Source of the DNA: Deltaproteobacteria bacterium | GTDB taxonomy: Bacteria; Desulfobacterota; Syntrophia; Syntrophales; UBA2185 | Length of the DNA stretch: 64,000 nucleotides | Direction: 5' to 3' | Assembly (NCBI GenBank): GCA_026388495.1 | Contig: JAPLJQ010000408.1 | Location: 1,939-65,938 of the forward strand | Shown here: positions 1 to 64,000 of the stretch, piece by piece | Numbering within the stretch: the first letter of the stretch is position 1 | Layout of the letters: the number at the start of each line of letters is the position of its first letter | Position numbers and translations under genes: made by a program | Notes under the pieces: generated by a model | Database searches by the model: none | What the model saw: the letters and a program-made list of their open reading frames with translations, nothing else | Told to the model about the DNA's origin: nothing

Positions 1-139
1 GGGGGAGCAGCGGATGGGGGAAAATCTTCATATATTTCTTGACAGGTGAGGTACGGCGTGAGAGTAAAAAACGCTTTTTTTACAAGGTCTGTGATAACGC
101 GGGCAGGGTAGGGTGAGACCCGATAGAAAGGTGTGAGCT

Positions 140-1321
140 ATGGCGATCGCAAAAAAAATCCACGGGTTTATGACGCAGGCCTCCTTTATCCGGAAGATGT
201 TCGAGGAAGGGGTCCGGCTTAAACAGAAATACGGTGCGGAGAATGTCTTCGATTTCAGTCTCGGGAATCCCAACATCGATCCCCCGGAGGCCGTCAAGGC
301 GCGGCTGCGTGAGCTGGTTTCCGCCGAGATTCCGGGGAAACACATGTACATGCCGAACGCCGGATATCCGGAGACCCGTGAGGCCGTTGCGGCGGAGGTG
401 AGCGTTTCCCGTGGGGTGGCGCTCACGGCCGACCAGATCGTGATGACCTGCGGCGCCGGCGGCGCATTGAACGTCATTCTGAAAACGATCCTCGATCCGG
501 GGGATGAGGTGATCATCCCGGCCCCCTTTTTCGTAGAGTACCGCTTCTATGTGGACAATGCCGGCGGCGCGACCCGAATCGTCCCGCTGCGGGAGGATTT
601 TTCCCTCGATCTCAATGCGATCCGGGAAGCCGTGACCGAAAAAACCAGGGCCGTCCTGATCAACTCTCCGAACAACCCGACGGGGAAGGTCTATGACGGG
701 GCGTCCATCCGCGGTCTTGCGACGCTCCTGGCCGAGAGGGGAAAGGAACTCAACCGCGAGATCTACCTGATCTCCGACGAACCCTACAGCGAAATCGTTT
801 ATGACGGGGTGGCGGTTCCGAGCGTGATGAAGGCTTATCCCCACAGCTTCGTTGCCTCCTCCTACTCCAAAACGCTTTCCCTTCCCGGCGAGCGGATCGG
901 CTATATTGCCGTGAATCCCGCAATGGCAGATCTTGAGGAGGTTATGGACGGGCTCACGCTCTGCAACCGGATCCTCGGTTTTGTGAATGCCCCCGCCCTG
1001 ATGCAGCGGGCGATCGCCGGCCTCCGGGGGGTGAGGGTGGATGTGGAGACCTACTGCAAAAAACGGGATCTTCTATGCGACGGCCTCGCCTCGGTCGGAT
1101 ACCGGGTTAGCAAACCGGAAGGGGCCTTTTATTTATTCCCCCGGACGCCCATTGCCGACGATGTCCGGTTTGCAGAAGCGCTCCGGAAGCGGCGGATCCT
1201 CACCGTCCCCGGGAGCGGCTTCTGCGGTCCCGGCCATATCCGGATTGCCTACTGTGTGGACGATGCCACGATTCTGGGCGCCATCGAAGGCTTCGGGGAG
1301 GTCTGGAAGGAATTCAAATAG
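140..1321 (+). CDS. PLP-dependent class I/II aminotransferase (AspC/AlaT-like)
   Basis: 393-aa ORF, ATG preceded by AAAGGTG; motifs FDFSLGNPN, NSPNNPTG and SYSKTLSLPGERIGY (PLP-lysine region) typical of fold-type I aminotransferases. Confidence 0.9.
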   Translation: MAIAKKIHGFMTQASFIRKMFEEGVRLKQKYGAENVFDFSLGNPNIDPPEAVKARLRELVSAEIPGKHMYMPNAGYPETREAVAAEVSVSRGVALTADQIVMTCGAGGALNVILKTILDPGDEVIIPAPFFVEYRFYVDNAGGATRIVPLREDFSLDLNAIREAVTEKTRAVLINSPNNPTGKVYDGASIRGLATLLAERGKELNREIYLISDEPYSEIVYDGVAVPSVMKAYPHSFVASSYSKTLSLPGERIGYIAVNPAMADLEEVMDGLTLCNRILGFVNAPALMQRAIAGLRGVRVDVETYCKKRDLLCDGLASVGYRVSKPEGAFYLFPRTPIADDVRFAEALRKRRILTVPGSGFCGPGHIRIAYCVDDATILGAIEGFGEVWKEFK

Positions 1322-1330
1322 GGGAGGGCG

Positions 1331-3657
<2,327 letters not shown>

Positions 3658-3724
3658 TCACCCTGTTGAAGTTCAGCGTTTTTCAAAACGAGACCTTTGA
3701 ATTTCTGCCAAAACTTGGTAAATT

Positions 3725-3859
3725 GTCATTTGTGCCCCGTATCAAATACGGGGTAAACTCCAGTAGGAATCCAGTCCTTGTCTGGTTCCCGGCCTTCGCC
3801 GGGACGACGTCTGGATTCCCGCCGGAGTTTACCCTCGCGAAAGCGGGGGTGGGAATGAC
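3725..3859. repeat. MITE-like intergenic repeat, family A (copy 1, composite)
   Basis: Begins GTCATT, ends GGAATGAC; contains hairpin CCCCGTATCAAATACGGGG and CTGGxTxCCGGCxTTCGCCGG core shared with 7416-7504 and 21419-21519. Confidence 0.75.
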
Positions 3860-3937
3860 AAACTGGGGGTATTTTTCAATAAGCTCTCAAAACAGCCGCC
3901 TGTGTGCGAGGGGGTTTTCCCCAGCCATCTTAGGCTA

Positions 3938-4204
3938 TCACGATTTGACCAGTCGCAGCTCCGGTTTTCCCCTCGGGGGTTTTTCCGGTCCGGTCTCTTG
4001 CTGCCGCAGGAGCTGTTCGTTGAAGATGTGGTTTTTGGCCCGGACCGCGTTGATGATGAAAAAAATGATGACCGCTTTTTCCCATTCTTTTGAGGGTTCG
4101 AAATGCTCCATCCGCTTCTTGTATTTTTCCCAGAGGGAGGAGAGGGAGGCCTCGTCGAGGCCGAGGATCTGTTGCGCCAGTCTGTCAAGTGAGGATTCAA
4201 GCAT
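3938..4204 (-). CDS. small hypothetical protein (88 aa from MLESSLDRLAQQILG...)
   Basis: ORF in otherwise non-coding gap; protein-like composition; internal ATG at 4204 preferred over the upstream in-frame start at 4267 that runs into repeat-rich DNA; no family recognised. Confidence 0.5.
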   Translation of the reverse strand: MLESSLDRLAQQILGLDEASLSSLWEKYKKRMEHFEPSKEWEKAVIIFFIINAVRAKNHIFNEQLLRQQETGPEKPPRGKPELRLVKS

Positions 4205-4339
4205 CGTGTTTGACCCCGGGATCCATTTTTTCGAGCCCATCCTAACTTCAGCCGTGCGGAAAGTCAAACCGAAACAGGATCCGAAACAGGATCGGGCGAC
4301 GCCGCGACGAAATAATCCTGTGCAAAAAATCGATCAAAA

Positions 4340-4379
4340 AATAGGACATTTCTACTTTGGTAGGAATAGGACATTTCTA
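4340..4379 (+). repeat. two copies of 15-bp direct repeat AATAGGACATTTCTA spaced 25 bp
   Basis: Exact 15-mers at 4340-4354 and 4365-4379 in the divergent intergenic region, just upstream of a consensus promoter. Confidence 0.8.
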
Positions 4380-4407
4380 TTGTGGCTTGACACGATCAAA
4401 AATTCAA

Positions 4408-4436
4408 TTGACACGCAAGATCATTCTTCATATACT
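4408..4436 (+). promoter_or_regulatory. sigma70-type promoter for the dsbC-like gene
   Basis: TTGACA (4408-4413), 17-nt spacer, TATACT (4431-4436); about 100 nt upstream of the ATG at 4539. Confidence 0.6.
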
Positions 4437-4538
4437 CCCGCCACGAAAAGGCAATGCCTTGTCAGTCCATCTTTCTGGGGCCATGCGGAAAGGTCATCAT
4501 AACGATGGTTCACAAAAAATAGAAATGGAGAACAGATC

Positions 4539-5261
4539 ATGAATATTCGCCTGAAAGCTTTCCTCAGCCTCTGCGTCCTGATGGTCATTATGACCGGCGC
4601 CCCTCTTTTGGCGGCCACGCCTGAGGAATCCTTCAAGAAGAGTTACCCAAAATACCCTCTGGACAGCATCACCCCCACCGCCGTCCCCGGAGTTTACGAA
4701 ATCGTTGTCTCAGGCAAGATCGCCTATTACGCCCCGGGGGCGGAGTACATCTTCACCGGGGTGATCATAACCCCGGACGGGAAAAACCTGACGCAAGAAC
4801 GAAGCAGTGAGATCCAGGGAAGGAAGTTCAAGGACCTCCCGCTCGAAAAGGCTCTGAAGATCGGCAGCGGTCCCCACAAGGTGATCGAAATCACCGATCC
4901 GGACTGTCCTTTCTGCCGGACGGCCGCCACCTTTTTTTCGGGAAGAAATGACGTGACGCGGTATATCTTCCTCTATCCGCTCGCCTCGCTCCATCCGAAC
5001 GCCGAGGCAAAGGTCCGTCAGATTTTTTGCGCCGAAGACCAAGCCCGGGCATATGAGGAGGCGATGACCGGAAAACTCGATGACATGAAATTCACACCCT
5101 GCAAGAACGACAAGGTGGACAACCTTCTGAAGGCCCACAAGGAGATCGGTGACCGGATCGGGGTGGCGGGTGCGGGTACGCCCCTATTTCTCATCGACGG
5201 GGAGGTCGTCAACGGTGCGAACATTCCGCAGATAGAGAAGATCCTCGGCGCCAAGAAGTAG
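4539..5261 (+). CDS. periplasmic thiol:disulfide interchange protein (DsbC/DsbG-like thioredoxin fold)
   Basis: 240 aa; N-terminal signal peptide MNIRLKAFLSLCVLMVIMTGAPLLAA; redox motif DPDCPFCR; GGAGA RBS 9 nt upstream. Confidence 0.8.
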   Translation: MNIRLKAFLSLCVLMVIMTGAPLLAATPEESFKKSYPKYPLDSITPTAVPGVYEIVVSGKIAYYAPGAEYIFTGVIITPDGKNLTQERSSEIQGRKFKDLPLEKALKIGSGPHKVIEITDPDCPFCRTAATFFSGRNDVTRYIFLYPLASLHPNAEAKVRQIFCAEDQARAYEEAMTGKLDDMKFTPCKNDKVDNLLKAHKEIGDRIGVAGAGTPLFLIDGEVVNGANIPQIEKILGAKK

Positions 5262-5376
5262 AGAGAGTAACCGATATCCGGCAGGCAATTGCGCAATTGC
5301 GCCCCCCTCCCGGGCATCGCCCCGATGGCGGACGATCCCTATCGATTTTAAACAGCGACTATCAACCAGTCACCGA

Positions 5377-6354
5377 TCAGTATTTGTGACGCCCCAGGAG
5401 GCGTTCCAGCAACCTGGGACGATCAAACAGGCTCCAGAGGTACCCGTCGTCCACCACTTTCCCGCTTTGAATCCGTTGACGTTTTTTTAATGCCCGCTTC
5501 AAACCTTTCAGGGCGTCTTTCTTTGCCCTGAAAAAATCCTTTCCCCGACCGCTGATGACAAAATAGGTCAAGGCAGCGAGGTCATAAAGGAAGTGCGGAA
5601 TGATCGTTTTGAGCAGTAGCCGGGAAGGCATATTCTGAATGTAGACCCACTCCAGGTTCCGGTGGCCGTAATAAACCGAACGTGAGGAATCATGAACAAT
5701 ACTTGAACTGCCCTTGTGATAAACAAGCGCCTCCGGAACATAAAGGCACTTATAACCTTTCAATTGCGCTCGGAAACTCAGATCCACATCTTCGTACAGT
5801 AAAAAAAAATCTTCATCAAAGAAACCAATGTCGCGAAGCATTGCCATGCGGTAAAGCGCAGCCGCCGCGCAGGCGCCGAACACCCATTCGCGGATCTCAT
5901 AGCGGTCCGCTGATAATCCCCTGCCTCGCAGCAGGGCCGCTCCGGCTCTTGTGTATCCGTCTCCGGCGCGATCGATCATCTCCCGCCTGTTGTTGAGAAG
6001 CATCTTCGATGCCGCCAGCCCGGCCTGCGGGTGCTCTTCCATCGCCTCGACAAGAGATTTCAGCCATAAGGGGTCGGGAACCGCATCGTTATTCAGCAGT
6101 GCGACAAATTCGGTCTCAACCGTGTGAAGCGCAATATTGTTCGCCGCGGCAAATCCCCTGTTGTCCTGCAAGGCCACAATGCTGACTTCCGGGTAATTTT
6201 CGGAGACGAACGCCGTTGAACCATCTTGAGAACCGTTATCAATCAGTATGACCGAAAAAGCCCGGTAAACCTGCCGGCGCAGGCCCTCCAGACATTCCGG
6301 AAGAAATTCCCTGCCGTTCCAGTTGATGATGACAATGGATACCATAGGATCCAT
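5377..6354 (-). CDS. glycosyltransferase family 2
   Basis: 325 aa; VSIVIINWNG, LIDNGSQDGS, LNNDA, YEDVDLSFR motifs of GT-A/GT2 (rhamnosyltransferase-like). Confidence 0.85.
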   Translation of the reverse strand: MDPMVSIVIINWNGREFLPECLEGLRRQVYRAFSVILIDNGSQDGSTAFVSENYPEVSIVALQDNRGFAAANNIALHTVETEFVALLNNDAVPDPLWLKSLVEAMEEHPQAGLAASKMLLNNRREMIDRAGDGYTRAGAALLRGRGLSADRYEIREWVFGACAAAALYRMAMLRDIGFFDEDFFLLYEDVDLSFRAQLKGYKCLYVPEALVYHKGSSSIVHDSSRSVYYGHRNLEWVYIQNMPSRLLLKTIIPHFLYDLAALTYFVISGRGKDFFRAKKDALKGLKRALKKRQRIQSGKVVDDGYLWSLFDRPRLLERLLGRHKY

Positions 6355-6422
6355 GCTCTAACCCTTGCCGCTCGATTCATGCCAAAGATGCACCGCCGGA
6401 TCAGCGCCTGAAGCACAGAGAG

Positions 6423-7358
6423 TCATTCACGTTCCTTTGACTTTTGCAACCATTCCCAGGTTCGCGCAATACCCTCTTCCCAGGATACTTCAGGCTGCCA
6501 GCCGAGCTCCTTCCGTGCCAACTGAATATCCAGACAATTTACCGGGACATCCAATCTTCTCGCCGGCGTATACCGCACGATCGGCTCCACGCCGGTTACT
6601 ACACGGATGATCGATAAAATATCGTTCAGCGAACGGGCCCGGCCACCGGCAATATTATAGATTTTCGACGGAGGATCGGACTCGATCACCCGTATGAAGG
6701 CGTCGACGAGATCACCGATGTAAAAATAGTCTCTTGCCACCGAGCCATCACCCCAGATCGTGATCGGCTGCCGTAAAAGTGTTTCTCCCAAGAAAACGGC
6801 AACCGCCCCCTGGACACTGTCAATGCGTTGTCTTTCGCCATAAGGGTTTGCAAGACGCAGTACCGTATAATCGAGGTTGTGAAGATGATGGAAGAGTGCA
6901 AGATACTTTTCGATAGCCAGCTTGGTAATGCCATAGGAACAAACGGGATTCGTTTCATGGGTTTCCGGAATGGGCACTGAACGAGGAATGCCGTAAACCG
7001 TCCCACCGGAGGAGGAAAATATAATTTTCCTGACCCCTTTTGCCACTGCCTGCTTCAAAAGGTTCAAGGTCCCTATAACATTGCTTTCCACATCATAAGC
7101 CGGGTTTTCATTTGAAGGCCCTGGCAACGTTGTGCACACCAGATAGACAACCACGTCAACATCTTCCAGGGCGAGTGAAATATCATTCACATTGTTGAAA
7201 TCACCGCCCAAGATCTCCACGGAGTCAATACTCTGTTTCAGATTGACCGTGCTGATATTGGGAAGGTCAAAAATTCTTACCCTGTGGCCCCTCGCAACCA
7301 AGGCATCCACGATGTGTGAACCCATAAAGCCGGCTCCGCCCAGAACGAGGCAATGCAT
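6423..7358 (-). CDS. NAD-dependent epimerase/dehydratase (extended SDR, GalE-like)
   Basis: 311 aa; GGAGFMGSH Rossmann motif; catalytic SYGITK (YxxxK); GGGGAG RBS. Confidence 0.85.
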   Translation of the reverse strand: MHCLVLGGAGFMGSHIVDALVARGHRVRIFDLPNISTVNLKQSIDSVEILGGDFNNVNDISLALEDVDVVVYLVCTTLPGPSNENPAYDVESNVIGTLNLLKQAVAKGVRKIIFSSSGGTVYGIPRSVPIPETHETNPVCSYGITKLAIEKYLALFHHLHNLDYTVLRLANPYGERQRIDSVQGAVAVFLGETLLRQPITIWGDGSVARDYFYIGDLVDAFIRVIESDPPSKIYNIAGGRARSLNDILSIIRVVTGVEPIVRYTPARRLDVPVNCLDIQLARKELGWQPEVSWEEGIARTWEWLQKSKERE

Positions 7359-7415
7359 ATCAATTATCTCCCCATACAGAGTGTTATTACCATGGCAATA
7401 GTATATGTCAAAGTC

Positions 7416-7504
7416 GTCATTCCGGCGAAAGCCGGAATCCAGAATTAATTTGTCTGGATGCCGGATCTGGCCTGCCCCGTACCTGATACGGGGTCCGGCA
7501 TGAC
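7416..7504. repeat. MITE-like intergenic repeat, family A (copy 2, inverted relative to copies 1 and 3)
   Basis: GTCATTCCGGCGAAAGCCGGAATCCAG ... CCCCGTACCTGATACGGGG ... GGCATGAC; terminal GTCAT/ATGAC inverted repeats. Confidence 0.8.
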
Positions 7505-7547
7505 ATTTTACCTGTTTTGTCGCCGGAGTATTAAGACGGCCGAGACC

Positions 7548-8915
7548 TCATGCCACTGTCCGGCAGTGAACAACATCATCATAAATCCGTTCCAGTTCGT
7601 CAACATAAGAGGAGATCGATTTCGGCTGTCTGGCGTGATCGGACAAATGTTTGACCACTGATCGGTCATTGCAGAGCATCCGGATGATATCTGCAAGCCT
7701 TTTCACATCCCCTCTTTCAAACCGAAAGCCGTTTTCTCCGTTGGCAATCACCTCATTCATCCCCTCTGAATCCGTAGCCACGACAGGCACCCGCGCCGCC
7801 TGCGCAAAAGAGAGCACTAAGGGACTGTTTTCATACCATAACGATGGAATAATCAACACATCTAATCGATTAAAAATGTCTCCAATCGAATGATTAGGGA
7901 AGGTGCCGCAAAATGCTATACGATGGTCATTTCCGGCTACTGATCGCAAGGTCTTGGCATATTCGGGAAACTGCTCAAGTTCGCCGTATATTTTTACCTC
8001 CAGAGGCATTTCTGTTGGCAAGGAACGCACCGCTTCGAGCAACACATGGGCGCCCTTATGGGAGTATAGGGTCCCGATGAAACCGATCCGGAGATGCTTT
8101 GCTGTTCCTTTTGTCGAAACGCTCATGATATGGGTGCGGTCGATTCCAAAAGGAACATGCCGGATTTTCTTTTCTTCCAGGCCATAACGATGCAGCATTT
8201 CTCCCATGAATCGGGTGGCCACCAACACCAAGCCTATCCGGTTCATCCGCTTTTCCATGTACGCAGGTCTGGAGGCCAGGGCATGTACAAGGGGAACAAT
8301 GCCCTTCTCAGGCCGGAAGGCAGCGCATTTGACCCATCGTATCAAAACGGCCATCAGTCCGTTTGGCAACCGATCCAGGATGGATCGGATCCTTTGCCCT
8401 TGTGAAATGGCAGCAAGGTGGCGCACGCAATTTACCATTCCCTTGTCAGGGCCCAAACACCGGGAGTGATCGGGCAGGAGCAATTGATTGGTCGGGCAAA
8501 TCAGCCAGAAATCCGTCGCCGTAAAAACAGTCGGAATCTTTAATTCATGACAGACATCAATGGCTGCTGCAGAAAGCCGCTGCAGGTGGTAAAAATGGAC
8601 CAGATCCGGTTTCAGCTCCTGAATCCGTCTGCGAAAGAAATCTGCAAAGAACAGGTTGTTATATTCCGCTTCCATCGGATTCCGGGGTCGAATCGATGAG
8701 GTATTGGAATAAAAAAAACGATCGACGGATATCCCGTCATGTTCGTAGCGGTCAAAGGCATGAGATGCTGCGACAGCCCCCTTCACAGGATATCCCGTAA
8801 AGATACAGACCTCATGCCCGCGCCTGGCTATTTCTTTCGCCGTACTGTATGTGAGGATTTCAGTACCCGCAGCATAGTCGGGAAGAAACTGATGGGTTGT
8901 ATAGAGTATTTTCAT
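7548..8915 (-). CDS. glycosyltransferase family 4 (GT-B)
   Basis: 455 aa; N-terminal KILYTTHQFLPDYAAGTE and C-terminal YENSPLVLSFAQAARVPVVATDSEGMNEVI (E-x7-E region). Confidence 0.8.
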   Translation of the reverse strand: MKILYTTHQFLPDYAAGTEILTYSTAKEIARRGHEVCIFTGYPVKGAVAASHAFDRYEHDGISVDRFFYSNTSSIRPRNPMEAEYNNLFFADFFRRRIQELKPDLVHFYHLQRLSAAAIDVCHELKIPTVFTATDFWLICPTNQLLLPDHSRCLGPDKGMVNCVRHLAAISQGQRIRSILDRLPNGLMAVLIRWVKCAAFRPEKGIVPLVHALASRPAYMEKRMNRIGLVLVATRFMGEMLHRYGLEEKKIRHVPFGIDRTHIMSVSTKGTAKHLRIGFIGTLYSHKGAHVLLEAVRSLPTEMPLEVKIYGELEQFPEYAKTLRSVAGNDHRIAFCGTFPNHSIGDIFNRLDVLIIPSLWYENSPLVLSFAQAARVPVVATDSEGMNEVIANGENGFRFERGDVKRLADIIRMLCNDRSVVKHLSDHARQPKSISSYVDELERIYDDVVHCRTVA

Positions 8916-8957
8916 GGGTTTTGCAGCCCATCATTTTGTCCACCCAAGTTGTTGAGC

Positions 8958-11246
8958 TTATGCAACACCTTGATATTCCAGCCTTTTCAGGAGTTTTTTT
9001 CCAATGGCCTTCAGAAACCGGTTATGAATAACGATTCGACCAAGCCAGGTTCGGCTCAAAAGAATAGCAAACCTTGCAACCGCCTGCACCTCCGGAGGCG
9101 TGGTCAGCAACGCAGTATCGGCAGTTGACGAAGGAGGTTTGGTATTCCATAGCCAATCCGCTGTCTCCCCAAGACGTTTGCATTCAAGCGACAGGGTTGC
9201 CAATTCCCGCCCAAAGCCCTGGCTGATCGGATATCGCGGATGGTCAATCCTGAGCTGATGGGCTTCGTCCAGGAGTGCAAGAAAATTATCAATCATACCC
9301 TCCCATGATAATTTTAACGCGGCAAGCGCCTTGCCCTGTTTCGACATCTGTTGCAATTTTGCAGAATGGGAAAGCAAGCGGCGAATTGCATCCAAATATT
9401 CTCGAAGCTCGTTGTCCCCCTGCGGGATCAACACGCCCGCATCCCGGGTCACAATCTCGTCATGTCCGCCAACATCGGCCACGACAGGCACGACACCGGC
9501 AGCCATTGATTCCAGGAGTGCGATCGAAATGCCCTCATATTGGGAAGGCATCAGGAAAATATCCGAGGCGATCAGAATATCAAGCCATCTTTGATGCGGA
9601 ACCGAGGCCAGCATCTGGACATGGTCAGCCAAATGATACTGGCCCAGCAGGTCTTTCAGTTGCGCCTTCAGCTCACCATCGCCGATGATGAGCGCCCGGA
9701 ATATAAGACCCTGATCGCGTGCCGCCCTGAGGATATCCGCCAGCAGGAACGGGCGTTTTTGTTCACAAATCCGTCCGGCAAAGACAATCAACGGCGTGTC
9801 TTCCGGGATATTCAGCTCCGACCGCACCGAGCTTCGCACTTCATCGGGCTGACCGGATTGGGAAACCCTTACGCCTGTATACATCACCCTGATTCGCCCG
9901 CCGTCGGCGCCACGGTTCTTCATCCATCTGGCCAGATGCCTGTTGGTTACAATATTCAACTCAAGTGCATCCTGATAGCCCACACCGAACCTGGGATGCC
10001 CCCCGTTCAACCAGTGAGGTTCCTCGGCATGGCACATGTCAACAAACGCCACCCCCGGCGAGACAGCCCTCAGATAGGGCAGGAAGTAGTATCCGATGGT
10101 GCTGCCTGTAATGACGACCGTATCGATTTTCCGGGACTGGATCAGGTATGCCAGGAATCGCGGATAGTCCGACGCATGGAGGATATTCGGCAAGATGAAG
10201 ATATCGGGCGTAAAGCGACTGAACTGATGCTCCCAGTGGTGATCGGCCGGCAGGGTCGCGCAGATGGTTATATCATGCCCCTTAGCCGTCAATCCCTCGA
10301 TCAGGTCAAGATTGACGCGGTCGGCTCCGCCCGTTGTCATCCAGGGGAGGATGAACATGATCCGTCTCCCCGACGGATTCGCCGACAGAGAATTGGACAC
10401 AGCGGAATTTGTCTCGATCGTCTCGTATGGCGCCGGATGACGTCGCACAGGCTCCGGGAAGTGTTTGTCCAGGCCTTCATATTTCCGGTGCATCCTTCTT
10501 TCGAATTCCTCGTTGACATTTCCGGACCGCATGATCTTTTCAAAACGACCGTCGCCGCGTTTACGATACCATAGCAGAAATTCACGGATCGTGTAGCCCC
10601 AGTGCCCCGCTTTTGCCATGGCCAGCCAGAAATCCCAGTCCTCATGGCCAAACCGGATGGACTCGTCAAAACCGCCGCAGCCTTCATACGCGGAACGTCG
10701 TACCACGGCAAAAGAGGGGCCGCTGTTGGCCTGCAAGTGCGTTTTGCCCCTTTCAAATCCAGTCGTCCAAAGATATTCCTGATTGCCAAACACGACGCTG
10801 CAAGCATTGCAGAAAGCAAACTCCGGGTTGGAATCGAGGAACCAGACACATTTCTCAAGGTACGTCGGTTCCACCATGTCGTCGCTGTCCAGGAGGCAAA
10901 CGTAGCGGCCTGACGTGTTGCGAAAGGCATTGTTGCGCGCTGCGCCGGGCCCGGCATTTTCTTGTCGGATGACCTTGATGCGCTTGTCTTTTGCTGTTAC
11001 ACCGACAAGTCGCTTTACAGATTCCTCGTCCGTAGAACCATCGTCAACAATCACCCATTCCCAGTTCTGTAAGGATTGTGCCTGCAGCGATACAAACGTC
11101 TCAACAAAGAGTTCCTCCGTGTTGTAGTAAGGGGTAATAACCGACACGTCAATGTGCTCAAAAACGGAATCTCCCCTCTTGTAATTGCGCGGGAGTGCCC
11201 TGCGGCCAGGCAAATCGGAAAAGTCAGGTTCCAGGCAATTGATCAT
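8958..11246 (-). CDS. two-domain glycosyltransferase (N-terminal GT2 + C-terminal GT4)
   Basis: 762 aa; GT2 motifs VSVITPYYNTEE, VIVDDGSTD, LDSDDM; GT4 motifs ILPWMTTGGADR and PSQYEGISIALLESMAAGVVPVV. Confidence 0.85.
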   Translation of the reverse strand: MINCLEPDFSDLPGRRALPRNYKRGDSVFEHIDVSVITPYYNTEELFVETFVSLQAQSLQNWEWVIVDDGSTDEESVKRLVGVTAKDKRIKVIRQENAGPGAARNNAFRNTSGRYVCLLDSDDMVEPTYLEKCVWFLDSNPEFAFCNACSVVFGNQEYLWTTGFERGKTHLQANSGPSFAVVRRSAYEGCGGFDESIRFGHEDWDFWLAMAKAGHWGYTIREFLLWYRKRGDGRFEKIMRSGNVNEEFERRMHRKYEGLDKHFPEPVRRHPAPYETIETNSAVSNSLSANPSGRRIMFILPWMTTGGADRVNLDLIEGLTAKGHDITICATLPADHHWEHQFSRFTPDIFILPNILHASDYPRFLAYLIQSRKIDTVVITGSTIGYYFLPYLRAVSPGVAFVDMCHAEEPHWLNGGHPRFGVGYQDALELNIVTNRHLARWMKNRGADGGRIRVMYTGVRVSQSGQPDEVRSSVRSELNIPEDTPLIVFAGRICEQKRPFLLADILRAARDQGLIFRALIIGDGELKAQLKDLLGQYHLADHVQMLASVPHQRWLDILIASDIFLMPSQYEGISIALLESMAAGVVPVVADVGGHDEIVTRDAGVLIPQGDNELREYLDAIRRLLSHSAKLQQMSKQGKALAALKLSWEGMIDNFLALLDEAHQLRIDHPRYPISQGFGRELATLSLECKRLGETADWLWNTKPPSSTADTALLTTPPEVQAVARFAILLSRTWLGRIVIHNRFLKAIGKKLLKRLEYQGVA

Positions 11247-11439
11247 GATAACCTATCCTATGTTACTATCATTCGGTCGCCACAAACCAGACCCGGGCGC
11301 CTGCAAGATGACCTTGGATGGTCACCTTTGGATTTGATGGATTGCGGCTTTGCGCGCAACTGTAAAAACCATTCCTTATCGAATCCTTTAAGAAATACCT
11401 TTTCTCTGTGGGACATTTGAATTCTTCCTTTTGGTCTGA

Positions 11440-12627
11440 TTAGTTAGTTTCCGGATTTGTGCCCAGCACCACTTTCGGCCGAGACAAGATGCGCTTTTTC
11501 GCTAAAGACATGCAGGGCTTCTCGACAAGATGATGGAGCCCCGCAGAAAGCGCTAATGTAACGATGACAAACATGATGACCTGCACGGCAACCGGCAACG
11601 AAGAGAACCAGGGGGCATGATAACTAAAGTAGAAGATGACCGGCTGATGGACGAGATAAAGCGCGAAGCTGATCTCGCCCAGATAGACGACCGGCGCACA
11701 AGCGACTAAACGACTGATCCTTCCGCGCTCATGGAAAAAGACGACAATCAAGGCAACAAAGGCGCCGGCCGAGAAACTGGCCTTCATCCAGTTTGATAAA
11801 ACGATAGATCCTTGAGCCTCTGCGAAGCTTACCGCAATGGACGTCAAAACGACACATGCCGCAACCAACACAACACAAGCTACCTCCGAGAGGTTGTTTG
11901 CAATCGCCATTCGATAACGGGTGACTGCCTCGTATGCGCTGACGCCGATTGTGAACTCAAAAATGCGGGCGAGCGGGTTGCATATAGTAAGGACAGCCAC
12001 GTCGGCATCCGGCTTATAGAGCCATAACCCACAGAGCCATGCGAAAGTCATGAGTGTGCCGATAACAACGGGCCGCCAAGGCGAGACAATCGCTTGCCGA
12101 CTGAGAAACGGAAACATGGCATAAAAGAACATTTCCGCGGAAAGTGACCATGCGGGGCCATTAAGTGCCCCGAGTCCCTTGGTGTCAGGGCTCCATGCCT
12201 GAAACAGGAATGTGGCCGAAACGATTTGCGCAGGCGTGTAGGTTGCGGCAAAATATTTTACCACGTCCCAGCCCCCACTCAGGATGATAAGCAGGATAAC
12301 GGCTATATGGCAGGGCCATAATCGCCAGAACCGCAGCGCCATAAATTTGAAATCGGTCATGCCTCCCAGCCTCTCCCTATAGGCATGCTGGAGAATGAAA
12401 CCCGAAAGCACATAGAAGAAGCTCACACCCTGGTGAAGGGGAATCGGCCCGTATGCGTGGGGCGGCAACCATAGAAGTCCCGGCAAATGGTGCATCACGA
12501 TTGCTGTTGCCGCGAAAAAACGGAGGCCGGTAAGCGCCGCGATGCGGTCCGGGGAGGCGGGGGCTGCCGAGACTCTCCAAAATACGAGGCCTCCCATCAA
12601 TCTTTCTATCCCGTTTGATAACCGCAT
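11440..12627 (-). CDS. acyltransferase family 3 (membrane O-acyltransferase)
   Basis: 395 aa, about 10 predicted TM segments; N-terminal LTGLRFFAATAIVMHH typical of Acyl_transf_3. Confidence 0.8.
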   Translation of the reverse strand: MRLSNGIERLMGGLVFWRVSAAPASPDRIAALTGLRFFAATAIVMHHLPGLLWLPPHAYGPIPLHQGVSFFYVLSGFILQHAYRERLGGMTDFKFMALRFWRLWPCHIAVILLIILSGGWDVVKYFAATYTPAQIVSATFLFQAWSPDTKGLGALNGPAWSLSAEMFFYAMFPFLSRQAIVSPWRPVVIGTLMTFAWLCGLWLYKPDADVAVLTICNPLARIFEFTIGVSAYEAVTRYRMAIANNLSEVACVVLVAACVVLTSIAVSFAEAQGSIVLSNWMKASFSAGAFVALIVVFFHERGRISRLVACAPVVYLGEISFALYLVHQPVIFYFSYHAPWFSSLPVAVQVIMFVIVTLALSAGLHHLVEKPCMSLAKKRILSRPKVVLGTNPETN

Positions 12628-12673
12628 TACTCGTTAGCCCCGGCAATCATCAGGAGAAGCAGATTTTCTGTAA

Positions 12674-13936
12674 TCAAAACAATTTCCTTCCGGACAATCT
12701 ATTGAGCAATCGCACTCCTCTGTGAGATTGAATCTTTTCGAGCCTTTCAGCGAGTTGCCGGGCATTGCCGTCATTGAGAACGGCAGCGGCTTCCCATGCC
12801 GCTCGCTGGGACTCCAGCCAGGCATTGCCGGTCAGCAGGCCTTGCACTTGCGCTTGCAGCGCGGCGATGGACTGCTCGCGCTCGGCAACAACCTTCTGCC
12901 ATGCCTCGCATTGCGACGACAGCCAGGCTTTGCCGGTCAGCAGGTCTTGTACATGGGTCTGCAGATCTTGAACCTGGGCCTGCAGATCTTGAACCTGGGC
13001 CTGCAATGCAAAGAAGGTGGTTATGCTAACCCCGGATTGCAGCAATTGTAACAATTGAATCGTTTGAGGATGATTAAAATCAATAAGATCGTAAAACGCC
13101 GGTTGATCTTTCATCAGCGATAAAAAGAGCATCGTTTCCAAAGAAAGATCATGGTTATTTTTAAGCAATTCTAATATTTCAGAAAAAGGAACATTCGCAT
13201 TCAACTCTTTCAAATTGTCAACAATCAGCCAATTAACTTCAAATTGAACTTTTAAACCACCCTCTCTCTCATGAACCGTATTTTCTGGATGCATCCGGTA
13301 CTTGAGCAGGTCTTCCTTTATAAGATGAATCTGATATCTTCTTGAGAATCTAAGCAGCATATCCCAATCATGCGCGTATCTCAAACCTTTAAAGCCGCCG
13401 CATTCCTGAAAGCACTTTCGCCTGACAAAAAGGTTCGATGTGGTGATCATTATATTCTTCGCAAATGCATTGGGATAAAATTTATCTTCATTAAAAAAAA
13501 GAAGGGCGCTTCTGTACCAGTCCAGCCAGGCCTTCACTTTCGGTGTAATGCTTTCCTTTACCGGCGTTCCGCTTTGGTCAATACCTTCAACCATGGACAT
13601 GACAACCGAATAGCGTGCATTGCTTTCCAGATAATCTAAACACGTCTCCAAGCGTTTCGGCCCATAGACATCATCAGAATTAAGGATGGAAATATATTCC
13701 CCCTGAGCCAGAGAAATCCCCCTGTTTATGGCCGAATGTGCGCCACTGTTCTCTTGGCTGACATATTGAACCCTTTGATCGTGAACTGATAATATTCTCT
13801 GCTCGGTGGAATCGGTGGACCCATCATTGATAATAATTATTTCGAAATCCTGATAGCTCTGGTTTAAGACGCTGTTGATTGCTTCCGTGATATATTTTTC
13901 ATGATTATATGCGGGTATAATTACACTAATTTTCAT
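12674..13936 (-). CDS. glycosyltransferase family 2 with C-terminal coiled-coil extension
   Basis: KISVIIPAYNHEKY, IIINDGSTD, LNSDD; C-terminal LQAQVQDLQAQVQDLQTHVQDLLTGKAW...LQAQVQGLLTGNAW heptad repeats; ATG at 13936 has GGAAAG RBS (alternative ATG at 13954). Confidence 0.85.
   Translation of the reverse strand: MKISVIIPAYNHEKYITEAINSVLNQSYQDFEIIIINDGSTDSTEQRILSVHDQRVQYVSQENSGAHSAINRGISLAQGEYISILNSDDVYGPKRLETCLDYLESNARYSVVMSMVEGIDQSGTPVKESITPKVKAWLDWYRSALLFFNEDKFYPNAFAKNIMITTSNLFVRRKCFQECGGFKGLRYAHDWDMLLRFSRRYQIHLIKEDLLKYRMHPENTVHEREGGLKVQFEVNWLIVDNLKELNANVPFSEILELLKNNHDLSLETMLFLSLMKDQPAFYDLIDFNHPQTIQLLQLLQSGVSITTFFALQAQVQDLQAQVQDLQTHVQDLLTGKAWLSSQCEAWQKVVAEREQSIAALQAQVQGLLTGNAWLESQRAAWEAAAVLNDGNARQLAERLEKIQSHRGVRLLNRLSGRKLF
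12938..13006. repeat. 21-bp tandem repeat (about 3.3 units) inside the GT2 coiled-coil region
   Basis: CTGCAGATCTTGAACCTGGGC exact at 12959-12979 and 12980-13000, degenerate unit before and partial unit after; each unit encodes one heptad AQVQDLQ; also a roughly 105-bp-period repeat (12814-12859 vs 12920-12964). Confidence 0.9.
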
Positions 13937-13999
13937 ATACTTTCCATTCTGCAATACTCTGAGAGTATTGCGTGGGAAACGTTATGATGTTTATTGTCG

Positions 14000-14365
14000 C
14001 TACCATGGATGCTCCAATGAGTTTCTTTCCGGAACACCGGCTTTGTGAAATGTTGATGGAGAGGATCGGTCGAAGAAGTAATTCCTCATATCTCGGTTAA
14101 ACAGACGGTAAAGCATCGCAATGGGTGTCAGTAAAAGAAAAAAGATGATTGACAGCAGTATTTTCGACATGAAGTTGCCGATACGTTCCGATAGCTTCAG
14201 CCAAAGCCTCGCAATGAGGTCCGCTAACGGATTTTGCTTGAGAGATATCACGAGAAATCCGATCGCAAGCCATAGCAACCACTTCACCTCAAATATGAGG
14301 TGGCATAAGATCGCCGCAAGGGATAGGACGAGAAGCGTTCTCAGGACATCTATCTGTTTAATCAT
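14000..14365 (-). CDS. SxtJ-like small membrane protein
   Basis: 121 aa, 3-4 TM; block RIGNFMSKILLSIIFFLLLTPIAMLYRLFNRD matches my memory of SxtJ-family proteins; sits downstream of carbamoyltransferase + DUF5989. Confidence 0.6.
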   Translation of the reverse strand: MIKQIDVLRTLLVLSLAAILCHLIFEVKWLLWLAIGFLVISLKQNPLADLIARLWLKLSERIGNFMSKILLSIIFFLLLTPIAMLYRLFNRDMRNYFFDRSSPSTFHKAGVPERNSLEHPW

Positions 14366-14374
14366 AATGATCCC

Positions 14375-14524
14375 TTAGAAGAGTGTGTAAATAAACGGGG
14401 CGACTGCCGATCCGCTCGACATCATAATCAAAACTCCGATAAACAACAGAACGATGATTACCGGTAAAAGCCACCACTTTTTTCTTTCTTTCATAAAACC
14501 CCAAAGATCTTTTAGAAATTCCAT
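14375..14524 (-). CDS. DUF5989-like (SxtK-like) small membrane protein
   Basis: 49 aa from MEFLKDLWGFMKERKKWWLLPVIIVLLFIGVLIMMS; single TM; conserved partner of carbamoyltransferases. Confidence 0.65.
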   Translation of the reverse strand: MEFLKDLWGFMKERKKWWLLPVIIVLLFIGVLIMMSSGSAVAPFIYTLF

Positions 14525-14532
14525 TGTGACCC

Positions 14533-16401
14533 CTAATCGAGCGCGAAGGTTCGCTTCCATTTATCCTTATTATTCCATTCAGGCTGCTCTTCCTTGATAA
14601 AGAGAATATTGCCAATGACAAGCACATCAATTTCCGTTGCCATGAAACAGGAGAAGGAATCTTCGGGCGTGCAGACGATCGGTTCACCCCGCACATTAAA
14701 TGAAGTATTCACGATGACACCGTATCCTGTTTTCTCTTTGAATCTCTTTATAAGCCTGTGGTATCGGGGATTGGTATCTTTATGAACAGTCTGAATACGG
14801 GCAGAAAAGTCAAGGTGGGTGATTGATTGAACATCACTGCGCGGTGTATACAGTCGGTCGAAGAGCGGGAGAGCATAATAATCGACAGGCAAAGATTTTC
14901 GACGGTTTTCTACCACATCAGCAATAAGAAGCATGTAGGGGGAGTCAGTCTTGAGATCGAAGAATGATTGGGTATCTTCTGCAATCACGGAAGGAGCGAA
15001 AGGACGGAATCCTTCGCGATATTTTATTTTCAGGTTGAGCTTTTGCTGCATTTCTTTATTACGAGCATCCCCCAGTATCGAGCGGTTGCCAAGCGCACGA
15101 GGCCCCCACTCCATTCGTCCCTGGTGCCATCCGATAACTTTACCGTCATTCAGATGATCCGTGACGATATCTATCATTTTTTCAAAATCATCGATACGAT
15201 GGAATATAGCCTTGTATTTTCGGGCCATGAGTTCCGTATCGAGATCACTAAATTCTGGACCTATATAGGCGCCCTGCATTGTATCGTGCTGATTATCGGC
15301 AGCGGCACGTTCGGCGCCATAATAGTGATGGTATGAGGCAAGCGCCGCTCCGAGCGCCCCTCCGGCATCGCCGGCCGCCGGCTGTATCCAGATGTTCTCG
15401 AAAATCCCCCTTTTCAGCAGGTTCCCGTTGGAAACACTGTTGAGTGCGGAACCGCCCGCAAGGCAAAGATACTTCGCACCGGTCATCTTTTTTGCGGTAA
15501 CGGCCATTTTAAAAACGATCTCATCATGCAGGAGCTGTATCGTATACGCAAGATCACAGTGGTGTTGCTCAATATTGCTTTCAAAACGTCTGGTTTCAAA
15601 CCCGAAAAGTTCCTTCCATTTCTTTTCGTTGATCATTCTGAGACCCGTTGCATACTGAAAATAATCCTGATTCATCCAAATCGAGCCATCGTCTTTGATA
15701 TCAAGCAAAGAGGAAAGGATTGTTTCACGATATTCTTTGATTTTCGGCGAATTCGGGTTCCCATAAGGCGCCATGCCCATTAACTTATATTCACCGGAAT
15801 TAACCTTAAAGCCGAGAAAATAGGTAAATGCCGAATAAAGCAGCCCCAGCGAGTGGGGAAATCTCATTTCTTTAAGGGGCCTGATGACATTGCCCCGGCC
15901 ATGCATAATGGTCGCAGTCGACCATTCGCCAACACCATCAACGGTGAGGATTGCCGCTTCATCAAAGGGTGATGGGAAAAATGCACTGGCCGCGTGACTA
16001 ATATGATGTTCGGTGAAAAGCAGCTTCAGCTTTGTAACATCAAGCGATGGCTCGATCACTTGCAGCTCGTCCCTGATGAGCTTTTTTAGGAATAATTTCT
16101 CCTTTATCCACACCGGAACGAAAGAGAGGAATTGTTTAAGACCCTTGGGTGCATTCACGTAATATGTCTCAAGCAAACGCTCGAACTTGAGCAGCGGCTT
16201 ATCATAGAAAACCACGGCATCGAGTTCTGCAATCCTGAAACCGCTCTGCATCAGGCAAAACTTCACCGCTTCGACAGGGAACCTGCTGTCCTGTTTGATT
16301 CGGGTAAAACGCTCTTCCTGAGCTGCGGCAACGATGCGGCCATCTTCAATCAACGCAGCGGCAGAATCATGGTAGAAAGCTGAAATGCCAAGTATTTTCA
16401 T
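14533..16401 (-). CDS. carbamoyltransferase (NodU/CmcH/SxtI family)
   Basis: 622 aa; N-terminal KILGISAFYHDSAAALIEDGRIVAAAQEERFTRIK hallmark; size typical of the family. Confidence 0.9.
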   Translation of the reverse strand: MKILGISAFYHDSAAALIEDGRIVAAAQEERFTRIKQDSRFPVEAVKFCLMQSGFRIAELDAVVFYDKPLLKFERLLETYYVNAPKGLKQFLSFVPVWIKEKLFLKKLIRDELQVIEPSLDVTKLKLLFTEHHISHAASAFFPSPFDEAAILTVDGVGEWSTATIMHGRGNVIRPLKEMRFPHSLGLLYSAFTYFLGFKVNSGEYKLMGMAPYGNPNSPKIKEYRETILSSLLDIKDDGSIWMNQDYFQYATGLRMINEKKWKELFGFETRRFESNIEQHHCDLAYTIQLLHDEIVFKMAVTAKKMTGAKYLCLAGGSALNSVSNGNLLKRGIFENIWIQPAAGDAGGALGAALASYHHYYGAERAAADNQHDTMQGAYIGPEFSDLDTELMARKYKAIFHRIDDFEKMIDIVTDHLNDGKVIGWHQGRMEWGPRALGNRSILGDARNKEMQQKLNLKIKYREGFRPFAPSVIAEDTQSFFDLKTDSPYMLLIADVVENRRKSLPVDYYALPLFDRLYTPRSDVQSITHLDFSARIQTVHKDTNPRYHRLIKRFKEKTGYGVIVNTSFNVRGEPIVCTPEDSFSCFMATEIDVLVIGNILFIKEEQPEWNNKDKWKRTFALD

Positions 16402-16458
16402 ATATTTTGATTAGGAATTCTTTGGTAGGAAGTATAGGAGAACCGCCCTTGTATGTCA

Positions 16459-16498
16459 ATGATTAATCTGGCCACATGATTAATCTGGCCACCAGATT
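16459..16498. promoter_or_regulatory. 17-bp perfect tandem duplication plus hairpin upstream of the carbamoyltransferase gene (candidate operator)
   Basis: ATGATTAATCTGGCCAC at 16459-16475 and 16476-16492; AATCTGG-CCA-CCAGATT inverted repeat 16482-16498; 58-100 bp upstream of the start at 16401. Confidence 0.5.
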
Positions 16499-16540
16499 GT
16501 GGGGTGTGGCGCTGATCATCGTGGCAGAGATGTGTAACGG

Positions 16541-17575
16541 CTACCGGAGTGCCTGTTGCCCGAGCCATGCGCCCAGCTTTTCCGCCCACCACGCGTGAAT
16601 CCGGGTTCCCGGATGACCCTTTCCGCCGACCAGGAGCTTCTCCGGGCGTTTTTCCTCTCCGCGGTAAACCACTTCCAACTCCTCGATTCCTGAGGTTCGC
16701 ATCCCGTCGCTCATGAGCCGATACTCTTCCGGCCCGGGCGGTCCCCAATCTGAAAGGGTTGCGACCAGAAGACGTGCGTTCTTTTCTGCAAGGAACTCCT
16801 GCATCTGGCGAAGCAGAAGAACGGTGACCTGCATCTGATCCTTTTCGCGGTCCGCCAGCCGGTATTGCAGTTCCGTCCGATGGAGAAGTGAGACCAGCGC
16901 AGAGGATTCTTCAAACGGCCAATTGGAGACGACAAACGGAGGAAATGCCTCAAGCCGTCCGTCGCGCAATGCCACATGAGGAGGTGAAAATCGCTGACCG
17001 CCAAACGAGCGAAATGCGTCGAGCATGTAATACGTAAGGACATTGCGTCCGGCATGGAAGGGCACAAATCCATAGATGACCAAAGCCGGCCGGATGCGAC
17101 GCTGGTCGACAACCTCGCGGAGCAACTGTAAGGACTGGTATGTGCCATATCCCGGTGTGCCGAAGTTCAGGAACCGCACATGGGGAAATTTTTGCTGCAG
17201 TAACCATCCGAACGTTTCGTCATCGCGCACTCCATAGCCCTCGGCGAACGAGCAGCCGATAATGATGACTATCGGGCCGTTGGCGGTGGCCGGAGTCCCG
17301 GTTGCGCGCGAACCGCCGGGAAGAATGGTCATCGGTTCATGCGTTCCTTCGTGCGCAGGGTGGACTCCGGGGTTGTTCCGCCATCCCAGGGCGGGATCCC
17401 GCAAGGCCCATCCCGTGGACTGCTCCGACTGTTGGACGCTAAATACCGGCACGTCGGCCAGTCGCGCCATAACCTCCCCGATCCCGAGGCACAGCGCAAG
17501 CGTGAAGATGACTCCCGCAGTCCATAGTTTTACTATTCTCGACAACCGCTCGTGGACCTCCCTCCATGTTTTCAA
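16541..17575 (-). CDS. membrane-anchored hypothetical protein (possible SGNH/GDSL-like hydrolase or acyl-esterase fold)
   Basis: 344 aa; N-terminal TM anchor LWTAGVIFTLALCLGIGEV; block IVIIIGCSFAEGYGV loosely like SGNH block I; the track start is a TTG codon, so the start is uncertain. Confidence 0.45.
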   Translation of the reverse strand: MKTWREVHERLSRIVKLWTAGVIFTLALCLGIGEVMARLADVPVFSVQQSEQSTGWALRDPALGWRNNPGVHPAHEGTHEPMTILPGGSRATGTPATANGPIVIIIGCSFAEGYGVRDDETFGWLLQQKFPHVRFLNFGTPGYGTYQSLQLLREVVDQRRIRPALVIYGFVPFHAGRNVLTYYMLDAFRSFGGQRFSPPHVALRDGRLEAFPPFVVSNWPFEESSALVSLLHRTELQYRLADREKDQMQVTVLLLRQMQEFLAEKNARLLVATLSDWGPPGPEEYRLMSDGMRTSGIEELEVVYRGEEKRPEKLLVGGKGHPGTRIHAWWAEKLGAWLGQQALR

Positions 17576-17600
17576 AGGTATTGTTTTTGAGCAGACCTCG

Positions 17601-18593
17601 CTACTCGAGTAAGGCTTTCCATTTTCTATAACGCGTCAACCATCGCCATCCTTGTGAGGCATGAATTTCATCCAACTGACGACTTTTCTCTGCAATTTGT
17701 CCCTGGAATGCCTGAATTTGCTGCAATTGCATATCTCTTTCTTGTTTCAGTCCTGTTAATTGAAGCTCCTTTTCTTTCAGTGCCGTTTGATGCTCCCTTA
17801 ACCACTCATCGGCCTGCTGCAGCCTTTTGTCACGGTCCGACAACGTGTTCTCCAATTGACATACTTGTTCAGAAAGTTTCTCCTTTTGATGGTCCAGTTC
17901 AATGTTTATTCCCAGATGATAAAAAAAATCGGAGACACAGGTTTCATTGTCTCTTCCCTGTTCCAAAAATGCCCGCACCTCTTCCTCGATTTGCTCGCCA
18001 ACGGCAAGAACACCCAAACCATTGCCAAACTTGAACTCAAAACTTGGATAGTTAATTGAAATCTCTTCCCATAGCCGCCAAACACCAAACTCCCGTTCCC
18101 GCACATGGGAATCATGAAACAGCACGACCCCTCTTTCACTCATCTTGGGTAACCACGATTCAAAATCATGCTTGACGGAATCATAGGTGTGGTGGCCATC
18201 AATGTGCAGGAGATCAATGGAGCCCTCAGGAAAATTATCCAGGGCATCATCGAAAAGGCATTTCATCAGGCTTGAAAAGCCGCCATATAAAGGGTCATGA
18301 TAAGCGCGCAGCTCTTCCAAGACCTCTTCGCCGTAAAATCCGGCCTGTTCATCGCCCTGCCAGCTATCCACGGCATAACAGAGGGTATTCAAGGCAATCT
18401 CACCCACAGCCTGGCAGAATGCGCAATAGGAATCCCCTTTGTGGGTTCCCAACTCAACAAATGTTTTCGGCTTGCACATTGCCGTAATCACGAAGGCAAA
18501 GGGAATATGCAGATGCCACGAGGCGACATCCGTGAGTCTCCGCGGCCTACGAAAAGCGATGCCGTAATCAAGCAAATTGAAAGGCATTTTCAT
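17601..18593 (-). CDS. class I SAM-dependent methyltransferase (Methyltransf_24/TylF-like) with C-terminal coiled coil
   Basis: 330 aa; FVELGTHKGDS, LLHIDGHHTYDSV, VVLFHD; last ~100 aa heptad-rich (EKLSEQVCQLENTLSDRDKRLQQADEWLREHQTALKEKELQLTGLKQERDMQLQQIQAFQGQIAEKSRQL). Confidence 0.8.
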   Translation of the reverse strand: MKMPFNLLDYGIAFRRPRRLTDVASWHLHIPFAFVITAMCKPKTFVELGTHKGDSYCAFCQAVGEIALNTLCYAVDSWQGDEQAGFYGEEVLEELRAYHDPLYGGFSSLMKCLFDDALDNFPEGSIDLLHIDGHHTYDSVKHDFESWLPKMSERGVVLFHDSHVREREFGVWRLWEEISINYPSFEFKFGNGLGVLAVGEQIEEEVRAFLEQGRDNETCVSDFFYHLGINIELDHQKEKLSEQVCQLENTLSDRDKRLQQADEWLREHQTALKEKELQLTGLKQERDMQLQQIQAFQGQIAEKSRQLDEIHASQGWRWLTRYRKWKALLE

Positions 18594-19183
18594 ATAAACT
18601 TACGCAGCAGGTAATGTCTGAACCCCGCTTTCCACAAAGATACTGTTGATGAAGCGGTTTTCCGGCACACCAAAACGGTATCCTGCCACCTGTCGCTTTC
18701 ATCGGGATAACCGGTCGTTCCATTTTGTGAATAAACCTCTAAAACTTCCAGAGAAGCGAAACGGGCAAGCGCCGTGAATCCGTCAGGATAAAAACGCCAA
18801 CAGTCAACCGGATAACGATGCTCGGGGCCGCCTGAGGGAGCAATGAGACAGCATAATCCCCCCGGTTTTAAGACCCTCGCAATTTCGAGCATGGTCAGCC
18901 AAAAGAATTCGATATGTTCGAACGCTTGCCCCGAGACCACGACATCGGCCGAGTCTGATTTGATTTCCCGCCAGTGATAGGGATCTTGAAGAACAATGTC
19001 CACATTCTTGCCGGCTGCCATATCGATCCCGCGGTATGTCCAGTAGGAATCCTCAAAACACCCCCTGTAAGAACCGTTCACATCCAGGCTTCCCAGATCG
19101 AGTATAAATAATGGCTCGTTGTTCTTGCCCCCTAGATACTTCATTCTGAACGCCAGCATTTTATCCAGGGAACTTTGATGCAC
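18590..19183 (-). CDS. class I SAM-dependent methyltransferase (Methyltransf_11-like)
   Basis: ILDLGSLDVNG and VVSGQAFEHIEFFWLTMLEIARVLKPGGL; likely GTG start at 19183 with AGGAGG 9 nt upstream (alternative ATG at 19159); the long track ORF to 19333 overlaps wzt. Confidence 0.7.
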   Translation of the reverse strand: MHQSSLDKMLAFRMKYLGGKNNEPLFILDLGSLDVNGSYRGCFEDSYWTYRGIDMAAGKNVDIVLQDPYHWREIKSDSADVVVSGQAFEHIEFFWLTMLEIARVLKPGGLCCLIAPSGGPEHRYPVDCWRFYPDGFTALARFASLEVLEVYSQNGTTGYPDESDRWQDTVLVCRKTASSTVSLWKAGFRHYLLRKFI

Positions 19184-19184
19184 T

Positions 19185-20465
19185 TTAATTGTCCTCCTGA
19201 AAAAATCCGACCTTTGTATTTGGGACAGAAAATATCCCGGCGGGCATCCGAACGGGAACACTTTTGAAAATAACCGCATCATGCAGATAGTGGCATTGCA
19301 TATGATCTGACTGAGTGCCGTCGGCGACGGCAACAGTCAGGGTATATTCCCCCTCGGCGAGATTGGGCCATGCATCCATCTCAAAGGTGATCACATATCT
19401 GCGGCCGCTCAATAAAGATTGGAGTTCTTTTTTGATCAATTGCGTGTTGTCGCCGAGTATCTCCCGGCCGAGACGATCCCTGACGATAAAGCCGACGATG
19501 GGGTTTGCTATGTCCTGATGGGCATGCAGCGCCATGCCGATCTCGCACGCCTGCCCGGAATAGGCGACGCCGTTGCCGCCCCCCCGGGAAACAAGACGCA
19601 CCGCCTCGATGGTCACGCGGCGGTCTCCAAACTGCCTGATATGGTCCCCGACCGGTGTAAATCCACCCGTATTGAAATCACGCCGGGATGCCCCCTCGCA
19701 CTTCAGTACCGGCGCCGCAAAACTGCCGTTCTCTTCATACATAAACTGCAGGTATTTCTCCACAACAAGCTTCGGCAGCCCGTCCATGACGATCTTTCCC
19801 GATTCGATCCAGATCGCCCGGGAACACAGCTCCGTCACGGCAGCCGTATCATGGGAGACAAAAATCACCGTGCCGGCCTGACAAAACGCCCGGATCCGGG
19901 CCATGCATTTTTGCTGGAAACGAGCGTCACCCACGGCCAGCGCCTCATCCACCACGAGGATATCCGGCGACACGTGGATCGCGACAGCGAAGGCCAGCCG
20001 GACATACATTCCGTTGGAATACATCTTTACCGGCTGTTCCATGAAGCCGCCGATACCGGCAAAGGCGGCAATCTCATCGTATTGCGATTCGATCTCCGAC
20101 CTGGAAATCCCCATGATGGCCGCGCTCATATAGACATTTTCGCGCCCCGTGAATTCCGGATTGAATCCCGCGCCCAGCTCTAATAAGGCGGCGATCCGGC
20201 CGCTCACCGCCAGTTCGCCCTCGGTCGGATTCAGTGTGCCGCAGATGATTTGCAGCAGCGTTGATTTCCCGGACCCGTTGGATCCAATGATCCCGACCGT
20301 TTCTCCTTTTTTGATTTCGAACGAGCAATCCCTGAGGGCCCAAAATTCCCGATAGAACCGTCTTCGCGCACGCCAGAGAGATTGTTTCAGCCGGTCCAAC
20401 GGCTGATCATAAATCTGATAGCACTTGCCTAAATTATGGGTGCGAACTGCAAAATCAAGAGACAT
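19185..20465 (-). CDS. wzt: polysaccharide/O-antigen ABC exporter ATP-binding protein with C-terminal Wzt-type glycan-binding domain
   Basis: 426 aa; Walker A GSNGSGKST, signature YSNGMYVRLAFA, Walker B ILVVDEALAVGD; ~170-aa C-terminal beta-rich extension as in Wzt/TagH. Confidence 0.9.
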   Translation of the reverse strand: MSLDFAVRTHNLGKCYQIYDQPLDRLKQSLWRARRRFYREFWALRDCSFEIKKGETVGIIGSNGSGKSTLLQIICGTLNPTEGELAVSGRIAALLELGAGFNPEFTGRENVYMSAAIMGISRSEIESQYDEIAAFAGIGGFMEQPVKMYSNGMYVRLAFAVAIHVSPDILVVDEALAVGDARFQQKCMARIRAFCQAGTVIFVSHDTAAVTELCSRAIWIESGKIVMDGLPKLVVEKYLQFMYEENGSFAAPVLKCEGASRRDFNTGGFTPVGDHIRQFGDRRVTIEAVRLVSRGGGNGVAYSGQACEIGMALHAHQDIANPIVGFIVRDRLGREILGDNTQLIKKELQSLLSGRRYVITFEMDAWPNLAEGEYTLTVAVADGTQSDHMQCHYLHDAVIFKSVPVRMPAGIFSVPNTKVGFFQEDN

Positions 20466-20492
20466 ATATTTTCCAGGAATAATACATCTTTG

Positions 20493-21353
20493 CTAGAGGA
20501 CGTCTGCAAAGGCCTTTTTGCTTTTCATGAACCACACGAACCCAAAAATCAACACTACCCCGGACAAGCCCATGCTGAAAAAAAACCAGGGCCAGTCCGG
20601 GGAAAGGCCCCACAGCACCGCCCTGCGGGCATCCTCCACAAACAGGGCAAACGGATTGATCCGGAAAAAAAAACGAAACTGTACGGGTACGGCGCTTATG
20701 GGGTAAAAGATCGGGGTCAGAAAGAAAAGAATTGTGGTCAAGACCCCGATAACGGTTCCTATGTCTCTTACAAATACCCCCAGAGAGGCCAGAAAATAGC
20801 CACAGCCCAGCGTGAACAACATCATCGGCAACCATACGAGCGGCAGCATGAGCACGGTCCAGTGGATAAAATGGTTGATGATAAAGATTCCCGCTAACAG
20901 CACCCCCAGACTGAAAACAGCATTGATCAAGGCGCTCAGGAGTCGCACAAGCGGAAGAATCTCCAGAGGGAAAACCACCTTCTTGACATAATTGGCGTTG
21001 CCCAGCACCAACGAGGGGGCCGAATTGACCACCTCTGAGAAAACGCTGAAGGTGATCAATCCCATAAACAGGGCCAGGGCGAAAGCGGCTTTGCCTTCTC
21101 CGGCCTCGACACCCCACCGGGCCTTGAAGATGACGGAAAATACAAAGGTGTAAACGCACAGCATGACCAGCGGCTGAATGAACGACCATCCCAGCCCGAT
21201 AAACGATCCCTTGTAGCGTCCCACAACCTCGCGCCACGTCAACTGCCGGATCAGGTCCCGGTATTGCCAGAGGTGCGCTGCGATCCGGACCGGATTGAAA
21301 AACCCGCCGACGCGCTCACCCCCGGGGGTTATGATTTTGATGTTGTCAGCCAT
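20493..21353 (-). CDS. wzm: ABC-2 type polysaccharide exporter permease
   Basis: 286 aa, 6 predicted TM; directly upstream of wzt; typical Wzm size and topology. Confidence 0.85.
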   Translation of the reverse strand: MADNIKIITPGGERVGGFFNPVRIAAHLWQYRDLIRQLTWREVVGRYKGSFIGLGWSFIQPLVMLCVYTFVFSVIFKARWGVEAGEGKAAFALALFMGLITFSVFSEVVNSAPSLVLGNANYVKKVVFPLEILPLVRLLSALINAVFSLGVLLAGIFIINHFIHWTVLMLPLVWLPMMLFTLGCGYFLASLGVFVRDIGTVIGVLTTILFFLTPIFYPISAVPVQFRFFFRINPFALFVEDARRAVLWGLSPDWPWFFFSMGLSGVVLIFGFVWFMKSKKAFADVL

Positions 21354-21418
21354 TGTTTAAATGAGGGTCAGGATAATAACACATGAGCCAATTGCGAAAC
21401 CAGTGTATTCCGTCACCT

Positions 21419-21519
21419 GTTCATTCCGTTACCCCGGCGAACCCCGGATCGGGTCCGGGGCAGGCGCCGGGGTCCAGAACGCACTGAAAAGACTGGATTC
21501 CGGCTTCCGCCGGAATGAC
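21419..21519. repeat. MITE-like intergenic repeat, family A (copy 3)
   Basis: GTTCATTCC ... GGGGCAGGC ... CTGGATTCCGGCTTCCGCCGGAATGAC; the last 27 nt are the reverse complement of 7416-7442 with one mismatch. Confidence 0.8.
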
Positions 21520-21564
21520 ACAGAAGGACTTTTGCAATGGGCTCACATAAAACTGGTCATTCGA

Positions 21565-21951
21565 TTAAACAGCCAGCACGGATTCCTGATATTGGGAGAC
21601 GGAAGGATCAACCGTCAGCAGCAGCATCCCTTCCGTGCGGGCCTGGGCCAGCAGCAGGCGGTCGAAAGGGTCTTTGTGAAGCAAAGGCAACGTCTCGATT
21701 GCAAAGGCGTGCTCCGTGGTTACCGGCAGCTCGGTGTATCCATGCACGATGAGCATCTTTCTCAAGCGGCGCGGATCCACCTTGAAATCCTCCCGTCCCA
21801 GTCCCCGTTTGATCACAATCTCCCAGATACTGGCCGCACTGAAAAACAATACGTTCTCGGCCGTCGTCAAAAGGGTGCGGGCTGATTCGGAGAGCTTTTC
21901 CGGCTGCCCTGCGGCCCACAGGAGAATGTGCGTATCCAGCAGCAGTTTCAC
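21565..21951 (-). CDS. vapC: type II toxin, PIN-domain ribonuclease VapC
   Basis: 128 aa; (V)KLLLDTHILLW with acidic PIN residue, HKDPFDRLLLAQA; GTG start overlaps the antitoxin stop (GTGA). Confidence 0.85.
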   Translation of the reverse strand: MKLLLDTHILLWAAGQPEKLSESARTLLTTAENVLFFSAASIWEIVIKRGLGREDFKVDPRRLRKMLIVHGYTELPVTTEHAFAIETLPLLHKDPFDRLLLAQARTEGMLLLTVDPSVSQYQESVLAV

Positions 21952-22196
21952 GAGGATTTTCCTTCAAAAAGTCCGATCATCTCCGTTGCCGCAAGAGAAT
22001 CAAAGTCGTCCGGCACCGAAATCTCACCCGACATGAACCCCAGCTTTTCAGCCCCTTTCAACTCCCCTTCGGATAGCGGCATAACCTTGACCATCGGCTT
22101 TCCTGCCTTGGCAATGATAAAAACATTTCCTTTTGCAGCCTCATCGACCAGGCGCGAAAGGTGCGTCTTCGCTTCGTGGATATTGACGGTTTGCAT
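21948..22196 (-). CDS. type II antitoxin (Phd/YefM-type N-terminus)
   Basis: 82 aa; MQTVNIHEAKTHLSRLVDEAAKGNVFIIAKAGKP typical of the Phd/YefM family; translationally coupled to vapC. Confidence 0.8.
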   Translation of the reverse strand: MQTVNIHEAKTHLSRLVDEAAKGNVFIIAKAGKPMVKVMPLSEGELKGAEKLGFMSGEISVPDDFDSLAATEMIGLFEGKSS

Positions 22197-22229
22197 GTGC
22201 TACCTCATCGGGTTTAGTTCTATGGACTT

Positions 22230-22294
22230 AGTTTACGTGCACGATCAGGGCTTGTCAAGAGAAATGCTCGGAGAAATGCTCGGAGTGTCAAGAG
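22230..22294 (-). promoter_or_regulatory. promoter and nested direct repeats (candidate operator) of the phd-vapC operon
   Basis: Minus strand reads TTGACA (22258-22253), 17 nt, TAAACT (22235-22230); upstream array CTCTTGACA-[CTCCGAGCATTT]x2-CTCTTGACA (22253-22294); GAGGT RBS before the ATG at 22196. Confidence 0.6.
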
Positions 22295-22296
22295 GA

Positions 22297-22351
22297 GAAT
22301 TGGGGACAGCCACTAATTCTTCAGGGAAGAATTAGTGGCTGTCCCCAATTC
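22297..22351. repeat. 55-bp perfect palindrome (26-bp stem, 3-nt loop)
   Basis: GAATTGGGGACAGCCACTAATTCTTC-AGG-GAAGAATTAGTGGCTGTCCCCAATTC; lies between the DUF1566 gene stop (22370) and the TA promoter; possible bidirectional terminator or insulator. Confidence 0.85.
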
Positions 22352-22369
22352 TTTCAATTCTTCAATTCT

Positions 22370-22852
22370 TTATTTGCCAGAACGGACCGGGAGTATCCGA
22401 GCGCCGGAGTCGGCCGACTGGGGAGTCATGCGCCGTCCACCATTGGTGAAATTCACGCGTGTAGCATTGGAACGGATCGCGTCTGACGTCCAGGGACAGC
22501 AAGCAGTCAGGGTGATCAGGGTGGTCAGATTATATCCATTATGGCCCTTAACCGAATCGTCATACAAATTCCCCAGCTCAACCTGCGTCGGCATCCGCCA
22601 GTCTGTATAGCCGCCCCCGCGATAATTCTGGCAATAGGACTTGGCGTTCGTCCAGTTAATGTCGCTCCCGTTGTCCTTTGCCGCCCACATCAGATTCGAG
22701 CTTGTATCCAGGACAGTACCATTGTCATAGGCGATGAAACGACCGTCCCTGCCAGTCTCCCCTGCTGTGGCACACTTCGCCGCAATAAAAGTCCCTACTA
22801 AAATAGCCCACACCGCTATCACGACCATTGTTCCTAATGTCGTCTTTTTCAT
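22370..22852 (-). CDS. DUF1566 (Lcl C-terminal-like) domain protein, secreted or membrane-anchored
   Basis: 160 aa; N-terminal hydrophobic segment; LMWAAKDNG...NWTNAKSYCQNYRGGGYTDWRMPTQVELGNLY hallmark of DUF1566. Confidence 0.8.
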   Translation of the reverse strand: MKKTTLGTMVVIAVWAILVGTFIAAKCATAGETGRDGRFIAYDNGTVLDTSSNLMWAAKDNGSDINWTNAKSYCQNYRGGGYTDWRMPTQVELGNLYDDSVKGHNGYNLTTLITLTACCPWTSDAIRSNATRVNFTNGGRRMTPQSADSGARILPVRSGK

Positions 22853-22882
22853 TAGCGGTGACCTCTGCTTCTATTGATTGGT

Positions 22883-23026
22883 AATTGGGGTCAGAGTAAC
22901 ATTAATTCCTACACTGTGGGATTTCTGCCAAGTCTATCCGGGGTATGCGCGCCAACGGGTTAGCCGTTTATCAAAGTGGAAGTGAAAAACCGATCATATC
23001 GAATCAATCTTACTCTGACCCCAATT
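22883..23026. repeat. 144-bp element with perfect 17-bp terminal inverted repeats (family B, copy 1)
   Basis: AATTGGGGTCAGAGTAA (22883-22899) and TTACTCTGACCCCAATT (23010-23026); core GGGGTCAGAGTAACATTAA recurs at about 25440 and 31788; followed by three CCAATTT repeats. Confidence 0.8.
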
Positions 23027-23167
23027 TAACTCCAATTTAACCAGACCCCAATTTCACCGCCCATCGAGTGGCCCTTCGTAAACTGACTCAGATCCACGGC
23101 GCGGCAAATCTGGAATTTCTTCGCATTCCTCCGGGAAGCCGGCTGGAAACGTTGCCTATCATTACAT

Positions 23168-23956
23168 TTATGACTTGTTACGTATCTTTGACCAAGCCAT
23201 GCAGAGATATTCATATATCGCAGTTTCTGCTTTACTGAGACCGCCTGTTGATGGGAAAAAATCTCCGGGGCTTCCGTTCTGTCTATGCAATACCCGATAA
23301 TTTGTGGGGGCAGGAACAGGATTCAGGCCGACTTTCTTAAAAAGGGCAACCGAACGAGGCGTATGAGATGCGGAAGTTACCAAGATAAACCGGTCATTCC
23401 CGACAATATTCTTGATAAATTTCGCCTGCTCCTCTGTATCTTTTGACATCTTTTCGAGGATCAGATCATTGGGATTTACGTTCATGATCTCGGCAATTTT
23501 TGCTGTAATTTCCACTTCAGGCACAGTATCAAAAACAGCCCCCCCCATGAGAACAATCCTGCTTCCCGGTAGTTTTCTGTATAAGCGCACCCCTTCCGTG
23601 AGACGCACCAGCGATGCTGTAGAAACCTGACTCGTTAAGGGAACGTTTGGATCCGATACGTGACCGCCGCCAAGCACAACAATCCACTTTATCCCAGGCT
23701 CATTCTGACGATCCTGCTTATTCCCGGCTGAATCAAGCATCAGAGGTGAGTATTGATACTCGAGTGGTCTTAAAAGCTTCGAGGAAACGGCGTTGAAGCT
23801 CAGCGGCAAAACAATGAATATTCCCAAAGTTACTATTATCTTGCCCAATATCTGTCTCCGGGTAAACCACAATAAAAATATTCCCATCAATATCAATATG
23901 AAAGAAATGGGAACCGGAGACAATAAGAGGGAACCTGCTTTTTCCAAGAAGAACAT
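23168..23956 (-). CDS. ElyC/YdcF/SanA family (DUF218) envelope biogenesis protein
   Basis: 262 aa; N-terminal TM segments; VVLGGGH..., LVTSASHTPRS resembling the DUF218 SxxHMxR motif. Confidence 0.8.
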   Translation of the reverse strand: MFFLEKAGSLLLSPVPISFILILMGIFLLWFTRRQILGKIIVTLGIFIVLPLSFNAVSSKLLRPLEYQYSPLMLDSAGNKQDRQNEPGIKWIVVLGGGHVSDPNVPLTSQVSTASLVRLTEGVRLYRKLPGSRIVLMGGAVFDTVPEVEITAKIAEIMNVNPNDLILEKMSKDTEEQAKFIKNIVGNDRFILVTSASHTPRSVALFKKVGLNPVPAPTNYRVLHRQNGSPGDFFPSTGGLSKAETAIYEYLCMAWSKIRNKS

Positions 23957-23959
23957 CTA

Positions 23960-25381
23960 TTACCTTTTTTTAACGACTTTCAGCAGCACGAGAAAACCTT
24001 TAAACATATACCAGAAAAGACGAGGATTCGAAATCACATCAATAAATTTTCTAATCAACACCGATGGTCTGAAATAAAATGCCCCTAACATTTCTGCCCT
24101 GGCCTTTTCCATATCCTTGCTGGTAAAGCCGTGAGGTACAAAAACGGTGCTCAGGGTATTCATCTTGCGCCAATCCTTTTCAAAAGCGCCATATTCCGAT
24201 GCATTTTCATAGAGGGCCGTTCCAGGAAAAGGCGTAAGCTGCATAACGGAGATGTCATCGAGGGGCAGTTTTAATACCAGCTCTTTTGTAAGTCTCAGCG
24301 ACTCTAATGTTTCTCCGGGAAAACCGACCATGAAGAAACCTTTTGTTTTCAGTCCCGCCTCTCGACTCCAACGAACGGCATCTTCCATGCGGGAAAGGTC
24401 TTCCCCCTTCTGCATGGCGTCGAGGATTCGTTGGTCTCCACTCTCTATGCCGTATGAGATATGCCAGCACCCGGCCTTTCTCATGAGGGCCAGCAACGCA
24501 GGCGTAACCCGATCAGCGCGGCCCAAACAGGACCAGGTCACATCAATTTTCGCTGCAATCAAGCGTTCACAGAATTCCGTGACCCATTTCCAGGCGATAA
24601 TAAACGTGTCGTCTTCAATCAGTATTTCTCTGACCCCATAATGAGACGCCAGATCCTTTATCAGGTTGACGGCATACGTGGGGCTGTACGAACGTACCTT
24701 GTTCCCGAAAACAGAACGGTCGCAGAACTGGCACTGATTGGGACATCCCCGGGTTAAAACAACAGAGGCACAGGGAAATCGATTCATCCTGGCCGGTGAC
24801 GGGTAGAAATCACCCGGGAATCCCCGAAAGAGGTTCCATGCCGGCAAAGGTAATTCATCAAGATTGTTAAGAAACGGGCGGCGAGGGTTTACAACGATGC
24901 GCTCTTTGACCTTCACTGCAGTGCCTGCAATAGATTCGGGCGCTGCCCCCGTTTCATCAACACCCCGGAGGATCTCGGCAAAGGTCACTTCCCCTTCGCC
25001 AATGACCGCCATGTCAAAATGGCTAAACTCGGACAGCGTCTCTTCAGGAAGTGCCGTTACATGGCAACCGCCGATGATGGTTATCGCCTTGTCATTCATC
25101 GCCTTGATGCGCTTGGCCAGTTCAGAGGATGCGACAATGCCGGATGTGGTCGAAGTGATACCCACGATATGGGGGTGATAATCAGCTATTTCGGCTACCG
25201 TCTGATCCACCGTCAGACAATGCGCGGCCGCATCAATAACGCGGACGTCCATCTTTTCCCATTTGGCAACAGCGCCCAGACACGCTAATGCATAAGAGGG
25301 TTCCGTATTCGCGGCACCGGAAAAATTTCCATATCTTTCCTGCAGCGTCAGGGGAGATGAAATGAGGGCAACGCGAAGCAT
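23960..25381 (-). CDS. B12-binding domain radical SAM protein
   Basis: 473 aa; N-terminal cobalamin-binding-like domain (HPHIVGITSTTS), cluster motif LTRGCPNQCQFCD (CxxxCxxC). Confidence 0.9.
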   Translation of the reverse strand: MLRVALISSPLTLQERYGNFSGAANTEPSYALACLGAVAKWEKMDVRVIDAAAHCLTVDQTVAEIADYHPHIVGITSTTSGIVASSELAKRIKAMNDKAITIIGGCHVTALPEETLSEFSHFDMAVIGEGEVTFAEILRGVDETGAAPESIAGTAVKVKERIVVNPRRPFLNNLDELPLPAWNLFRGFPGDFYPSPARMNRFPCASVVLTRGCPNQCQFCDRSVFGNKVRSYSPTYAVNLIKDLASHYGVREILIEDDTFIIAWKWVTEFCERLIAAKIDVTWSCLGRADRVTPALLALMRKAGCWHISYGIESGDQRILDAMQKGEDLSRMEDAVRWSREAGLKTKGFFMVGFPGETLESLRLTKELVLKLPLDDISVMQLTPFPGTALYENASEYGAFEKDWRKMNTLSTVFVPHGFTSKDMEKARAEMLGAFYFRPSVLIRKFIDVISNPRLFWYMFKGFLVLLKVVKKR

Positions 25382-25430
25382 GATTATTTCTCTTCCAGGC
25401 GCATCGCAATCTGCTGCGTAAGTTTTTTTA
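25382..25430 (-). repeat. 49-bp remnant/duplicate of the 3' end of the DUF2304 gene
   Basis: 41/49 identical to 26277-26325; still reads KKLTQQIAMRLEEK-stop vs KRLTQQIAMRMEEK-stop of the intact gene; abuts the radical SAM start codon. Confidence 0.8.
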
Positions 25431-25434
25431 GTGA

Positions 25435-25503
25435 AATAGGGGGTCAGAGCAACATTAACGTTACTCTTTTACGAGAGCATCAATATTACTCTACCCCCTA
25501 TTA
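25435..25503. repeat. family B repeat, copy 2 (short inverted-repeat element)
   Basis: AATAGGGGGTCAGAGCAACATTAA ... TTACTCTACCCCCTATT; imperfect terminal inverted repeats. Confidence 0.7.
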
Positions 25504-25532
25504 ATCCCGCTATTAATCACGAGAAGGTTGCC

Positions 25533-25850
25533 CTATGCGATCACTTGCAGCCCCTTTTTTTGAATAACCGTCAACAAACGCAGAGCAGGGCCACCCGGTT
25601 TTTTTACACCACGTTCCCAATCAGACACAAGATTTTTCGACACATTCAGGTATCGCGCAAATACAGGCTGAGAGATGCTCTCACGCTTCCGGATGAGCTT
25701 GATCTCTTCGGACGAAAGAACCCGCACCGGCGTCAGGCAAGCCTCATCGAACTCGCGCATTGTCTTCTTTTCGATAGCGCCGATCTCGTGCAGTGCCTCC
25801 ATAGTGCTGTGTATAGCGGCAAAAGCTTCACTTCGATATTTTTTCGCCAT
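25533..25850 (-). CDS. HTH (XRE-type) antitoxin/transcriptional regulator
   Basis: 105 aa; C-terminal HTH SQPVFARYLNVSKNLVSDWERGVKKPGGPALRLL; start overlaps the end of the upstream toxin reading frame. Confidence 0.8.
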   Translation of the reverse strand: MAKKYRSEAFAAIHSTMEALHEIGAIEKKTMREFDEACLTPVRVLSSEEIKLIRKRESISQPVFARYLNVSKNLVSDWERGVKKPGGPALRLLTVIQKKGLQVIA

Positions 25851-26217
25851 CGTTTTTTACCTCCTCAAGCCGGCTATTGTCTATGAGAACAGATGATTGG
25901 GAATCGGAAAGTGCCAAGACGTGCTTAGCCATTTTCTTGAACTGCTCCTCTTCATCTTCACGGATATTGGCCTAATCTCCTTTGGCAAACCCGTATACAA
26001 AAAACGCTTCCTCACCTCTGCGGAGCAGAATAATCGCCCGGTAGCCTTTCGATTTTCCCTGACCGGGCCGTGCGATGCGCTGTTTGATTACGCCACCGCC
26101 CAAATCGGCATCCACCTGAGAATTTTCAGCTCTTTGAACGGCCTCCCGAAGCACCTCATCGGAAATCTTTTCCTTTCGGGCAAAACGTGTGAACCAACTG
26201 TTCTTGAAAATTCTCAT
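25828..26217 (-). pseudogene. RelE/ParE-superfamily toxin interrupted by an in-frame TAG
   Basis: MRIFKNSWFTRFARKEKISDE...GQGKSKGYRAIILLRRGEEAFFVYGFAKGD-TAG(25971-25969)-ANIREDEEEQFKKMAKHVLALSDSQ... continues in the same frame to TGA at 25830-25828, overlapping the antitoxin ATG. Confidence 0.75.
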
Positions 26218-26276
26218 TCAACACACCATTTCATGGCGGCTTAATATATCACACTATGTATTATATCGCAAGTCAA

Positions 26277-26609
26277 TTATTTTTCTTCCATTCGCATGGC
26301 AATCTGCTGCGTCAGCCTTTTTATCTGTCGGCGCTGTATGGAAATGATGATGGAGAATTGCAGGCACATCAAGAACAATATCAGGATCGAAAAAAGAAAA
26401 AGCGTCGTAATGGGTGTCGCCACGTCTATTTGCCGTGAAAACCAGAGGAGCCAGTCATACTTGACAACGATCAGCGGGGCCATGATACCAACCGACAGCC
26501 AGAGCCAACAATATGAAATGTCAAGCCTCCCTTTCTGAATCAATCTTACAATCAACAAGAATAGAGCAAGACTGATCAACAGCATAATAAAATACTGCTT
26601 AGGGTACAT
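26277..26609 (-). CDS. DUF2304 family small membrane protein
   Basis: 110 aa, 3-4 TM, charged C-terminal tail; overlaps the stop of the upstream GT2, the usual GT2-DUF2304 pairing. Confidence 0.7.
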   Translation of the reverse strand: MYPKQYFIMLLISLALFLLIVRLIQKGRLDISYCWLWLSVGIMAPLIVVKYDWLLWFSRQIDVATPITTLFLFSILILFLMCLQFSIIISIQRRQIKRLTQQIAMRMEEK

Positions 26610-27333
26610 ACTGTTTCCACCTCCTTTGACTTAAAAAAACCATCACGATGGAAAGGATCATTTTGATGACATAATACAGCGGTTTTAATCCGGCATGCAT
26701 GGATTCGCCGCCGGAGCGCCCAAGCATGACCACGGGGACCTCCTTCACACGAAAACCTGCGTAATGCGCCATCAGTAAAACATCGGCATCCGGAAAGTCA
26801 TTGGGGAACTGGCCCCGCGAAAAAAGTTCAAAGGCTTTCCTGTTCAGACACTGAAAGCCCGATGTCGGATCGGTAATTTTATATCCAATAATCAAAGATA
26901 ATATCATTCCAAAAATTTTCTGCCCTGCTTTACGGACAAAGGATGTTTTGTAAGTACTAACTGAAGATAGATAGCGGCTTCCTATGACGATATCTGCCCT
27001 TCCGTCTAAAACAGGAGCAAGAATTTGCGGCACTTCATCGGGAAGATGCTGGCCATCGCCATCCATTTGGACAATGAATTCATACCCGTATTTTAAAGCA
27101 TAGAAATAACCCGTTTCCAAAGCGGCGCCGTAACCCAAATTTATCAGATGCGTAACGACATCGGCCCCGGCCCCAACGGATTCATTGCCCGTATCATCGG
27201 ATGAGCAGTCATTCACGACGAGTACCTTGGCTGACGGCAAGATGAGCTTTGCCGCCCTAATAATGTCTCCTACCCGTCCATGTTCATTATAGGCCGGGAT
27301 CACTACCAGAACTTTTTGATTGTCCCTGATCAT
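26599..27333 (-). CDS. glycosyltransferase family 2 (DPM1/polyprenyl-phosphate glycosyltransferase-like)
   Basis: 244 aa; VLVVIPAYNEHGRV, VVNDCSSDDT, MDGDGQH (DxD). Confidence 0.85.
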   Translation of the reverse strand: MIRDNQKVLVVIPAYNEHGRVGDIIRAAKLILPSAKVLVVNDCSSDDTGNESVGAGADVVTHLINLGYGAALETGYFYALKYGYEFIVQMDGDGQHLPDEVPQILAPVLDGRADIVIGSRYLSSVSTYKTSFVRKAGQKIFGMILSLIIGYKITDPTSGFQCLNRKAFELFSRGQFPNDFPDADVLLMAHYAGFRVKEVPVVMLGRSGGESMHAGLKPLYYVIKMILSIVMVFLSQRRWKQYVP

Positions 27334-27376
27334 GACGGAAGGGCTTTCTCCTGCAATCTGATGTCCGAAACAGCGG

Positions 27377-28558
27377 TCAATTCTTCACACCCTCAATCCT
27401 CCTGAGAAGCATGGATGCAATCTCCTTAAGCGAGGGGTTGACATCCTTCTTCCTATTTTTATCTATTCTTTTAAGCAGATGAAAGAACTCTTCCGGTTTA
27501 TTTAAATCAAAATAGTAAACGTTATTCTCGCCGCCATTATCGGTGAAAATGTCAATTAACCCTGGCAACCTCGTAGCAATAACCGGTTTTTCACAAGCCA
27601 TGTATTGATATAATTTGCTAGGAAAAATGATGTCGGTAATTTTATTAGTGGCAAATGGGTTTATACATACATCGGCCAGATTTATATATTTAGGCAATTC
27701 GGAATAATTGATAAATCCTGTTAAGATTACAACATCGCTCAAATCGTTTTTTTCGATCATTTTTCTCAATAAATTCATCTGTTCACCATGCCCGACGATG
27801 ATGAACTTTATTTTTTTACGCTCCAGTGGATTATTGATCAGAAATCGAATTAAAACATCCAGACCGGAGAAATTATAAAGTGTGCCCGCAAACAGAACCA
27901 CTCGGTCGTTCTCTGCGATGCTGAATTTTCGAACAAGCTCCAAGTCCTTTGGCTGCGGGTGGAAAAGGTCTATATCGGAACCCGTAGGCAAGTATGAGGT
28001 GGTATTCGGGTTACCTCCCATCTCAACAACATATTTAGTCAGTTTGGGGGTAATGGCAGTTATTGATGAAACTTTTTTATAAACCAATCGTTCCATGACG
28101 TACGTCGGCAACGAAAGGATCTTGGATGGTACCAACTGGTGCGATACATCCAATGAACGAAAGTGAACCGGAATTTTATGTTTTTTTGCCCAATAAAGTG
28201 TTTGCAGACCATTGGTTGGGACCGAATACAGAACGATCCTCTCAATATTGTATTGCCTGATTATCTTGCCAATAATGAAGAAATACGAGAAAAAAGCCAG
28301 GAGGCGACTGATTCCAAAGATTTTAACGATCCCTGGCCTGATCAATGTTATGCCTTTTTCTTTATTGGATTTTCTGACATTTTGCAGACATTGAGTCTTC
28401 AGCGATCCTATATCAAAAATATTCTTTTTCTTCCAGTCCATAGGATAATCAACCACATAAACATTATGGCCCTGTGAAGCATAAATCTCCGGTATGATTT
28501 GAAACTCGAAAACAACCTTATTAATGTATTCGGTTTCGTGTACAAAAAGAATATTCAT
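27377..28558 (-). CDS. glycosyltransferase family 4 (GT-B)
   Basis: 393 aa; MNILFVHETEY N-terminus; C-terminal NPFATNKITDIIFPSKLYQYMACEKPVIAT. Confidence 0.8.
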   Translation of the reverse strand: MNILFVHETEYINKVVFEFQIIPEIYASQGHNVYVVDYPMDWKKKNIFDIGSLKTQCLQNVRKSNKEKGITLIRPGIVKIFGISRLLAFFSYFFIIGKIIRQYNIERIVLYSVPTNGLQTLYWAKKHKIPVHFRSLDVSHQLVPSKILSLPTYVMERLVYKKVSSITAITPKLTKYVVEMGGNPNTTSYLPTGSDIDLFHPQPKDLELVRKFSIAENDRVVLFAGTLYNFSGLDVLIRFLINNPLERKKIKFIIVGHGEQMNLLRKMIEKNDLSDVVILTGFINYSELPKYINLADVCINPFATNKITDIIFPSKLYQYMACEKPVIATRLPGLIDIFTDNGGENNVYYFDLNKPEEFFHLLKRIDKNRKKDVNPSLKEIASMLLRRIEGVKN

Positions 28559-28607
28559 AGGTATTTACCCGATTAACTTCAAAGTTGAAAAACACGTCTT
28601 AAACTGG

Positions 28608-29741
28608 TCAATCGGGCTTTCGCCATACCGTGCGGTTAATATAATCCGTGTAGCTGACAATTATTCGCAGGACTTTTTTAGAGACGTTGTCCGTGTCATA
28701 ATCCTGCACCAATCTAAACTGGCGTTTATCACTGGAATGTTGTTTGACCACTATATCAACAGACTCAAGGACCCTTTCGGCTTTAAGGCCGCACATAATT
28801 AGCGTGCCCTCATCCATACCCTCCGGCCTTTCATGCGCCTGCCGTATGGTAACCGCCGGAAAATTTAAGATGCTGGATTCTTCCGTTATTGTACCGCTGT
28901 CGGAGACCACGCAAAAAGCGTTCTGTTGGAGTTTGACATATTCGTAAAATCCCAGCGGTTTAAGAAAACTTATTCTCGGATCAAGATGGGCGACGTTCGT
29001 CTCTTCCAGCCTTTTCCTTGTCCTGGGATGCGTAGAGACGATAACCGGCTTATCGTACTTTTTCGCCAGGGCATTCACCGAGTCAAGAATGTCCCGGAAA
29101 TTCTCCTCGCTGTCCACGTTTTCCTCCCGGTGAGTACTCAGGACCAAATATCCCCCTTTTTTAAGCCCCAATCTCGACAGCACATCGGATTTCACTATCG
29201 CAGGCATATAGTGGTTCAGGACCTCTTTCATTGGGGAGCCCGTCTTGATGACTGTTTCAGGTCTCAATCCTTCGCTCAGGAGATACCTGCGGGCGTGCTC
29301 TGTCAGCGTCATGTTTATATCGCTTAGATGGTCCACTATCTTGCGGTTGAGCTCTTCGGGCACCCGCTGGTCAAACGAGCGGTTTCCGGCCTCCATGTGG
29401 AAAATTGGTATCTTGCGCCGTTTGGCGGGTATGACGGACAGACAGCTATTCGTGTCGCCGTAAAGCAAAACGGCGTCGGGTTTTTCTTTTTCCATGACTT
29501 CGTCGGCCTTCGCTATTATATTGCCGATAGTCTGTGCCAGCGAGTCGCCCACTGAATTAAGAAAATGGTCCGGCTTGCGGATCTCCATCTCCTTGAAAAA
29601 TAACTCATTAAGTTCATAGTCGTAATTCTGCCCTGTATGCACCAGCACGTGATTAAGGTGTTTTTCCAACTCGTACATCACACGGCTCAGCTTTATTATC
29701 TCCGGTCGAGTACCGACGATAGTCATCACTTTCAAAGGCAT
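28608..29741 (-). CDS. UDP-N-acetylglucosamine-type 2-epimerase, non-hydrolysing (WecB/FnlC/WbvD/CapG class)
   Basis: MTIVGTRPEIIKL, STHREEN, VSDSGTITEES; ATG at 29741 has AAGGAG 7 nt upstream (the track ORF starts 21 nt further up). Confidence 0.9.
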   Translation of the reverse strand: MPLKVMTIVGTRPEIIKLSRVMYELEKHLNHVLVHTGQNYDYELNELFFKEMEIRKPDHFLNSVGDSLAQTIGNIIAKADEVMEKEKPDAVLLYGDTNSCLSVIPAKRRKIPIFHMEAGNRSFDQRVPEELNRKIVDHLSDINMTLTEHARRYLLSEGLRPETVIKTGSPMKEVLNHYMPAIVKSDVLSRLGLKKGGYLVLSTHREENVDSEENFRDILDSVNALAKKYDKPVIVSTHPRTRKRLEETNVAHLDPRISFLKPLGFYEYVKLQQNAFCVVSDSGTITEESSILNFPAVTIRQAHERPEGMDEGTLIMCGLKAERVLESVDIVVKQHSSDKRQFRLVQDYDTDNVSKKVLRIIVSYTDYINRTVWRKPD

Positions 29742-29791
29742 GTCCGTTCTCCTTATATCCAATTATTCCAATTATTTCAGCAGTTCGCCCT

Positions 29792-30688
29792 TTACCTCCA
29801 TTGGTCGTAGGGTGTATGATCGGCAGCAATATCAAACATCATTTGCCGCCACGATGGGCACTTAAATCCCGTGGCGTCTATGAACTTGTCACCATTCAGG
29901 TTTCGCCTACATTCAAATGTATCGTCCGGCTCTATCTCGACGTCCATTTTATAGGCCTCTTTCATCAGGTTAAGCAATTCGTATTTGGAACACGTCTCAC
30001 TGGCAACATGGTAAAGCCCGTTCAAACCTGGAAATTTTTCTATCAGTTCGCACACCAGCGCGGCAAGGCGGTTCGTTGTAAGACCAGTGAAAAGCGCTTT
30101 GCAGAAGCCCTGCACATGTTTGCCGTTATGTGCCAGGAACCATTCCAGGAGTTCTGTGCCGTCGATGATCTCCCGACCTATAAAAGAAGACCTGAGAGTC
30201 AATGCACAAGGCGCCTCCACGTCACCAAGCATTTTTGTTATCCCATAAAGATCCTGAGCGTCAGGAGGGCTGTCCTCGTCGTAATTCCCTATCCTGCCGT
30301 CAAAAACGCAGACCGTACTGAAATGAATAAGACGGGCGCTGTTTTTAGTGCACCACGCCACAAGTATATGAGGGAGCAAGGCGTTGATGGCGATGTTGGA
30401 TAGTTTGTCTTCCGCTTCCCGGCTCCGTAGCGTCACGCCTGCACAATTTACGATAATCGAAGGGTGTATTTCCTCCAGGATAATTTTAAGCTGCCCGAAA
30501 TCCCGGAGATCAAGGTTGTCCACCACCGTTGGACCCTTAAAAAGGCCGCATTTTTCATAGTAGGATTTAGATTTTCTTATGGTGACATAGGTATCGGGAA
30601 ATTTCGCCGGCATAAGCTGCCAGAGCTTATGCCCCAGTGTGCCACCCCCCCCTAAGATAAGTATACGTTCTGCTTTATGCCCATTCAT
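29792..30688 (-). CDS. RmlD-like SDR reductase (WbvR-like 4-reductase candidate)
   Basis: 298 aa; ILILGGGGTLGHKL Rossmann; RmlD-sized rather than CapF/FnlB-sized (~370 aa); sits between the CapE-like and 2-epimerase genes. Confidence 0.7.
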   Translation of the reverse strand: MNGHKAERILILGGGGTLGHKLWQLMPAKFPDTYVTIRKSKSYYEKCGLFKGPTVVDNLDLRDFGQLKIILEEIHPSIIVNCAGVTLRSREAEDKLSNIAINALLPHILVAWCTKNSARLIHFSTVCVFDGRIGNYDEDSPPDAQDLYGITKMLGDVEAPCALTLRSSFIGREIIDGTELLEWFLAHNGKHVQGFCKALFTGLTTNRLAALVCELIEKFPGLNGLYHVASETCSKYELLNLMKEAYKMDVEIEPDDTFECRRNLNGDKFIDATGFKCPSWRQMMFDIAADHTPYDQWR

Positions 30689-30718
30689 TGAGTTGGAACA
30701 TTCCTCTTAAATCTGTAG

Positions 30719-31762
30719 TTATAAACGAGACGGTACATTTAAAATTATCTTACGCGTATCCAGAGCAGCCCTGACAAAGTCAAGTTTCAGCAGCAATGCA
30801 ATCAGACTATCCTCGGCAAGGCGGCGGGTATTATGAGAGTTGTAATCTTCCTGGCTGGAAACCTTGGTTTCACCCTCATTAAAATATAAGGAATAATTCA
30901 GATCCCGCACATCTGAAGAAATCCGGTAATATTTACCCATATCCTCGGCCTTTGCCATTTCTTCGCGGGTTAAAAGGGTTTCATATAACTTTTCCCCATG
31001 TCTGGTACCGATGATCCGGACCTCAGTCTTTGCATTAAAGATCCGTTTCAGTGCATTGGCCAGGGTCCCGATGGTTGCCGCCGGCGCCTTCTGGACAAAT
31101 ATATCCCCGGGATTTCCATGTTGAAACGCATAGACCACCAAATCCAGGGCGTCATCGATAGACATCATGAAGCGCGTCATATTCGGATCGGTCACCGTAA
31201 TGGGGGACTCGGATAGGATCTGGTTGATGAAGAACGGGATCACAGAGCCGCGCGAGCCCATGACATTCCCGTAACGGGTTCCACAGAAGATGGTACTTGA
31301 ATCCCCGTGAGCCCGTGCTTTGGCAATCATCATCTTTTCCATAAGCGCCTTGGACATGCCCATGGCATTGATGGGATAGACAGCCTTGTCCGTACTCAAG
31401 GCAATCATGTTTCTGACTCCGCATGCCAACGCTGCATTCATTACGTTTTCCGCACCCAGGCTATTCGTACGGACAGCTTCCAAGGGAAAGAACTCACAGG
31501 AGGGTACCTGTTTGAGTGCAGCGGCATTAAAAACCAGATCGACATTGATCATGGCCGCCAGAATGCTGTCGTAATCCCGGACATTCCCCAGGTAGAACTT
31601 CACCTTCGGATTCCGCAGTGCATTGCGCATCTCATCCTGTTTCTTTTCATCACGGGAAAAGATACGGATCTCTTTGATATCTGTTTCCAGAAAGCGGTTT
31701 AAAATAGCATTACCAAATGTGCCGGTGCCGCCTGTTATTAAAAGGATTTTGTTGTTAAACAT
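30719..31762 (-). CDS. UDP-GlcNAc 4,6-dehydratase/5-epimerase/3-epimerase (CapE/FnlA/WbvB type)
   Basis: 347 aa; ILLITGGTGTFGNAIL, AAALKQVPSCEFFP, INAMGMSKALMEK (Met-x3-Lys in place of Tyr-x3-Lys, CapE hallmark), RYGNVMGSRGSVIP. Confidence 0.9.
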   Translation of the reverse strand: MFNNKILLITGGTGTFGNAILNRFLETDIKEIRIFSRDEKKQDEMRNALRNPKVKFYLGNVRDYDSILAAMINVDLVFNAAALKQVPSCEFFPLEAVRTNSLGAENVMNAALACGVRNMIALSTDKAVYPINAMGMSKALMEKMMIAKARAHGDSSTIFCGTRYGNVMGSRGSVIPFFINQILSESPITVTDPNMTRFMMSIDDALDLVVYAFQHGNPGDIFVQKAPAATIGTLANALKRIFNAKTEVRIIGTRHGEKLYETLLTREEMAKAEDMGKYYRISSDVRDLNYSLYFNEGETKVSSQEDYNSHNTRRLAEDSLIALLLKLDFVRAALDTRKIILNVPSRL

Positions 31763-31787
31763 GAATGACTCCTTAAAGGTGTCAAAT

Positions 31788-31815
31788 GGGCTCAGAGTAA
31801 CATTAACCCCGACCC
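31788..31815. repeat. family B repeat core, copy 3
   Basis: GGGCTCAGAGTAACATTAACCCCGACCC; 18/19 match to 22887-22905; 26 bp upstream of the capE-like start codon. Confidence 0.65.
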
Positions 31816-31878
31816 TGCTATACTTGTGTCTCTCTGGGACGCCCCGCTTTACCCGGCCTGATCCCTATTATCATATAC

Positions 31879-33021
31879 TTATCTCATAATCCTTGCGAAT
31901 AATTCAAGATGGCGGTTCGCCATTTGATCCCACAGGAAGTGCTCACGGGTAAGTTTTTCCAGGTTTTGCCCCATGATCTTCAATTGGGAAGGATTGCCGG
32001 CCATGGCAAGCAATCCTTCCTGCAGCCCATCCACAGAAGCCTCGACGACCATCCCGCCCGCCACCGCGGCGACGTCATCAAAGCCGCACTGGTCTGTTAA
32101 TAAGACAGGCGTACCGGTAATGCCGGCTTCAAGAACCACGATAGACATTGCCTCCTGCCGCGAAGGTATAGCCAGAAAATCCGCTGCCCGGTAAGCATCC
32201 GCTTTTTCATCTCCACCGATGTAGCCTGTAAAATGAACCCGGTCATTTATACCGGATGCCTCAACCATTTGTTTTAATTCACGGAGCATTCCATCGTCAG
32301 GTCCTGCAAAGACGAGATGGTACGCTTTTAATTGTTCATCTTGAGAGCACCTGCAGAACGCGTCTAAAAGTATATCCGGTCCCTTAATGAGGTTCAAGCG
32401 CCCCAGAAAGAGGATCAGTGGGGCATTGCCAATGCCGTAACGCATACGGAACTTTTTCCCGTCGCTTTCAGGAAAGTCATCGGGGTTGATGCCGTTGGGA
32501 ATCACCGACACCTGGCTTGGCTGGATGTCGTATGATTTAAAATGTTCGATTTCATTTGGCGAAATGGCGATACAGCCATCAGCTTGAAGTATGATTTTCC
32601 GGCCGATGAAATGATTATAGAGCTTCTTTAAAACCTTATATCTGCCGAAGATGGGAAGACAACCGGCGGGACATACGACATAAGACTTTGCGAGCTGCTT
32701 TACGGCCCGATAGACCATGATGTTGATCAATGTCCAGTGACTCATCATGTGAACCACATCTGCATCGGCAACGAGCTTATTAATCAACCGTTGCGAGGGC
32801 TTCGGTATGTAGAAGGGCTTCCAGAGGGATGGCAAGGCGACTAAACGCACACCCCCGTTTTCGCAATGCTGTACATAATCCGAAGATAATCCCCTATCGG
32901 TTGTCAGAATCGTGCATTGATGACCCGCACGGGCAAGAGATCGGCTGATTTGAAGGGTTCTTTCCGCGGTCCCTCCCCCCGTTACGGGGTCCAGAGACAT
33001 GTTGACATTCAATATGTTCAT
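31879..33021 (-). CDS. glycosyltransferase family 4
   Basis: Start MNILNVNMSLDPVTGGGTAERT at 33021 in ATGA overlap with the upstream stop; SRQEAMSIVVLEAGITGTPVLLTDQCGF (E-x7-E). Confidence 0.85.
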   Translation of the reverse strand: MNILNVNMSLDPVTGGGTAERTLQISRSLARAGHQCTILTTDRGLSSDYVQHCENGGVRLVALPSLWKPFYIPKPSQRLINKLVADADVVHMMSHWTLINIMVYRAVKQLAKSYVVCPAGCLPIFGRYKVLKKLYNHFIGRKIILQADGCIAISPNEIEHFKSYDIQPSQVSVIPNGINPDDFPESDGKKFRMRYGIGNAPLILFLGRLNLIKGPDILLDAFCRCSQDEQLKAYHLVFAGPDDGMLRELKQMVEASGINDRVHFTGYIGGDEKADAYRAADFLAIPSRQEAMSIVVLEAGITGTPVLLTDQCGFDDVAAVAGGMVVEASVDGLQEGLLAMAGNPSQLKIMGQNLEKLTREHFLWDQMANRHLELFARIMR

Positions 33022-33959
33022 GAAGCCACAGGGCGTCTTGATGCAACTATCTGTCGAACAGCCCCTTCGACACCGAGATGGTAATGAAATCCCGTTGCCA
33101 ATAATTTTTCTGAAGAATAGCGGACATTGCCATAATTGCAGGAACCTCTCCACAGCCGTCGCAAAAAATATGGAACGATGACAGGCAGATGAGCCACAGA
33201 CGAAATTCCCTCGATGGATCGTCCTTGTTGAATCGCCTTACAAAGGGACCATAAGCCACTGAATGTGTTGAATGGCTCATAATCGCAAGAGACGATAAAG
33301 TGTGACGGTTTTTCAAAATGGGTATTCATAAAATACATAGCGGCATCAGCGACATCTTCAGCATGAACAATATGCGCACATTCACCACCTTTCAAAAAAA
33401 CAATTAACCTATCACGCCATTTGCCCCTGATCGGTAGCGCTAAAACGCCTGGCCGCCGCTCATCGATGACGTTGGTTGGTCTCAGTATCGCGATATTACA
33501 ATTATCAATTCCTTTAGCTACTAATTGTTCGGCGGCCCACTTCGATTTTTCATAAGTATTTTGGGGGTTACACTTACTTCTTTCATCGATCAACTGCTTA
33601 TCGGTTAATCCTATTACCCCGACACTGCTTAAATAACAGAAATAGGCGATTTTCGATGAAGGAATTAAATTCAATATCCTTTCGGTACCTAATACATTGA
33701 TATCCCACATTTTTGATTCGTTATGAAGTTCGGCGGCACAGTGAAAAAGATGTGATACATTGTTTAAAAATAATCGCAATACTCGCTCATCCGCAACATC
33801 ACCGACGAATGCCTGCGTATTGTCGATATGAAATGATTTCTTTCTTGTTAAAATTCTTACTTCATAGCCTTCTTGCAACAATTTCTGAGTTATCTTACTT
33901 CCGACCATGCCAGAAGCGCCTGTAATTGCCGCTATACCCTTAGACTTGCCATGTATCAT
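33018..33959 (-). CDS. NAD-dependent epimerase/dehydratase (SDR)
   Basis: AAITGASGMVGSKI Rossmann; YEKSKWAAEQ (YxxxK); ATG at 33959 (GTG at 33965 also possible). Confidence 0.8.
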   Translation of the reverse strand: MIHGKSKGIAAITGASGMVGSKITQKLLQEGYEVRILTRKKSFHIDNTQAFVGDVADERVLRLFLNNVSHLFHCAAELHNESKMWDINVLGTERILNLIPSSKIAYFCYLSSVGVIGLTDKQLIDERSKCNPQNTYEKSKWAAEQLVAKGIDNCNIAILRPTNVIDERRPGVLALPIRGKWRDRLIVFLKGGECAHIVHAEDVADAAMYFMNTHFEKPSHFIVSCDYEPFNTFSGLWSLCKAIQQGRSIEGISSVAHLPVIVPYFLRRLWRGSCNYGNVRYSSEKLLATGFHYHLGVEGAVRQIVASRRPVAS

Positions 33960-33988
33960 TTTCACATTTAGGAACGCCGATATTTTGA

Positions 33989-35044
33989 TTATTTTAAAGC
34001 CGTTATCACTTCGTTAGCTCTATGCACCCATGTATGTTCACTTAATACTCTTTTCTTGCCGCGCTCGGATATGGTTTTACGTAAATCATCATTCTTTAAA
34101 TAGAAATCTGTTTTACTTTTGAGTTCATTAATATTTCTAAATGTGACCATTTCTTTGTCTATCTCGAAATGCTTCTCAACATTCTTTTTATAATCAACTA
34201 TTTCAAAAGCACCACAAGCCGGAATATCAAATGTCCGTGTATTTAAACCCTCTATAGAGTGAGGATGATGAATATTAAGAACTATCTTTGAAGAAAGATA
34301 GATTTTATTTACAGTTTCACCCGTTGCTTTACCTTTATAATAGGCTGGGGTTTTCATTCCCTTAAGCATAAAATACTTTGCCCAATGATCACCAAAGACA
34401 CCTATCTTGTAGTTACGGAGATTTTCAAAAATTTCTACCCTGTTCTCGAAGGGGAGTCCTATAAAACAAACATCATAAGCATAGACATGCCTATCTTGAT
34501 CTGTCACCGTAATTTCACTATATCGATTTGGATTTGTCGCCAATGGTAAATATCTTACATTTTTTGCCCCTTGTCTTTTAATCTCATCTATGTAGAAGGT
34601 ATCAAATACAAAAATAAAATCATACCAAAGTACGCAATTTTTAAAATTAGACTTCCTATAATCATCCTGATTATTATTATGCGTATAAAAAGGTTCATCC
34701 CAAACATAACCCACAACAGGACATGACAATACTTCCTTTATTTTTTCCAAAGTTGCGGGGAAAACAAAGTCGCCTTTTATTATAAATAATAAATCTGGCC
34801 TCTCTTTAGATACTACGGAAAGAAATTCCTTATTTTCTTTAATTAAACTCGCCTTAAGAATTGGATTAAAAATCGGCTTCAGCATCGGAAGTTTTGTTCC
34901 AATTTTACTGGCAACGCTTTCTAATATTGTGAACGGTACGTGATTTATCAATAGGGTCTTAAAACCCAAAGCCTCAAATGCGTCCTTGATATCGGTGTCA
35001 ATTCCATAATATTTTGGAGCGCTAATCAGGACGCTTTTATTCAT
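33989..35044 (-). CDS. CgeB-like / DUF3880-type glycosyltransferase
   Basis: 351 aa; C-terminal IVLNIHHPHSIEGLNTRTFDIPACGAFEIVDYKKNVEKHFE resembles the CgeB/Glyco_trans_1_2 family. Confidence 0.6.
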   Translation of the reverse strand: MNKSVLISAPKYYGIDTDIKDAFEALGFKTLLINHVPFTILESVASKIGTKLPMLKPIFNPILKASLIKENKEFLSVVSKERPDLLFIIKGDFVFPATLEKIKEVLSCPVVGYVWDEPFYTHNNNQDDYRKSNFKNCVLWYDFIFVFDTFYIDEIKRQGAKNVRYLPLATNPNRYSEITVTDQDRHVYAYDVCFIGLPFENRVEIFENLRNYKIGVFGDHWAKYFMLKGMKTPAYYKGKATGETVNKIYLSSKIVLNIHHPHSIEGLNTRTFDIPACGAFEIVDYKKNVEKHFEIDKEMVTFRNINELKSKTDFYLKNDDLRKTISERGKKRVLSEHTWVHRANEVITALK

Positions 35045-35973
35045 TGATGTGTTGCTCTGATGACAGACCGCTCAGATTTCATATGGACGAGTCCAACTTT
35101 AACACCGATAGTTTTCAAGCCCAGCTCATTTTCCATTTTTAATGTATCGAAAGAGGTATCTCTGGGACGAGGCGCAAGCCCAGGAAAATAAGAATCCGGA
35201 ACCGGAGTGATTAATTTTGTATCCAGGTCAAAAACTTCCGCGACCTTTAAGGCAAACTGGTAAAGGGATAAATGATCTCTACCAGCCACATGGTATATGC
35301 CAGTTCTATGTTGGCGAATCACTTCCCATACGCTTTCTGCACACGACCAAGCGAGAAGCGGTTTGGTAAATACATTATCTACAACCTTTATAGGCTTGCC
35401 ATCTTCCAGGGAACGCACCCACCATACTACGGGGTTATCACGTTCACCTGGGTATGGCCAACCATACATCAAGATGGGCCGCACGATGGCCCAAGGGATG
35501 CTACTTTCACGAACAATATTTTCGGCTTCGACCTTAAGTTGCCCATAGTAGTTGATCGGGTTTACTGGCGCAGTTTCGGAGTAAAACGGGGTACGACCGT
35601 CAAATACAGCATTTGAGGATATATAAATGAGTCGAGATTTGAAAATTTGGCACAGTGCAGCAACGACCTCCGTACCACCTACATTGACTTTTCTAGTCTC
35701 TTCGCGATTCCTTTCAGCAAAATCAACGCTTCCGATAGCGGCCGTATGAATAACAACATCCGGCTTGGCCCATTCAAAAACTGATTGCATCTGCATCATA
35801 TCTGTCACATCAGCGGCAAGAATAGGAAAGGGCAGTGCTATTGGCAAAGAACGTTCAGGAAAATAAATTGAGAATCCTTGTATGTCCGTAGGCGCCGACT
35901 GCTGGATGGCAACACCGAGCAACCCAGTTCCGCCGGTAATAAGAACCCGTTTGACTGCCTTTAAATTTGCCAA
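35041..35973 (-). CDS. RmlD-like NAD(P)-dependent sugar reductase (dTDP-4-dehydrorhamnose reductase family)
   Basis: 310 aa; VLITGGTGLLGVAI; YGQLKVEAE (YxxxK); TTG start with AAGGTGG RBS 7 nt upstream. Confidence 0.75.
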   Translation of the reverse strand: MANLKAVKRVLITGGTGLLGVAIQQSAPTDIQGFSIYFPERSLPIALPFPILAADVTDMMQMQSVFEWAKPDVVIHTAAIGSVDFAERNREETRKVNVGGTEVVAALCQIFKSRLIYISSNAVFDGRTPFYSETAPVNPINYYGQLKVEAENIVRESSIPWAIVRPILMYGWPYPGERDNPVVWWVRSLEDGKPIKVVDNVFTKPLLAWSCAESVWEVIRQHRTGIYHVAGRDHLSLYQFALKVAEVFDLDTKLITPVPDSYFPGLAPRPRDTSFDTLKMENELGLKTIGVKVGLVHMKSERSVIRATHQ

Positions 35974-36240
35974 AATATTACCACCTTTTCTTTAGCTTGA
36001 GAACTTTGCAAAAGTTCCTTGGACTAACCGTTATGTTAACGTGCGAGATAGCCATTTGGATTGTGTGAAAACTGTAGTGGACTGGTTAAACATGATCTAT
36101 CATCGCAAAAGTTCTTGCTCCAGACGATCGGCTGACCAAGTTGAAAAAACAAGCAGTAAGAATTATTGGACATTTCTGTTGCCATAAGCCATTCGGGATA
36201 GCCGTTTTAAAAACTGAGCAATTAACCGAAAATTCAGGTC

Positions 36241-37989
36241 TCAAGAGAATGAGATTTGATTATTGTATTCTTCTTCCGGAACCTCTTGTTTTAGAACCTT
36301 TCCATTAATAAATCTCAACGCATCTTCGGTAGCTTCAATTTCCATTTTGGCTCTACAATCATTGGTCATAGAGCCCATGTGACAGCTTAAAAAACAATTA
36401 TCTAATTCAACGAGATTACCCGTATATGGTTCATCCTCAAAAACATCTATTGCCGCACCGGTAATTCTGTTGTTTTTCAAGGCATCAAAAAGGTCTTTCT
36501 CATTGATGATTCCCCCCCTTGACGTATTAATAATTACAGATTGGTGTTTCATAATTTCAATTTCATTTTTTGTTATAAGATTCTTTGAGAGAGGAGATAA
36601 TGGGATATGAAGCGAAATAATGTCTGCTGTTGCATAAATAGTTTCTTTATCAACGTGTTGAGCATGATACATTTCGTAGAGATTATTGTTTGGCTTCAGG
36701 TCGTTGACCAAAATTTTGCGAGGATCAAAACCCTGCAAATGACGCAAAACAATGCTTCCTATTCTACCGGTGCCAATGATTCCGATGGTTTTTGTAGCAA
36801 TTCGTTCTCCGTTAATTCGTTGCCAAATACCTGAACGTAGTTTACGGTCGATTAGCGGCAAGTAACGCATAAGGTTAAGCATGTGGGCTATAGTGAGTTC
36901 GCCTACAGCGGCAGAGGGTGCATCGGGCGTGTAAGTTACCCTTATGCCCAAATCACGAGCGGCCTGTAGGTCAACGCCGTCTACCCCTATACCCACACGC
37001 GCAATTAGTTTCAGGCGTTTCGAATTTTCCATGACCTTGCGAGTGATTTTTTCAGTACCTGCAATAACCACGTCATAATCTTTATATAAATCTTTACATT
37101 CTTCTTCTTTTAATCTGCGTCCGATGGGATTAATAACATATTTAAGATTAAGTTGATCATTAAGAAGATGAATTGGTTTGGGATCGATATTGCCGAATGG
37201 CACGGTACTAATAAAAACTCGTTTCTCCCCTTTTTTGATAATTCCAATTTGGCTTGATGAATTCTCAACATTTTTTTTTTCAATTTCTTTATAGGATAAA
37301 TGTTGGTCGTCAAATCCATTTTGCTTCAACCATCTTTCTACAATCGGAACTTGCCAGATGTAATCTATATCCCAAATTCCATCCTGTTGAATTACAGGAT
37401 AAATGTTTGACCCCAACACGCTTTCAAAAGAATCATCTTTCGTTATTGAGTTTAAAATTACATCTGTTTTTACAGTCATTATTCGACGGTCAAGAAAGTA
37501 CACATTATCAGTAGAATGTGTTGTTGTTCGTCGTATTAAATGATTCTCTTTAAGGTCAAAAATACTGTCGGGGCTAAATTCGGCTCTATGCATAGCCGAA
37601 GCCACCGAATGATAAGATGGGTTTTTTTCCAACTGACTAATGTTGTTGTCAATCATAGTAGGGAGAATGCAGGGTGAATTGCCAAGCAAAATTGTTACGG
37701 TACGAGGCGTATCACCTAATAGTTTGACACTTTGATGAACAGCATTTCGGACTTCTTCGGTAAGAGTGGGTTGTGAATGCTCACGAATCAGCAGGTTCAG
37801 TCCATTCATATTTTTTCCTATTTCTGCCACTTGATTAGAATCGGTGGATAAGAAAACCGATTGAATTTCGATGGAGTTTAAGGCCGCCAAAATTGGGTAT
37901 TTGATGATTGGTCTTCCTAAAATTGGAAATGTGAATCGGTTGAAACTTAAATTTTCTTCTTTCGCAAAAATTATTGCAATATGTTTCAT
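36241..37989 (-). CDS. fusion protein: CMP-type cytidylyltransferase-like N-domain + D-isomer-specific 2-hydroxyacid dehydrogenase C-domain
   Basis: N-term HIAIIFAKEENLSFNRFTFPILGRPIIKYPILAA (CTP_transf_3-like); C-term IGIIGTGRIGSIVLRHL (GxGxxG), SRGGIINEKDL, DVFEDEP (SerA/GyaR-like); ATG at 37989 with GGAGGA RBS. Confidence 0.75.
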   Translation of the reverse strand: MKHIAIIFAKEENLSFNRFTFPILGRPIIKYPILAALNSIEIQSVFLSTDSNQVAEIGKNMNGLNLLIREHSQPTLTEEVRNAVHQSVKLLGDTPRTVTILLGNSPCILPTMIDNNISQLEKNPSYHSVASAMHRAEFSPDSIFDLKENHLIRRTTTHSTDNVYFLDRRIMTVKTDVILNSITKDDSFESVLGSNIYPVIQQDGIWDIDYIWQVPIVERWLKQNGFDDQHLSYKEIEKKNVENSSSQIGIIKKGEKRVFISTVPFGNIDPKPIHLLNDQLNLKYVINPIGRRLKEEECKDLYKDYDVVIAGTEKITRKVMENSKRLKLIARVGIGVDGVDLQAARDLGIRVTYTPDAPSAAVGELTIAHMLNLMRYLPLIDRKLRSGIWQRINGERIATKTIGIIGTGRIGSIVLRHLQGFDPRKILVNDLKPNNNLYEMYHAQHVDKETIYATADIISLHIPLSPLSKNLITKNEIEIMKHQSVIINTSRGGIINEKDLFDALKNNRITGAAIDVFEDEPYTGNLVELDNCFLSCHMGSMTNDCRAKMEIEATEDALRFINGKVLKQEVPEEEYNNQISFS

Positions 37990-38110
37990 CTTATCCTCCA
38001 TTTGTCACATCACAGAAATCATGTTTGTTCGCAGGGATATAAAAAAAGGCTACCTAAGAACCCCCCAAAAACAGCGACTTTCAAAATTCTTTTCCTTACT
38101 ATTTACGTTG

Positions 38111-39901
38111 TCACGGATTTGCTAATGACATTAGACATTCCCTAAAGCGATTTATGCTAATTTTATCTGTTTTCTCAAAGTATTTTTCATGTAATTTTTG
38201 GCCATGATATACGAAACGGGCACGTCTCTCTTCACTAACAGTTTTATAGAACAGTATGTTTTTCAAAAGATCTTCAGCAGTATAGCAAATTTTTAGCATA
38301 TCATCTGGCACAGATGATATTGCCGGATTATGAGTCAACTCTGTAAGACTACCAACTATGATTACGGGAATTCCTTTAGATAGTGATTCTAAAACTACAC
38401 TTGAGGATGAAGAGACAAATACACAGGCATTTCTCAGGGCCGAGCTAAGATCGCCTTCATGATAATAAAATCTTTCTTTAATATTTTTAGAGTCAAGGTA
38501 TTCAAAGATTTCTTCACGATCAGAAGAAGGATGAAACTTTATGAGACACATAATTTCCTTATCAGATATTTTTATTGTTTCTTGAGCAATATTGAGAATT
38601 TCAAATGCCTTGTTTGTGACTAAAGGTAATGCAAACACTACATACTCTCTCTTATCTGCGTCATCATCAAGGACATCCCACAAATGTTGATATCCTAATG
38701 CTGGAACAACACATGTTTTTAGACCCTTATTGTAATACTTCACATATTCTTCTGCTTCCTTCCCAATAACTCCCACAACATCCGGTATTATACCTGCGGC
38801 ATCTTCCATTTTTGTCGGCTGCAAATGCATACCATATTCTGAGAAATATGGTACTTCATAACCAAAGATCGGGACAGACGGATATGCGCGGCGGAATCCC
38901 ATATTCTGCGCTTTATCCACAATCTGATTTTCGAACCAATCGATGATGCCTTGAATTTCTATTGAACATTCTTTTAATCTCTTTGGTAATCTATAATTGA
39001 GCAACGCATTGATACGTCCGTCAATATTTTCAAATAAGTGTTCATTCCATATTGATGAAATATCGATTGCACGAAAGGTAACACTTTTGCGTTTGAAAGT
39101 TACTATCCTAAATATATGACCGATAGACCATATGTAATCATAAAATCTCAAGAAATCTTCTCTAATGATAAAGGGCGGATCATTTTGCCGCATCAATCGA
39201 TAGGTCTTGGTAAAATCATGGATATCAATAAACGTAGGCAAATAAACCCAATCAGCCTTGATCAGATCCGTGAAATTGACATAATGCCTACTTTCAAAGT
39301 TCCCATCATTAAAACTATATGGAAAAACAAATTCATCAATGATCCATTCCCCCCCTTCCGAATTGAAGGTTAATTTAAGGTTGTGTGTCTTTTTGGCTGC
39401 TTGATGTTTCTTGAAGGCTTCGAATAATCCATAAACAATAGAACCCACCATTTTAATCTGTCGTTGCCCCATGATCAGGGACTTTACACACTCGTTTTTA
39501 TCAATTCTCGTTTTCCAAAGTTCAGTGATAGATATCTTTACCTGGATGCCAAGTGGAATTAACGATTTGATGACCTTGCCTAAGCCCCGGCTACAGCATA
39601 CAATCTCTGTAGGTAAATCTTCTTTGATAATTTCTCGCGCATACAAGGCATAACATACCTCCTGAAAAAAGAAATAGCCGAACGTATCGCGACTTGCTAT
39701 TGGAGTCACCCACCAATCAATATTATCTCTGAATAAAGCACTTATTTCATCAATAAAAAAGGTGAACTCGTCTTTTACTTCCTTGGCAAGGGCGTTAAAA
39801 TGATACGGATTGAACAATAGACGCTTTCCTGGGACTGAAGCATACTGTTGATGAACAAGATAGCTGGGATGCAGAATTAAAATGCTTGAGGGTTTTGTCA
39901 C
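38111..39901 (-). CDS. large hypothetical protein, putative GT-B-like transferase with HP motif
   Basis: 596 aa; no family recognised with certainty; C-terminal LIKFHPSSDREE...LSSALRNACVFVSSSSSVVLESLSKGIPVIIVG resembles the acceptor/CMP-sugar region of capsule and sialyl-type transferases; GTG start. Confidence 0.5.
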   Translation of the reverse strand: MTKPSSILILHPSYLVHQQYASVPGKRLLFNPYHFNALAKEVKDEFTFFIDEISALFRDNIDWWVTPIASRDTFGYFFFQEVCYALYAREIIKEDLPTEIVCCSRGLGKVIKSLIPLGIQVKISITELWKTRIDKNECVKSLIMGQRQIKMVGSIVYGLFEAFKKHQAAKKTHNLKLTFNSEGGEWIIDEFVFPYSFNDGNFESRHYVNFTDLIKADWVYLPTFIDIHDFTKTYRLMRQNDPPFIIREDFLRFYDYIWSIGHIFRIVTFKRKSVTFRAIDISSIWNEHLFENIDGRINALLNYRLPKRLKECSIEIQGIIDWFENQIVDKAQNMGFRRAYPSVPIFGYEVPYFSEYGMHLQPTKMEDAAGIIPDVVGVIGKEAEEYVKYYNKGLKTCVVPALGYQHLWDVLDDDADKREYVVFALPLVTNKAFEILNIAQETIKISDKEIMCLIKFHPSSDREEIFEYLDSKNIKERFYYHEGDLSSALRNACVFVSSSSSVVLESLSKGIPVIIVGSLTELTHNPAISSVPDDMLKICYTAEDLLKNILFYKTVSEERRARFVYHGQKLHEKYFEKTDKISINRFRECLMSLANP

Positions 39902-39903
39902 AA

Positions 39904-40668
39904 TTAAAAAAGCAAACTTATGGGCAAGCTAAGTTCCACCCTAATGTCATCGTTTCTAATATTAGGCGCCTTTTGTAAATAGAAAACAGCAAAAACTAAA
40001 TCATGATAGGGCGTCCTTGCTGTTTCCGATGGCTTTCCCCAATAGCCATAAGCACCAATTAAAAGTGGCTGAGGCAATAGATTTTTAAAAAGTTTAAACG
40101 CATCTCGTATATTAAATACCACGTAATTAGCTCGTTCTGGTTTTTCTTCATTACAAAAGAATTGTATATATTGGTAACTCCTATCTATGTCATTTAAACC
40201 TTCGCGGTCTGTCAGACGGAGAGATATTACTAAATGACCACCTTCGTTGACTCCATGCCAGCATGCCGCCACGATTTTTTCTGTTTCGATATTCCAATCC
40301 GCGCAACCTAGTGAAGCTACAATGTCATATTCGGATTGGGTATTGATATTTAAAATATCATCGTTAATCAGTGTTACCGGCTGTTCAAAATTAATGTTGC
40401 GTTTCGCGAAAGTAATTGCATCAGAATTGATATCTACCCCAGTATATGATTGGAAAGAATATTTTTCACCCAAAGCCTTACCAAGTCCACCACAGGCACA
40501 GCCAACATCTAAAATCTTTCCCAACGATTCTTTTTCGCCAGCGATTCTTTCAAAAACCCATTTTTCTGACTTATAGAGGTCGTCCCATCTTTGACGGTTG
40601 TTACCATAATATTCACTAATTTGGGAGGATTGATACACTATATTTTTTTTCGCTACTTTACTTGCCAT
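39904..40668 (-). CDS. class I SAM-dependent methyltransferase
   Basis: ILDVGCACGGLGKAL motif I; ATG at 40668 has GGGAGGA 7 nt upstream (the track start at 40719 would overlap the upstream gene by 22 nt). Confidence 0.8.
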   Translation of the reverse strand: MASKVAKKNIVYQSSQISEYYGNNRQRWDDLYKSEKWVFERIAGEKESLGKILDVGCACGGLGKALGEKYSFQSYTGVDINSDAITFAKRNINFEQPVTLINDDILNINTQSEYDIVASLGCADWNIETEKIVAACWHGVNEGGHLVISLRLTDREGLNDIDRSYQYIQFFCNEEKPERANYVVFNIRDAFKLFKNLLPQPLLIGAYGYWGKPSETARTPYHDLVFAVFYLQKAPNIRNDDIRVELSLPISLLF

Positions 40669-40697
40669 AAGATAGTCCTCCCAATCTATGTCTTTGT

Positions 40698-41633
40698 CTA
40701 TGGCAGAAAACGCCGACATAAGGCCTTTACCAAAAACATGAGGTTATCAAACCTTGACTCTGCCTTCGCCCACCGAAATACATGATTAATTCGTTCTCGA
40801 AAATCTTCTCCTTCGCCCGCGACAATTATTTCTAACATTTCGGCCTGGTCAATAGCATCGTATGCAAGACCTGGGGACTCCGCAGCAATATAAATTGCAA
40901 CGGCTTTCATCAACTCCTCACGTGCGGGACTGATTCCGATTTCCTTGAGTTTACTTAAGTGTGCTCGGTACCGTATTAGATCTGGTACATAAAGCGCCTT
41001 ACCCCAAATAGGCTCGCCGTCATAGTGTAGATGACTAACCTTGGAAGGTCGCGCGTTGTCGATTTGAAGATGGACAAGTCTAAAATCCCGAGTTCGAAGG
41101 AAAGCATCAATATCCGAGAAATAGCCCTGTCCAACCCACACAGGCACCAACTCGAACTCTACTTTAATAAGTTTTAGATTCCCCACCTCAAGCAGTGCGG
41201 AGGCGCCTTGTAGAACTTGATAATCGTGCCCCTCCACATTTATGTCAAGGGCATCGACCGCTTCGTAATGACCTGCTAAATGCTGATCCAATGAAGTACA
41301 GGCTACCTTAACTTCCTTTACGATCAACATGCTATCAAACCCGAAGCGATGGACAAAATCCGATACGGGCTTGTGGAAAGACGATGCACGCTCGTCACTC
41401 GCTACAAAGAAGGGAGCAGTTCCTGTTTCGTTCGAGATGCAAAGTGGAAGTTTTCCCTCATCGGAACGGGTCGGTTCGAAATCGCAGATCTTTAACCGAT
41501 CAGAGGGAAGATGTTTCCAAGGATGCTTCAGGTCACCGCCCGAACCTACATCTACAAAGCCAATATCTGACTCCACCTGATTCAATACATAACGACAGAA
41601 ATATCTTATCCTTTTTTCGGTGACAATTGCCAT
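40698..41633 (-). CDS. FkbM-family methyltransferase (tentative)
   Basis: 311 aa; FVDVGSGGD glycine-rich motif and INVEGHDYQVLQGA block typical of Methyltransf_21/FkbM. Confidence 0.55.
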   Translation of the reverse strand: MAIVTEKRIRYFCRYVLNQVESDIGFVDVGSGGDLKHPWKHLPSDRLKICDFEPTRSDEGKLPLCISNETGTAPFFVASDERASSFHKPVSDFVHRFGFDSMLIVKEVKVACTSLDQHLAGHYEAVDALDINVEGHDYQVLQGASALLEVGNLKLIKVEFELVPVWVGQGYFSDIDAFLRTRDFRLVHLQIDNARPSKVSHLHYDGEPIWGKALYVPDLIRYRAHLSKLKEIGISPAREELMKAVAIYIAAESPGLAYDAIDQAEMLEIIVAGEGEDFRERINHVFRWAKAESRFDNLMFLVKALCRRFLP

Positions 41634-41649
41634 ATCATGGGATTAAAGC

Positions 41650-42735
41650 TTATGAATTGAAATCAAAACGAGCAAAACTCTGCCAGAACTGCTTCATAAT
41701 TTCTGGCCCGGCCACGGTAACACGCAGATATTTTTTGAGAAAAGGTTGGCTAAAACCTGCGCCAACCAGGATATTGTCTTTTTTAAGCATCTCTGCGACT
41801 TCTGTGCAGCGCTCACCGCAGTCGATCAACACGAAATTGGCGTGGCCGGCCACGCAAGAAATCCCTCTGGCATCGAGTTTCTCAAGAAGCCATCTCTTTC
41901 CCTCGCCCACGGAGGCGAGCTGATCCCGCAGAATTTCCGGCCGGGCCAGAAGTGCCGTGGCCATAACCACCGCCAAACAGTTAACATCAAAGGTAGACTT
42001 GACCTTGCCCATGGCAGAAATCACCTCTGCATGGGCCAGAGCGTAACCGATACGCAGGCCCGCCAAACCGCTGAGCTTGGAAAACGTCCGCAGAATAACC
42101 ACGTTGTCAAACTCTGGAACCAAAGCCACAGCCGTCTCCTCCAAGTAATGGAAGTAGGCCTCGTCCACCACGAGGAGGCTGTCTTGTTTACGGCAGGCTA
42201 CGGCCAAACTCCTGATGGCGGTCTGTTCCAACTTCGATCCCGTTGGGTTGTTCGGATTTACCACTACCGCCAACTTTGGACGGGAGTGTTCAATGGCATG
42301 CCGGAAGGCATCAAAGGGAAAGGAAAGGTCATCGTTATACGGCACCGCGACCTCCCTAGCCCGAACAATTTTGGAATAGACCGGGTACATGGCAAACGTG
42401 GGGTCGGTGAGCAAAACATTATCGTCAACATCCACATAGGCCTCGAATAGGTGTTTGATAGCCGCATCAGAACCGTTAGACACCAAGACATTCTCCGGGG
42501 CAAGACCAAAGGAAGCGGCTATCATGGCGGTGATCTCGTCGTATTCCGGATAGGATGCAATGTTCTCTGGCTTGATGTTATCAAGCACCTCGCGAACAAA
42601 GGACTCCGGCAGTCCTTCCACACTTTCATTCATATCCAGGCGCAGGAAACCCTTTCGAGTGTGGGTTGTTGCCATGCCACGATACAGAGTTTTCAAGTGG
42701 TTTTTGGGTGATGAGTTGTTATGTCGGTAATCCAT
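41650..42735 (-). CDS. HisC/CobD-like class II PLP aminotransferase or decarboxylase
   Basis: 361 aa; LDMNESVEGLP, VNPNNPTGS, LRTFSKLSGLAGLRIGY (PLP lysine) as in histidinol-phosphate aminotransferase relatives. Confidence 0.85.
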   Translation of the reverse strand: MDYRHNNSSPKNHLKTLYRGMATTHTRKGFLRLDMNESVEGLPESFVREVLDNIKPENIASYPEYDEITAMIAASFGLAPENVLVSNGSDAAIKHLFEAYVDVDDNVLLTDPTFAMYPVYSKIVRAREVAVPYNDDLSFPFDAFRHAIEHSRPKLAVVVNPNNPTGSKLEQTAIRSLAVACRKQDSLLVVDEAYFHYLEETAVALVPEFDNVVILRTFSKLSGLAGLRIGYALAHAEVISAMGKVKSTFDVNCLAVVMATALLARPEILRDQLASVGEGKRWLLEKLDARGISCVAGHANFVLIDCGERCTEVAEMLKKDNILVGAGFSQPFLKKYLRVTVAGPEIMKQFWQSFARFDFNS

Positions 42736-42739
42736 ATAA

Positions 42740-43807
42740 TTACTCGTTTATTTGTATTTTTTTACCTGTTTGGCACGTCTGGCATGCTGCTTCAAGAAGC
42801 TTGAGGGACTTCAGGCTGTCAGCCGCCGGACAGGTTGAGGGCATGCCCTCCTGAATGGCGGCACGGAAGTTTTCCAGCAGGTAGATGTCCGCCGCGTCGT
42901 ACTGGGCGCGCACGGAACGATCCCGAACGTCGTAGGTGAGATCAATCGGTTCCTTTTTGCCTTTTTCATAGAACAAGAGCGGGGGCTCCATCCAGTCGGT
43001 GTTGTTGATAAGCGTACCGTTAGCCCCTTCGATGACCAGCGATTCCTGGGGCAAGGCACCGTTTTGAGATGAGATTGTGCCGGTGTAGGAAATGGCGACG
43101 CCGTTCTTTGTTTCCATGAAAAGGTTGTGACCCGTCGCGGAGCGGTACATGCTCCACGGCGGTTTGAAGCTCTGGCCGGCAATCGAAACAACCTCGTCTC
43201 CCAGAATGTAACGAAAGAGGTCGAAATGGTGGATGCCCATAGCGTAAAGGAGTGGAAAATCTTCTTCAAAAATGTATGCCGGATAATTAGGATTTTCACG
43301 GTTGCGCACGTAGCGGAAGATTATATGACCCACTGGGCCAAGGGCGCCTGAGGCGATGAAATCTCGGATGCGCCGTCCCACGTCTTTGTAACGCCAATTC
43401 TGTACCACAAGAGATACTTTACCCGCGGTCTCGATTTTTTTAACTATCTCTTCACCTTCTGCTATGTTGGCGACAAAAGGTTTTTCCACCATGAGATGGA
43501 GGTTCCGCTCGACGCCAAGGAGTAAATTCGTAGCGTGAAATTCAGCGGGTGTAGTCACAAGAAGGGCTTCAGGTTGGATGGCATCAAGCATGGTTTCCGG
43601 ACTTTTAAACGCCTTTTCCCGGGTGATGTAGCCGCGTTCGACAGCACGAGCAAGCGCTTCGTCAGCGACGTCTTGCACACCCACGAGCTCAAATGCCGGG
43701 TGGCGATGAATGAGGTCCATCCATCCGAACCAGTTGGATGTTTCTGGTTTCTTGGGAAGCGTCCTGTTGCCGGCGCCGCAAATGGCGATACGAATTATTT
43801 CGGCCAT
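42740..43807 (-). CDS. Gfo/Idh/MocA family oxidoreductase
   Basis: 355 aa; N-terminal IRIAICGAGN Rossmann, MVEKPF (EKP motif). Confidence 0.8.
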   Translation of the reverse strand: MAEIIRIAICGAGNRTLPKKPETSNWFGWMDLIHRHPAFELVGVQDVADEALARAVERGYITREKAFKSPETMLDAIQPEALLVTTPAEFHATNLLLGVERNLHLMVEKPFVANIAEGEEIVKKIETAGKVSLVVQNWRYKDVGRRIRDFIASGALGPVGHIIFRYVRNRENPNYPAYIFEEDFPLLYAMGIHHFDLFRYILGDEVVSIAGQSFKPPWSMYRSATGHNLFMETKNGVAISYTGTISSQNGALPQESLVIEGANGTLINNTDWMEPPLLFYEKGKKEPIDLTYDVRDRSVRAQYDAADIYLLENFRAAIQEGMPSTCPAADSLKSLKLLEAACQTCQTGKKIQINE

Positions 43808-43816
43808 GTTTCCTCT

Positions 43817-44752
43817 CTATCCTACGACGGCCCAGAGACGGTCCCCGTATCCGTGATTGTACAGGAAAGTCTTATACACTTCGTTGATATCGCGCCAGAG
43901 CTGTTCCCAGTCTGTGTGCGGTACACCAAGAGCGAGGTCAACGCCAGGCACGCCACGGCGGGCGGCGAGCGTGTCGGCAGGCTTTCGTGTGTATGCCCAA
44001 TTCAGATGGTTGGCCAGAGGATACTCCTGAAGCACTTGCACCTCGCCTGCGAGGCCACACTGGGCGAAAAGGTCGTTCATGGTCTTCTGGTTGTAGTAGT
44101 ACAGGTGTTCAATGCAGTAATAGAACGTACGGAATTCGGGGATGTCGAATAAGTTGACCAGCGGGTCCTGAATATTGGGTACGAGGATGACCATCTTGCC
44201 GCCGGGCTTGAGGAACTTCCGCAGATACGCAAGAAAGCTCTTAGGGTCGGCGATATGTTCGAGAACGTATATCATGGTGATGTAGTCGAATGACCCTTCC
44301 CCAAAGCGCTGGTTGAGTTCAATGTTGTCCACATTGAGTCCTAACACGTCACGAGCAAACTCCACTTCCTTTACATTGAGATCGTGCCCGTATACTTCGG
44401 CGCACTTGTCCTTGATAAGCTCAATGAAGTGGCCGGTGGAGCAGCCAACATCAAGCACCTTTTCCTTGCCGGTGAGCAGCGCACGAAACCGTTCCGCCCA
44501 AGGTGCAGTGGCCCTGAGCATCTTGTCGTAGTAGGACTTGGGATCAAAGGAGGCGGGCTCGACGTGGGTTAGGTAGGTCTGATGATATTCGGCTTCGTAA
44601 AAGTCCTTTGGGTACTGGAATGAATCCTGATCCAAGAAATTTAATGTACACGTATTACAGCGATCTACATTCGCTTTTAGGCCAAACCTCACTTCAGAGG
44701 TAACCTTACTTATGTCCAGGGCACCACATAAGGGACATTTAACTTTTTCCAC
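43817..44752 (-). CDS. class I SAM-dependent methyltransferase with N-terminal zinc ribbon
   Basis: CPLCG...CNTC then VLDVGCSTGHFI; the track start is TTG at 44773; GTG at 44752 has GAAGGAGA 7 nt upstream. Confidence 0.8.
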   Translation of the reverse strand: MEKVKCPLCGALDISKVTSEVRFGLKANVDRCNTCTLNFLDQDSFQYPKDFYEAEYHQTYLTHVEPASFDPKSYYDKMLRATAPWAERFRALLTGKEKVLDVGCSTGHFIELIKDKCAEVYGHDLNVKEVEFARDVLGLNVDNIELNQRFGEGSFDYITMIYVLEHIADPKSFLAYLRKFLKPGGKMVILVPNIQDPLVNLFDIPEFRTFYYCIEHLYYYNQKTMNDLFAQCGLAGEVQVLQEYPLANHLNWAYTRKPADTLAARRGVPGVDLALGVPHTDWEQLWRDINEVYKTFLYNHGYGDRLWAVVG

Positions 44753-45692
44753 TATTCCATCTCCTTCTCTCAAATTCTACAGTTTTCTTGATTCCTATTT
44801 TTAGATCAATTTCAGGATTCCAATTCAGATCTTCGGATATTCTTGAGATATCGCAGACCATACCGGTTTGATCACCGGGCGTCCCACAATCATAGACAAT
44901 TGGATATTGAGGTATATCAAATGCACTGACCAGTTCCTTTAAAATATCTTCAACTAATGATTTTTCCCCGCTCGCAAGATTGTATATTTTTCCATAAGCC
45001 TCAGCCGCTTTCTGAGCCTTCATCCAAGCATTGATCACGTCATCAATATATATGAAATCTCTGAATCGAGTAGGCAAACCTTTTACAACAATTGGGCTAT
45101 TTCCCAGCATGTACGAAAGGTATATACTTACCATGCCTTGATTTTTGTTTTCCAAGTTTTGACCGGGGCCATAAACATTCGGCATTCTCAATATGGTCGT
45201 ATTGACGCCCAATGAATTAAATAAATTGACATACGCCTCTGACGCTATTTTCCCGGCTGCATAATATGTTTTTGGATTCTTAGGATGATTCTCATCAACT
45301 GGTAAATAGAGCGGATCACCATAAACCGTTGCTGAACTGGCATAGAGAAACCTATTGACTTTAAATTTAAGGCAATATTGTAATAAATTGAATGTACTGT
45401 AGATATGACTTCTTAAATCTGCATGTGGATCCACAAAAGAGAGTGCTCCTGAAGACTGCGCTGCCAAATGAAAGATTGCATCTAAATGAAGATCTTGAAG
45501 TTCATCAAGGCTATTTGTCAGGCTTAAATCCAATTCAATAAATTCGGCAGCCTCAGGAATATTACTCCGTCGACCGGTAGATAGATTATCAATAACAAAT
45601 ACATGGTATCCTGCTTGGATTAACTTCTTGGCCAAATGTGATCCTATAAAACCAGCACCACCTGTTACAAGTACCCTACCTTTTTCTGTCAT
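44739..45692 (-). CDS. NAD-dependent epimerase/dehydratase (UDP-sugar epimerase/decarboxylase-like SDR)
   Basis: 317 aa; VLVTGGAGFIGSHLAKKL; YAAGKIASE (YxxxK). Confidence 0.85.
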   Translation of the reverse strand: MTEKGRVLVTGGAGFIGSHLAKKLIQAGYHVFVIDNLSTGRRSNIPEAAEFIELDLSLTNSLDELQDLHLDAIFHLAAQSSGALSFVDPHADLRSHIYSTFNLLQYCLKFKVNRFLYASSATVYGDPLYLPVDENHPKNPKTYYAAGKIASEAYVNLFNSLGVNTTILRMPNVYGPGQNLENKNQGMVSIYLSYMLGNSPIVVKGLPTRFRDFIYIDDVINAWMKAQKAAEAYGKIYNLASGEKSLVEDILKELVSAFDIPQYPIVYDCGTPGDQTGMVCDISRISEDLNWNPEIDLKIGIKKTVEFERRRWNSGKS

Positions 45693-45728
45693 TTGTTAAA
45701 CTCCATCATTCGAAACGATTTTAGAGTA

Positions 45729-46508
45729 TTATGCTCGTTCATATGGTGTCCTATTTTCCGTGAAACCGTTTTTAATAAGCCAATATTCAACTCCCGGAAT
45801 CTGGCCTTCATAATCAACATCACACCCACCCCATTGCTTTAATGGATAAATCTTTTGCCCCATCCATTTTTGGGGCAACAAACCCCTTTCAAGATGTTCA
45901 AGGCAACTTGGTCTTACGATAGAGACGCCCATGTCTGCAAACCACACATCCCCTTGAGAATCCCGATCGCAATTCAATGTTGCCGGGTCGCCAAAGACTT
46001 CAAAGGGCACAAAGGGGTGCAATAGCCCGTCATCGCCAATCTTTCTCGCTCTCAATGGGCTCCACATGTTGTAACTAGAAGCGGTGACGGCCGAATCGTA
46101 CTCTTGGTTCTCCCGTAGTATTTCTATCCCCCTGTCGATCGTATCAGCCAGGATCGTAGCCGCGTTACAGAAAAGCAGCACCATTAACTCTATCTCTTCT
46201 CTTTTGAGCTTTGAGCTTTGAGCTTTCAGCTTCTCACTTATCACACGATAGCCGTGGACGTAGGCATGTTCTCCAAGGGCCGTTTTAGATGCAAGTTCGG
46301 GCGGGCGCACGATTATTTCCGCACCGCAACGTCGTCCAATGTCCATGATTTGTTCATCATCTGTGGATACGTAAACGCTATCCACTTTTTTTGCGGAAAC
46401 TGCGGCCAACAAAGGATATTCCATCAATGGACGCCCCAGAATCGGATACAGATTCTTCCCCGGGAATCCGACACTCCCCTTTCGTCCCAATAACAAGGCT
46501 GCTATCAT
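45729..46508 (-). CDS. cytidylyltransferase (acylneuraminate cytidylyltransferase/CTP_transf_3 family)
   Basis: 259 aa; MIAALLLGRKGSVGFPGKNLYPILGRPLMEYPLLAA N-terminal signature. Confidence 0.8.
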   Translation of the reverse strand: MIAALLLGRKGSVGFPGKNLYPILGRPLMEYPLLAAVSAKKVDSVYVSTDDEQIMDIGRRCGAEIIVRPPELASKTALGEHAYVHGYRVISEKLKAQSSKLKREEIELMVLLFCNAATILADTIDRGIEILRENQEYDSAVTASSYNMWSPLRARKIGDDGLLHPFVPFEVFGDPATLNCDRDSQGDVWFADMGVSIVRPSCLEHLERGLLPQKWMGQKIYPLKQWGGCDVDYEGQIPGVEYWLIKNGFTENRTPYERA

Positions 46509-46590
46509 TTTTTTCTCCCTTCAACTGCTCAGTCCCATAATGTTTACCGGTTCAATTATATTAGCCTATTGATTATCTTTGCAACGACGA

Positions 46591-48429
46591 TCATTTATAT
46601 TGCCCAGGAAGTAACGCCCTGTATAGAATATCCCAGCCCAAAACGTTTTGCAGTCTGGGAATAGGTTTGGGACTGAGATTCTTATAAATAACGAGACCGT
46701 CTTCCTCATAGAGAAGCTTATTGTTTTTGTCACTCTCCACTTTGATCAGATATTCTCGCCAAGGCGGCAGGTTTTTATCAATGTAAAGCACTTCCTTGGT
46801 CTGAATGAAATAGTATTCGACGCCTTCCGGGTGGTATCCCAAATACCATGCCTTTTGACGGTTTGTTATGTATGCCTGTATGGATGCATCAATCCGATAG
46901 GCAACAGAAGCATCATAGGGCACATATTCCCTCATTTTTGACAATATATGATTGTATTGATTATTGACTGGTGGCGCCTTGATATAATTCAGGTTTATAT
47001 TATTTAGGGACACTATCCCATTCCCCAAAACTGCCCAGGGATAGTGGTAGGAAAACCATAAATTCATGGATGCAAAACCAGAAAAAAGAAGAAAAATAAT
47101 TACTGCGGTTTTCTCTTTGAACGTCCTATCGTTCTTCTTCCCATTTACCCATGGACTCCATATGCTTGTGAGAACCATAAAAGTACTGAGATATATGGGC
47201 ACAACCATATTTGCATTTCTGTGGGACGCAACATCATAGCTTCTGAACATGCCCATCACTGCGCCGACAACAGCAAATAGAAGAACGCCAATGAGAGGCC
47301 AATTCCACTTTTTATCCCTTTTTATTCCTAATATGGGAATAAAAGCGACAGTCAGCAGCAGTAGGAATATATATACCACGTGATGTAGGGCGGCCTGGAT
47401 AAATGATGAGAAATCAAGATCGAAAAAAATCTGCCTCATTGTACCTGTGGGCTGCCTCGACAGATCCCAAATACCTCGTAGGCTTTCCCTAATGATGGCC
47501 TTATCCCACAACATAACTAAAAGACCGATAACCGACGTTATTATGCCCTGCTTGGGAGCCCTAAAGAAAATGGCGATTATCACGCCAAGTGCCATTACGG
47601 AATATGTGTAAGGCATGTTGATAATTGCCAACAGGAACACAAAAATATAAAATAACATCCATCGTCGTGAAAATAATGAAGCAAAGACATAAGGATAAAT
47701 GGCATACGATATGACGTCAAAATGACCGTGCATTAGAATGGGTCGTTCAACCCAAGGCAATAGACAGAAGCCCATTGCTGCCACAAGAGCCATCGTTTTT
47801 GATCCATCGAGAGTGCGTGCTGCTAAATATATTCCAAATGATCCACACACAAGAACCAATATGACAACGGCAAATACATGCATTGGAGGGTTAGGGTATA
47901 GCCAATAAAGGGGAGGCAGCAACAGGTATGGCAGAATGTGTGGTACCGCAGAGAATGCCGACGCATAATAGTAAGGGTTACTGTGATAAAAAAGGACGTC
48001 GTTATATTTAACGGTATTTTCAGGTCCGAGTCCATTGCATATATTGTGCAGCAACTGGGCACAGTAAGCACCATTTCCATGGTTGTAATCATAAAGATAG
48101 GGATTCAAAAAAATATCCATCCCCAGCCAACCAATGACCAGCATGACAAACACACCCAAAATTAATTCGGCATGTGATTCAATAAACATGCGCCAAGGAT
48201 TCAATCTATCAAAGATAAACCGCCACCTGACCAGTACATAGTCTTTACAAAAATAGAAGCTCCAGAAAATTATAATAAAGGTAATCGCTGCCCCGATGAA
48301 TCTTATTCTGTCTATGAGGATCCAGGGAAGGATGAGAAAAAATAGAATCAGCGAAACAAAAAACAGTAAAATTGATATTCTCAGGAGAATTTTTTTTGTC
48401 AATATTTTTTGTATATGATCATCGTCCAT
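46591..48429 (-). CDS. polytopic membrane protein with C-terminal soluble domain (GT-C-like / DUF2079-like; possible polymerase or periplasmic glycosyltransferase)
   Basis: 612 aa; at least 12 hydrophobic segments over ~470 aa, then a ~130-aa hydrophilic tail; no motif recognised with certainty. Confidence 0.6.
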   Translation of the reverse strand: MDDDHIQKILTKKILLRISILLFFVSLILFFLILPWILIDRIRFIGAAITFIIIFWSFYFCKDYVLVRWRFIFDRLNPWRMFIESHAELILGVFVMLVIGWLGMDIFLNPYLYDYNHGNGAYCAQLLHNICNGLGPENTVKYNDVLFYHSNPYYYASAFSAVPHILPYLLLPPLYWLYPNPPMHVFAVVILVLVCGSFGIYLAARTLDGSKTMALVAAMGFCLLPWVERPILMHGHFDVISYAIYPYVFASLFSRRWMLFYIFVFLLAIINMPYTYSVMALGVIIAIFFRAPKQGIITSVIGLLVMLWDKAIIRESLRGIWDLSRQPTGTMRQIFFDLDFSSFIQAALHHVVYIFLLLLTVAFIPILGIKRDKKWNWPLIGVLLFAVVGAVMGMFRSYDVASHRNANMVVPIYLSTFMVLTSIWSPWVNGKKNDRTFKEKTAVIIFLLFSGFASMNLWFSYHYPWAVLGNGIVSLNNINLNYIKAPPVNNQYNHILSKMREYVPYDASVAYRIDASIQAYITNRQKAWYLGYHPEGVEYYFIQTKEVLYIDKNLPPWREYLIKVESDKNNKLLYEEDGLVIYKNLSPKPIPRLQNVLGWDILYRALLPGQYK

Positions 48430-48441
48430 TAGATGGTTGCC

Positions 48442-49065
48442 TTAAATACTATTTTTTGAACGGCATAATACCATTGTCCAAGGAGTGGGAGTAAGTACGT
48501 CCATAATGTCAAAATATGATGATAGCAACTTTAATAAACTTTTTTTTGACCAATGTTGAACGTGACCCGGCGTATTGCCAATGCTTGATACATATTTAAA
48601 ACGAATTAAATTTAGCATTCTCCAAAGTGGTTCTCGGGGTACGCTGACAATTAGAAACGGATTAGCTAATTGTTCCAAAATAGCCATTGCATTGTTCGGT
48701 TTTTGGAGATGTTCAAGAACTTCGGAACATAAAATCAATTTTGCCGAATCGCTCGGAGTCAAATCATAAATACTGGCAATCTTAAATTTAATATCTACCT
48801 TGGCTCTTCTCGCATTTTCTGATGCAATTTTGATGATTTTTTCCGAAAAGTCGCTGGCAACAACTTTTTTATTCTGTTTTGCCAAAGCAATGCTGAGATT
48901 CCCCTCCCCACATCCAACCTCATGTATCTCAGTTACGCCAGTCTTGGAAATCAAGGTATCAAGACAATCATGAAATCCTTTCATCATATACCTTACGACA
49001 GGATTCACTGATCCATATTTATCGTATACATTACCAGCGATTATACCGTCTTCTATGATGCTCAT
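48442..49065 (-). CDS. class I SAM-dependent methyltransferase
   Basis: 207 aa; IHEVGCGEGNLSIAL motif I; LILCSEVLEHL. Confidence 0.8.
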   Translation of the reverse strand: MSIIEDGIIAGNVYDKYGSVNPVVRYMMKGFHDCLDTLISKTGVTEIHEVGCGEGNLSIALAKQNKKVVASDFSEKIIKIASENARRAKVDIKFKIASIYDLTPSDSAKLILCSEVLEHLQKPNNAMAILEQLANPFLIVSVPREPLWRMLNLIRFKYVSSIGNTPGHVQHWSKKSLLKLLSSYFDIMDVLTPTPWTMVLCRSKNSI

Positions 49066-49116
49066 TGCTTATATCCGTCTTCAATGGCAAGGATTATCTC
49101 TTGATTTTGACTCATT

Positions 49117-50112
49117 TTAGCTCGCTTGCTTCCGTGCAATAATTCGCATGTTACTTGTTGGATGAAAAGACTTAGTTAAGACATCGATAACTGTAAAAAA
49201 CATCATGCAGGTTATATTTTTGTAGTTCATACGCTTGGTAATAGAGCGTGGCAATCCTTTCTGAATGAGTAAATTCCTGAATGAACTAGTCCAAAAATTA
49301 GGGCTGGGATTGTATTCAACTTTATCAATTAAAAACCCAAATCTTTGCAATGTTTTTTGAATTGTTTTGAGATTGAAGATTAAGAGATGACGTGGAACAT
49401 GGTATCCGCCCCAATGATGATGCCTAAATAAACTTGCATCCATGCCTTCGTCTGAAGGGGTTTCTATAAAAAGTGTCCCTTTATCTTTTAGTAATTTGTG
49501 GGTTTTTCTTAGTACTCCTGTCACATCAAATAGGTGTTCTATTACTTGGTTCATTACAATAACATCGAAAAATCCTTCTTGCCAATTAACGTTTTCAAAA
49601 TTTCCTTCTATCGCTTTGAAACCTGCTTTGCGAATATCCCTGATAATGTCTGGATTGAAATCATTACCATAAAGATCAATAGGCTTTGAACTTGCATTGC
49701 GAATCAAGGACAAAAGCGCGGGGCTACCACAGCCGACATCTAATATGCTTGGAGATTCCGAAAATTTAGGAATTAATTTTAGAATTCGATGGGCTTTTTG
49801 GGATTGCATGTAATTACGAGCTTTTCTAATGATCGGGTTGCGGATATTACTGAAATGATATGCTGAATACTCTTTGGGATATATTTTTGATATCTCTGAT
49901 AATCTCGGTCGTGGGTTTAAGTATAATAGATCACATGACTGGCAGCGTACCACTGCAAATGGAATATCTGTTGTAAAATAATCGTAATCGAACGTTTTGG
50001 TAACAATAACATAAAATGACTCTCCACAACCCGGACAATTAACGTCCTCGATTTCTATGGCTCGCCTTAAATACATTGCTTGTTTTTCATCACAGAGTGA
50101 TTCGGATTTCAT
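49117..50112 (-). CDS. class I SAM-dependent methyltransferase with N-terminal zinc ribbon
   Basis: 331 aa; CPGCGESF...CQSCDL then ILDVGCGSPALL; VIVMNQVIEHL. Confidence 0.8.
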   Translation of the reverse strand: MKSESLCDEKQAMYLRRAIEIEDVNCPGCGESFYVIVTKTFDYDYFTTDIPFAVVRCQSCDLLYLNPRPRLSEISKIYPKEYSAYHFSNIRNPIIRKARNYMQSQKAHRILKLIPKFSESPSILDVGCGSPALLSLIRNASSKPIDLYGNDFNPDIIRDIRKAGFKAIEGNFENVNWQEGFFDVIVMNQVIEHLFDVTGVLRKTHKLLKDKGTLFIETPSDEGMDASLFRHHHWGGYHVPRHLLIFNLKTIQKTLQRFGFLIDKVEYNPSPNFWTSSFRNLLIQKGLPRSITKRMNYKNITCMMFFTVIDVLTKSFHPTSNMRIIARKQAS

Positions 50113-50117
50113 GGTTT

Positions 50118-51218
50118 CTATTCATTAATTCTTTCTTTATGATATGTATTCAACAAGCTTTGTATATCCGGGTCGTTATAGCTTATAGGAAGTTTCTTAC
50201 CCTTATTTATTGAGATTTCAAGATAGGAGAGAAACTTTCTATCTTCGGCCGCTAAACACACAGGGGCATATTCCGAAAATGCTTTTACCTGACATCCACG
50301 TTTCCATATTATTTCCAATGGTTCTTCCAGTATATTTCCGAAGGATATTTGAATAAAAGGACATGGCAAAACATCACCATAAGGTGATATATAAATTTTC
50401 TCTTTAAGAGCCCCGCATCCTTCAACAAGCCAATTGGTTTGAAAATCTGTTCTGACATGTGGATTCTCGCGCATGATCCAGTTTAAATATTTCCTATCTG
50501 AATCATTTAACATAATATCGTAGTTTAATTCCCACGCGCCTACCGGGACAGCTAACGCACATGTAAGTACGGAATCGCATTCTTTTGCTAGATTGATCAT
50601 GCCACGAAAAACATTTGAGCCGATGTTATGTCTGCCGATCACAACACTCATCATGGGTTTTATACCAGATTCACCTATCATTTTAACAGTTCGAAGAGAT
50701 AGTGAAAAGGCATCTTTTAATTTTCTGCTTATTTTGTCATAGTCGGAAAAATCATATTCGTTAGGGACGGGACCAAATCCTACAGTGATACTATCAACAC
50801 CGATTTTTCTCAATTTATCGAAGAGCTCTTTTGATGCAACTGTACCATTCGTCTTTATAGAGATAAAATTTTCATTGGGATCAAGATTATGGATAACCTC
50901 TTCGAGGTCTTTATAAATTAATGGTTCGCCTCCTTGAACACCGAAAGTTAAAACACCCAAGGCTGAACATTGCTTTGCTACATCCCCCCACTCAGCTGGA
51001 TTAAGCCGTCTTCTCGAATCGTCCTTTAAAGACTCACAAGAACAATGCTCACATTGCATGTTACATCCATAGTGTACAATAATGTCAGCATATCTTAATC
51101 GTGGTTTACGACTAATAATAGTTGCTGCATAGCCCTTTACCGTCCTTGCTATGAGCTTTGGTTTCGGATGGTTCATCATGTATCTGGCATTAGTTAACAA
51201 ACTTTTATACTGAATCAT
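50118..51218 (-). CDS. radical SAM protein with SPASM/twitch-like C-terminal Cys cluster
   Basis: 366 aa; HYGCNMQCEHCS (CxxxCxxC); C-terminal CGALKEKIYISPYGDVLPCPF plus further Cys. Confidence 0.85.
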   Translation of the reverse strand: MIQYKSLLTNARYMMNHPKPKLIARTVKGYAATIISRKPRLRYADIIVHYGCNMQCEHCSCESLKDDSRRRLNPAEWGDVAKQCSALGVLTFGVQGGEPLIYKDLEEVIHNLDPNENFISIKTNGTVASKELFDKLRKIGVDSITVGFGPVPNEYDFSDYDKISRKLKDAFSLSLRTVKMIGESGIKPMMSVVIGRHNIGSNVFRGMINLAKECDSVLTCALAVPVGAWELNYDIMLNDSDRKYLNWIMRENPHVRTDFQTNWLVEGCGALKEKIYISPYGDVLPCPFIQISFGNILEEPLEIIWKRGCQVKAFSEYAPVCLAAEDRKFLSYLEISINKGKKLPISYNDPDIQSLLNTYHKERINE

Positions 51219-51266
51219 TTCTTAACTTCCTGACTGAAAAAGGTAACCTCTGAAAAAGAGTTTGTA

Positions 51267-52697
51267 TCATTTGTCTGGAAATAGTGACGCCTTAATAAAT
51301 CTTACCGCACCTCTGCTTATATCTCTGAACGCTTTATAATTATTTATTCTCCGCATGTATGTCAGTATCACCTGAGGTCTCAAATAGAATGATAAATTTG
51401 CATTACGTTGAAGTTTCGCTAACTCCTTCGGATCTCTCCCTTTCGGTGTATATATGGGAAGTCCCTTAGCATAACCTGACATGAGACTGAATCGCCGCCA
51501 ATCACTCAAATCAAGCGTTCCTTCTTCTTGCGCTATATCCCATAGCTTCGTCCCAGGAAAAGGTGTAGCCAGTGCAAATCTTACCTGATTTATGCCAAGC
51601 TCTTTTGCAAACTTAATTGTGCGCATGCTTTCTTCTCTTGTTTCAGTAGGCACACCCAAAATAAAGCTCGCACGTATGTCTATACCTGCTTTTTTCGTTG
51701 TTGCTATCGTTTCTCTTATTTGTTCAATTGTAATACCTTTATCTATTTTATCTAATAATCTCTGATTACCGGACTCAAGGCCATATGATATTATCTTACA
51801 ACCAGCTTTAGCCATTAGAAAAAGAAGTTCCTCATCAACACAATCGACACGGGCTTCCGCCCACCAGGACAATTTCGTGTTAAACTTTCTGTTTAAGAAT
51901 TCCCGGCAAAGCTCTTTTGCACGTTTCTTGTTCGCTGCAAAGTTGTCGTCTTGAACAAATAATTGCGTTACATTATAGTTTTTTATCAAGTTATCCACTT
52001 CTTCACAGACGCGCTCTATACTATGTGTTCTATACTTTCCTTTTGTTAAAAGGCGATTTGCACAGAAAATACAATTATATGGGCATCCCCGGGAAGTTAG
52101 AATTACTCCTACACGATCACCGGTTCTGGTGTCCGGACTTGTTTGATAACCTTCTTTCATTAAATCTTCTGCCGCAGGTGCAGGAAAATCATCGATGTTC
52201 TGAACTAACTCCCTGGGCATTCCTCCTGAAACCCCACCCTCTCTCGCACACATAATTCCGTTCACCGTCGCAGGATCTTTTCCAAATTTTAAGGCCTGAA
52301 CGAATTCATACATCGTTATTTCGCCTTCTCCAATGGCTACGTAGTCTATCGATTTCTCCTGCAGAAAATCATGCGGTCTAATTGTTGGGTGAATCCCCCC
52401 AACAATAATAACCTTATCCGGGAATTCCTTCTTTAGTAACTTTGACAACTCGATACAACTATGAACCAGAAAGGTAACGCACGTAATTCCAATCACATCT
52501 GGATTATAAGATTTTACAACCTCCTGAATTGATTCCTTTTCTATTTGAGAATCAAATATCTTAACATCAATATTATTACTTCTTAAATAAGACGCAATAT
52601 AAGTAAGTCCTATCGGTTGAAATACAAATGCTATCTTTGAAAGCTTACCCATATATCTTTGAATTTCATATGGTGGATTAATCAGCAAGATTTTCAT
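51267..52697 (-). CDS. B12-binding domain radical SAM protein
   Basis: 476 aa; N-terminal NPDVIGITCVT cobalamin-domain-like; SRGCPYNCIFCA. Confidence 0.9.
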   Translation of the reverse strand: MKILLINPPYEIQRYMGKLSKIAFVFQPIGLTYIASYLRSNNIDVKIFDSQIEKESIQEVVKSYNPDVIGITCVTFLVHSCIELSKLLKKEFPDKVIIVGGIHPTIRPHDFLQEKSIDYVAIGEGEITMYEFVQALKFGKDPATVNGIMCAREGGVSGGMPRELVQNIDDFPAPAAEDLMKEGYQTSPDTRTGDRVGVILTSRGCPYNCIFCANRLLTKGKYRTHSIERVCEEVDNLIKNYNVTQLFVQDDNFAANKKRAKELCREFLNRKFNTKLSWWAEARVDCVDEELLFLMAKAGCKIISYGLESGNQRLLDKIDKGITIEQIRETIATTKKAGIDIRASFILGVPTETREESMRTIKFAKELGINQVRFALATPFPGTKLWDIAQEEGTLDLSDWRRFSLMSGYAKGLPIYTPKGRDPKELAKLQRNANLSFYLRPQVILTYMRRINNYKAFRDISRGAVRFIKASLFPDK

Positions 52698-52712
52698 TCT
52701 GAAAGACTTTCC

Positions 52713-53279
52713 TCACTTACTTGGAGCGATTTTACCAACGGGTTTCAAGATAAAAAGTTGATTTGTGCCAAGAAGAAATCTCTCGTATTTAGAAACGCTG
52801 ACGTCCGCTTGGGACGCGATACCATTCATGTGACTCAGATCAATTAGTTTTTCATGCTGCTCGTTGGCAAGAGCGCTGAATAATCCCATTCGTGCACCCA
52901 GGTAATGTATAATATCTGCCATCGGATGAGGTGTTGTAATGACTATCCAACCATCCGGATTCAACATAACGCTCATCCGCCTAAGTATGTCCACGGGGTT
53001 TTTTATGTGCTCGATAACCGCAAGTAAAACGATGCTATCAAAGTGTTCACCCTCGGGTATGATTGTCTCAAACCTGAATCGGGGATATTTCATCCGTGCG
53101 ATATTAATAGAAGGACCATCGATATCCACACCGATGTAGTAATTCGGCGCACAAATTTCAACCAGAGACCCAATACCGCAACCATAATCCAGAATTTTTC
53201 CCCGTAAATACGGCGAGATCTTTTTTATTCTCTGCGTGCGTAACCACGGAGATAACAAACCAATCGATTGGTCAGCCAT
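52713..53279 (-). CDS. class I SAM-dependent methyltransferase
   Basis: ILDYGCGIGSLV motif I; IVLLAVIEHI; ATG at 53279 (the track start at 53294 is GTG). Confidence 0.8.
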   Translation of the reverse strand: MADQSIGLLSPWLRTQRIKKISPYLRGKILDYGCGIGSLVEICAPNYYIGVDIDGPSINIARMKYPRFRFETIIPEGEHFDSIVLLAVIEHIKNPVDILRRMSVMLNPDGWIVITTPHPMADIIHYLGARMGLFSALANEQHEKLIDLSHMNGIASQADVSVSKYERFLLGTNQLFILKPVGKIAPSK

Positions 53280-53336
53280 TGTACGATATCTCACCCAACT
53301 TGTTTTTTTCGAACTTCATGTTCCTTAAGAGATAGA

Positions 53337-54311
53337 TTATTCCCCCTTATAGTATCCGGTTTTTCTTAATCGATACTGGATGTCTTCCATCAACTTTCTG
53401 TTTACGGAGAGAAGATCGGCCAGAAATGCCACAAGTATAGTCTGAAAACCAATCCCGATCAGTATGGAGGCCAAAATAAGAGATTGGACATGTGCCGCAA
53501 TATCAGAACCTGTGACAAAGTGATAGATTAAATAATATAAGTATCTAAGTCCTATTAATAGACCAATTGAGAACGATACCAAACCAATGGTCATGAAAAA
53601 GCGAAAGGGTTGATAAACTACAAATATTCTGATGATAGTGAGTATTGAACGTTTCAAATATGCAGGGATGCTTTTTATCAGCCTCGAAGGCCGCAAATAC
53701 TTATTCGTTCTAATAGGCACCGATGTCACGGTCATATTTTTCTGGCCTGCTTGAATGATGGTTTCCAGTGTGTATGTGTATTCGTTAAAAACATTAAGAT
53801 GCATCGCAGCATCTCTACTTATGGCCCTAAATCCACTTGGAGCATCGGCAACATCCGTTTTGCTTACCAGCCTGACCACATAACTTCCAAATTTTTGAAG
53901 AATTCTTTTCATCGCGGAAAAATGCTTAACCTCATTTATAGGCCTGGCACCGATAACTATATCGGCTTTGCCTTCCAATATCGGTTTTACAAGTTTAGAA
54001 ATATCTCTAGCTTCATATTGATTGTCAGCATCTGTGTTCACAATGACATCAGCACCAAGCTTTAGGCATGTTTCCAGACCGACCATGAAAGCTGTTGCCA
54101 ATCCCTTATTTTTCGATAAACTTACCACATGATTCACACCGGAATTCTTGGCTACTGTTACTGTGTCATCGGTACAGCCATCATTAATAATCAACCATTC
54201 AACCGAATTAAATCCTTCTACCTCGCGCGGAAGCTCGCCGAGTGTTAGACTGATTGTTTCAGCCTCATTGTAACACGGTATTTGAATAATTAACTTCAAT
54301 GGTCCCTCCAT
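53337..54311 (-). CDS. GT2 polyprenyl-phosphate glycosyltransferase-like (ArnC/GtrB architecture)
   Basis: 324 aa; LIIQIPCYNEAETI, IINDGCTDDT, NTDADNQY; two C-terminal TM helices (FFMTIGLVSFSIGLLIGL, SLILASILIGIGFQTILVAFLADLL). Confidence 0.85.
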   Translation of the reverse strand: MEGPLKLIIQIPCYNEAETISLTLGELPREVEGFNSVEWLIINDGCTDDTVTVAKNSGVNHVVSLSKNKGLATAFMVGLETCLKLGADVIVNTDADNQYEARDISKLVKPILEGKADIVIGARPINEVKHFSAMKRILQKFGSYVVRLVSKTDVADAPSGFRAISRDAAMHLNVFNEYTYTLETIIQAGQKNMTVTSVPIRTNKYLRPSRLIKSIPAYLKRSILTIIRIFVVYQPFRFFMTIGLVSFSIGLLIGLRYLYYLIYHFVTGSDIAAHVQSLILASILIGIGFQTILVAFLADLLSVNRKLMEDIQYRLRKTGYYKGE

Positions 54312-54332
54312 TTAACAAAAAATCCATAAACT

Positions 54333-55940
54333 TTAGCACCTGCCATGAGATATAGCAGTCAGCCGATTACGGATTATCTGCACCAATAATTGCACATCGT
54401 TGCGTCTCAAGCCCAATATCTCCGGCTTAAAGTATACTGACGCAATAACTATCATCGTATATGTAATACCAGATAAAATAAAATCATATAACCCACCATC
54501 TACCAATAAATAATTCGCAGCAAGCGATGACATTGCAGCAAGACTCGTAAAAAAAAGGAGACATCCGATCTGGTGCACCAGATAATACAAATAGCTGAGA
54601 TGGAGCAATTTTGCATTAAAGTATAATTGCACATTGACAGCTACGACATTTATTACAAGCATTTTGATTGCCAATCCAGTGGCGCCGGCATTTAAACCAT
54701 ACTTATCAACGGGAGCGATCATGAAATAGGTAATAGGCAGGCTAACCAGCGAAAAGATTACGGAGATGTTCCTATATAGTTTGGTTCGCCCCGCGGCGTA
54801 AAAGAGAGAACTCGTCAATTGTCCGTACGTCTGATGAATAGGGTACATCGCCATGATGGCAACGGCCATCATGCTTCCCCGAAAGGGACTGCCCCCGATG
54901 ATGCGCACGACATTCTGCGCCTGAACCATGACGAAGCACGAAAAAAACGCAGCTACAGCATACAACATAGGGATATAACGATTAAAAAGCCGCCCCATTT
55001 CGTTCAGGTCGTTAGTGCCATGAAGGATTGAATATTCTCTCATCAACAGTGGCGTCATGGCACCGGTAAAAAGAAAACAGATGGCTCCTATCTGATAGGA
55101 TAGGCTGTAAAAGCCCTGTTGTACACTTCCTCCGTAGTATTGCAACAACCATCTGTCAAATATACCCTCTACTAATACGACTATAGCAATAACAAAGATC
55201 GGATGGCTATAATTAAAAAAATCCTTCAGGTAATTTTTTGCTTTTTCCCATGATAGCCTCAGGTTCTCTTTGGATAAGTGGATGTTTCTGCTGATTATTC
55301 CTATGAACGCAATTATTAGAAAAAAAAGGATAAAATAATGATAGAAAAAGAATTGGGTTAGGTAAAACTGATGGTATAAATAAAGTATAACAATAACCCC
55401 AAGGCCTAAAATCCTCTGAAGCATTCGCACCTTTTCTGCAGGTACCGTTATGCCATAAGCATCCGCAATATCTCCTAATATCTGAACAAACCAATTGAGA
55501 AGTCCCCAGCCTGCCGCCAGATAAACATAAACCAGACTCTGCCCCAGCCAGATCGTTTCATGTACACCAGAGAAATGTACTAACGCTACGAAACCAATAA
55601 CGAAAAGAAAAACAAAAGCGATATAATACAAATAAAAAGAGATTAAAGGGTATTCTCTGGGGCGGCGCGAAATGTTCGTATAGAAACAGGTGGAGGTTCC
55701 CATATCTAAAAAACCGACGACCTGGGTAAAAAAATTAGTAAGGAAATTAAAATCCCCATACACCTTGGGACCCAATCCCCGCGGAATTATCATTTGTGTG
55801 ATAATACTGATGATAAGACCGAGAAAACTGGAGTAAAGTTTAAAAAAATATCTTTTATTAAGAGAATCATTGTGTCCGAGGTTCCGATGAATATCGGGAT
55901 TATCGAAATTGCTGTCTTCGCCTTTACCGATAAACGTCAT
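54333..55940 (-). CDS. Wzx-like polysaccharide flippase (MOP superfamily)
   Basis: 535 aa, about 14 TM; N-terminal KLYSSFLGLIISIITQMIIPRGLGPKVYGDFNF typical of the polysaccharide biosynthesis protein family. Confidence 0.75.
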   Translation of the reverse strand: MTFIGKGEDSNFDNPDIHRNLGHNDSLNKRYFFKLYSSFLGLIISIITQMIIPRGLGPKVYGDFNFLTNFFTQVVGFLDMGTSTCFYTNISRRPREYPLISFYLYYIAFVFLFVIGFVALVHFSGVHETIWLGQSLVYVYLAAGWGLLNWFVQILGDIADAYGITVPAEKVRMLQRILGLGVIVILYLYHQFYLTQFFFYHYFILFFLIIAFIGIISRNIHLSKENLRLSWEKAKNYLKDFFNYSHPIFVIAIVVLVEGIFDRWLLQYYGGSVQQGFYSLSYQIGAICFLFTGAMTPLLMREYSILHGTNDLNEMGRLFNRYIPMLYAVAAFFSCFVMVQAQNVVRIIGGSPFRGSMMAVAIMAMYPIHQTYGQLTSSLFYAAGRTKLYRNISVIFSLVSLPITYFMIAPVDKYGLNAGATGLAIKMLVINVVAVNVQLYFNAKLLHLSYLYYLVHQIGCLLFFTSLAAMSSLAANYLLVDGGLYDFILSGITYTMIVIASVYFKPEILGLRRNDVQLLVQIIRNRLTAISHGRC

Positions 55941-57124
55941 TTAATATTTTTTATCCTGTTTGCCAGGATTTGCCAGGATTGTAATTCTTCCGTGCCATCT
56001 TTCTTAATATAGTCGTTTCTGTAAGCACGATATTTTTTTACATCCACATACAATTCTTTTTGCAGATTAAACTCAAAGTGATAATCTAGATTATGGACCT
56101 TTTTCCCGAAAAATCCTGCCATCCAGTCAGGCGTCGGATCTTCTGCCCAGCCTTCATTATATTTATCTGTCGTAACGATAATAATAGGTTTTTCATACAG
56201 AACAGCAAAATTGACGGCCGTACTCGTATGCAAAATCACAAAACCAGACGTTCTCACTAACTCCGATGTCTTACCACGTATGACAGGCCTGCCACCAAAA
56301 TAGTCAGGAAGGTCTTCATAGCGGGAACGTGGATGCGCGGCAATGAAGATTTTGAATCTGTTCTTACTTTCAAGATAATCGAAGAATCTGCAAAGCTTCG
56401 GATAATATTCATCCGGGGTTACAGGTGTACTGAGTCCACTGTAAGCATAGTCGGGATGAAAAGGAAGATATTCGTCAATAAAAACTCCCGTATTGATATC
56501 AACGGGTCCCAGCTTATCTGCTTCCGTTAAATAAGTATCGTAATCGTAACTATGCGCCCATACAACATTCGAGGTCGCCGTTACAGCCAATCCCGGCGTC
56601 CCGTATTTCTCGCCGCGAGCTAATATATAATCGGCAGGTTTCACATTTAACATTTGATATGGAATTAAATATAATATGCTATTTATCAAGCCACTCAAAT
56701 TCAATTGTTTAAACTTATTAGAAATACTCTCTGAAAACACAACCTTCGAACGGTCAACTCTCGGAAGTGCCATCGCATCAACAGAATATTTAATATTTTG
56801 CTTGGAAAACATTCTGTGAATACTGAGGGAGTAAAAAGCGTAATGAATTAAAGATACAACGAAGCAGGTATCGTCCAACCTCGCAACTGCAGTGATCGCT
56901 TCTTTTTTGGTTTGGAATAAGCGCCAGTTGTCACAATTGAAGACCGGCGGCTTCACTGTGCTTTTATATTCACCCGAAGCAATAAAAGGCGTAAAGTCCC
57001 ATACCTCAACGTCAAATCCATTATCCTTAAAAGTTTTGACACCAAATCGTCGATAGTCGCTTTCGTTGAAATATGCCTCGACGAAATAGACAATCTTGCT
57101 AATGGGGAATGATTTATTAATCAT
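55937..57124 (-). CDS. hypothetical protein, putative GT-B-like transferase with HP motif
   Basis: 395 aa from MINKSFPISKIVYF; C-terminal IFIAAHPRSRYED...TSELVRTSGFVILHTSTAVNFAVLYEKPIIIVT parallels the C-terminus of the 38111-39901 product. Confidence 0.5.
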   Translation of the reverse strand: MINKSFPISKIVYFVEAYFNESDYRRFGVKTFKDNGFDVEVWDFTPFIASGEYKSTVKPPVFNCDNWRLFQTKKEAITAVARLDDTCFVVSLIHYAFYSLSIHRMFSKQNIKYSVDAMALPRVDRSKVVFSESISNKFKQLNLSGLINSILYLIPYQMLNVKPADYILARGEKYGTPGLAVTATSNVVWAHSYDYDTYLTEADKLGPVDINTGVFIDEYLPFHPDYAYSGLSTPVTPDEYYPKLCRFFDYLESKNRFKIFIAAHPRSRYEDLPDYFGGRPVIRGKTSELVRTSGFVILHTSTAVNFAVLYEKPIIIVTTDKYNEGWAEDPTPDWMAGFFGKKVHNLDYHFEFNLQKELYVDVKKYRAYRNDYIKKDGTEELQSWQILANRIKNIK

Positions 57125-58343
57125 TAACCCCATCCATATTGACCGTATGGCGTAATTTCCAATCACCATTCACCCTGGCCCAGAGATGGGGCGAGCGGCC
57201 CTGATCGCAGAGTTCAATGAATCTCTCCGGCTTAATATCTAGGTAGTTTAAAATTTCTACGAAATACCGGTCGGGAAATTCTCCATCGAATTTTTTAACG
57301 AGGGCGCATCCCTCTTCTCTTGTCAAATGATTGTTCCGTATTTCCATGGAAGCATCTTCAGTCGTTCTTCCGATGCCAAATTTGATAAAGGTTGTATAGT
57401 AATGGAGGTCGTCAATTTTATCATCGATACTATTGTACTTGCTGTATGTACCCTGGGTCCGGAACGGCCTTGCCTGATACCCTGTATTTTCAACCGCGTA
57501 ATAGTAGGCCTCCTGAGGCGTCCATTTTAGATAATATCCGAGGTAATGAACATCGATGCTGTGCTTTTCCAGTTCCTCGTAACGCGGTGGCAGGAATACC
57601 ATTAAATCTACCAGATCGATATTATACTTTTCAATCAGATGTGGAATGGAGACACCGCCGAGGAAAACGTCATTCAGATCTCTTATGCTGAAAAAAGATT
57701 TATCTCTAAGGGATGTGGTATTATCAGCAATGGGGTTCCCGTATTCAGCCTCATTTTCTCCATAGAAAATTAATGGGATATCGTATTTTATAGCAATCTT
57801 TGGTGCAATGTTCTTCTGTCCCAGAATAAAGGTATGGAAAGGATGTAGAAGGTTTTCAATCGATAGTTTGGTCATAAGCTTCATAACCCTGCCATTGGGC
57901 TTAAATGAAATGTTGTCAACCCCCCCCACTTCGATCCAGTTGCGGAAGTTACTATAACCATAATCGGTATAAAGAAGAGGTGACCAAGTGACTGTCAAAG
58001 GATGCATGCCATATTTATATTTCAGTACATGTGCTGCATAAGCGCTGTCCTTTCCGCCGCTTCCCGGGACGACACAGTCATAATTTCCGTCATTTTTCCT
58101 GTGTTTATCCAACAGTCTAATCAATTCGCCTTCTCTTTTTTTCCAGTCGATCTTATCCTTAATTTCGGCAAAACGGCATGCATCACAGATACCTTCTTCA
58201 TCAATGTGCATGGTGGTTTTTTTGCTGGCTTGCGTATGCTTGAACTCGACCGTGGAAGCAGGCCTCTGGTTGGAGGTAACGCAACGACCGCAGAATACTA
58301 CTCTCTCAGGCAATCCGTATTTTGCTTCCAATTTTTCTTTCAT
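57117..58343 (-). CDS. N-acetyl sugar amidotransferase (WbuX/PseA/PtmG/WbpG class, PP-loop ATPase)
   Basis: 408 aa; N-terminal Cys4 (CGRC...CDAC); PP-loop VVPGSGGKDS; KWTPQEAYYYAVENTGY; NHLTREEG. Confidence 0.85.
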   Translation of the reverse strand: MKEKLEAKYGLPERVVFCGRCVTSNQRPASTVEFKHTQASKKTTMHIDEEGICDACRFAEIKDKIDWKKREGELIRLLDKHRKNDGNYDCVVPGSGGKDSAYAAHVLKYKYGMHPLTVTWSPLLYTDYGYSNFRNWIEVGGVDNISFKPNGRVMKLMTKLSIENLLHPFHTFILGQKNIAPKIAIKYDIPLIFYGENEAEYGNPIADNTTSLRDKSFFSIRDLNDVFLGGVSIPHLIEKYNIDLVDLMVFLPPRYEELEKHSIDVHYLGYYLKWTPQEAYYYAVENTGYQARPFRTQGTYSKYNSIDDKIDDLHYYTTFIKFGIGRTTEDASMEIRNNHLTREEGCALVKKFDGEFPDRYFVEILNYLDIKPERFIELCDQGRSPHLWARVNGDWKLRHTVNMDGVND

Positions 58344-59003
58344 CTATAGATTTTCTCCGTTTTGTTTTTTTATTGATAAAGCCCAATTTCTGTAAATATT
58401 CAAACCTTTCATCCCGCTTTTTTCAGGGTGATATTGTGCTGCAAATACATTATTTCTAAGCAGGCTCGAACAATACTCTGTGGAATGGTATTTCGTATGA
58501 GACAAGACAACCTTTATATCCGATGGTTCAACATAATATGAATGGATAAAATACATGAACTCCCCACTTTTCAAACCTCTTAATGGAGATGCCGTCCATG
58601 AATCTTCTGAAGCAGGAAAAATCTGGTTCCAGCCTATCTGGGGGACTTTAATACGAATATCGGTATGACCTTGAAATTTTTTCACTGTACCCTCAATAAC
58701 GTTTAATCCCTTGTGCCTTCCGAACTCTTCGCTTTCGCTCAAAAGAAGCTGCATGCCGAGACAGATCCCCATGAATTTTCGGCCACTGGCGATAAAATCC
58801 TTGATTGGTTCGATCAGATCAAGAATCCGTAAATTCACCATCGCTTCCCCAAAAGCGCCGACACCAGGCAGTATCATTGCACCCGCACATAGAAGTTGTT
58901 TTTTATCGGACGTAATTATCGCATTCAGGCCAACCGAACAGCAGGCATGATGAACACTAAAGAGGTTGCACATACCATAATCGACAATCGCAACTGTCTT
59001 CAT
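58344..59003 (-). CDS. HisH-like glutamine amidotransferase subunit (WbuY-like)
   Basis: MKTVAIVDYGMCNLFSV; nucleophile elbow GICLGMQLL; QYHPEKS (His/Glu of the triad). Confidence 0.9.
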   Translation of the reverse strand: MKTVAIVDYGMCNLFSVHHACCSVGLNAIITSDKKQLLCAGAMILPGVGAFGEAMVNLRILDLIEPIKDFIASGRKFMGICLGMQLLLSESEEFGRHKGLNVIEGTVKKFQGHTDIRIKVPQIGWNQIFPASEDSWTASPLRGLKSGEFMYFIHSYYVEPSDIKVVLSHTKYHSTEYCSSLLRNNVFAAQYHPEKSGMKGLNIYRNWALSIKKQNGENL

Positions 59004-59013
59004 CTGTATGTCT

Positions 59014-59874
59014 TTATTCAAAGTCATACCGGCAAGATATACCATTACTATTCAAATAGTCTTTTATTATCTTTAGATTTAAAGCATTTACGACATTATA
59101 CCTTTTCCCGCTCTTCAGAAATTCAACATTCCCCTCTTCACCGGATTCGACCTTAACAGGGTTGTGTTTAATGAAGTCGTAGTGCAGTATACTGGAAACA
59201 GCAACGGCATCGGCTTCACCCTCAAGAATTACCTGCTTCAGGTGTTCGAGATTACCGGCGCCTCCATGAGCGATCACCGGAATGGAAACCATTCTAGAGA
59301 TCGCCTGCGTCAGCTCGATATCGAATCCGAGACCGGTGCCTTCACAGTCCACGGATGTGATAACGATTTCTCCCGCACCGAGCTCTTCAACTTTTTTTGC
59401 CCATTCCGCAACATTTACACCGGTATGCTGGCGTCCATTATCAATATACGCGAGATAAGATCCATCCGGTTGCTTGATGGCCTCGATTGTGACGACGATA
59501 GTTGATGAACCGAAAACTCTCGATGCTTCTCTTATGATCTGCGGATTTTTTATAGCGGCAGTATTTAGAGAAACCTTATCTGCTCCAGCCTTCAAGACGC
59601 TCTTGATATCATCGATCGTCCTCAATCCACCTCCAACGGTAAGGGGGATGAATATTTCTCTTGCCGTAAGGGATATAATGTCATGAAGGCTATTTCTATC
59701 ATACAGACTGGCAACAACATCCATATACATTAATTCATCAGCCCCTGCTTCATAGTAATAACGAGCAAATTGTTCCGGCCTTCCCAGCACTCTAAGGCCT
59801 TCGAGATGGATACCTTTAACCAAGTTTGGCCCTTTAATGTCTAAACGAGGAATTATGCGAATATTTTGTTGCAT
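59014..59874 (-). CDS. HisF-like cyclase/synthase subunit (WbuZ-like)
   Basis: 286 aa; IIPRLDIKG, GADKVSLNTAA, VIAHGGAG; TIM-barrel HisF pattern with a C-terminal extension. Confidence 0.9.
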   Translation of the reverse strand: MQQNIRIIPRLDIKGPNLVKGIHLEGLRVLGRPEQFARYYYEAGADELMYMDVVASLYDRNSLHDIISLTAREIFIPLTVGGGLRTIDDIKSVLKAGADKVSLNTAAIKNPQIIREASRVFGSSTIVVTIEAIKQPDGSYLAYIDNGRQHTGVNVAEWAKKVEELGAGEIVITSVDCEGTGLGFDIELTQAISRMVSIPVIAHGGAGNLEHLKQVILEGEADAVAVSSILHYDFIKHNPVKVESGEEGNVEFLKSGKRYNVVNALNLKIIKDYLNSNGISCRYDFE

Positions 59875-59902
59875 ATTGGATGATTAAAAGGGAAGGGGGC
59901 CA

Positions 59903-61291
59903 TCAGGTTTGCCTGAACCCCCTGAAGCTGCTGTCTCTTTCCAAGTATAACCGCTTCATTTGCTCTTCATATGACGAAAACTTTCTTTTCAAATAGTTTT
60001 GCAGGAGAATGGAATTTGCCTCAAAAAGACACTGGTGCACATCATCATCAGTAATGTCTGTGAAATTAATCGATATCAAGTCGGAGTTGATGTGTTTTGT
60101 TTCATAGAAATCTTCACAATCTTTCAACAAACCTCTTTCGATTGCATAATAATACAGGGGTGATCCGGGATAAGGCGTAACCGGACGAATGGTGCGCAGA
60201 TGTGTCCCATCATCGTATTTCAGCAGAAAATCGACTCCTTTTTTTAAGATTTCTTTATCTTCTCCTATATTTCCGAAAATGATATTGTATCCGGGACTGA
60301 TACCGGCAGTGATCGTCTCCTCAATTCCGCGAATAATTTGTTTGGTTGTCAATGCCTTATTCATGTTCTTCAATATTCGATCATCAAGTGATTCGATACC
60401 GTAGTTAATAAAAACGCACCCGGCCTGTTTCATCAAGTGAAGTACATTTTTTCGCGCGTAATTCAGTCTTCCATTGCAATCCCATTTAATACTTATTTTA
60501 TGCCTGATAAAATCATTGCAAAGGCTGATGGTCCTTTCCTTAGAAGACATAAGGAGTTCATCGCCAAATGTGATATGGGTGATACCATAATCCAACTTTA
60601 GGAGTTTGATTTCTTCAATAATGCTATCATTGCTTCGAGGGCGGAAACCTTCATCCATCCGGTAACAGAAGTTACATCTGAACGTACAGCCTCTACCCGA
60701 AAGCATTGGCATAACAAAATCAGAATTTGTACAGTGTGGCATTCGAAAGAGTCGATAATAATTAATGGGGAATAATTCGTAAGCGGGGAGCGGGATGGTG
60801 TCTATGTCTTCGATTAATGGCCGGCGCTCATTTATTATGCACCGCTCGCCTTCTCTATAAGAAATACCTTTAACTTGATCCAGGCTACGCCTGCTTTTCA
60901 ATGCCTCCAGCAATTCAATAACCGTAACTTCTCCTTCTCCCATTACGATCGCATCTGCACCGGTCTTCTTGAGGAAATATTCTGGTTCAGGTGTTGGACC
61001 GTGGCCACCGATAAGGTAAAAGGGTCGTTCTTTTGAGTGATTGATCGCTTCAGATATCTGAAGTGCCTTATGATATTGATAGTACCCTCCTATAAAGCTT
61101 AGGCCGACAATATCAAAAAAATTTTTATCAAGATAGTTTTTTAAGTGGCTTTCGGGATAATGGTGCACATCCTGATTGTAAATCTCAACATCGTATCCTT
61201 CTTTTCGGAGAATCGCAGCGATATAAGCCAATCCCTGCGGAAACCAATGGATGTAAGAATCATTATCATAGACTATTAGCAATACCTTCAT
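59903..61291 (-). CDS. B12-binding domain radical SAM protein
   Basis: 462 aa; N-terminal FDIVGLSFIGG cobalamin-domain-like; SGRGCTFRCNFC. Confidence 0.9.
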   Translation of the reverse strand: MKVLLIVYDNDSYIHWFPQGLAYIAAILRKEGYDVEIYNQDVHHYPESHLKNYLDKNFFDIVGLSFIGGYYQYHKALQISEAINHSKERPFYLIGGHGPTPEPEYFLKKTGADAIVMGEGEVTVIELLEALKSRRSLDQVKGISYREGERCIINERRPLIEDIDTIPLPAYELFPINYYRLFRMPHCTNSDFVMPMLSGRGCTFRCNFCYRMDEGFRPRSNDSIIEEIKLLKLDYGITHITFGDELLMSSKERTISLCNDFIRHKISIKWDCNGRLNYARKNVLHLMKQAGCVFINYGIESLDDRILKNMNKALTTKQIIRGIEETITAGISPGYNIIFGNIGEDKEILKKGVDFLLKYDDGTHLRTIRPVTPYPGSPLYYYAIERGLLKDCEDFYETKHINSDLISINFTDITDDDVHQCLFEANSILLQNYLKRKFSSYEEQMKRLYLERDSSFRGFRQT

Positions 61292-61348
61292 TTTGAAACC
61301 TATTTAGGAAACGATAAATTTTCAGAAGGAGGATTCCTTACTGTTTTT

Positions 61349-61597
61349 TTACTTGAATATCTGATTAAATCGGAACCTGCATCGTATGAATTTATCGATA
61401 TTCTTTTCAGGAATGATTAGTTTCATTTCAATGATTTCATCAGAATCACAATTTGGGCAATGCTCTTCGTGGCAAAGACAAATCTCCTGACATACTGAGC
61501 AAACACGGTAGATCCCTTGTTGGGAGATCATCGGTGAACTTTTTAATATTTTTATCCTGAATTTTCTTTCTCTTTCTATCCAATCATCATAATTCAT
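61349..61597 (-). CDS. small Cys/His-rich (zinc-ribbon-like) hypothetical protein
   Basis: 82 aa; CSVCQEICLCHEEHCPNCDSDE; wedged between an amidotransferase and a B12-radical SAM gene. Confidence 0.45.
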   Translation of the reverse strand: MNYDDWIERERKFRIKILKSSPMISQQGIYRVCSVCQEICLCHEEHCPNCDSDEIIEMKLIIPEKNIDKFIRCRFRFNQIFK

Positions 61598-61621
61598 TTG
61601 AGAATTCAGAATAATGGGTAT

Positions 61622-62782
61622 TCAGGAAACCTGATATTTCAGCTTCCATTCCCCTTCCACTTTCTCCCACAGATGCTTTGACCGCCAGCTATCAATGACC
61701 TCCCAGAAATAATCCTCAGATATATCGCAATACGCCAAGAATTCCTGAAAATGCTTTATGGGAAATTCAGCGTCATATTTATGCACCAATCTTACTCCCT
61801 CTTCCCTTGTGAGGTGCCCGTCGCGAATCTCATGTGCCGTATCGGAGGTCGCTCTGCCTATGCCAAATTTTATTAAAGCCAAATAGTAATGAAAGCCATC
61901 AAGCCTATCATCAAAGGAGGCATATTTAGAGTAAGTACCCTCATTTCGGTTGGGAAGAGCTTTGAAACCCGTGTTCTCAACACAATAATAATAATTTTCC
62001 TGAGGGGTCCACTTTTCATAATAGCTGAAAAAATGAACCTCAACGCCCATAGCATCAAGTTTATCAACCGGCGGGGCCATGTATGGAACAAGTTCTCGTT
62101 TATCAATGCCATACTGGACGAGATCCTCGGGTGCAATACCCGAAAAATAATGCTTTTTATGGTCAGTTCGATAATCTCTCGTTGGCATAAATGCGTTTTT
62201 CATATCACCTCCATATTCCACTTCACCGTTTTCACCATACACGAGGAGAGGTATTTTGAAATTAGCTGCAATGGTCAGTGGAAAATTCGTCTGTCCATAA
62301 ATAAATGGTTGGAAAGGATCTCCCAGAATTTCAAAAGCAATTTTTGTTAATTTTCGGTGGGTATGTCCATTGGGCGATCCGAGAATATTATCCAATCCCC
62401 CCACATGGATTCCTGCCTGTAAATTCATCCATCCGGCATCGGTATAAAGGTGGGGTGACCAAGTAACAGTCAATGGGTTCATACCATATTTCGCCTTTAG
62501 TTTATGTGCTACTGAACCACTGTCTTTGCCTCCACTAAAAGGAACAATAACATCGAAGGATCCGTCATTTCTTTTGAATCGGTCACAAAGATCTCTCAAT
62601 TCTTTTTCCCTGAGATTCCAATCAACTTTGGAATCCTTGTACTCGGCAAATCTGCATGCTGAGCATACACCCTCTCCATCAAAAACAATTCTCGGTCGCT
62701 GATTGGAAATCGTACATTTCTTACAATATTTCACTTCGGAAGGTAAGTTATACATTTTTACCGTATCGTTAGGTTGAATCAT
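61622..62782 (-). CDS. N-acetyl sugar amidotransferase, second paralogue (WbuX/PseA class)
   Basis: 386 aa; CKKC...CSAC; PP-loop VPFSGGKDS; KWTPQENYYYCVENTGF; GHLTREEG. Confidence 0.85.
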   Translation of the reverse strand: MIQPNDTVKMYNLPSEVKYCKKCTISNQRPRIVFDGEGVCSACRFAEYKDSKVDWNLREKELRDLCDRFKRNDGSFDVIVPFSGGKDSGSVAHKLKAKYGMNPLTVTWSPHLYTDAGWMNLQAGIHVGGLDNILGSPNGHTHRKLTKIAFEILGDPFQPFIYGQTNFPLTIAANFKIPLLVYGENGEVEYGGDMKNAFMPTRDYRTDHKKHYFSGIAPEDLVQYGIDKRELVPYMAPPVDKLDAMGVEVHFFSYYEKWTPQENYYYCVENTGFKALPNRNEGTYSKYASFDDRLDGFHYYLALIKFGIGRATSDTAHEIRDGHLTREEGVRLVHKYDAEFPIKHFQEFLAYCDISEDYFWEVIDSWRSKHLWEKVEGEWKLKYQVS

Positions 62783-62862
62783 GTATGCTACTCCTTTTAA
62801 GGGTTTTACATGCTTTAATCATCAAAACTCACCTATTCTTCTTAATGCAAAAACCATCCAAC

Positions 62863-63552
62863 TTATTTGTCGGATAGCAGAATCTCACAGATTTTCATAT
62901 CCAGCTCTGTATCCAAATCCATGGATTTCTTTCTAGGCATTTCATATGTGACTGTTTCATTTGTGATAAAGGACCTGTGTCGTCGTATAAAGTCGACTTC
63001 TGCTACATAGATAGCTCCATTCAGGATATATACTTTGGGAATGTCCTGGCGACGAGAAAACTTGGTTTTAGATTTCAGAAGAGGCAAAAGATGGCCCGTT
63101 TCGTCGAGCTGGTACATCCAGTAGGGGTTTTTATCCACCTCAGTTATGGAAACACATGCAGGCGCTTGATTCCTATGACATAATTCGATACAATCGTCTA
63201 TATCGGTGATGTTTCTTAGCGGTGATGTCGGTTGCAGTAAGACAATGTAAAAGAAATTATCTTTCAGCGTATCCAAGGCATGTAATATTGGTTCGATCAT
63301 GGGCGTTTCGTCCTGTGCCAACTCGACGGGCCTTACAAAAGGAATATCGCATCCCCATTCGGATGCAATATTGATGATTTCCTCATCTTCCGATGAGAGG
63401 ATCAATCGATCTATGTATTTTGATTTTCTTGCTGCCTCGATAGACCAAGCGATGAGGGGCTTCCCAGCGAGAGGCACAATGTTTTTACGAGGGATTCCTT
63501 TTGAACCTCCACGAGCAGGAATGATAGCGAGAACAGTTTTACCTTGGATCAT
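62863..63552 (-). CDS. CMP-nonulosonate (acylneuraminate-type) cytidylyltransferase, NeuA/LegF/PseF-like
   Basis: 229 aa; AIIPARGGSKGIPRKNI hallmark; LLQPTSPLR. Confidence 0.9.
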   Translation of the reverse strand: MIQGKTVLAIIPARGGSKGIPRKNIVPLAGKPLIAWSIEAARKSKYIDRLILSSEDEEIINIASEWGCDIPFVRPVELAQDETPMIEPILHALDTLKDNFFYIVLLQPTSPLRNITDIDDCIELCHRNQAPACVSITEVDKNPYWMYQLDETGHLLPLLKSKTKFSRRQDIPKVYILNGAIYVAEVDFIRRHRSFITNETVTYEMPRKKSMDLDTELDMKICEILLSDK

Positions 63553-64000
63553 CTAAGAAAACCTTCGGATATTCGCCATTAGCCTTTTCCAGATCATCGA
63601 GCCTACCAATATCAATCCAATACTCGCGGACAGGAAAAGCCACTGTTTCATATTCAAGCTCAATAAGCTTCTCGAATAATGATGTCATATTAAACGTAAT
63701 GTTTTTGGGGATAAATTGAAGGACATCCGGCTCCAGCACATATATGCCTGCATTGACGTAGAAACGATGTTCAGGTTTTTCATTAATACTTGTTAATCTG
63801 TGTTGATCTGTTTTAACGACACCGAAAGGAACCTTGAAGAAATAATCCTGAATGCACATCGTTGCCTTGGCCTTTTGGGATGTATGAAAATCAAGCAGAT
63901 GTTGCATACTGATTTTTGTGAGGACATCTCCATTTATGACAATAAGTGGATGATTTGGGCTCTCGGGAAGAAGGCTTAATGAGCCTGCAGTGCCCATGAA
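63539..64000 (-). CDS. sugar-phosphate nucleotidyltransferase (PtmE-like C-terminal domain), N-terminus outside the window
   Basis: Reading frame open to the window edge; GTAGSL, VINGDVL, INEKPE, YWIDIGRLDDLEKAN typical of the NTP_transferase fold. Confidence 0.8.
   Translation of the reverse strand, partial: FMGTAGSLSLLPESPNHPLIVINGDVLTKISMQHLLDFHTSQKAKATMCIQDYFFKVPFGVVKTDQHRLTSINEKPEHRFYVNAGIYVLEPDVLQFIPKNITFNMTSLFEKLIELEYETVAFPVREYWIDIGRLDDLEKANGEYPKVFLDDPR

Follow-up and report, generated by a model that had tools for sequence, protein, structure and literature searches.

The stretch of DNA analyzed here (the window, 64,000 nucleotides) carries seven consecutive minus-strand genes between positions 46591 and 54311. 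A mechanical ORF list returned exactly the seven genes, at the same coordinates, that a preliminary description had reported. The gaps between them are 5, 12, 15, 48, 51, and 42–57 nt; the earlier range of 5–51 nt mostly holds, with an upper bound that is slightly low when the ATG start of the methyltransferase MTa is used. The motifs quoted earlier (NTDADNQY, SRGCPYNCIFC, HYGCNMQCEHC, CGALKEKIYISPYGDVLPCPF, and the Zn ribbon CPGCG...CQSCD) were all found in the translations, and Pfam returned the same domain assignments, with Methyltransf_23 matched in three of the cassette proteins. The five enzymes encoded between the first gene product and the terminal 612-residue protein have no transmembrane segments by hydropathy.

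The first gene (53337–54311, minus strand) encodes a 324-residue family 2 glycosyltransferase (GT2) of the GtrB/ArnC/DPMS/AglJ type, matching Pfam Glycos_transf_2 (2.3e-19) and having C-terminal transmembrane helices at residues 237–301 by hydropathy. It matches the AglJ (9.5e-33), PgfS, and ArnC families over their full length and PpgS over the GT-A domain, in every case below the equivalog cut-off. AglJ, the best named match, reaches 114 bits where 325 are required, and the ArnC score is low (28.9 bits against 529). The best PDB matches by sequence were Pyrococcus furiosus DPMS (5mlz) and ArnC, with both of which the GT-A domain aligns, including the DADxQ motif (DADNQ with DADLQ) and a D-P-x-SGF segment. 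By these sequence criteria the protein is a DPMS/ArnC/AglJ-type polyprenyl-phosphate (Pren-P) glycosyltransferase, predicted to load a sugar onto a lipid carrier. The alternative of a processive synthase was rejected for this 324-residue DPMS/ArnC-type enzyme. Orthologues with 62–92% identity are encoded in eight other loci.

The second gene (52713–53279, minus strand) encodes MTa, a small class I SAM methyltransferase of 188 residues (Methyltransf_23, 2.2e-18). Its start is either the ATG at 53279, chosen by the gene callers, or a GTG at 53294. A second small class I methyltransferase, MTc (48442–49065, minus strand, 207 residues, Methyltransf_25/31), is an optional member of the cassette, present in the window and in loci L005, L009, L015, L019, L032, and P0030 and absent from L008, L016, and L028.

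The third gene (51267–52697, minus strand) encodes a 476-residue class B (cobalamin-type) radical SAM (rSAM) protein, designated rSAM A, with B12-binding (5.9e-25) and Radical_SAM (4.8e-24) domains. Its best NCBIfam matches were BchE (211 bits, cut-off 481) and HpnJ (200 bits, cut-off 578); the AprD4 family scored 134 bits (cut-off 500), and AprD4 is also the closest solved structure by sequence (6fd2, 4.9e-33). Both cassette rSAM proteins stayed far below the cut-off of every named family, including BchE, HpnJ, and HpnR. We therefore rejected rSAM A as an orthologue of BchE, HpnJ, or another named family. Orthologues with 65–73% identity occur in L008, L016, L019, L028, and L032, and one with 62% identity (685 bits) in L033 (P0183).

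The next gene (50118–51218, minus strand, 366 residues) encodes an rSAM protein matching Radical_SAM (6.6e-18) and SPASM (8.8e-08). Although the SPASM-like label given earlier is borne out by a score above the Pfam cut-off, the only invariant C-terminal cysteines are C268, C286, and C321 (besides C52, C56, and C59), indicating a partial, twitch-like auxiliary cluster domain and not a full SPASM domain. An AlphaFold2 model (pLDDT 88) had no N-terminal domain of the size of an RRE, and Foldseek matched it to SkfB, SuiB, PqqE, BlsE, viperin, MoaA, and DesII. No RiPP-type precursor was detected among the window ORFs scanned, which, together with the missing RRE, fits a small-molecule substrate. 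The adjoining gene (49117–50112, minus strand) encodes MTb, a 331-residue class I SAM methyltransferase (Methyltransf_23, 4.3e-21) with the Zn ribbon at its N terminus.

The last gene (46591–48429, minus strand) encodes a 612-residue protein with about 11 transmembrane segments (hydropathy) and a conserved soluble C-terminal domain of about 125 residues. Its AlphaFold2 model (pLDDT 74.8, pTM 0.82) was compared with the PDB using Foldseek, and the top nine matches were all GT-C enzymes or GT-C-fold subunits, among them AftD, PglB, STT3, AftA, PimE, and a GPI transamidase entry (8imx chain U), with probabilities of 0.97–1.0 and query TM-scores of 0.26–0.41. Wzy, WaaL, and SEDS proteins were absent from the top 50, and identification as Wzy or an O-antigen ligase was rejected, in agreement with the GT-C call of the preliminary description. 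No Pfam family matched the window protein itself; 4 of 21 homologues match DUF2079, and the protein family is very small, with 29 representatives among 1.84 billion at E ≤ 1e-30. Thus, the protein models as a GT-C fold, divergently related to DUF2079, and its transferase activity is a prediction from that model. E137, E228, and D238 show complete or nearly complete conservation among homologues. However, where the wider family has a canonical Asp in the first periplasmic loop (EL1), as part of a GD pair, the cassette clade has Asn, and E137 is the sole invariant acid there.

Versions of the cassette were found in at least 11 independent loci. Their flanks differ (CMP-sugar genes, dTDP-rhamnose genes, and others), and every version lies within a polysaccharide locus (GT4s, Rml genes, Wzx, Wzm/Wzt). 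The arrangement far exceeds what chance would produce; the same gene set lies upstream in every sufficiently long locus encoding a membrane-protein homologue of 44–87% identity. The preliminary description had named three findings that would speak against it: absence of co-occurrence elsewhere, a Wzy- or ligase-like membrane protein with a processive GT2, and rSAM proteins orthologous to enzymes with non-glycan substrates. All three were examined and none refutes its interpretation, which is partly supported; the fixed core of five or seven genes did not stand. The conserved frame instead consists of GT2, MTa, and the GT-C protein, which flank a tailoring block that can be swapped. Every example is from an uncultured anaerobe known from metagenome-assembled genomes only.

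The middle block of the window (rSAM A, twitch rSAM, and MTb; variant A) has been exchanged twice for a single unrelated B12-rSAM, type B (variant B). Between the window and L005 the GT2, MTa, and GT-C proteins are 90, 81, and 74% identical, whereas the B12-rSAMs share only 32%; between L008 and L015, which show the same kind of exchange, the corresponding values are 92, 94, and 87% against 34%. Type B enzymes are only 32–34% identical to rSAM A. Outside the block, the window and L005 have 80–83% nucleotide identity, and blastn breakpoints are sharp (52674/52673 and 49091/49092), flanking exactly the tailoring block (49092–52673, minus strand). Cassettes of both variants and of L032 encode MTa orthologues. 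The twitch rSAM and MTb are accessory: all variant A loci have an MTb gene next to that for the twitch rSAM, both genes are missing from variant B loci, and the divergent locus L006 has only a weak 292-residue MTb relative. rSAM A tracks the GT2 and not the GT-C protein, the pair also occurring in two arrangements without a window-type GT-C: L032 (unrelated 8-TM protein, rSAM A, GT2 orthologue, MTc, MTa) and L033 (GT2 with C-terminal transmembrane segments, rSAM A, flippase-like protein, methyltransferase).

Directly upstream of the GT2 gene lies a gene (54333–55940, minus strand) for a Wzx/MOP-like polytopic protein with nine transmembrane segments by hydropathy and matches to Polysacc_synt (weak, 4e-4) and Wzx_EPS (1.4e-09). 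This candidate flippase could move either a lipid-linked donor or the repeat unit of the locus, and its membership of the cassette is uncertain. Only L005, a close relative, keeps it beside the GT2; other loci have a PF03706 flippase-like gene (L005, L033) or nothing in its place, and L005 has a TIGR00374 flippase-like gene inside the cassette.

We suggest that the probable role of the cassette is to assemble a chemically modified sugar on a lipid carrier in the membrane and to transfer it, outside the cytoplasm, to a surface glycan. The reading we hold somewhat more probable than all others together is a three-component-type decoration system in which the lipid-linked donor is tailored before export; the chemistry, tailoring stage, sugar, and acceptor are what we infer. 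From homology and topology, the GT2 would charge undecaprenyl (polyprenyl) phosphate at the cytoplasmic face with the sugar of a housekeeping nucleotide sugar, which fits the finding that none of the cassette loci compared share a constant nucleotide-sugar synthesis gene. Modification of the sugar would then fall to the soluble cytoplasmic enzymes, most economically with the sugar still lipid-bound, and MTa (and MTc where present) would add O- or N-methyl groups. The cobalamin-type rSAM may act on an unactivated carbon, by default presumably through C-methylation; it counts against this that the best matches (BchE, HpnJ, and AprD4) are not methylases, and a nonmethylating reaction like theirs is the alternative. 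In variant A, the twitch rSAM might catalyze an oxidation, epimerization, or dehydration, followed by methylation with its partner MTb. A flippase, possibly the Wzx-like protein here or the PF03706 protein in L005 and L033, would carry the donor to the periplasmic face; that no constant flippase was found among the cassette loci compared counts against this scheme, as does the lost EL1 Asp. Finally, the modeled GT-C protein would pass the tailored sugar to an acceptor glycan of the 58-kb polysaccharide locus around the cassette. Swapping the middle block would alter the decoration with the frame unchanged, providing a route to surface-glycan variation.

A quite possible alternative, to which we give roughly half the weight, is that the rSAMs and methyltransferases of the same system tailor the nucleotide sugar before loading, so that GT2 and GT-C carry a premodified sugar. 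A Geobacter sp. AOG2 homologue of rSAM A (48% identical) heads an O-antigen locus among dTDP-sugar genes and a TylC3-like C-methyltransferase gene, with no GtrB-like GT2 adjacent, so this lineage can work without a Pren-P GT2. The L011 cassette contains a DegT-type sugar aminotransferase, identified by visual inspection of the translation; enzymes of this type use nucleotide sugars as substrates, hinting that some steps may precede the GT2. The gene immediately downstream of that for GT-C is often a nucleotidyltransferase gene (CTP_transf_3 or RmlA-like), and the sugar-acting rSAMs GenK, GenD1, and AprD4 all use soluble substrates, to our knowledge. However, with tailoring at the nucleotide-sugar stage both GT2 and GT-C must accept two sugars, and the GT2s are 90–92% identical despite unrelated tailoring blocks; with lipid-linked tailoring only GT-C must tolerate both products. 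The missing constant synthesis gene and the repeated placement of rSAM A beside a Pren-P-type GT2, in three different architectures, also argue against earlier tailoring.

It is rather unlikely that the tailoring genes are independent of a plain Gtr-like pair, merely co-located with it and modifying other building blocks of the locus (e.g. CMP-activated nonulosonic acid-like sugars or an Und-PP-linked repeat unit). The swap breakpoints would fit an independent inserted block equally well, and the window has, outside the cassette, two further B12-rSAM genes (59903–61291 and 23960–25381), seven methyltransferase-domain genes, and three CTP_transf_3 genes; rSAM genes are plentiful generally in L029 and L030, related glycan loci of anaerobes. 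Nevertheless, the tailoring genes lie between GT2 and GT-C in every locus whether the flanking pathway makes CMP-sugars or dTDP-rhamnose, rSAM A retains its GT2 partner even alongside a different GT-C family or none, and MTa belongs to the frame. We regard as very improbable a 612-residue protein that is not a glycosyltransferase (a polymerase, ligase, transporter, or inactive GT-C), the product being a modified glycolipid or other lipid. The Asn substitution, the missing Pfam match, the modest TM-scores, and a distant SPASM relative in L030 alongside fatty-acid desaturase and amine-oxidase-like genes lean that way; the uniformly GT-C top matches, the conserved acidic residues, and the ever-present polysaccharide loci oppose it.

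The bracketing of a pathway by a Pren-P GT2 and a GT-C enzyme is well known, as is tailoring of lipid-linked sugars. We know of no characterized system with the composition of this cassette. GtrA/GtrB/GtrX carry out O-antigen glucosylation in Shigella and Salmonella. ArnD and DprE1/E2 tailor lipid-linked sugars: in the ArnC/ArnD/ArnE-F/ArnT and mycobacterial DPR-to-DPA pathways the sugar is deformylated or epimerized on polyprenyl phosphate before GT-C transfer, as proposed here, but by hydrolytic or redox steps instead of rSAM chemistry and methylation, and the acceptor is lipid A or arabinan. GenK and GenD1 are cobalamin-dependent rSAM C-methylases of gentamicin, and AprD4 is an rSAM diol dehydratase of apramycin that does not use cobalamin; they act at unactivated sugar positions, as proposed for rSAM A, but on soluble pseudo-oligosaccharides of antibiotic pathways.

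Precedents for the lipid-linked reading come from Citrobacter youngae (PMC11127046), the Gac proteins (10.1101/180810), and archaeal AglD/R/S with AglP (PMC3871713). GacI/GacJ/GacK/GacL add GlcNAc side chains in Streptococcus pyogenes (10.1101/180810). In Gtr and Gac, as proposed here, a Pren-P GT2 makes a monosaccharide-P-undecaprenol, a flippase (Wzx-type GacK in Gac) exports it, and a GT-C adds the sugar to the finished polysaccharide outside the cytoplasm. Both lack tailoring enzymes, whereas the cassette has five SAM-dependent enzymes between GT2 and GT-C; it also lacks GtrA, and its GT-C belongs to the DUF2079-related family and not to those of Gtr or GacL. The C. youngae O1/O2 three-component pentofuranose system has a cytoplasmic epimerase, ORF13, that acts on und-P-ribofuranose and determines side-chain identity, this auxiliary gene differing between serotypes, together with a MOP/MATE-family flippase and a GT-C with a C-terminal extracytoplasmic binding domain (PMC11127046). 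Its ABC-transporter-type O-antigen locus, auxiliary tailoring enzyme, MOP/MATE flippase, GT-C with a C-terminal domain, and exchangeable auxiliary gene parallel what is proposed for the cassette; unlike here, the donor synthase is a phosphoribosyltransferase, the auxiliary enzyme an SDR epimerase, and the GT-C a member of GT136. In Haloferax volcanii, AglJ, AglD/AglR/AglS, and the methyltransferase AglP (PMC3871713) form a comparable set. The last sugar is attached extracellularly by means of a Dol-P hexose synthase, a flippase-associated protein, and a Dol-P-mannose-dependent transferase, and a SAM methyltransferase takes part, but this is archaeal protein N-glycosylation without rSAM enzymes. 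In the HpnI/HpnK/HpnJ hopanoid side-chain pathway, a GT2 adds a hexosamine to a lipid, and the B12-domain rSAM HpnJ is proposed to remodel the lipid-bound sugar afterwards (PMC13459092). The window holds no hopanoid genes. The order of steps resembles that proposed for the cassette, although the lipid is bacteriohopanetetrol and the pathway has no GT-C or export step.

The preliminary description had placed seven consecutive minus-strand genes at 46591-54311, and the ORF list and its translations showed them in exactly these positions. The tight spacing of the genes was also confirmed, with gaps of 5-57 nt rather than the 5-51 nt originally claimed. The cassette comprises a GT2 glycosyltransferase (53337-54311), a methyltransferase (MTa, 52713-53279), a B12-binding radical SAM enzyme (rSAM A, 51267-52697), a second radical SAM enzyme (50118-51218), a Zn-ribbon methyltransferase (MTb, 49117-50112), a third methyltransferase (MTc, 48442-49065), and a 612-aa membrane protein (46591-48429). 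In this order the Pfam assignments are Glycos_transf_2; Methyltransf_23; B12-binding and Radical_SAM; Radical_SAM and SPASM; Methyltransf_23; Methyltransf_25/31; and none for the 612-aa protein. The motifs NTDADNQY, SRGCPYNCIFC, HYGCNMQCEHC, and CGALKEKIYISPYGDVLPCPF, together with the Zn ribbon, are all present in the translations. MTa may start at GTG 53294 or ATG 53279; the ATG is used by gene callers on identical metagenome contigs, giving a protein of 188 aa. Hydropathy analysis detected transmembrane segments at the C terminus of the GT2 and about 11 in the 612-aa protein, with none in the five enzymes between them.

The left end of the window is core genome; everything from position 5377 to the right end belongs to a single minus-strand glycan locus, which spans at least 58 kb and has 36-53% G+C. 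The break in composition is sharp, from 60-63% G+C in the core genes (1-5300; 60% at the left end, with LigA and DsbC) to 36-44% in the right half of the glycan locus. A plus-strand ORF at 1522-3207, which lies opposite ligA and overlaps it, has no family match and is probably spurious. The glycan locus encodes Wzm/Wzt with a Wzt_C domain, FnlABC-like proteins, GT4 and GT2 enzymes, a carbamoyltransferase, and an acyltransferase. Upstream of the cassette are genes for a Wzx-like protein, two WbuX amidotransferases, HisH/HisF homologues, a second B12-binding radical SAM enzyme, and a PseF-like cytidylyltransferase. Downstream are CTP_transf_3 genes, a HisC-like aminotransferase, a GFO/IDH oxidoreductase, several methyltransferases, and a CTP_transf_3 and 2-hydroxyacid-dehydrogenase fusion. 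Whole-window scans detected no Rfam family and no tRNA, and a promoter and terminator scan of the window gave counts close to those of shuffled sequence. A promoter-like site, TTGCAA-18-TATAAT (10/12), is found at 46555-46584 (minus strand) in the 82-nt gap after the membrane protein gene, and homology to a related locus (L005) stops at that gene (window 46595). Both features are consistent with a cassette boundary, with overall promoter counts near shuffle expectation.

The 324-aa GT2 has hydrophobic segments at residues 237-255 and 271-301. It is thus a short enzyme (the class of about 300-330 aa) with the C-terminal transmembrane helices that the preliminary description had noted, and not a long processive synthase. 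Its GT-A catalytic domain (Glycos_transf_2, 2.3e-19) contains the DxD motif (DADxQ) for metal and nucleotide-sugar, and its DADNQ aligns with the DADLQ of dolichol-phosphate mannose synthase (DPMS; PDB 5mlz) and ArnC (PDB 9hwj). The best solved relatives are the Pyrococcus furiosus DPMS and ArnC. Profile matches extended over the full length for AglJ (residues 8-309 against profile positions 3-291 of 293), PgfS, and ArnC, and over the GT-A domain for PpgS. These profile matches and solved relatives therefore assign the protein to the polyprenyl-phosphate glycosyltransferases of the GtrB/ArnC/DPMS type. It is not an orthologue of any characterised enzyme from which the donor sugar could be read, all NCBIfam equivalog scores falling far short of their cut-offs (AglJ, 114 against 325; PpgS, 73 against 370; ArnC, 29 against 529).

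The structure of the 612-aa membrane protein was modelled by AF2 from an alignment of 21 homologues (pLDDT 74.8, pTM 0.82). A Foldseek search of the PDB with this model returned GT-C enzymes or GT-C-fold subunits as all nine best matches, with probabilities of 0.97-1.0 and TMq values of 0.26-0.41. Specifically, these were AftD, PglB (three entries), STT3 (two entries, yeast and canine), AftA, PimE, and chain U of the GPI transamidase 8imx. The model thus assigns the protein to the GT-C fold, with a predicted GT-C activity, and we refer to it below as the GT-C protein. The preliminary description had also raised the case that it might model as a Wzy polymerase or an O-antigen ligase. Neither is indicated, there being no Pfam Wzy_C match and, among the 50 best Foldseek matches, no Wzy, WaaL, or SEDS-type structure. 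Pfam gives no match at all for the window protein, and 4 of the 21 homologues reach DUF2079 (PF09852; best 1.1e-09), a family of the GT-C clan. A literature search found no function described for DUF2079.

The GT-C family is tiny. When 1.84 billion cluster representatives were searched with a profile, 73 proteins reached E<=1e-3, of which 29 reached E<=1e-30, and the family is carried by only five GTDB species genomes, all MAGs (Pseudomonadota, 'delta proteobacterium', Syntrophaceae, Omnitrophota, and Thioalkalispiraceae). Glu-137 (in GPE), in the first periplasmic loop, is invariant in the 21 homologues. The first-loop motif at residues 116-121 is GD(A/G) in the wider DUF2079-like family, the Asp being kept in the homologues P0026, P0027, and P0032, and GNGAY in all cassette-linked close homologues. 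With Asn-119 in place of the loop Asp, the catalytic or metal-binding arrangement may be altered in the cassette clade. Conservation is strong in the C-terminal domain (about 125 aa), where it extends to Ala-510, Asn-523, Arg-524, and Trp-528.

Of the enzymes encoded between these two proteins, rSAM A has an N-terminal B12-binding domain (87.9 bits) and a Radical_SAM domain (85.8 bits) with the CxxxCxxC site CPYNCIFC. It was compared with named families, of which 25 were listed from 41 matched (BchE, HpnJ, HpnR, PhpK, AprD4, TsrM, and others). All of those listed fell below their cut-offs, the best being BchE (211 bits against 481) and HpnJ (200 against 578), and the corresponding enzymes of related loci (the unrelated rSAM B described below and those of L006 and L011) likewise fell below all named-family cut-offs. 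The closest solved structure to rSAM A by sequence is AprD4. Its reaction may be methylation or another radical reaction, both being compatible with the sequence. The second radical SAM enzyme has a CX3CX2C site and an auxiliary cluster domain (SPASM, 32.8 bits against a cut-off of 21.5), in line with the SPASM-like Cys cluster previously claimed. Nevertheless, a full seven-cysteine SPASM domain with two auxiliary clusters was not found; only three C-terminal cysteines (Cys-268, Cys-286, and Cys-321) are invariant, and the enzyme is therefore classed by sequence as twitch-like. Foldseek neighbours of its model mix peptide enzymes (SkfB, SuiB, and PqqE) with small-molecule ones (BlsE, MoaA, viperin, and DesII) and so do not single out a substrate class. 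The three methyltransferases are generic class I enzymes, for which PDB sequence searches returned only generic structural-genomics methyltransferases.

RiPP maturation was rejected as a reading: in its model the twitch radical SAM enzyme has an N-terminal extension of about 40 aa with two helices and no RRE-sized peptide-binding domain, and there are no peptide-pathway genes among the scanned window ORFs. A hopanoid, bacteriochlorophyll, or phosphonate pathway was likewise rejected. The scores lie far under the cut-offs, and Pfam matched none of the scanned window ORFs to Shc, Bch, or PEP-mutase. The preliminary description had allowed that the radical SAM proteins might be orthologues of enzymes with non-glycan substrates such as BchE or HpnP, and no such orthology was found.

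The preliminary description had also asked whether the cassette genes occur together in other genomes. Neighbourhoods of GT-C homologues, together with genome and metagenome scans, yielded 11 distinct loci with enough upstream sequence, and the genes are linked across these independent loci. In all 11, a B12-binding radical SAM gene and at least one methyltransferase gene lie directly upstream of the GT-C gene. The polyprenyl-phosphate GT2 and the GT-C protein are encoded together in the window and in 9 of the 11 loci; the GT2 is an orthologue 62-92% identical to that of the window in eight of these, and in the ninth (P0030) a 320-aa GT2 recognised by Pfam architecture only. The flanks differ, with CMP-sugar and amidotransferase genes in the window, L006, and L028, dTDP-rhamnose genes in P0030, L008, L015, and L016, and other genes in L005 and L009. 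Contigs of the same lengths (37785, 36365, and 33366) recurring in three protein searches suggest that there may be further loci of the window's type. Membrane-protein relatives at about 30% identity have no cassette genes nearby. All cassette examples come from uncultured organisms. No copy was found in viral contigs, and there is therefore no evidence for phage-borne seroconversion.

The loci fall into two variants. Variant A (the window, P0030, L008, L016, L019, and L028) has the order GT2, (MTa), rSAM A, twitch radical SAM, MTb, (MTc or MTa), GT-C. Variant B (L005, L009, and L015) has the order GT2, MTa, rSAM B, MTc, GT-C. By pairwise identity the frame proteins (GT2, MTa, and GT-C) do not sort by variant. 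The window (A) and L005 (B) share 90% identity in GT2, 81% in MTa, and 74% in GT-C, against 32% in the B12-binding radical SAM enzyme; for L008 (A) and L015 (B) the values are 92, 94, and 87% against 34%. The same pattern is seen in the DNA. The window segment 49092-52673, which codes for rSAM A, the twitch radical SAM enzyme, and MTb, is flanked on either side by sequence with 80-83% identity to L005; in L005 its place is taken by 1.3 kb coding for rSAM B, at L005 7998-9339. L008 and L015 are 91-94% identical on either side of an equivalent replacement of 3.7 kb by 2.2 kb. Thus the tailoring block has been exchanged twice, independently, inside a fixed frame, and this modular exchange is our chief new result. 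Such a natural block swap in otherwise near-identical cassettes offers a ready-made comparison of what each block does, and swappable blocks are potential parts for glycoengineering.

rSAM A is also found beside a polyprenyl-phosphate-type GT2 in two further architectures. In L032, from a Planctomycetes MAG, the gene order is an unrelated 8-TM protein, rSAM A, a GT2 orthologue, MTc, and MTa; hhalign showed no relationship between the 8-TM protein and the GT-C family (probability 0.13%), and Pfam gave no match for it either. In L033 the order is a GT2 with C-terminal transmembrane segments, rSAM A, a PF03706 flippase-like protein, and a methyltransferase. There is one counter-example, from the cultured Geobacter sp. 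AOG2 (GCA_019972295.1, locus L031): here an rSAM A homologue (48% identical) is the first gene of an O-antigen locus, and no GtrB-like GT2 lies beside it.

Much antigenic diversity arises when glycans are decorated in the periplasm by way of lipid-linked monosaccharides, and to the best of our knowledge the auxiliary chemistry known on the lipid-linked donors is confined to deformylation and epimerisation. This chemistry would be extended to unactivated carbons by the conserved cassette, in which cobalamin-type and twitch radical SAM enzymes, with as many as three methyltransferases, stand between the donor synthase and the GT-C transferase. The bracket logic is shared with the Gtr, Arn, Gac, and recently described pentofuranose three-component systems (PMC11127046; 10.1101/180810), in the last of which a cytoplasmic epimerase changes the undecaprenyl-phosphate-linked sugar (PMC11127046). 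HpnJ is a proposed precedent for radical SAM remodelling of a lipid-bound sugar (PMC13459092), and AglP is a precedent for methylation in a Dol-P-based pathway (PMC3871713). The literature searched describes no polyprenyl-phosphate GT2 and GT-C pair with radical SAM and methyltransferase tailoring, and a search on radical SAM enzymes with O-antigen, three-component systems, or polyprenyl likewise revealed no such system.

In the scheme that we propose, which is drawn entirely from comparative genomics, the enzymes encoded between GT2 and GT-C would modify the sugar of the lipid-linked donor. They would act in the cytoplasm, because SAM and reductant are required, and the GT-C protein would act outside. 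A flippase would then export the tailored donor, and the GT-C protein would use it to decorate the glycan of the surrounding locus. Tailoring could instead take place at the nucleotide-sugar stage. That less likely alternative is kept alive by the Geobacter sp. AOG2 homologue and by a DegT-type gene recognised by eye in the translation of L011. Parsimony favours the lipid-linked stage, because the GT2 is 90-92% identical across different blocks, so that only the GT-C protein must tolerate both products, and because the cassette contains no constant nucleotide-sugar gene. In its complete form, the lipid-linked reading is that cobalamin-dependent and twitch radical SAM enzymes act directly on an undecaprenyl-phosphate-bound sugar to give C-methylated or otherwise rearranged residues, which a dedicated GT-C protein attaches to surface glycans, and that allelic exchange of radical SAM blocks in the fixed GT2/MTa/GT-C frame is a means of surface-antigen variation in anaerobic bacteria. 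We put this forward tentatively, with rather more doubt than confidence. If true, radical chemistry would be seen for the first time on a lipid-linked glycosyl donor, and the C-branched sugars of cell envelopes would have a new source. A cassette that carries out such tailoring would also give a function to several unassigned radical SAM clades that are widespread in anaerobes, the database relatives numbering more than 1,900 for the twitch radical SAM enzyme and more than 4,400 for the B12-binding one.

There is no GtrA-like small protein in the cassette. Two cassettes, those of the window and L005, adjoin a Wzx-like gene; TIGR00374/PF03706 flippase-like genes occur in L005 (inside the cassette) and L033, and no flippase gene lies next to the cassette in L008, L009, or L016.

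The glycan locus of the window contains three different B12-binding radical SAM genes, at 23960-25381, 51267-52697 (rSAM A), and 59903-61291, all on the minus strand and none reaching the cut-off of any named family. The two besides rSAM A also have orthologues that accompany cassettes elsewhere (B12rSAM_2 in L005 and L028, and B12rSAM_3 in L016). At 26277-27333 (minus strand) the locus encodes another polyprenyl-phosphate sugar synthase, this one of GacI/GacJ type, made up of a 244-aa GT2 (DGDGQH, DPTSGF; 31% identical to the cassette GT2) followed by a 110-aa 3-TM DUF2304 protein (7.3e-20). GacJ is itself a DUF2304 protein (10.1101/180810). This pair lies 0.9 kb upstream of the B12-binding radical SAM gene at 23960-25381, and thus the pairing of a GT2 with such an enzyme may recur within the window. 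Between them, at 25533-26217 (minus strand), are a RelE-family toxin gene (81 aa, 2.8e-36) and an HTH_3 antitoxin-like gene (105 aa).

The region 57117-62782 (minus strand) contains two paralogues of the WbuX family of N-acetyl sugar amidotransferases (346 and 350 bits, cut-off 203), HisH/HisF-like genes, and a B12-binding radical SAM gene. It is an acetamidino-sugar module and adjoins the PseF-like cytidylyltransferase gene at 62863-63552. Between the WbuX and Wzx-like genes, 55937-57169 (minus strand) encodes a soluble protein (395-410 aa) that lacks transmembrane segments and matches neither Pfam nor NCBIfam families; it is kept in L005 (627 bits) and has two tandem paralogues in L028. At 36241-38001 (minus strand) a CTP_transf_3 cytidylyltransferase domain is fused to a D-2-hydroxyacid (phosphoglycerate-type) dehydrogenase, and separate 2-Hacid_dh genes lie beside the cassettes of P0030, L008, and L009. 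A small 3-TM SxtJ-family protein (14000-14365, minus strand; 1.5e-07) is encoded directly downstream of the carbamoyltransferase gene (14533-16401), mirroring the SxtI/SxtJ pair of saxitoxin clusters. Finally, a locus in another metagenome that echoes the same theme distantly (L030, 3867-11657) encodes a 604-aa membrane protein with weak PMT_2 likeness, a PF03706 flippase-like protein, two GT2s, a twitch radical SAM enzyme 38% identical to that of the window, and a B12-binding radical SAM enzyme, and adjoins fatty-acid desaturase and amine-oxidase-like genes.
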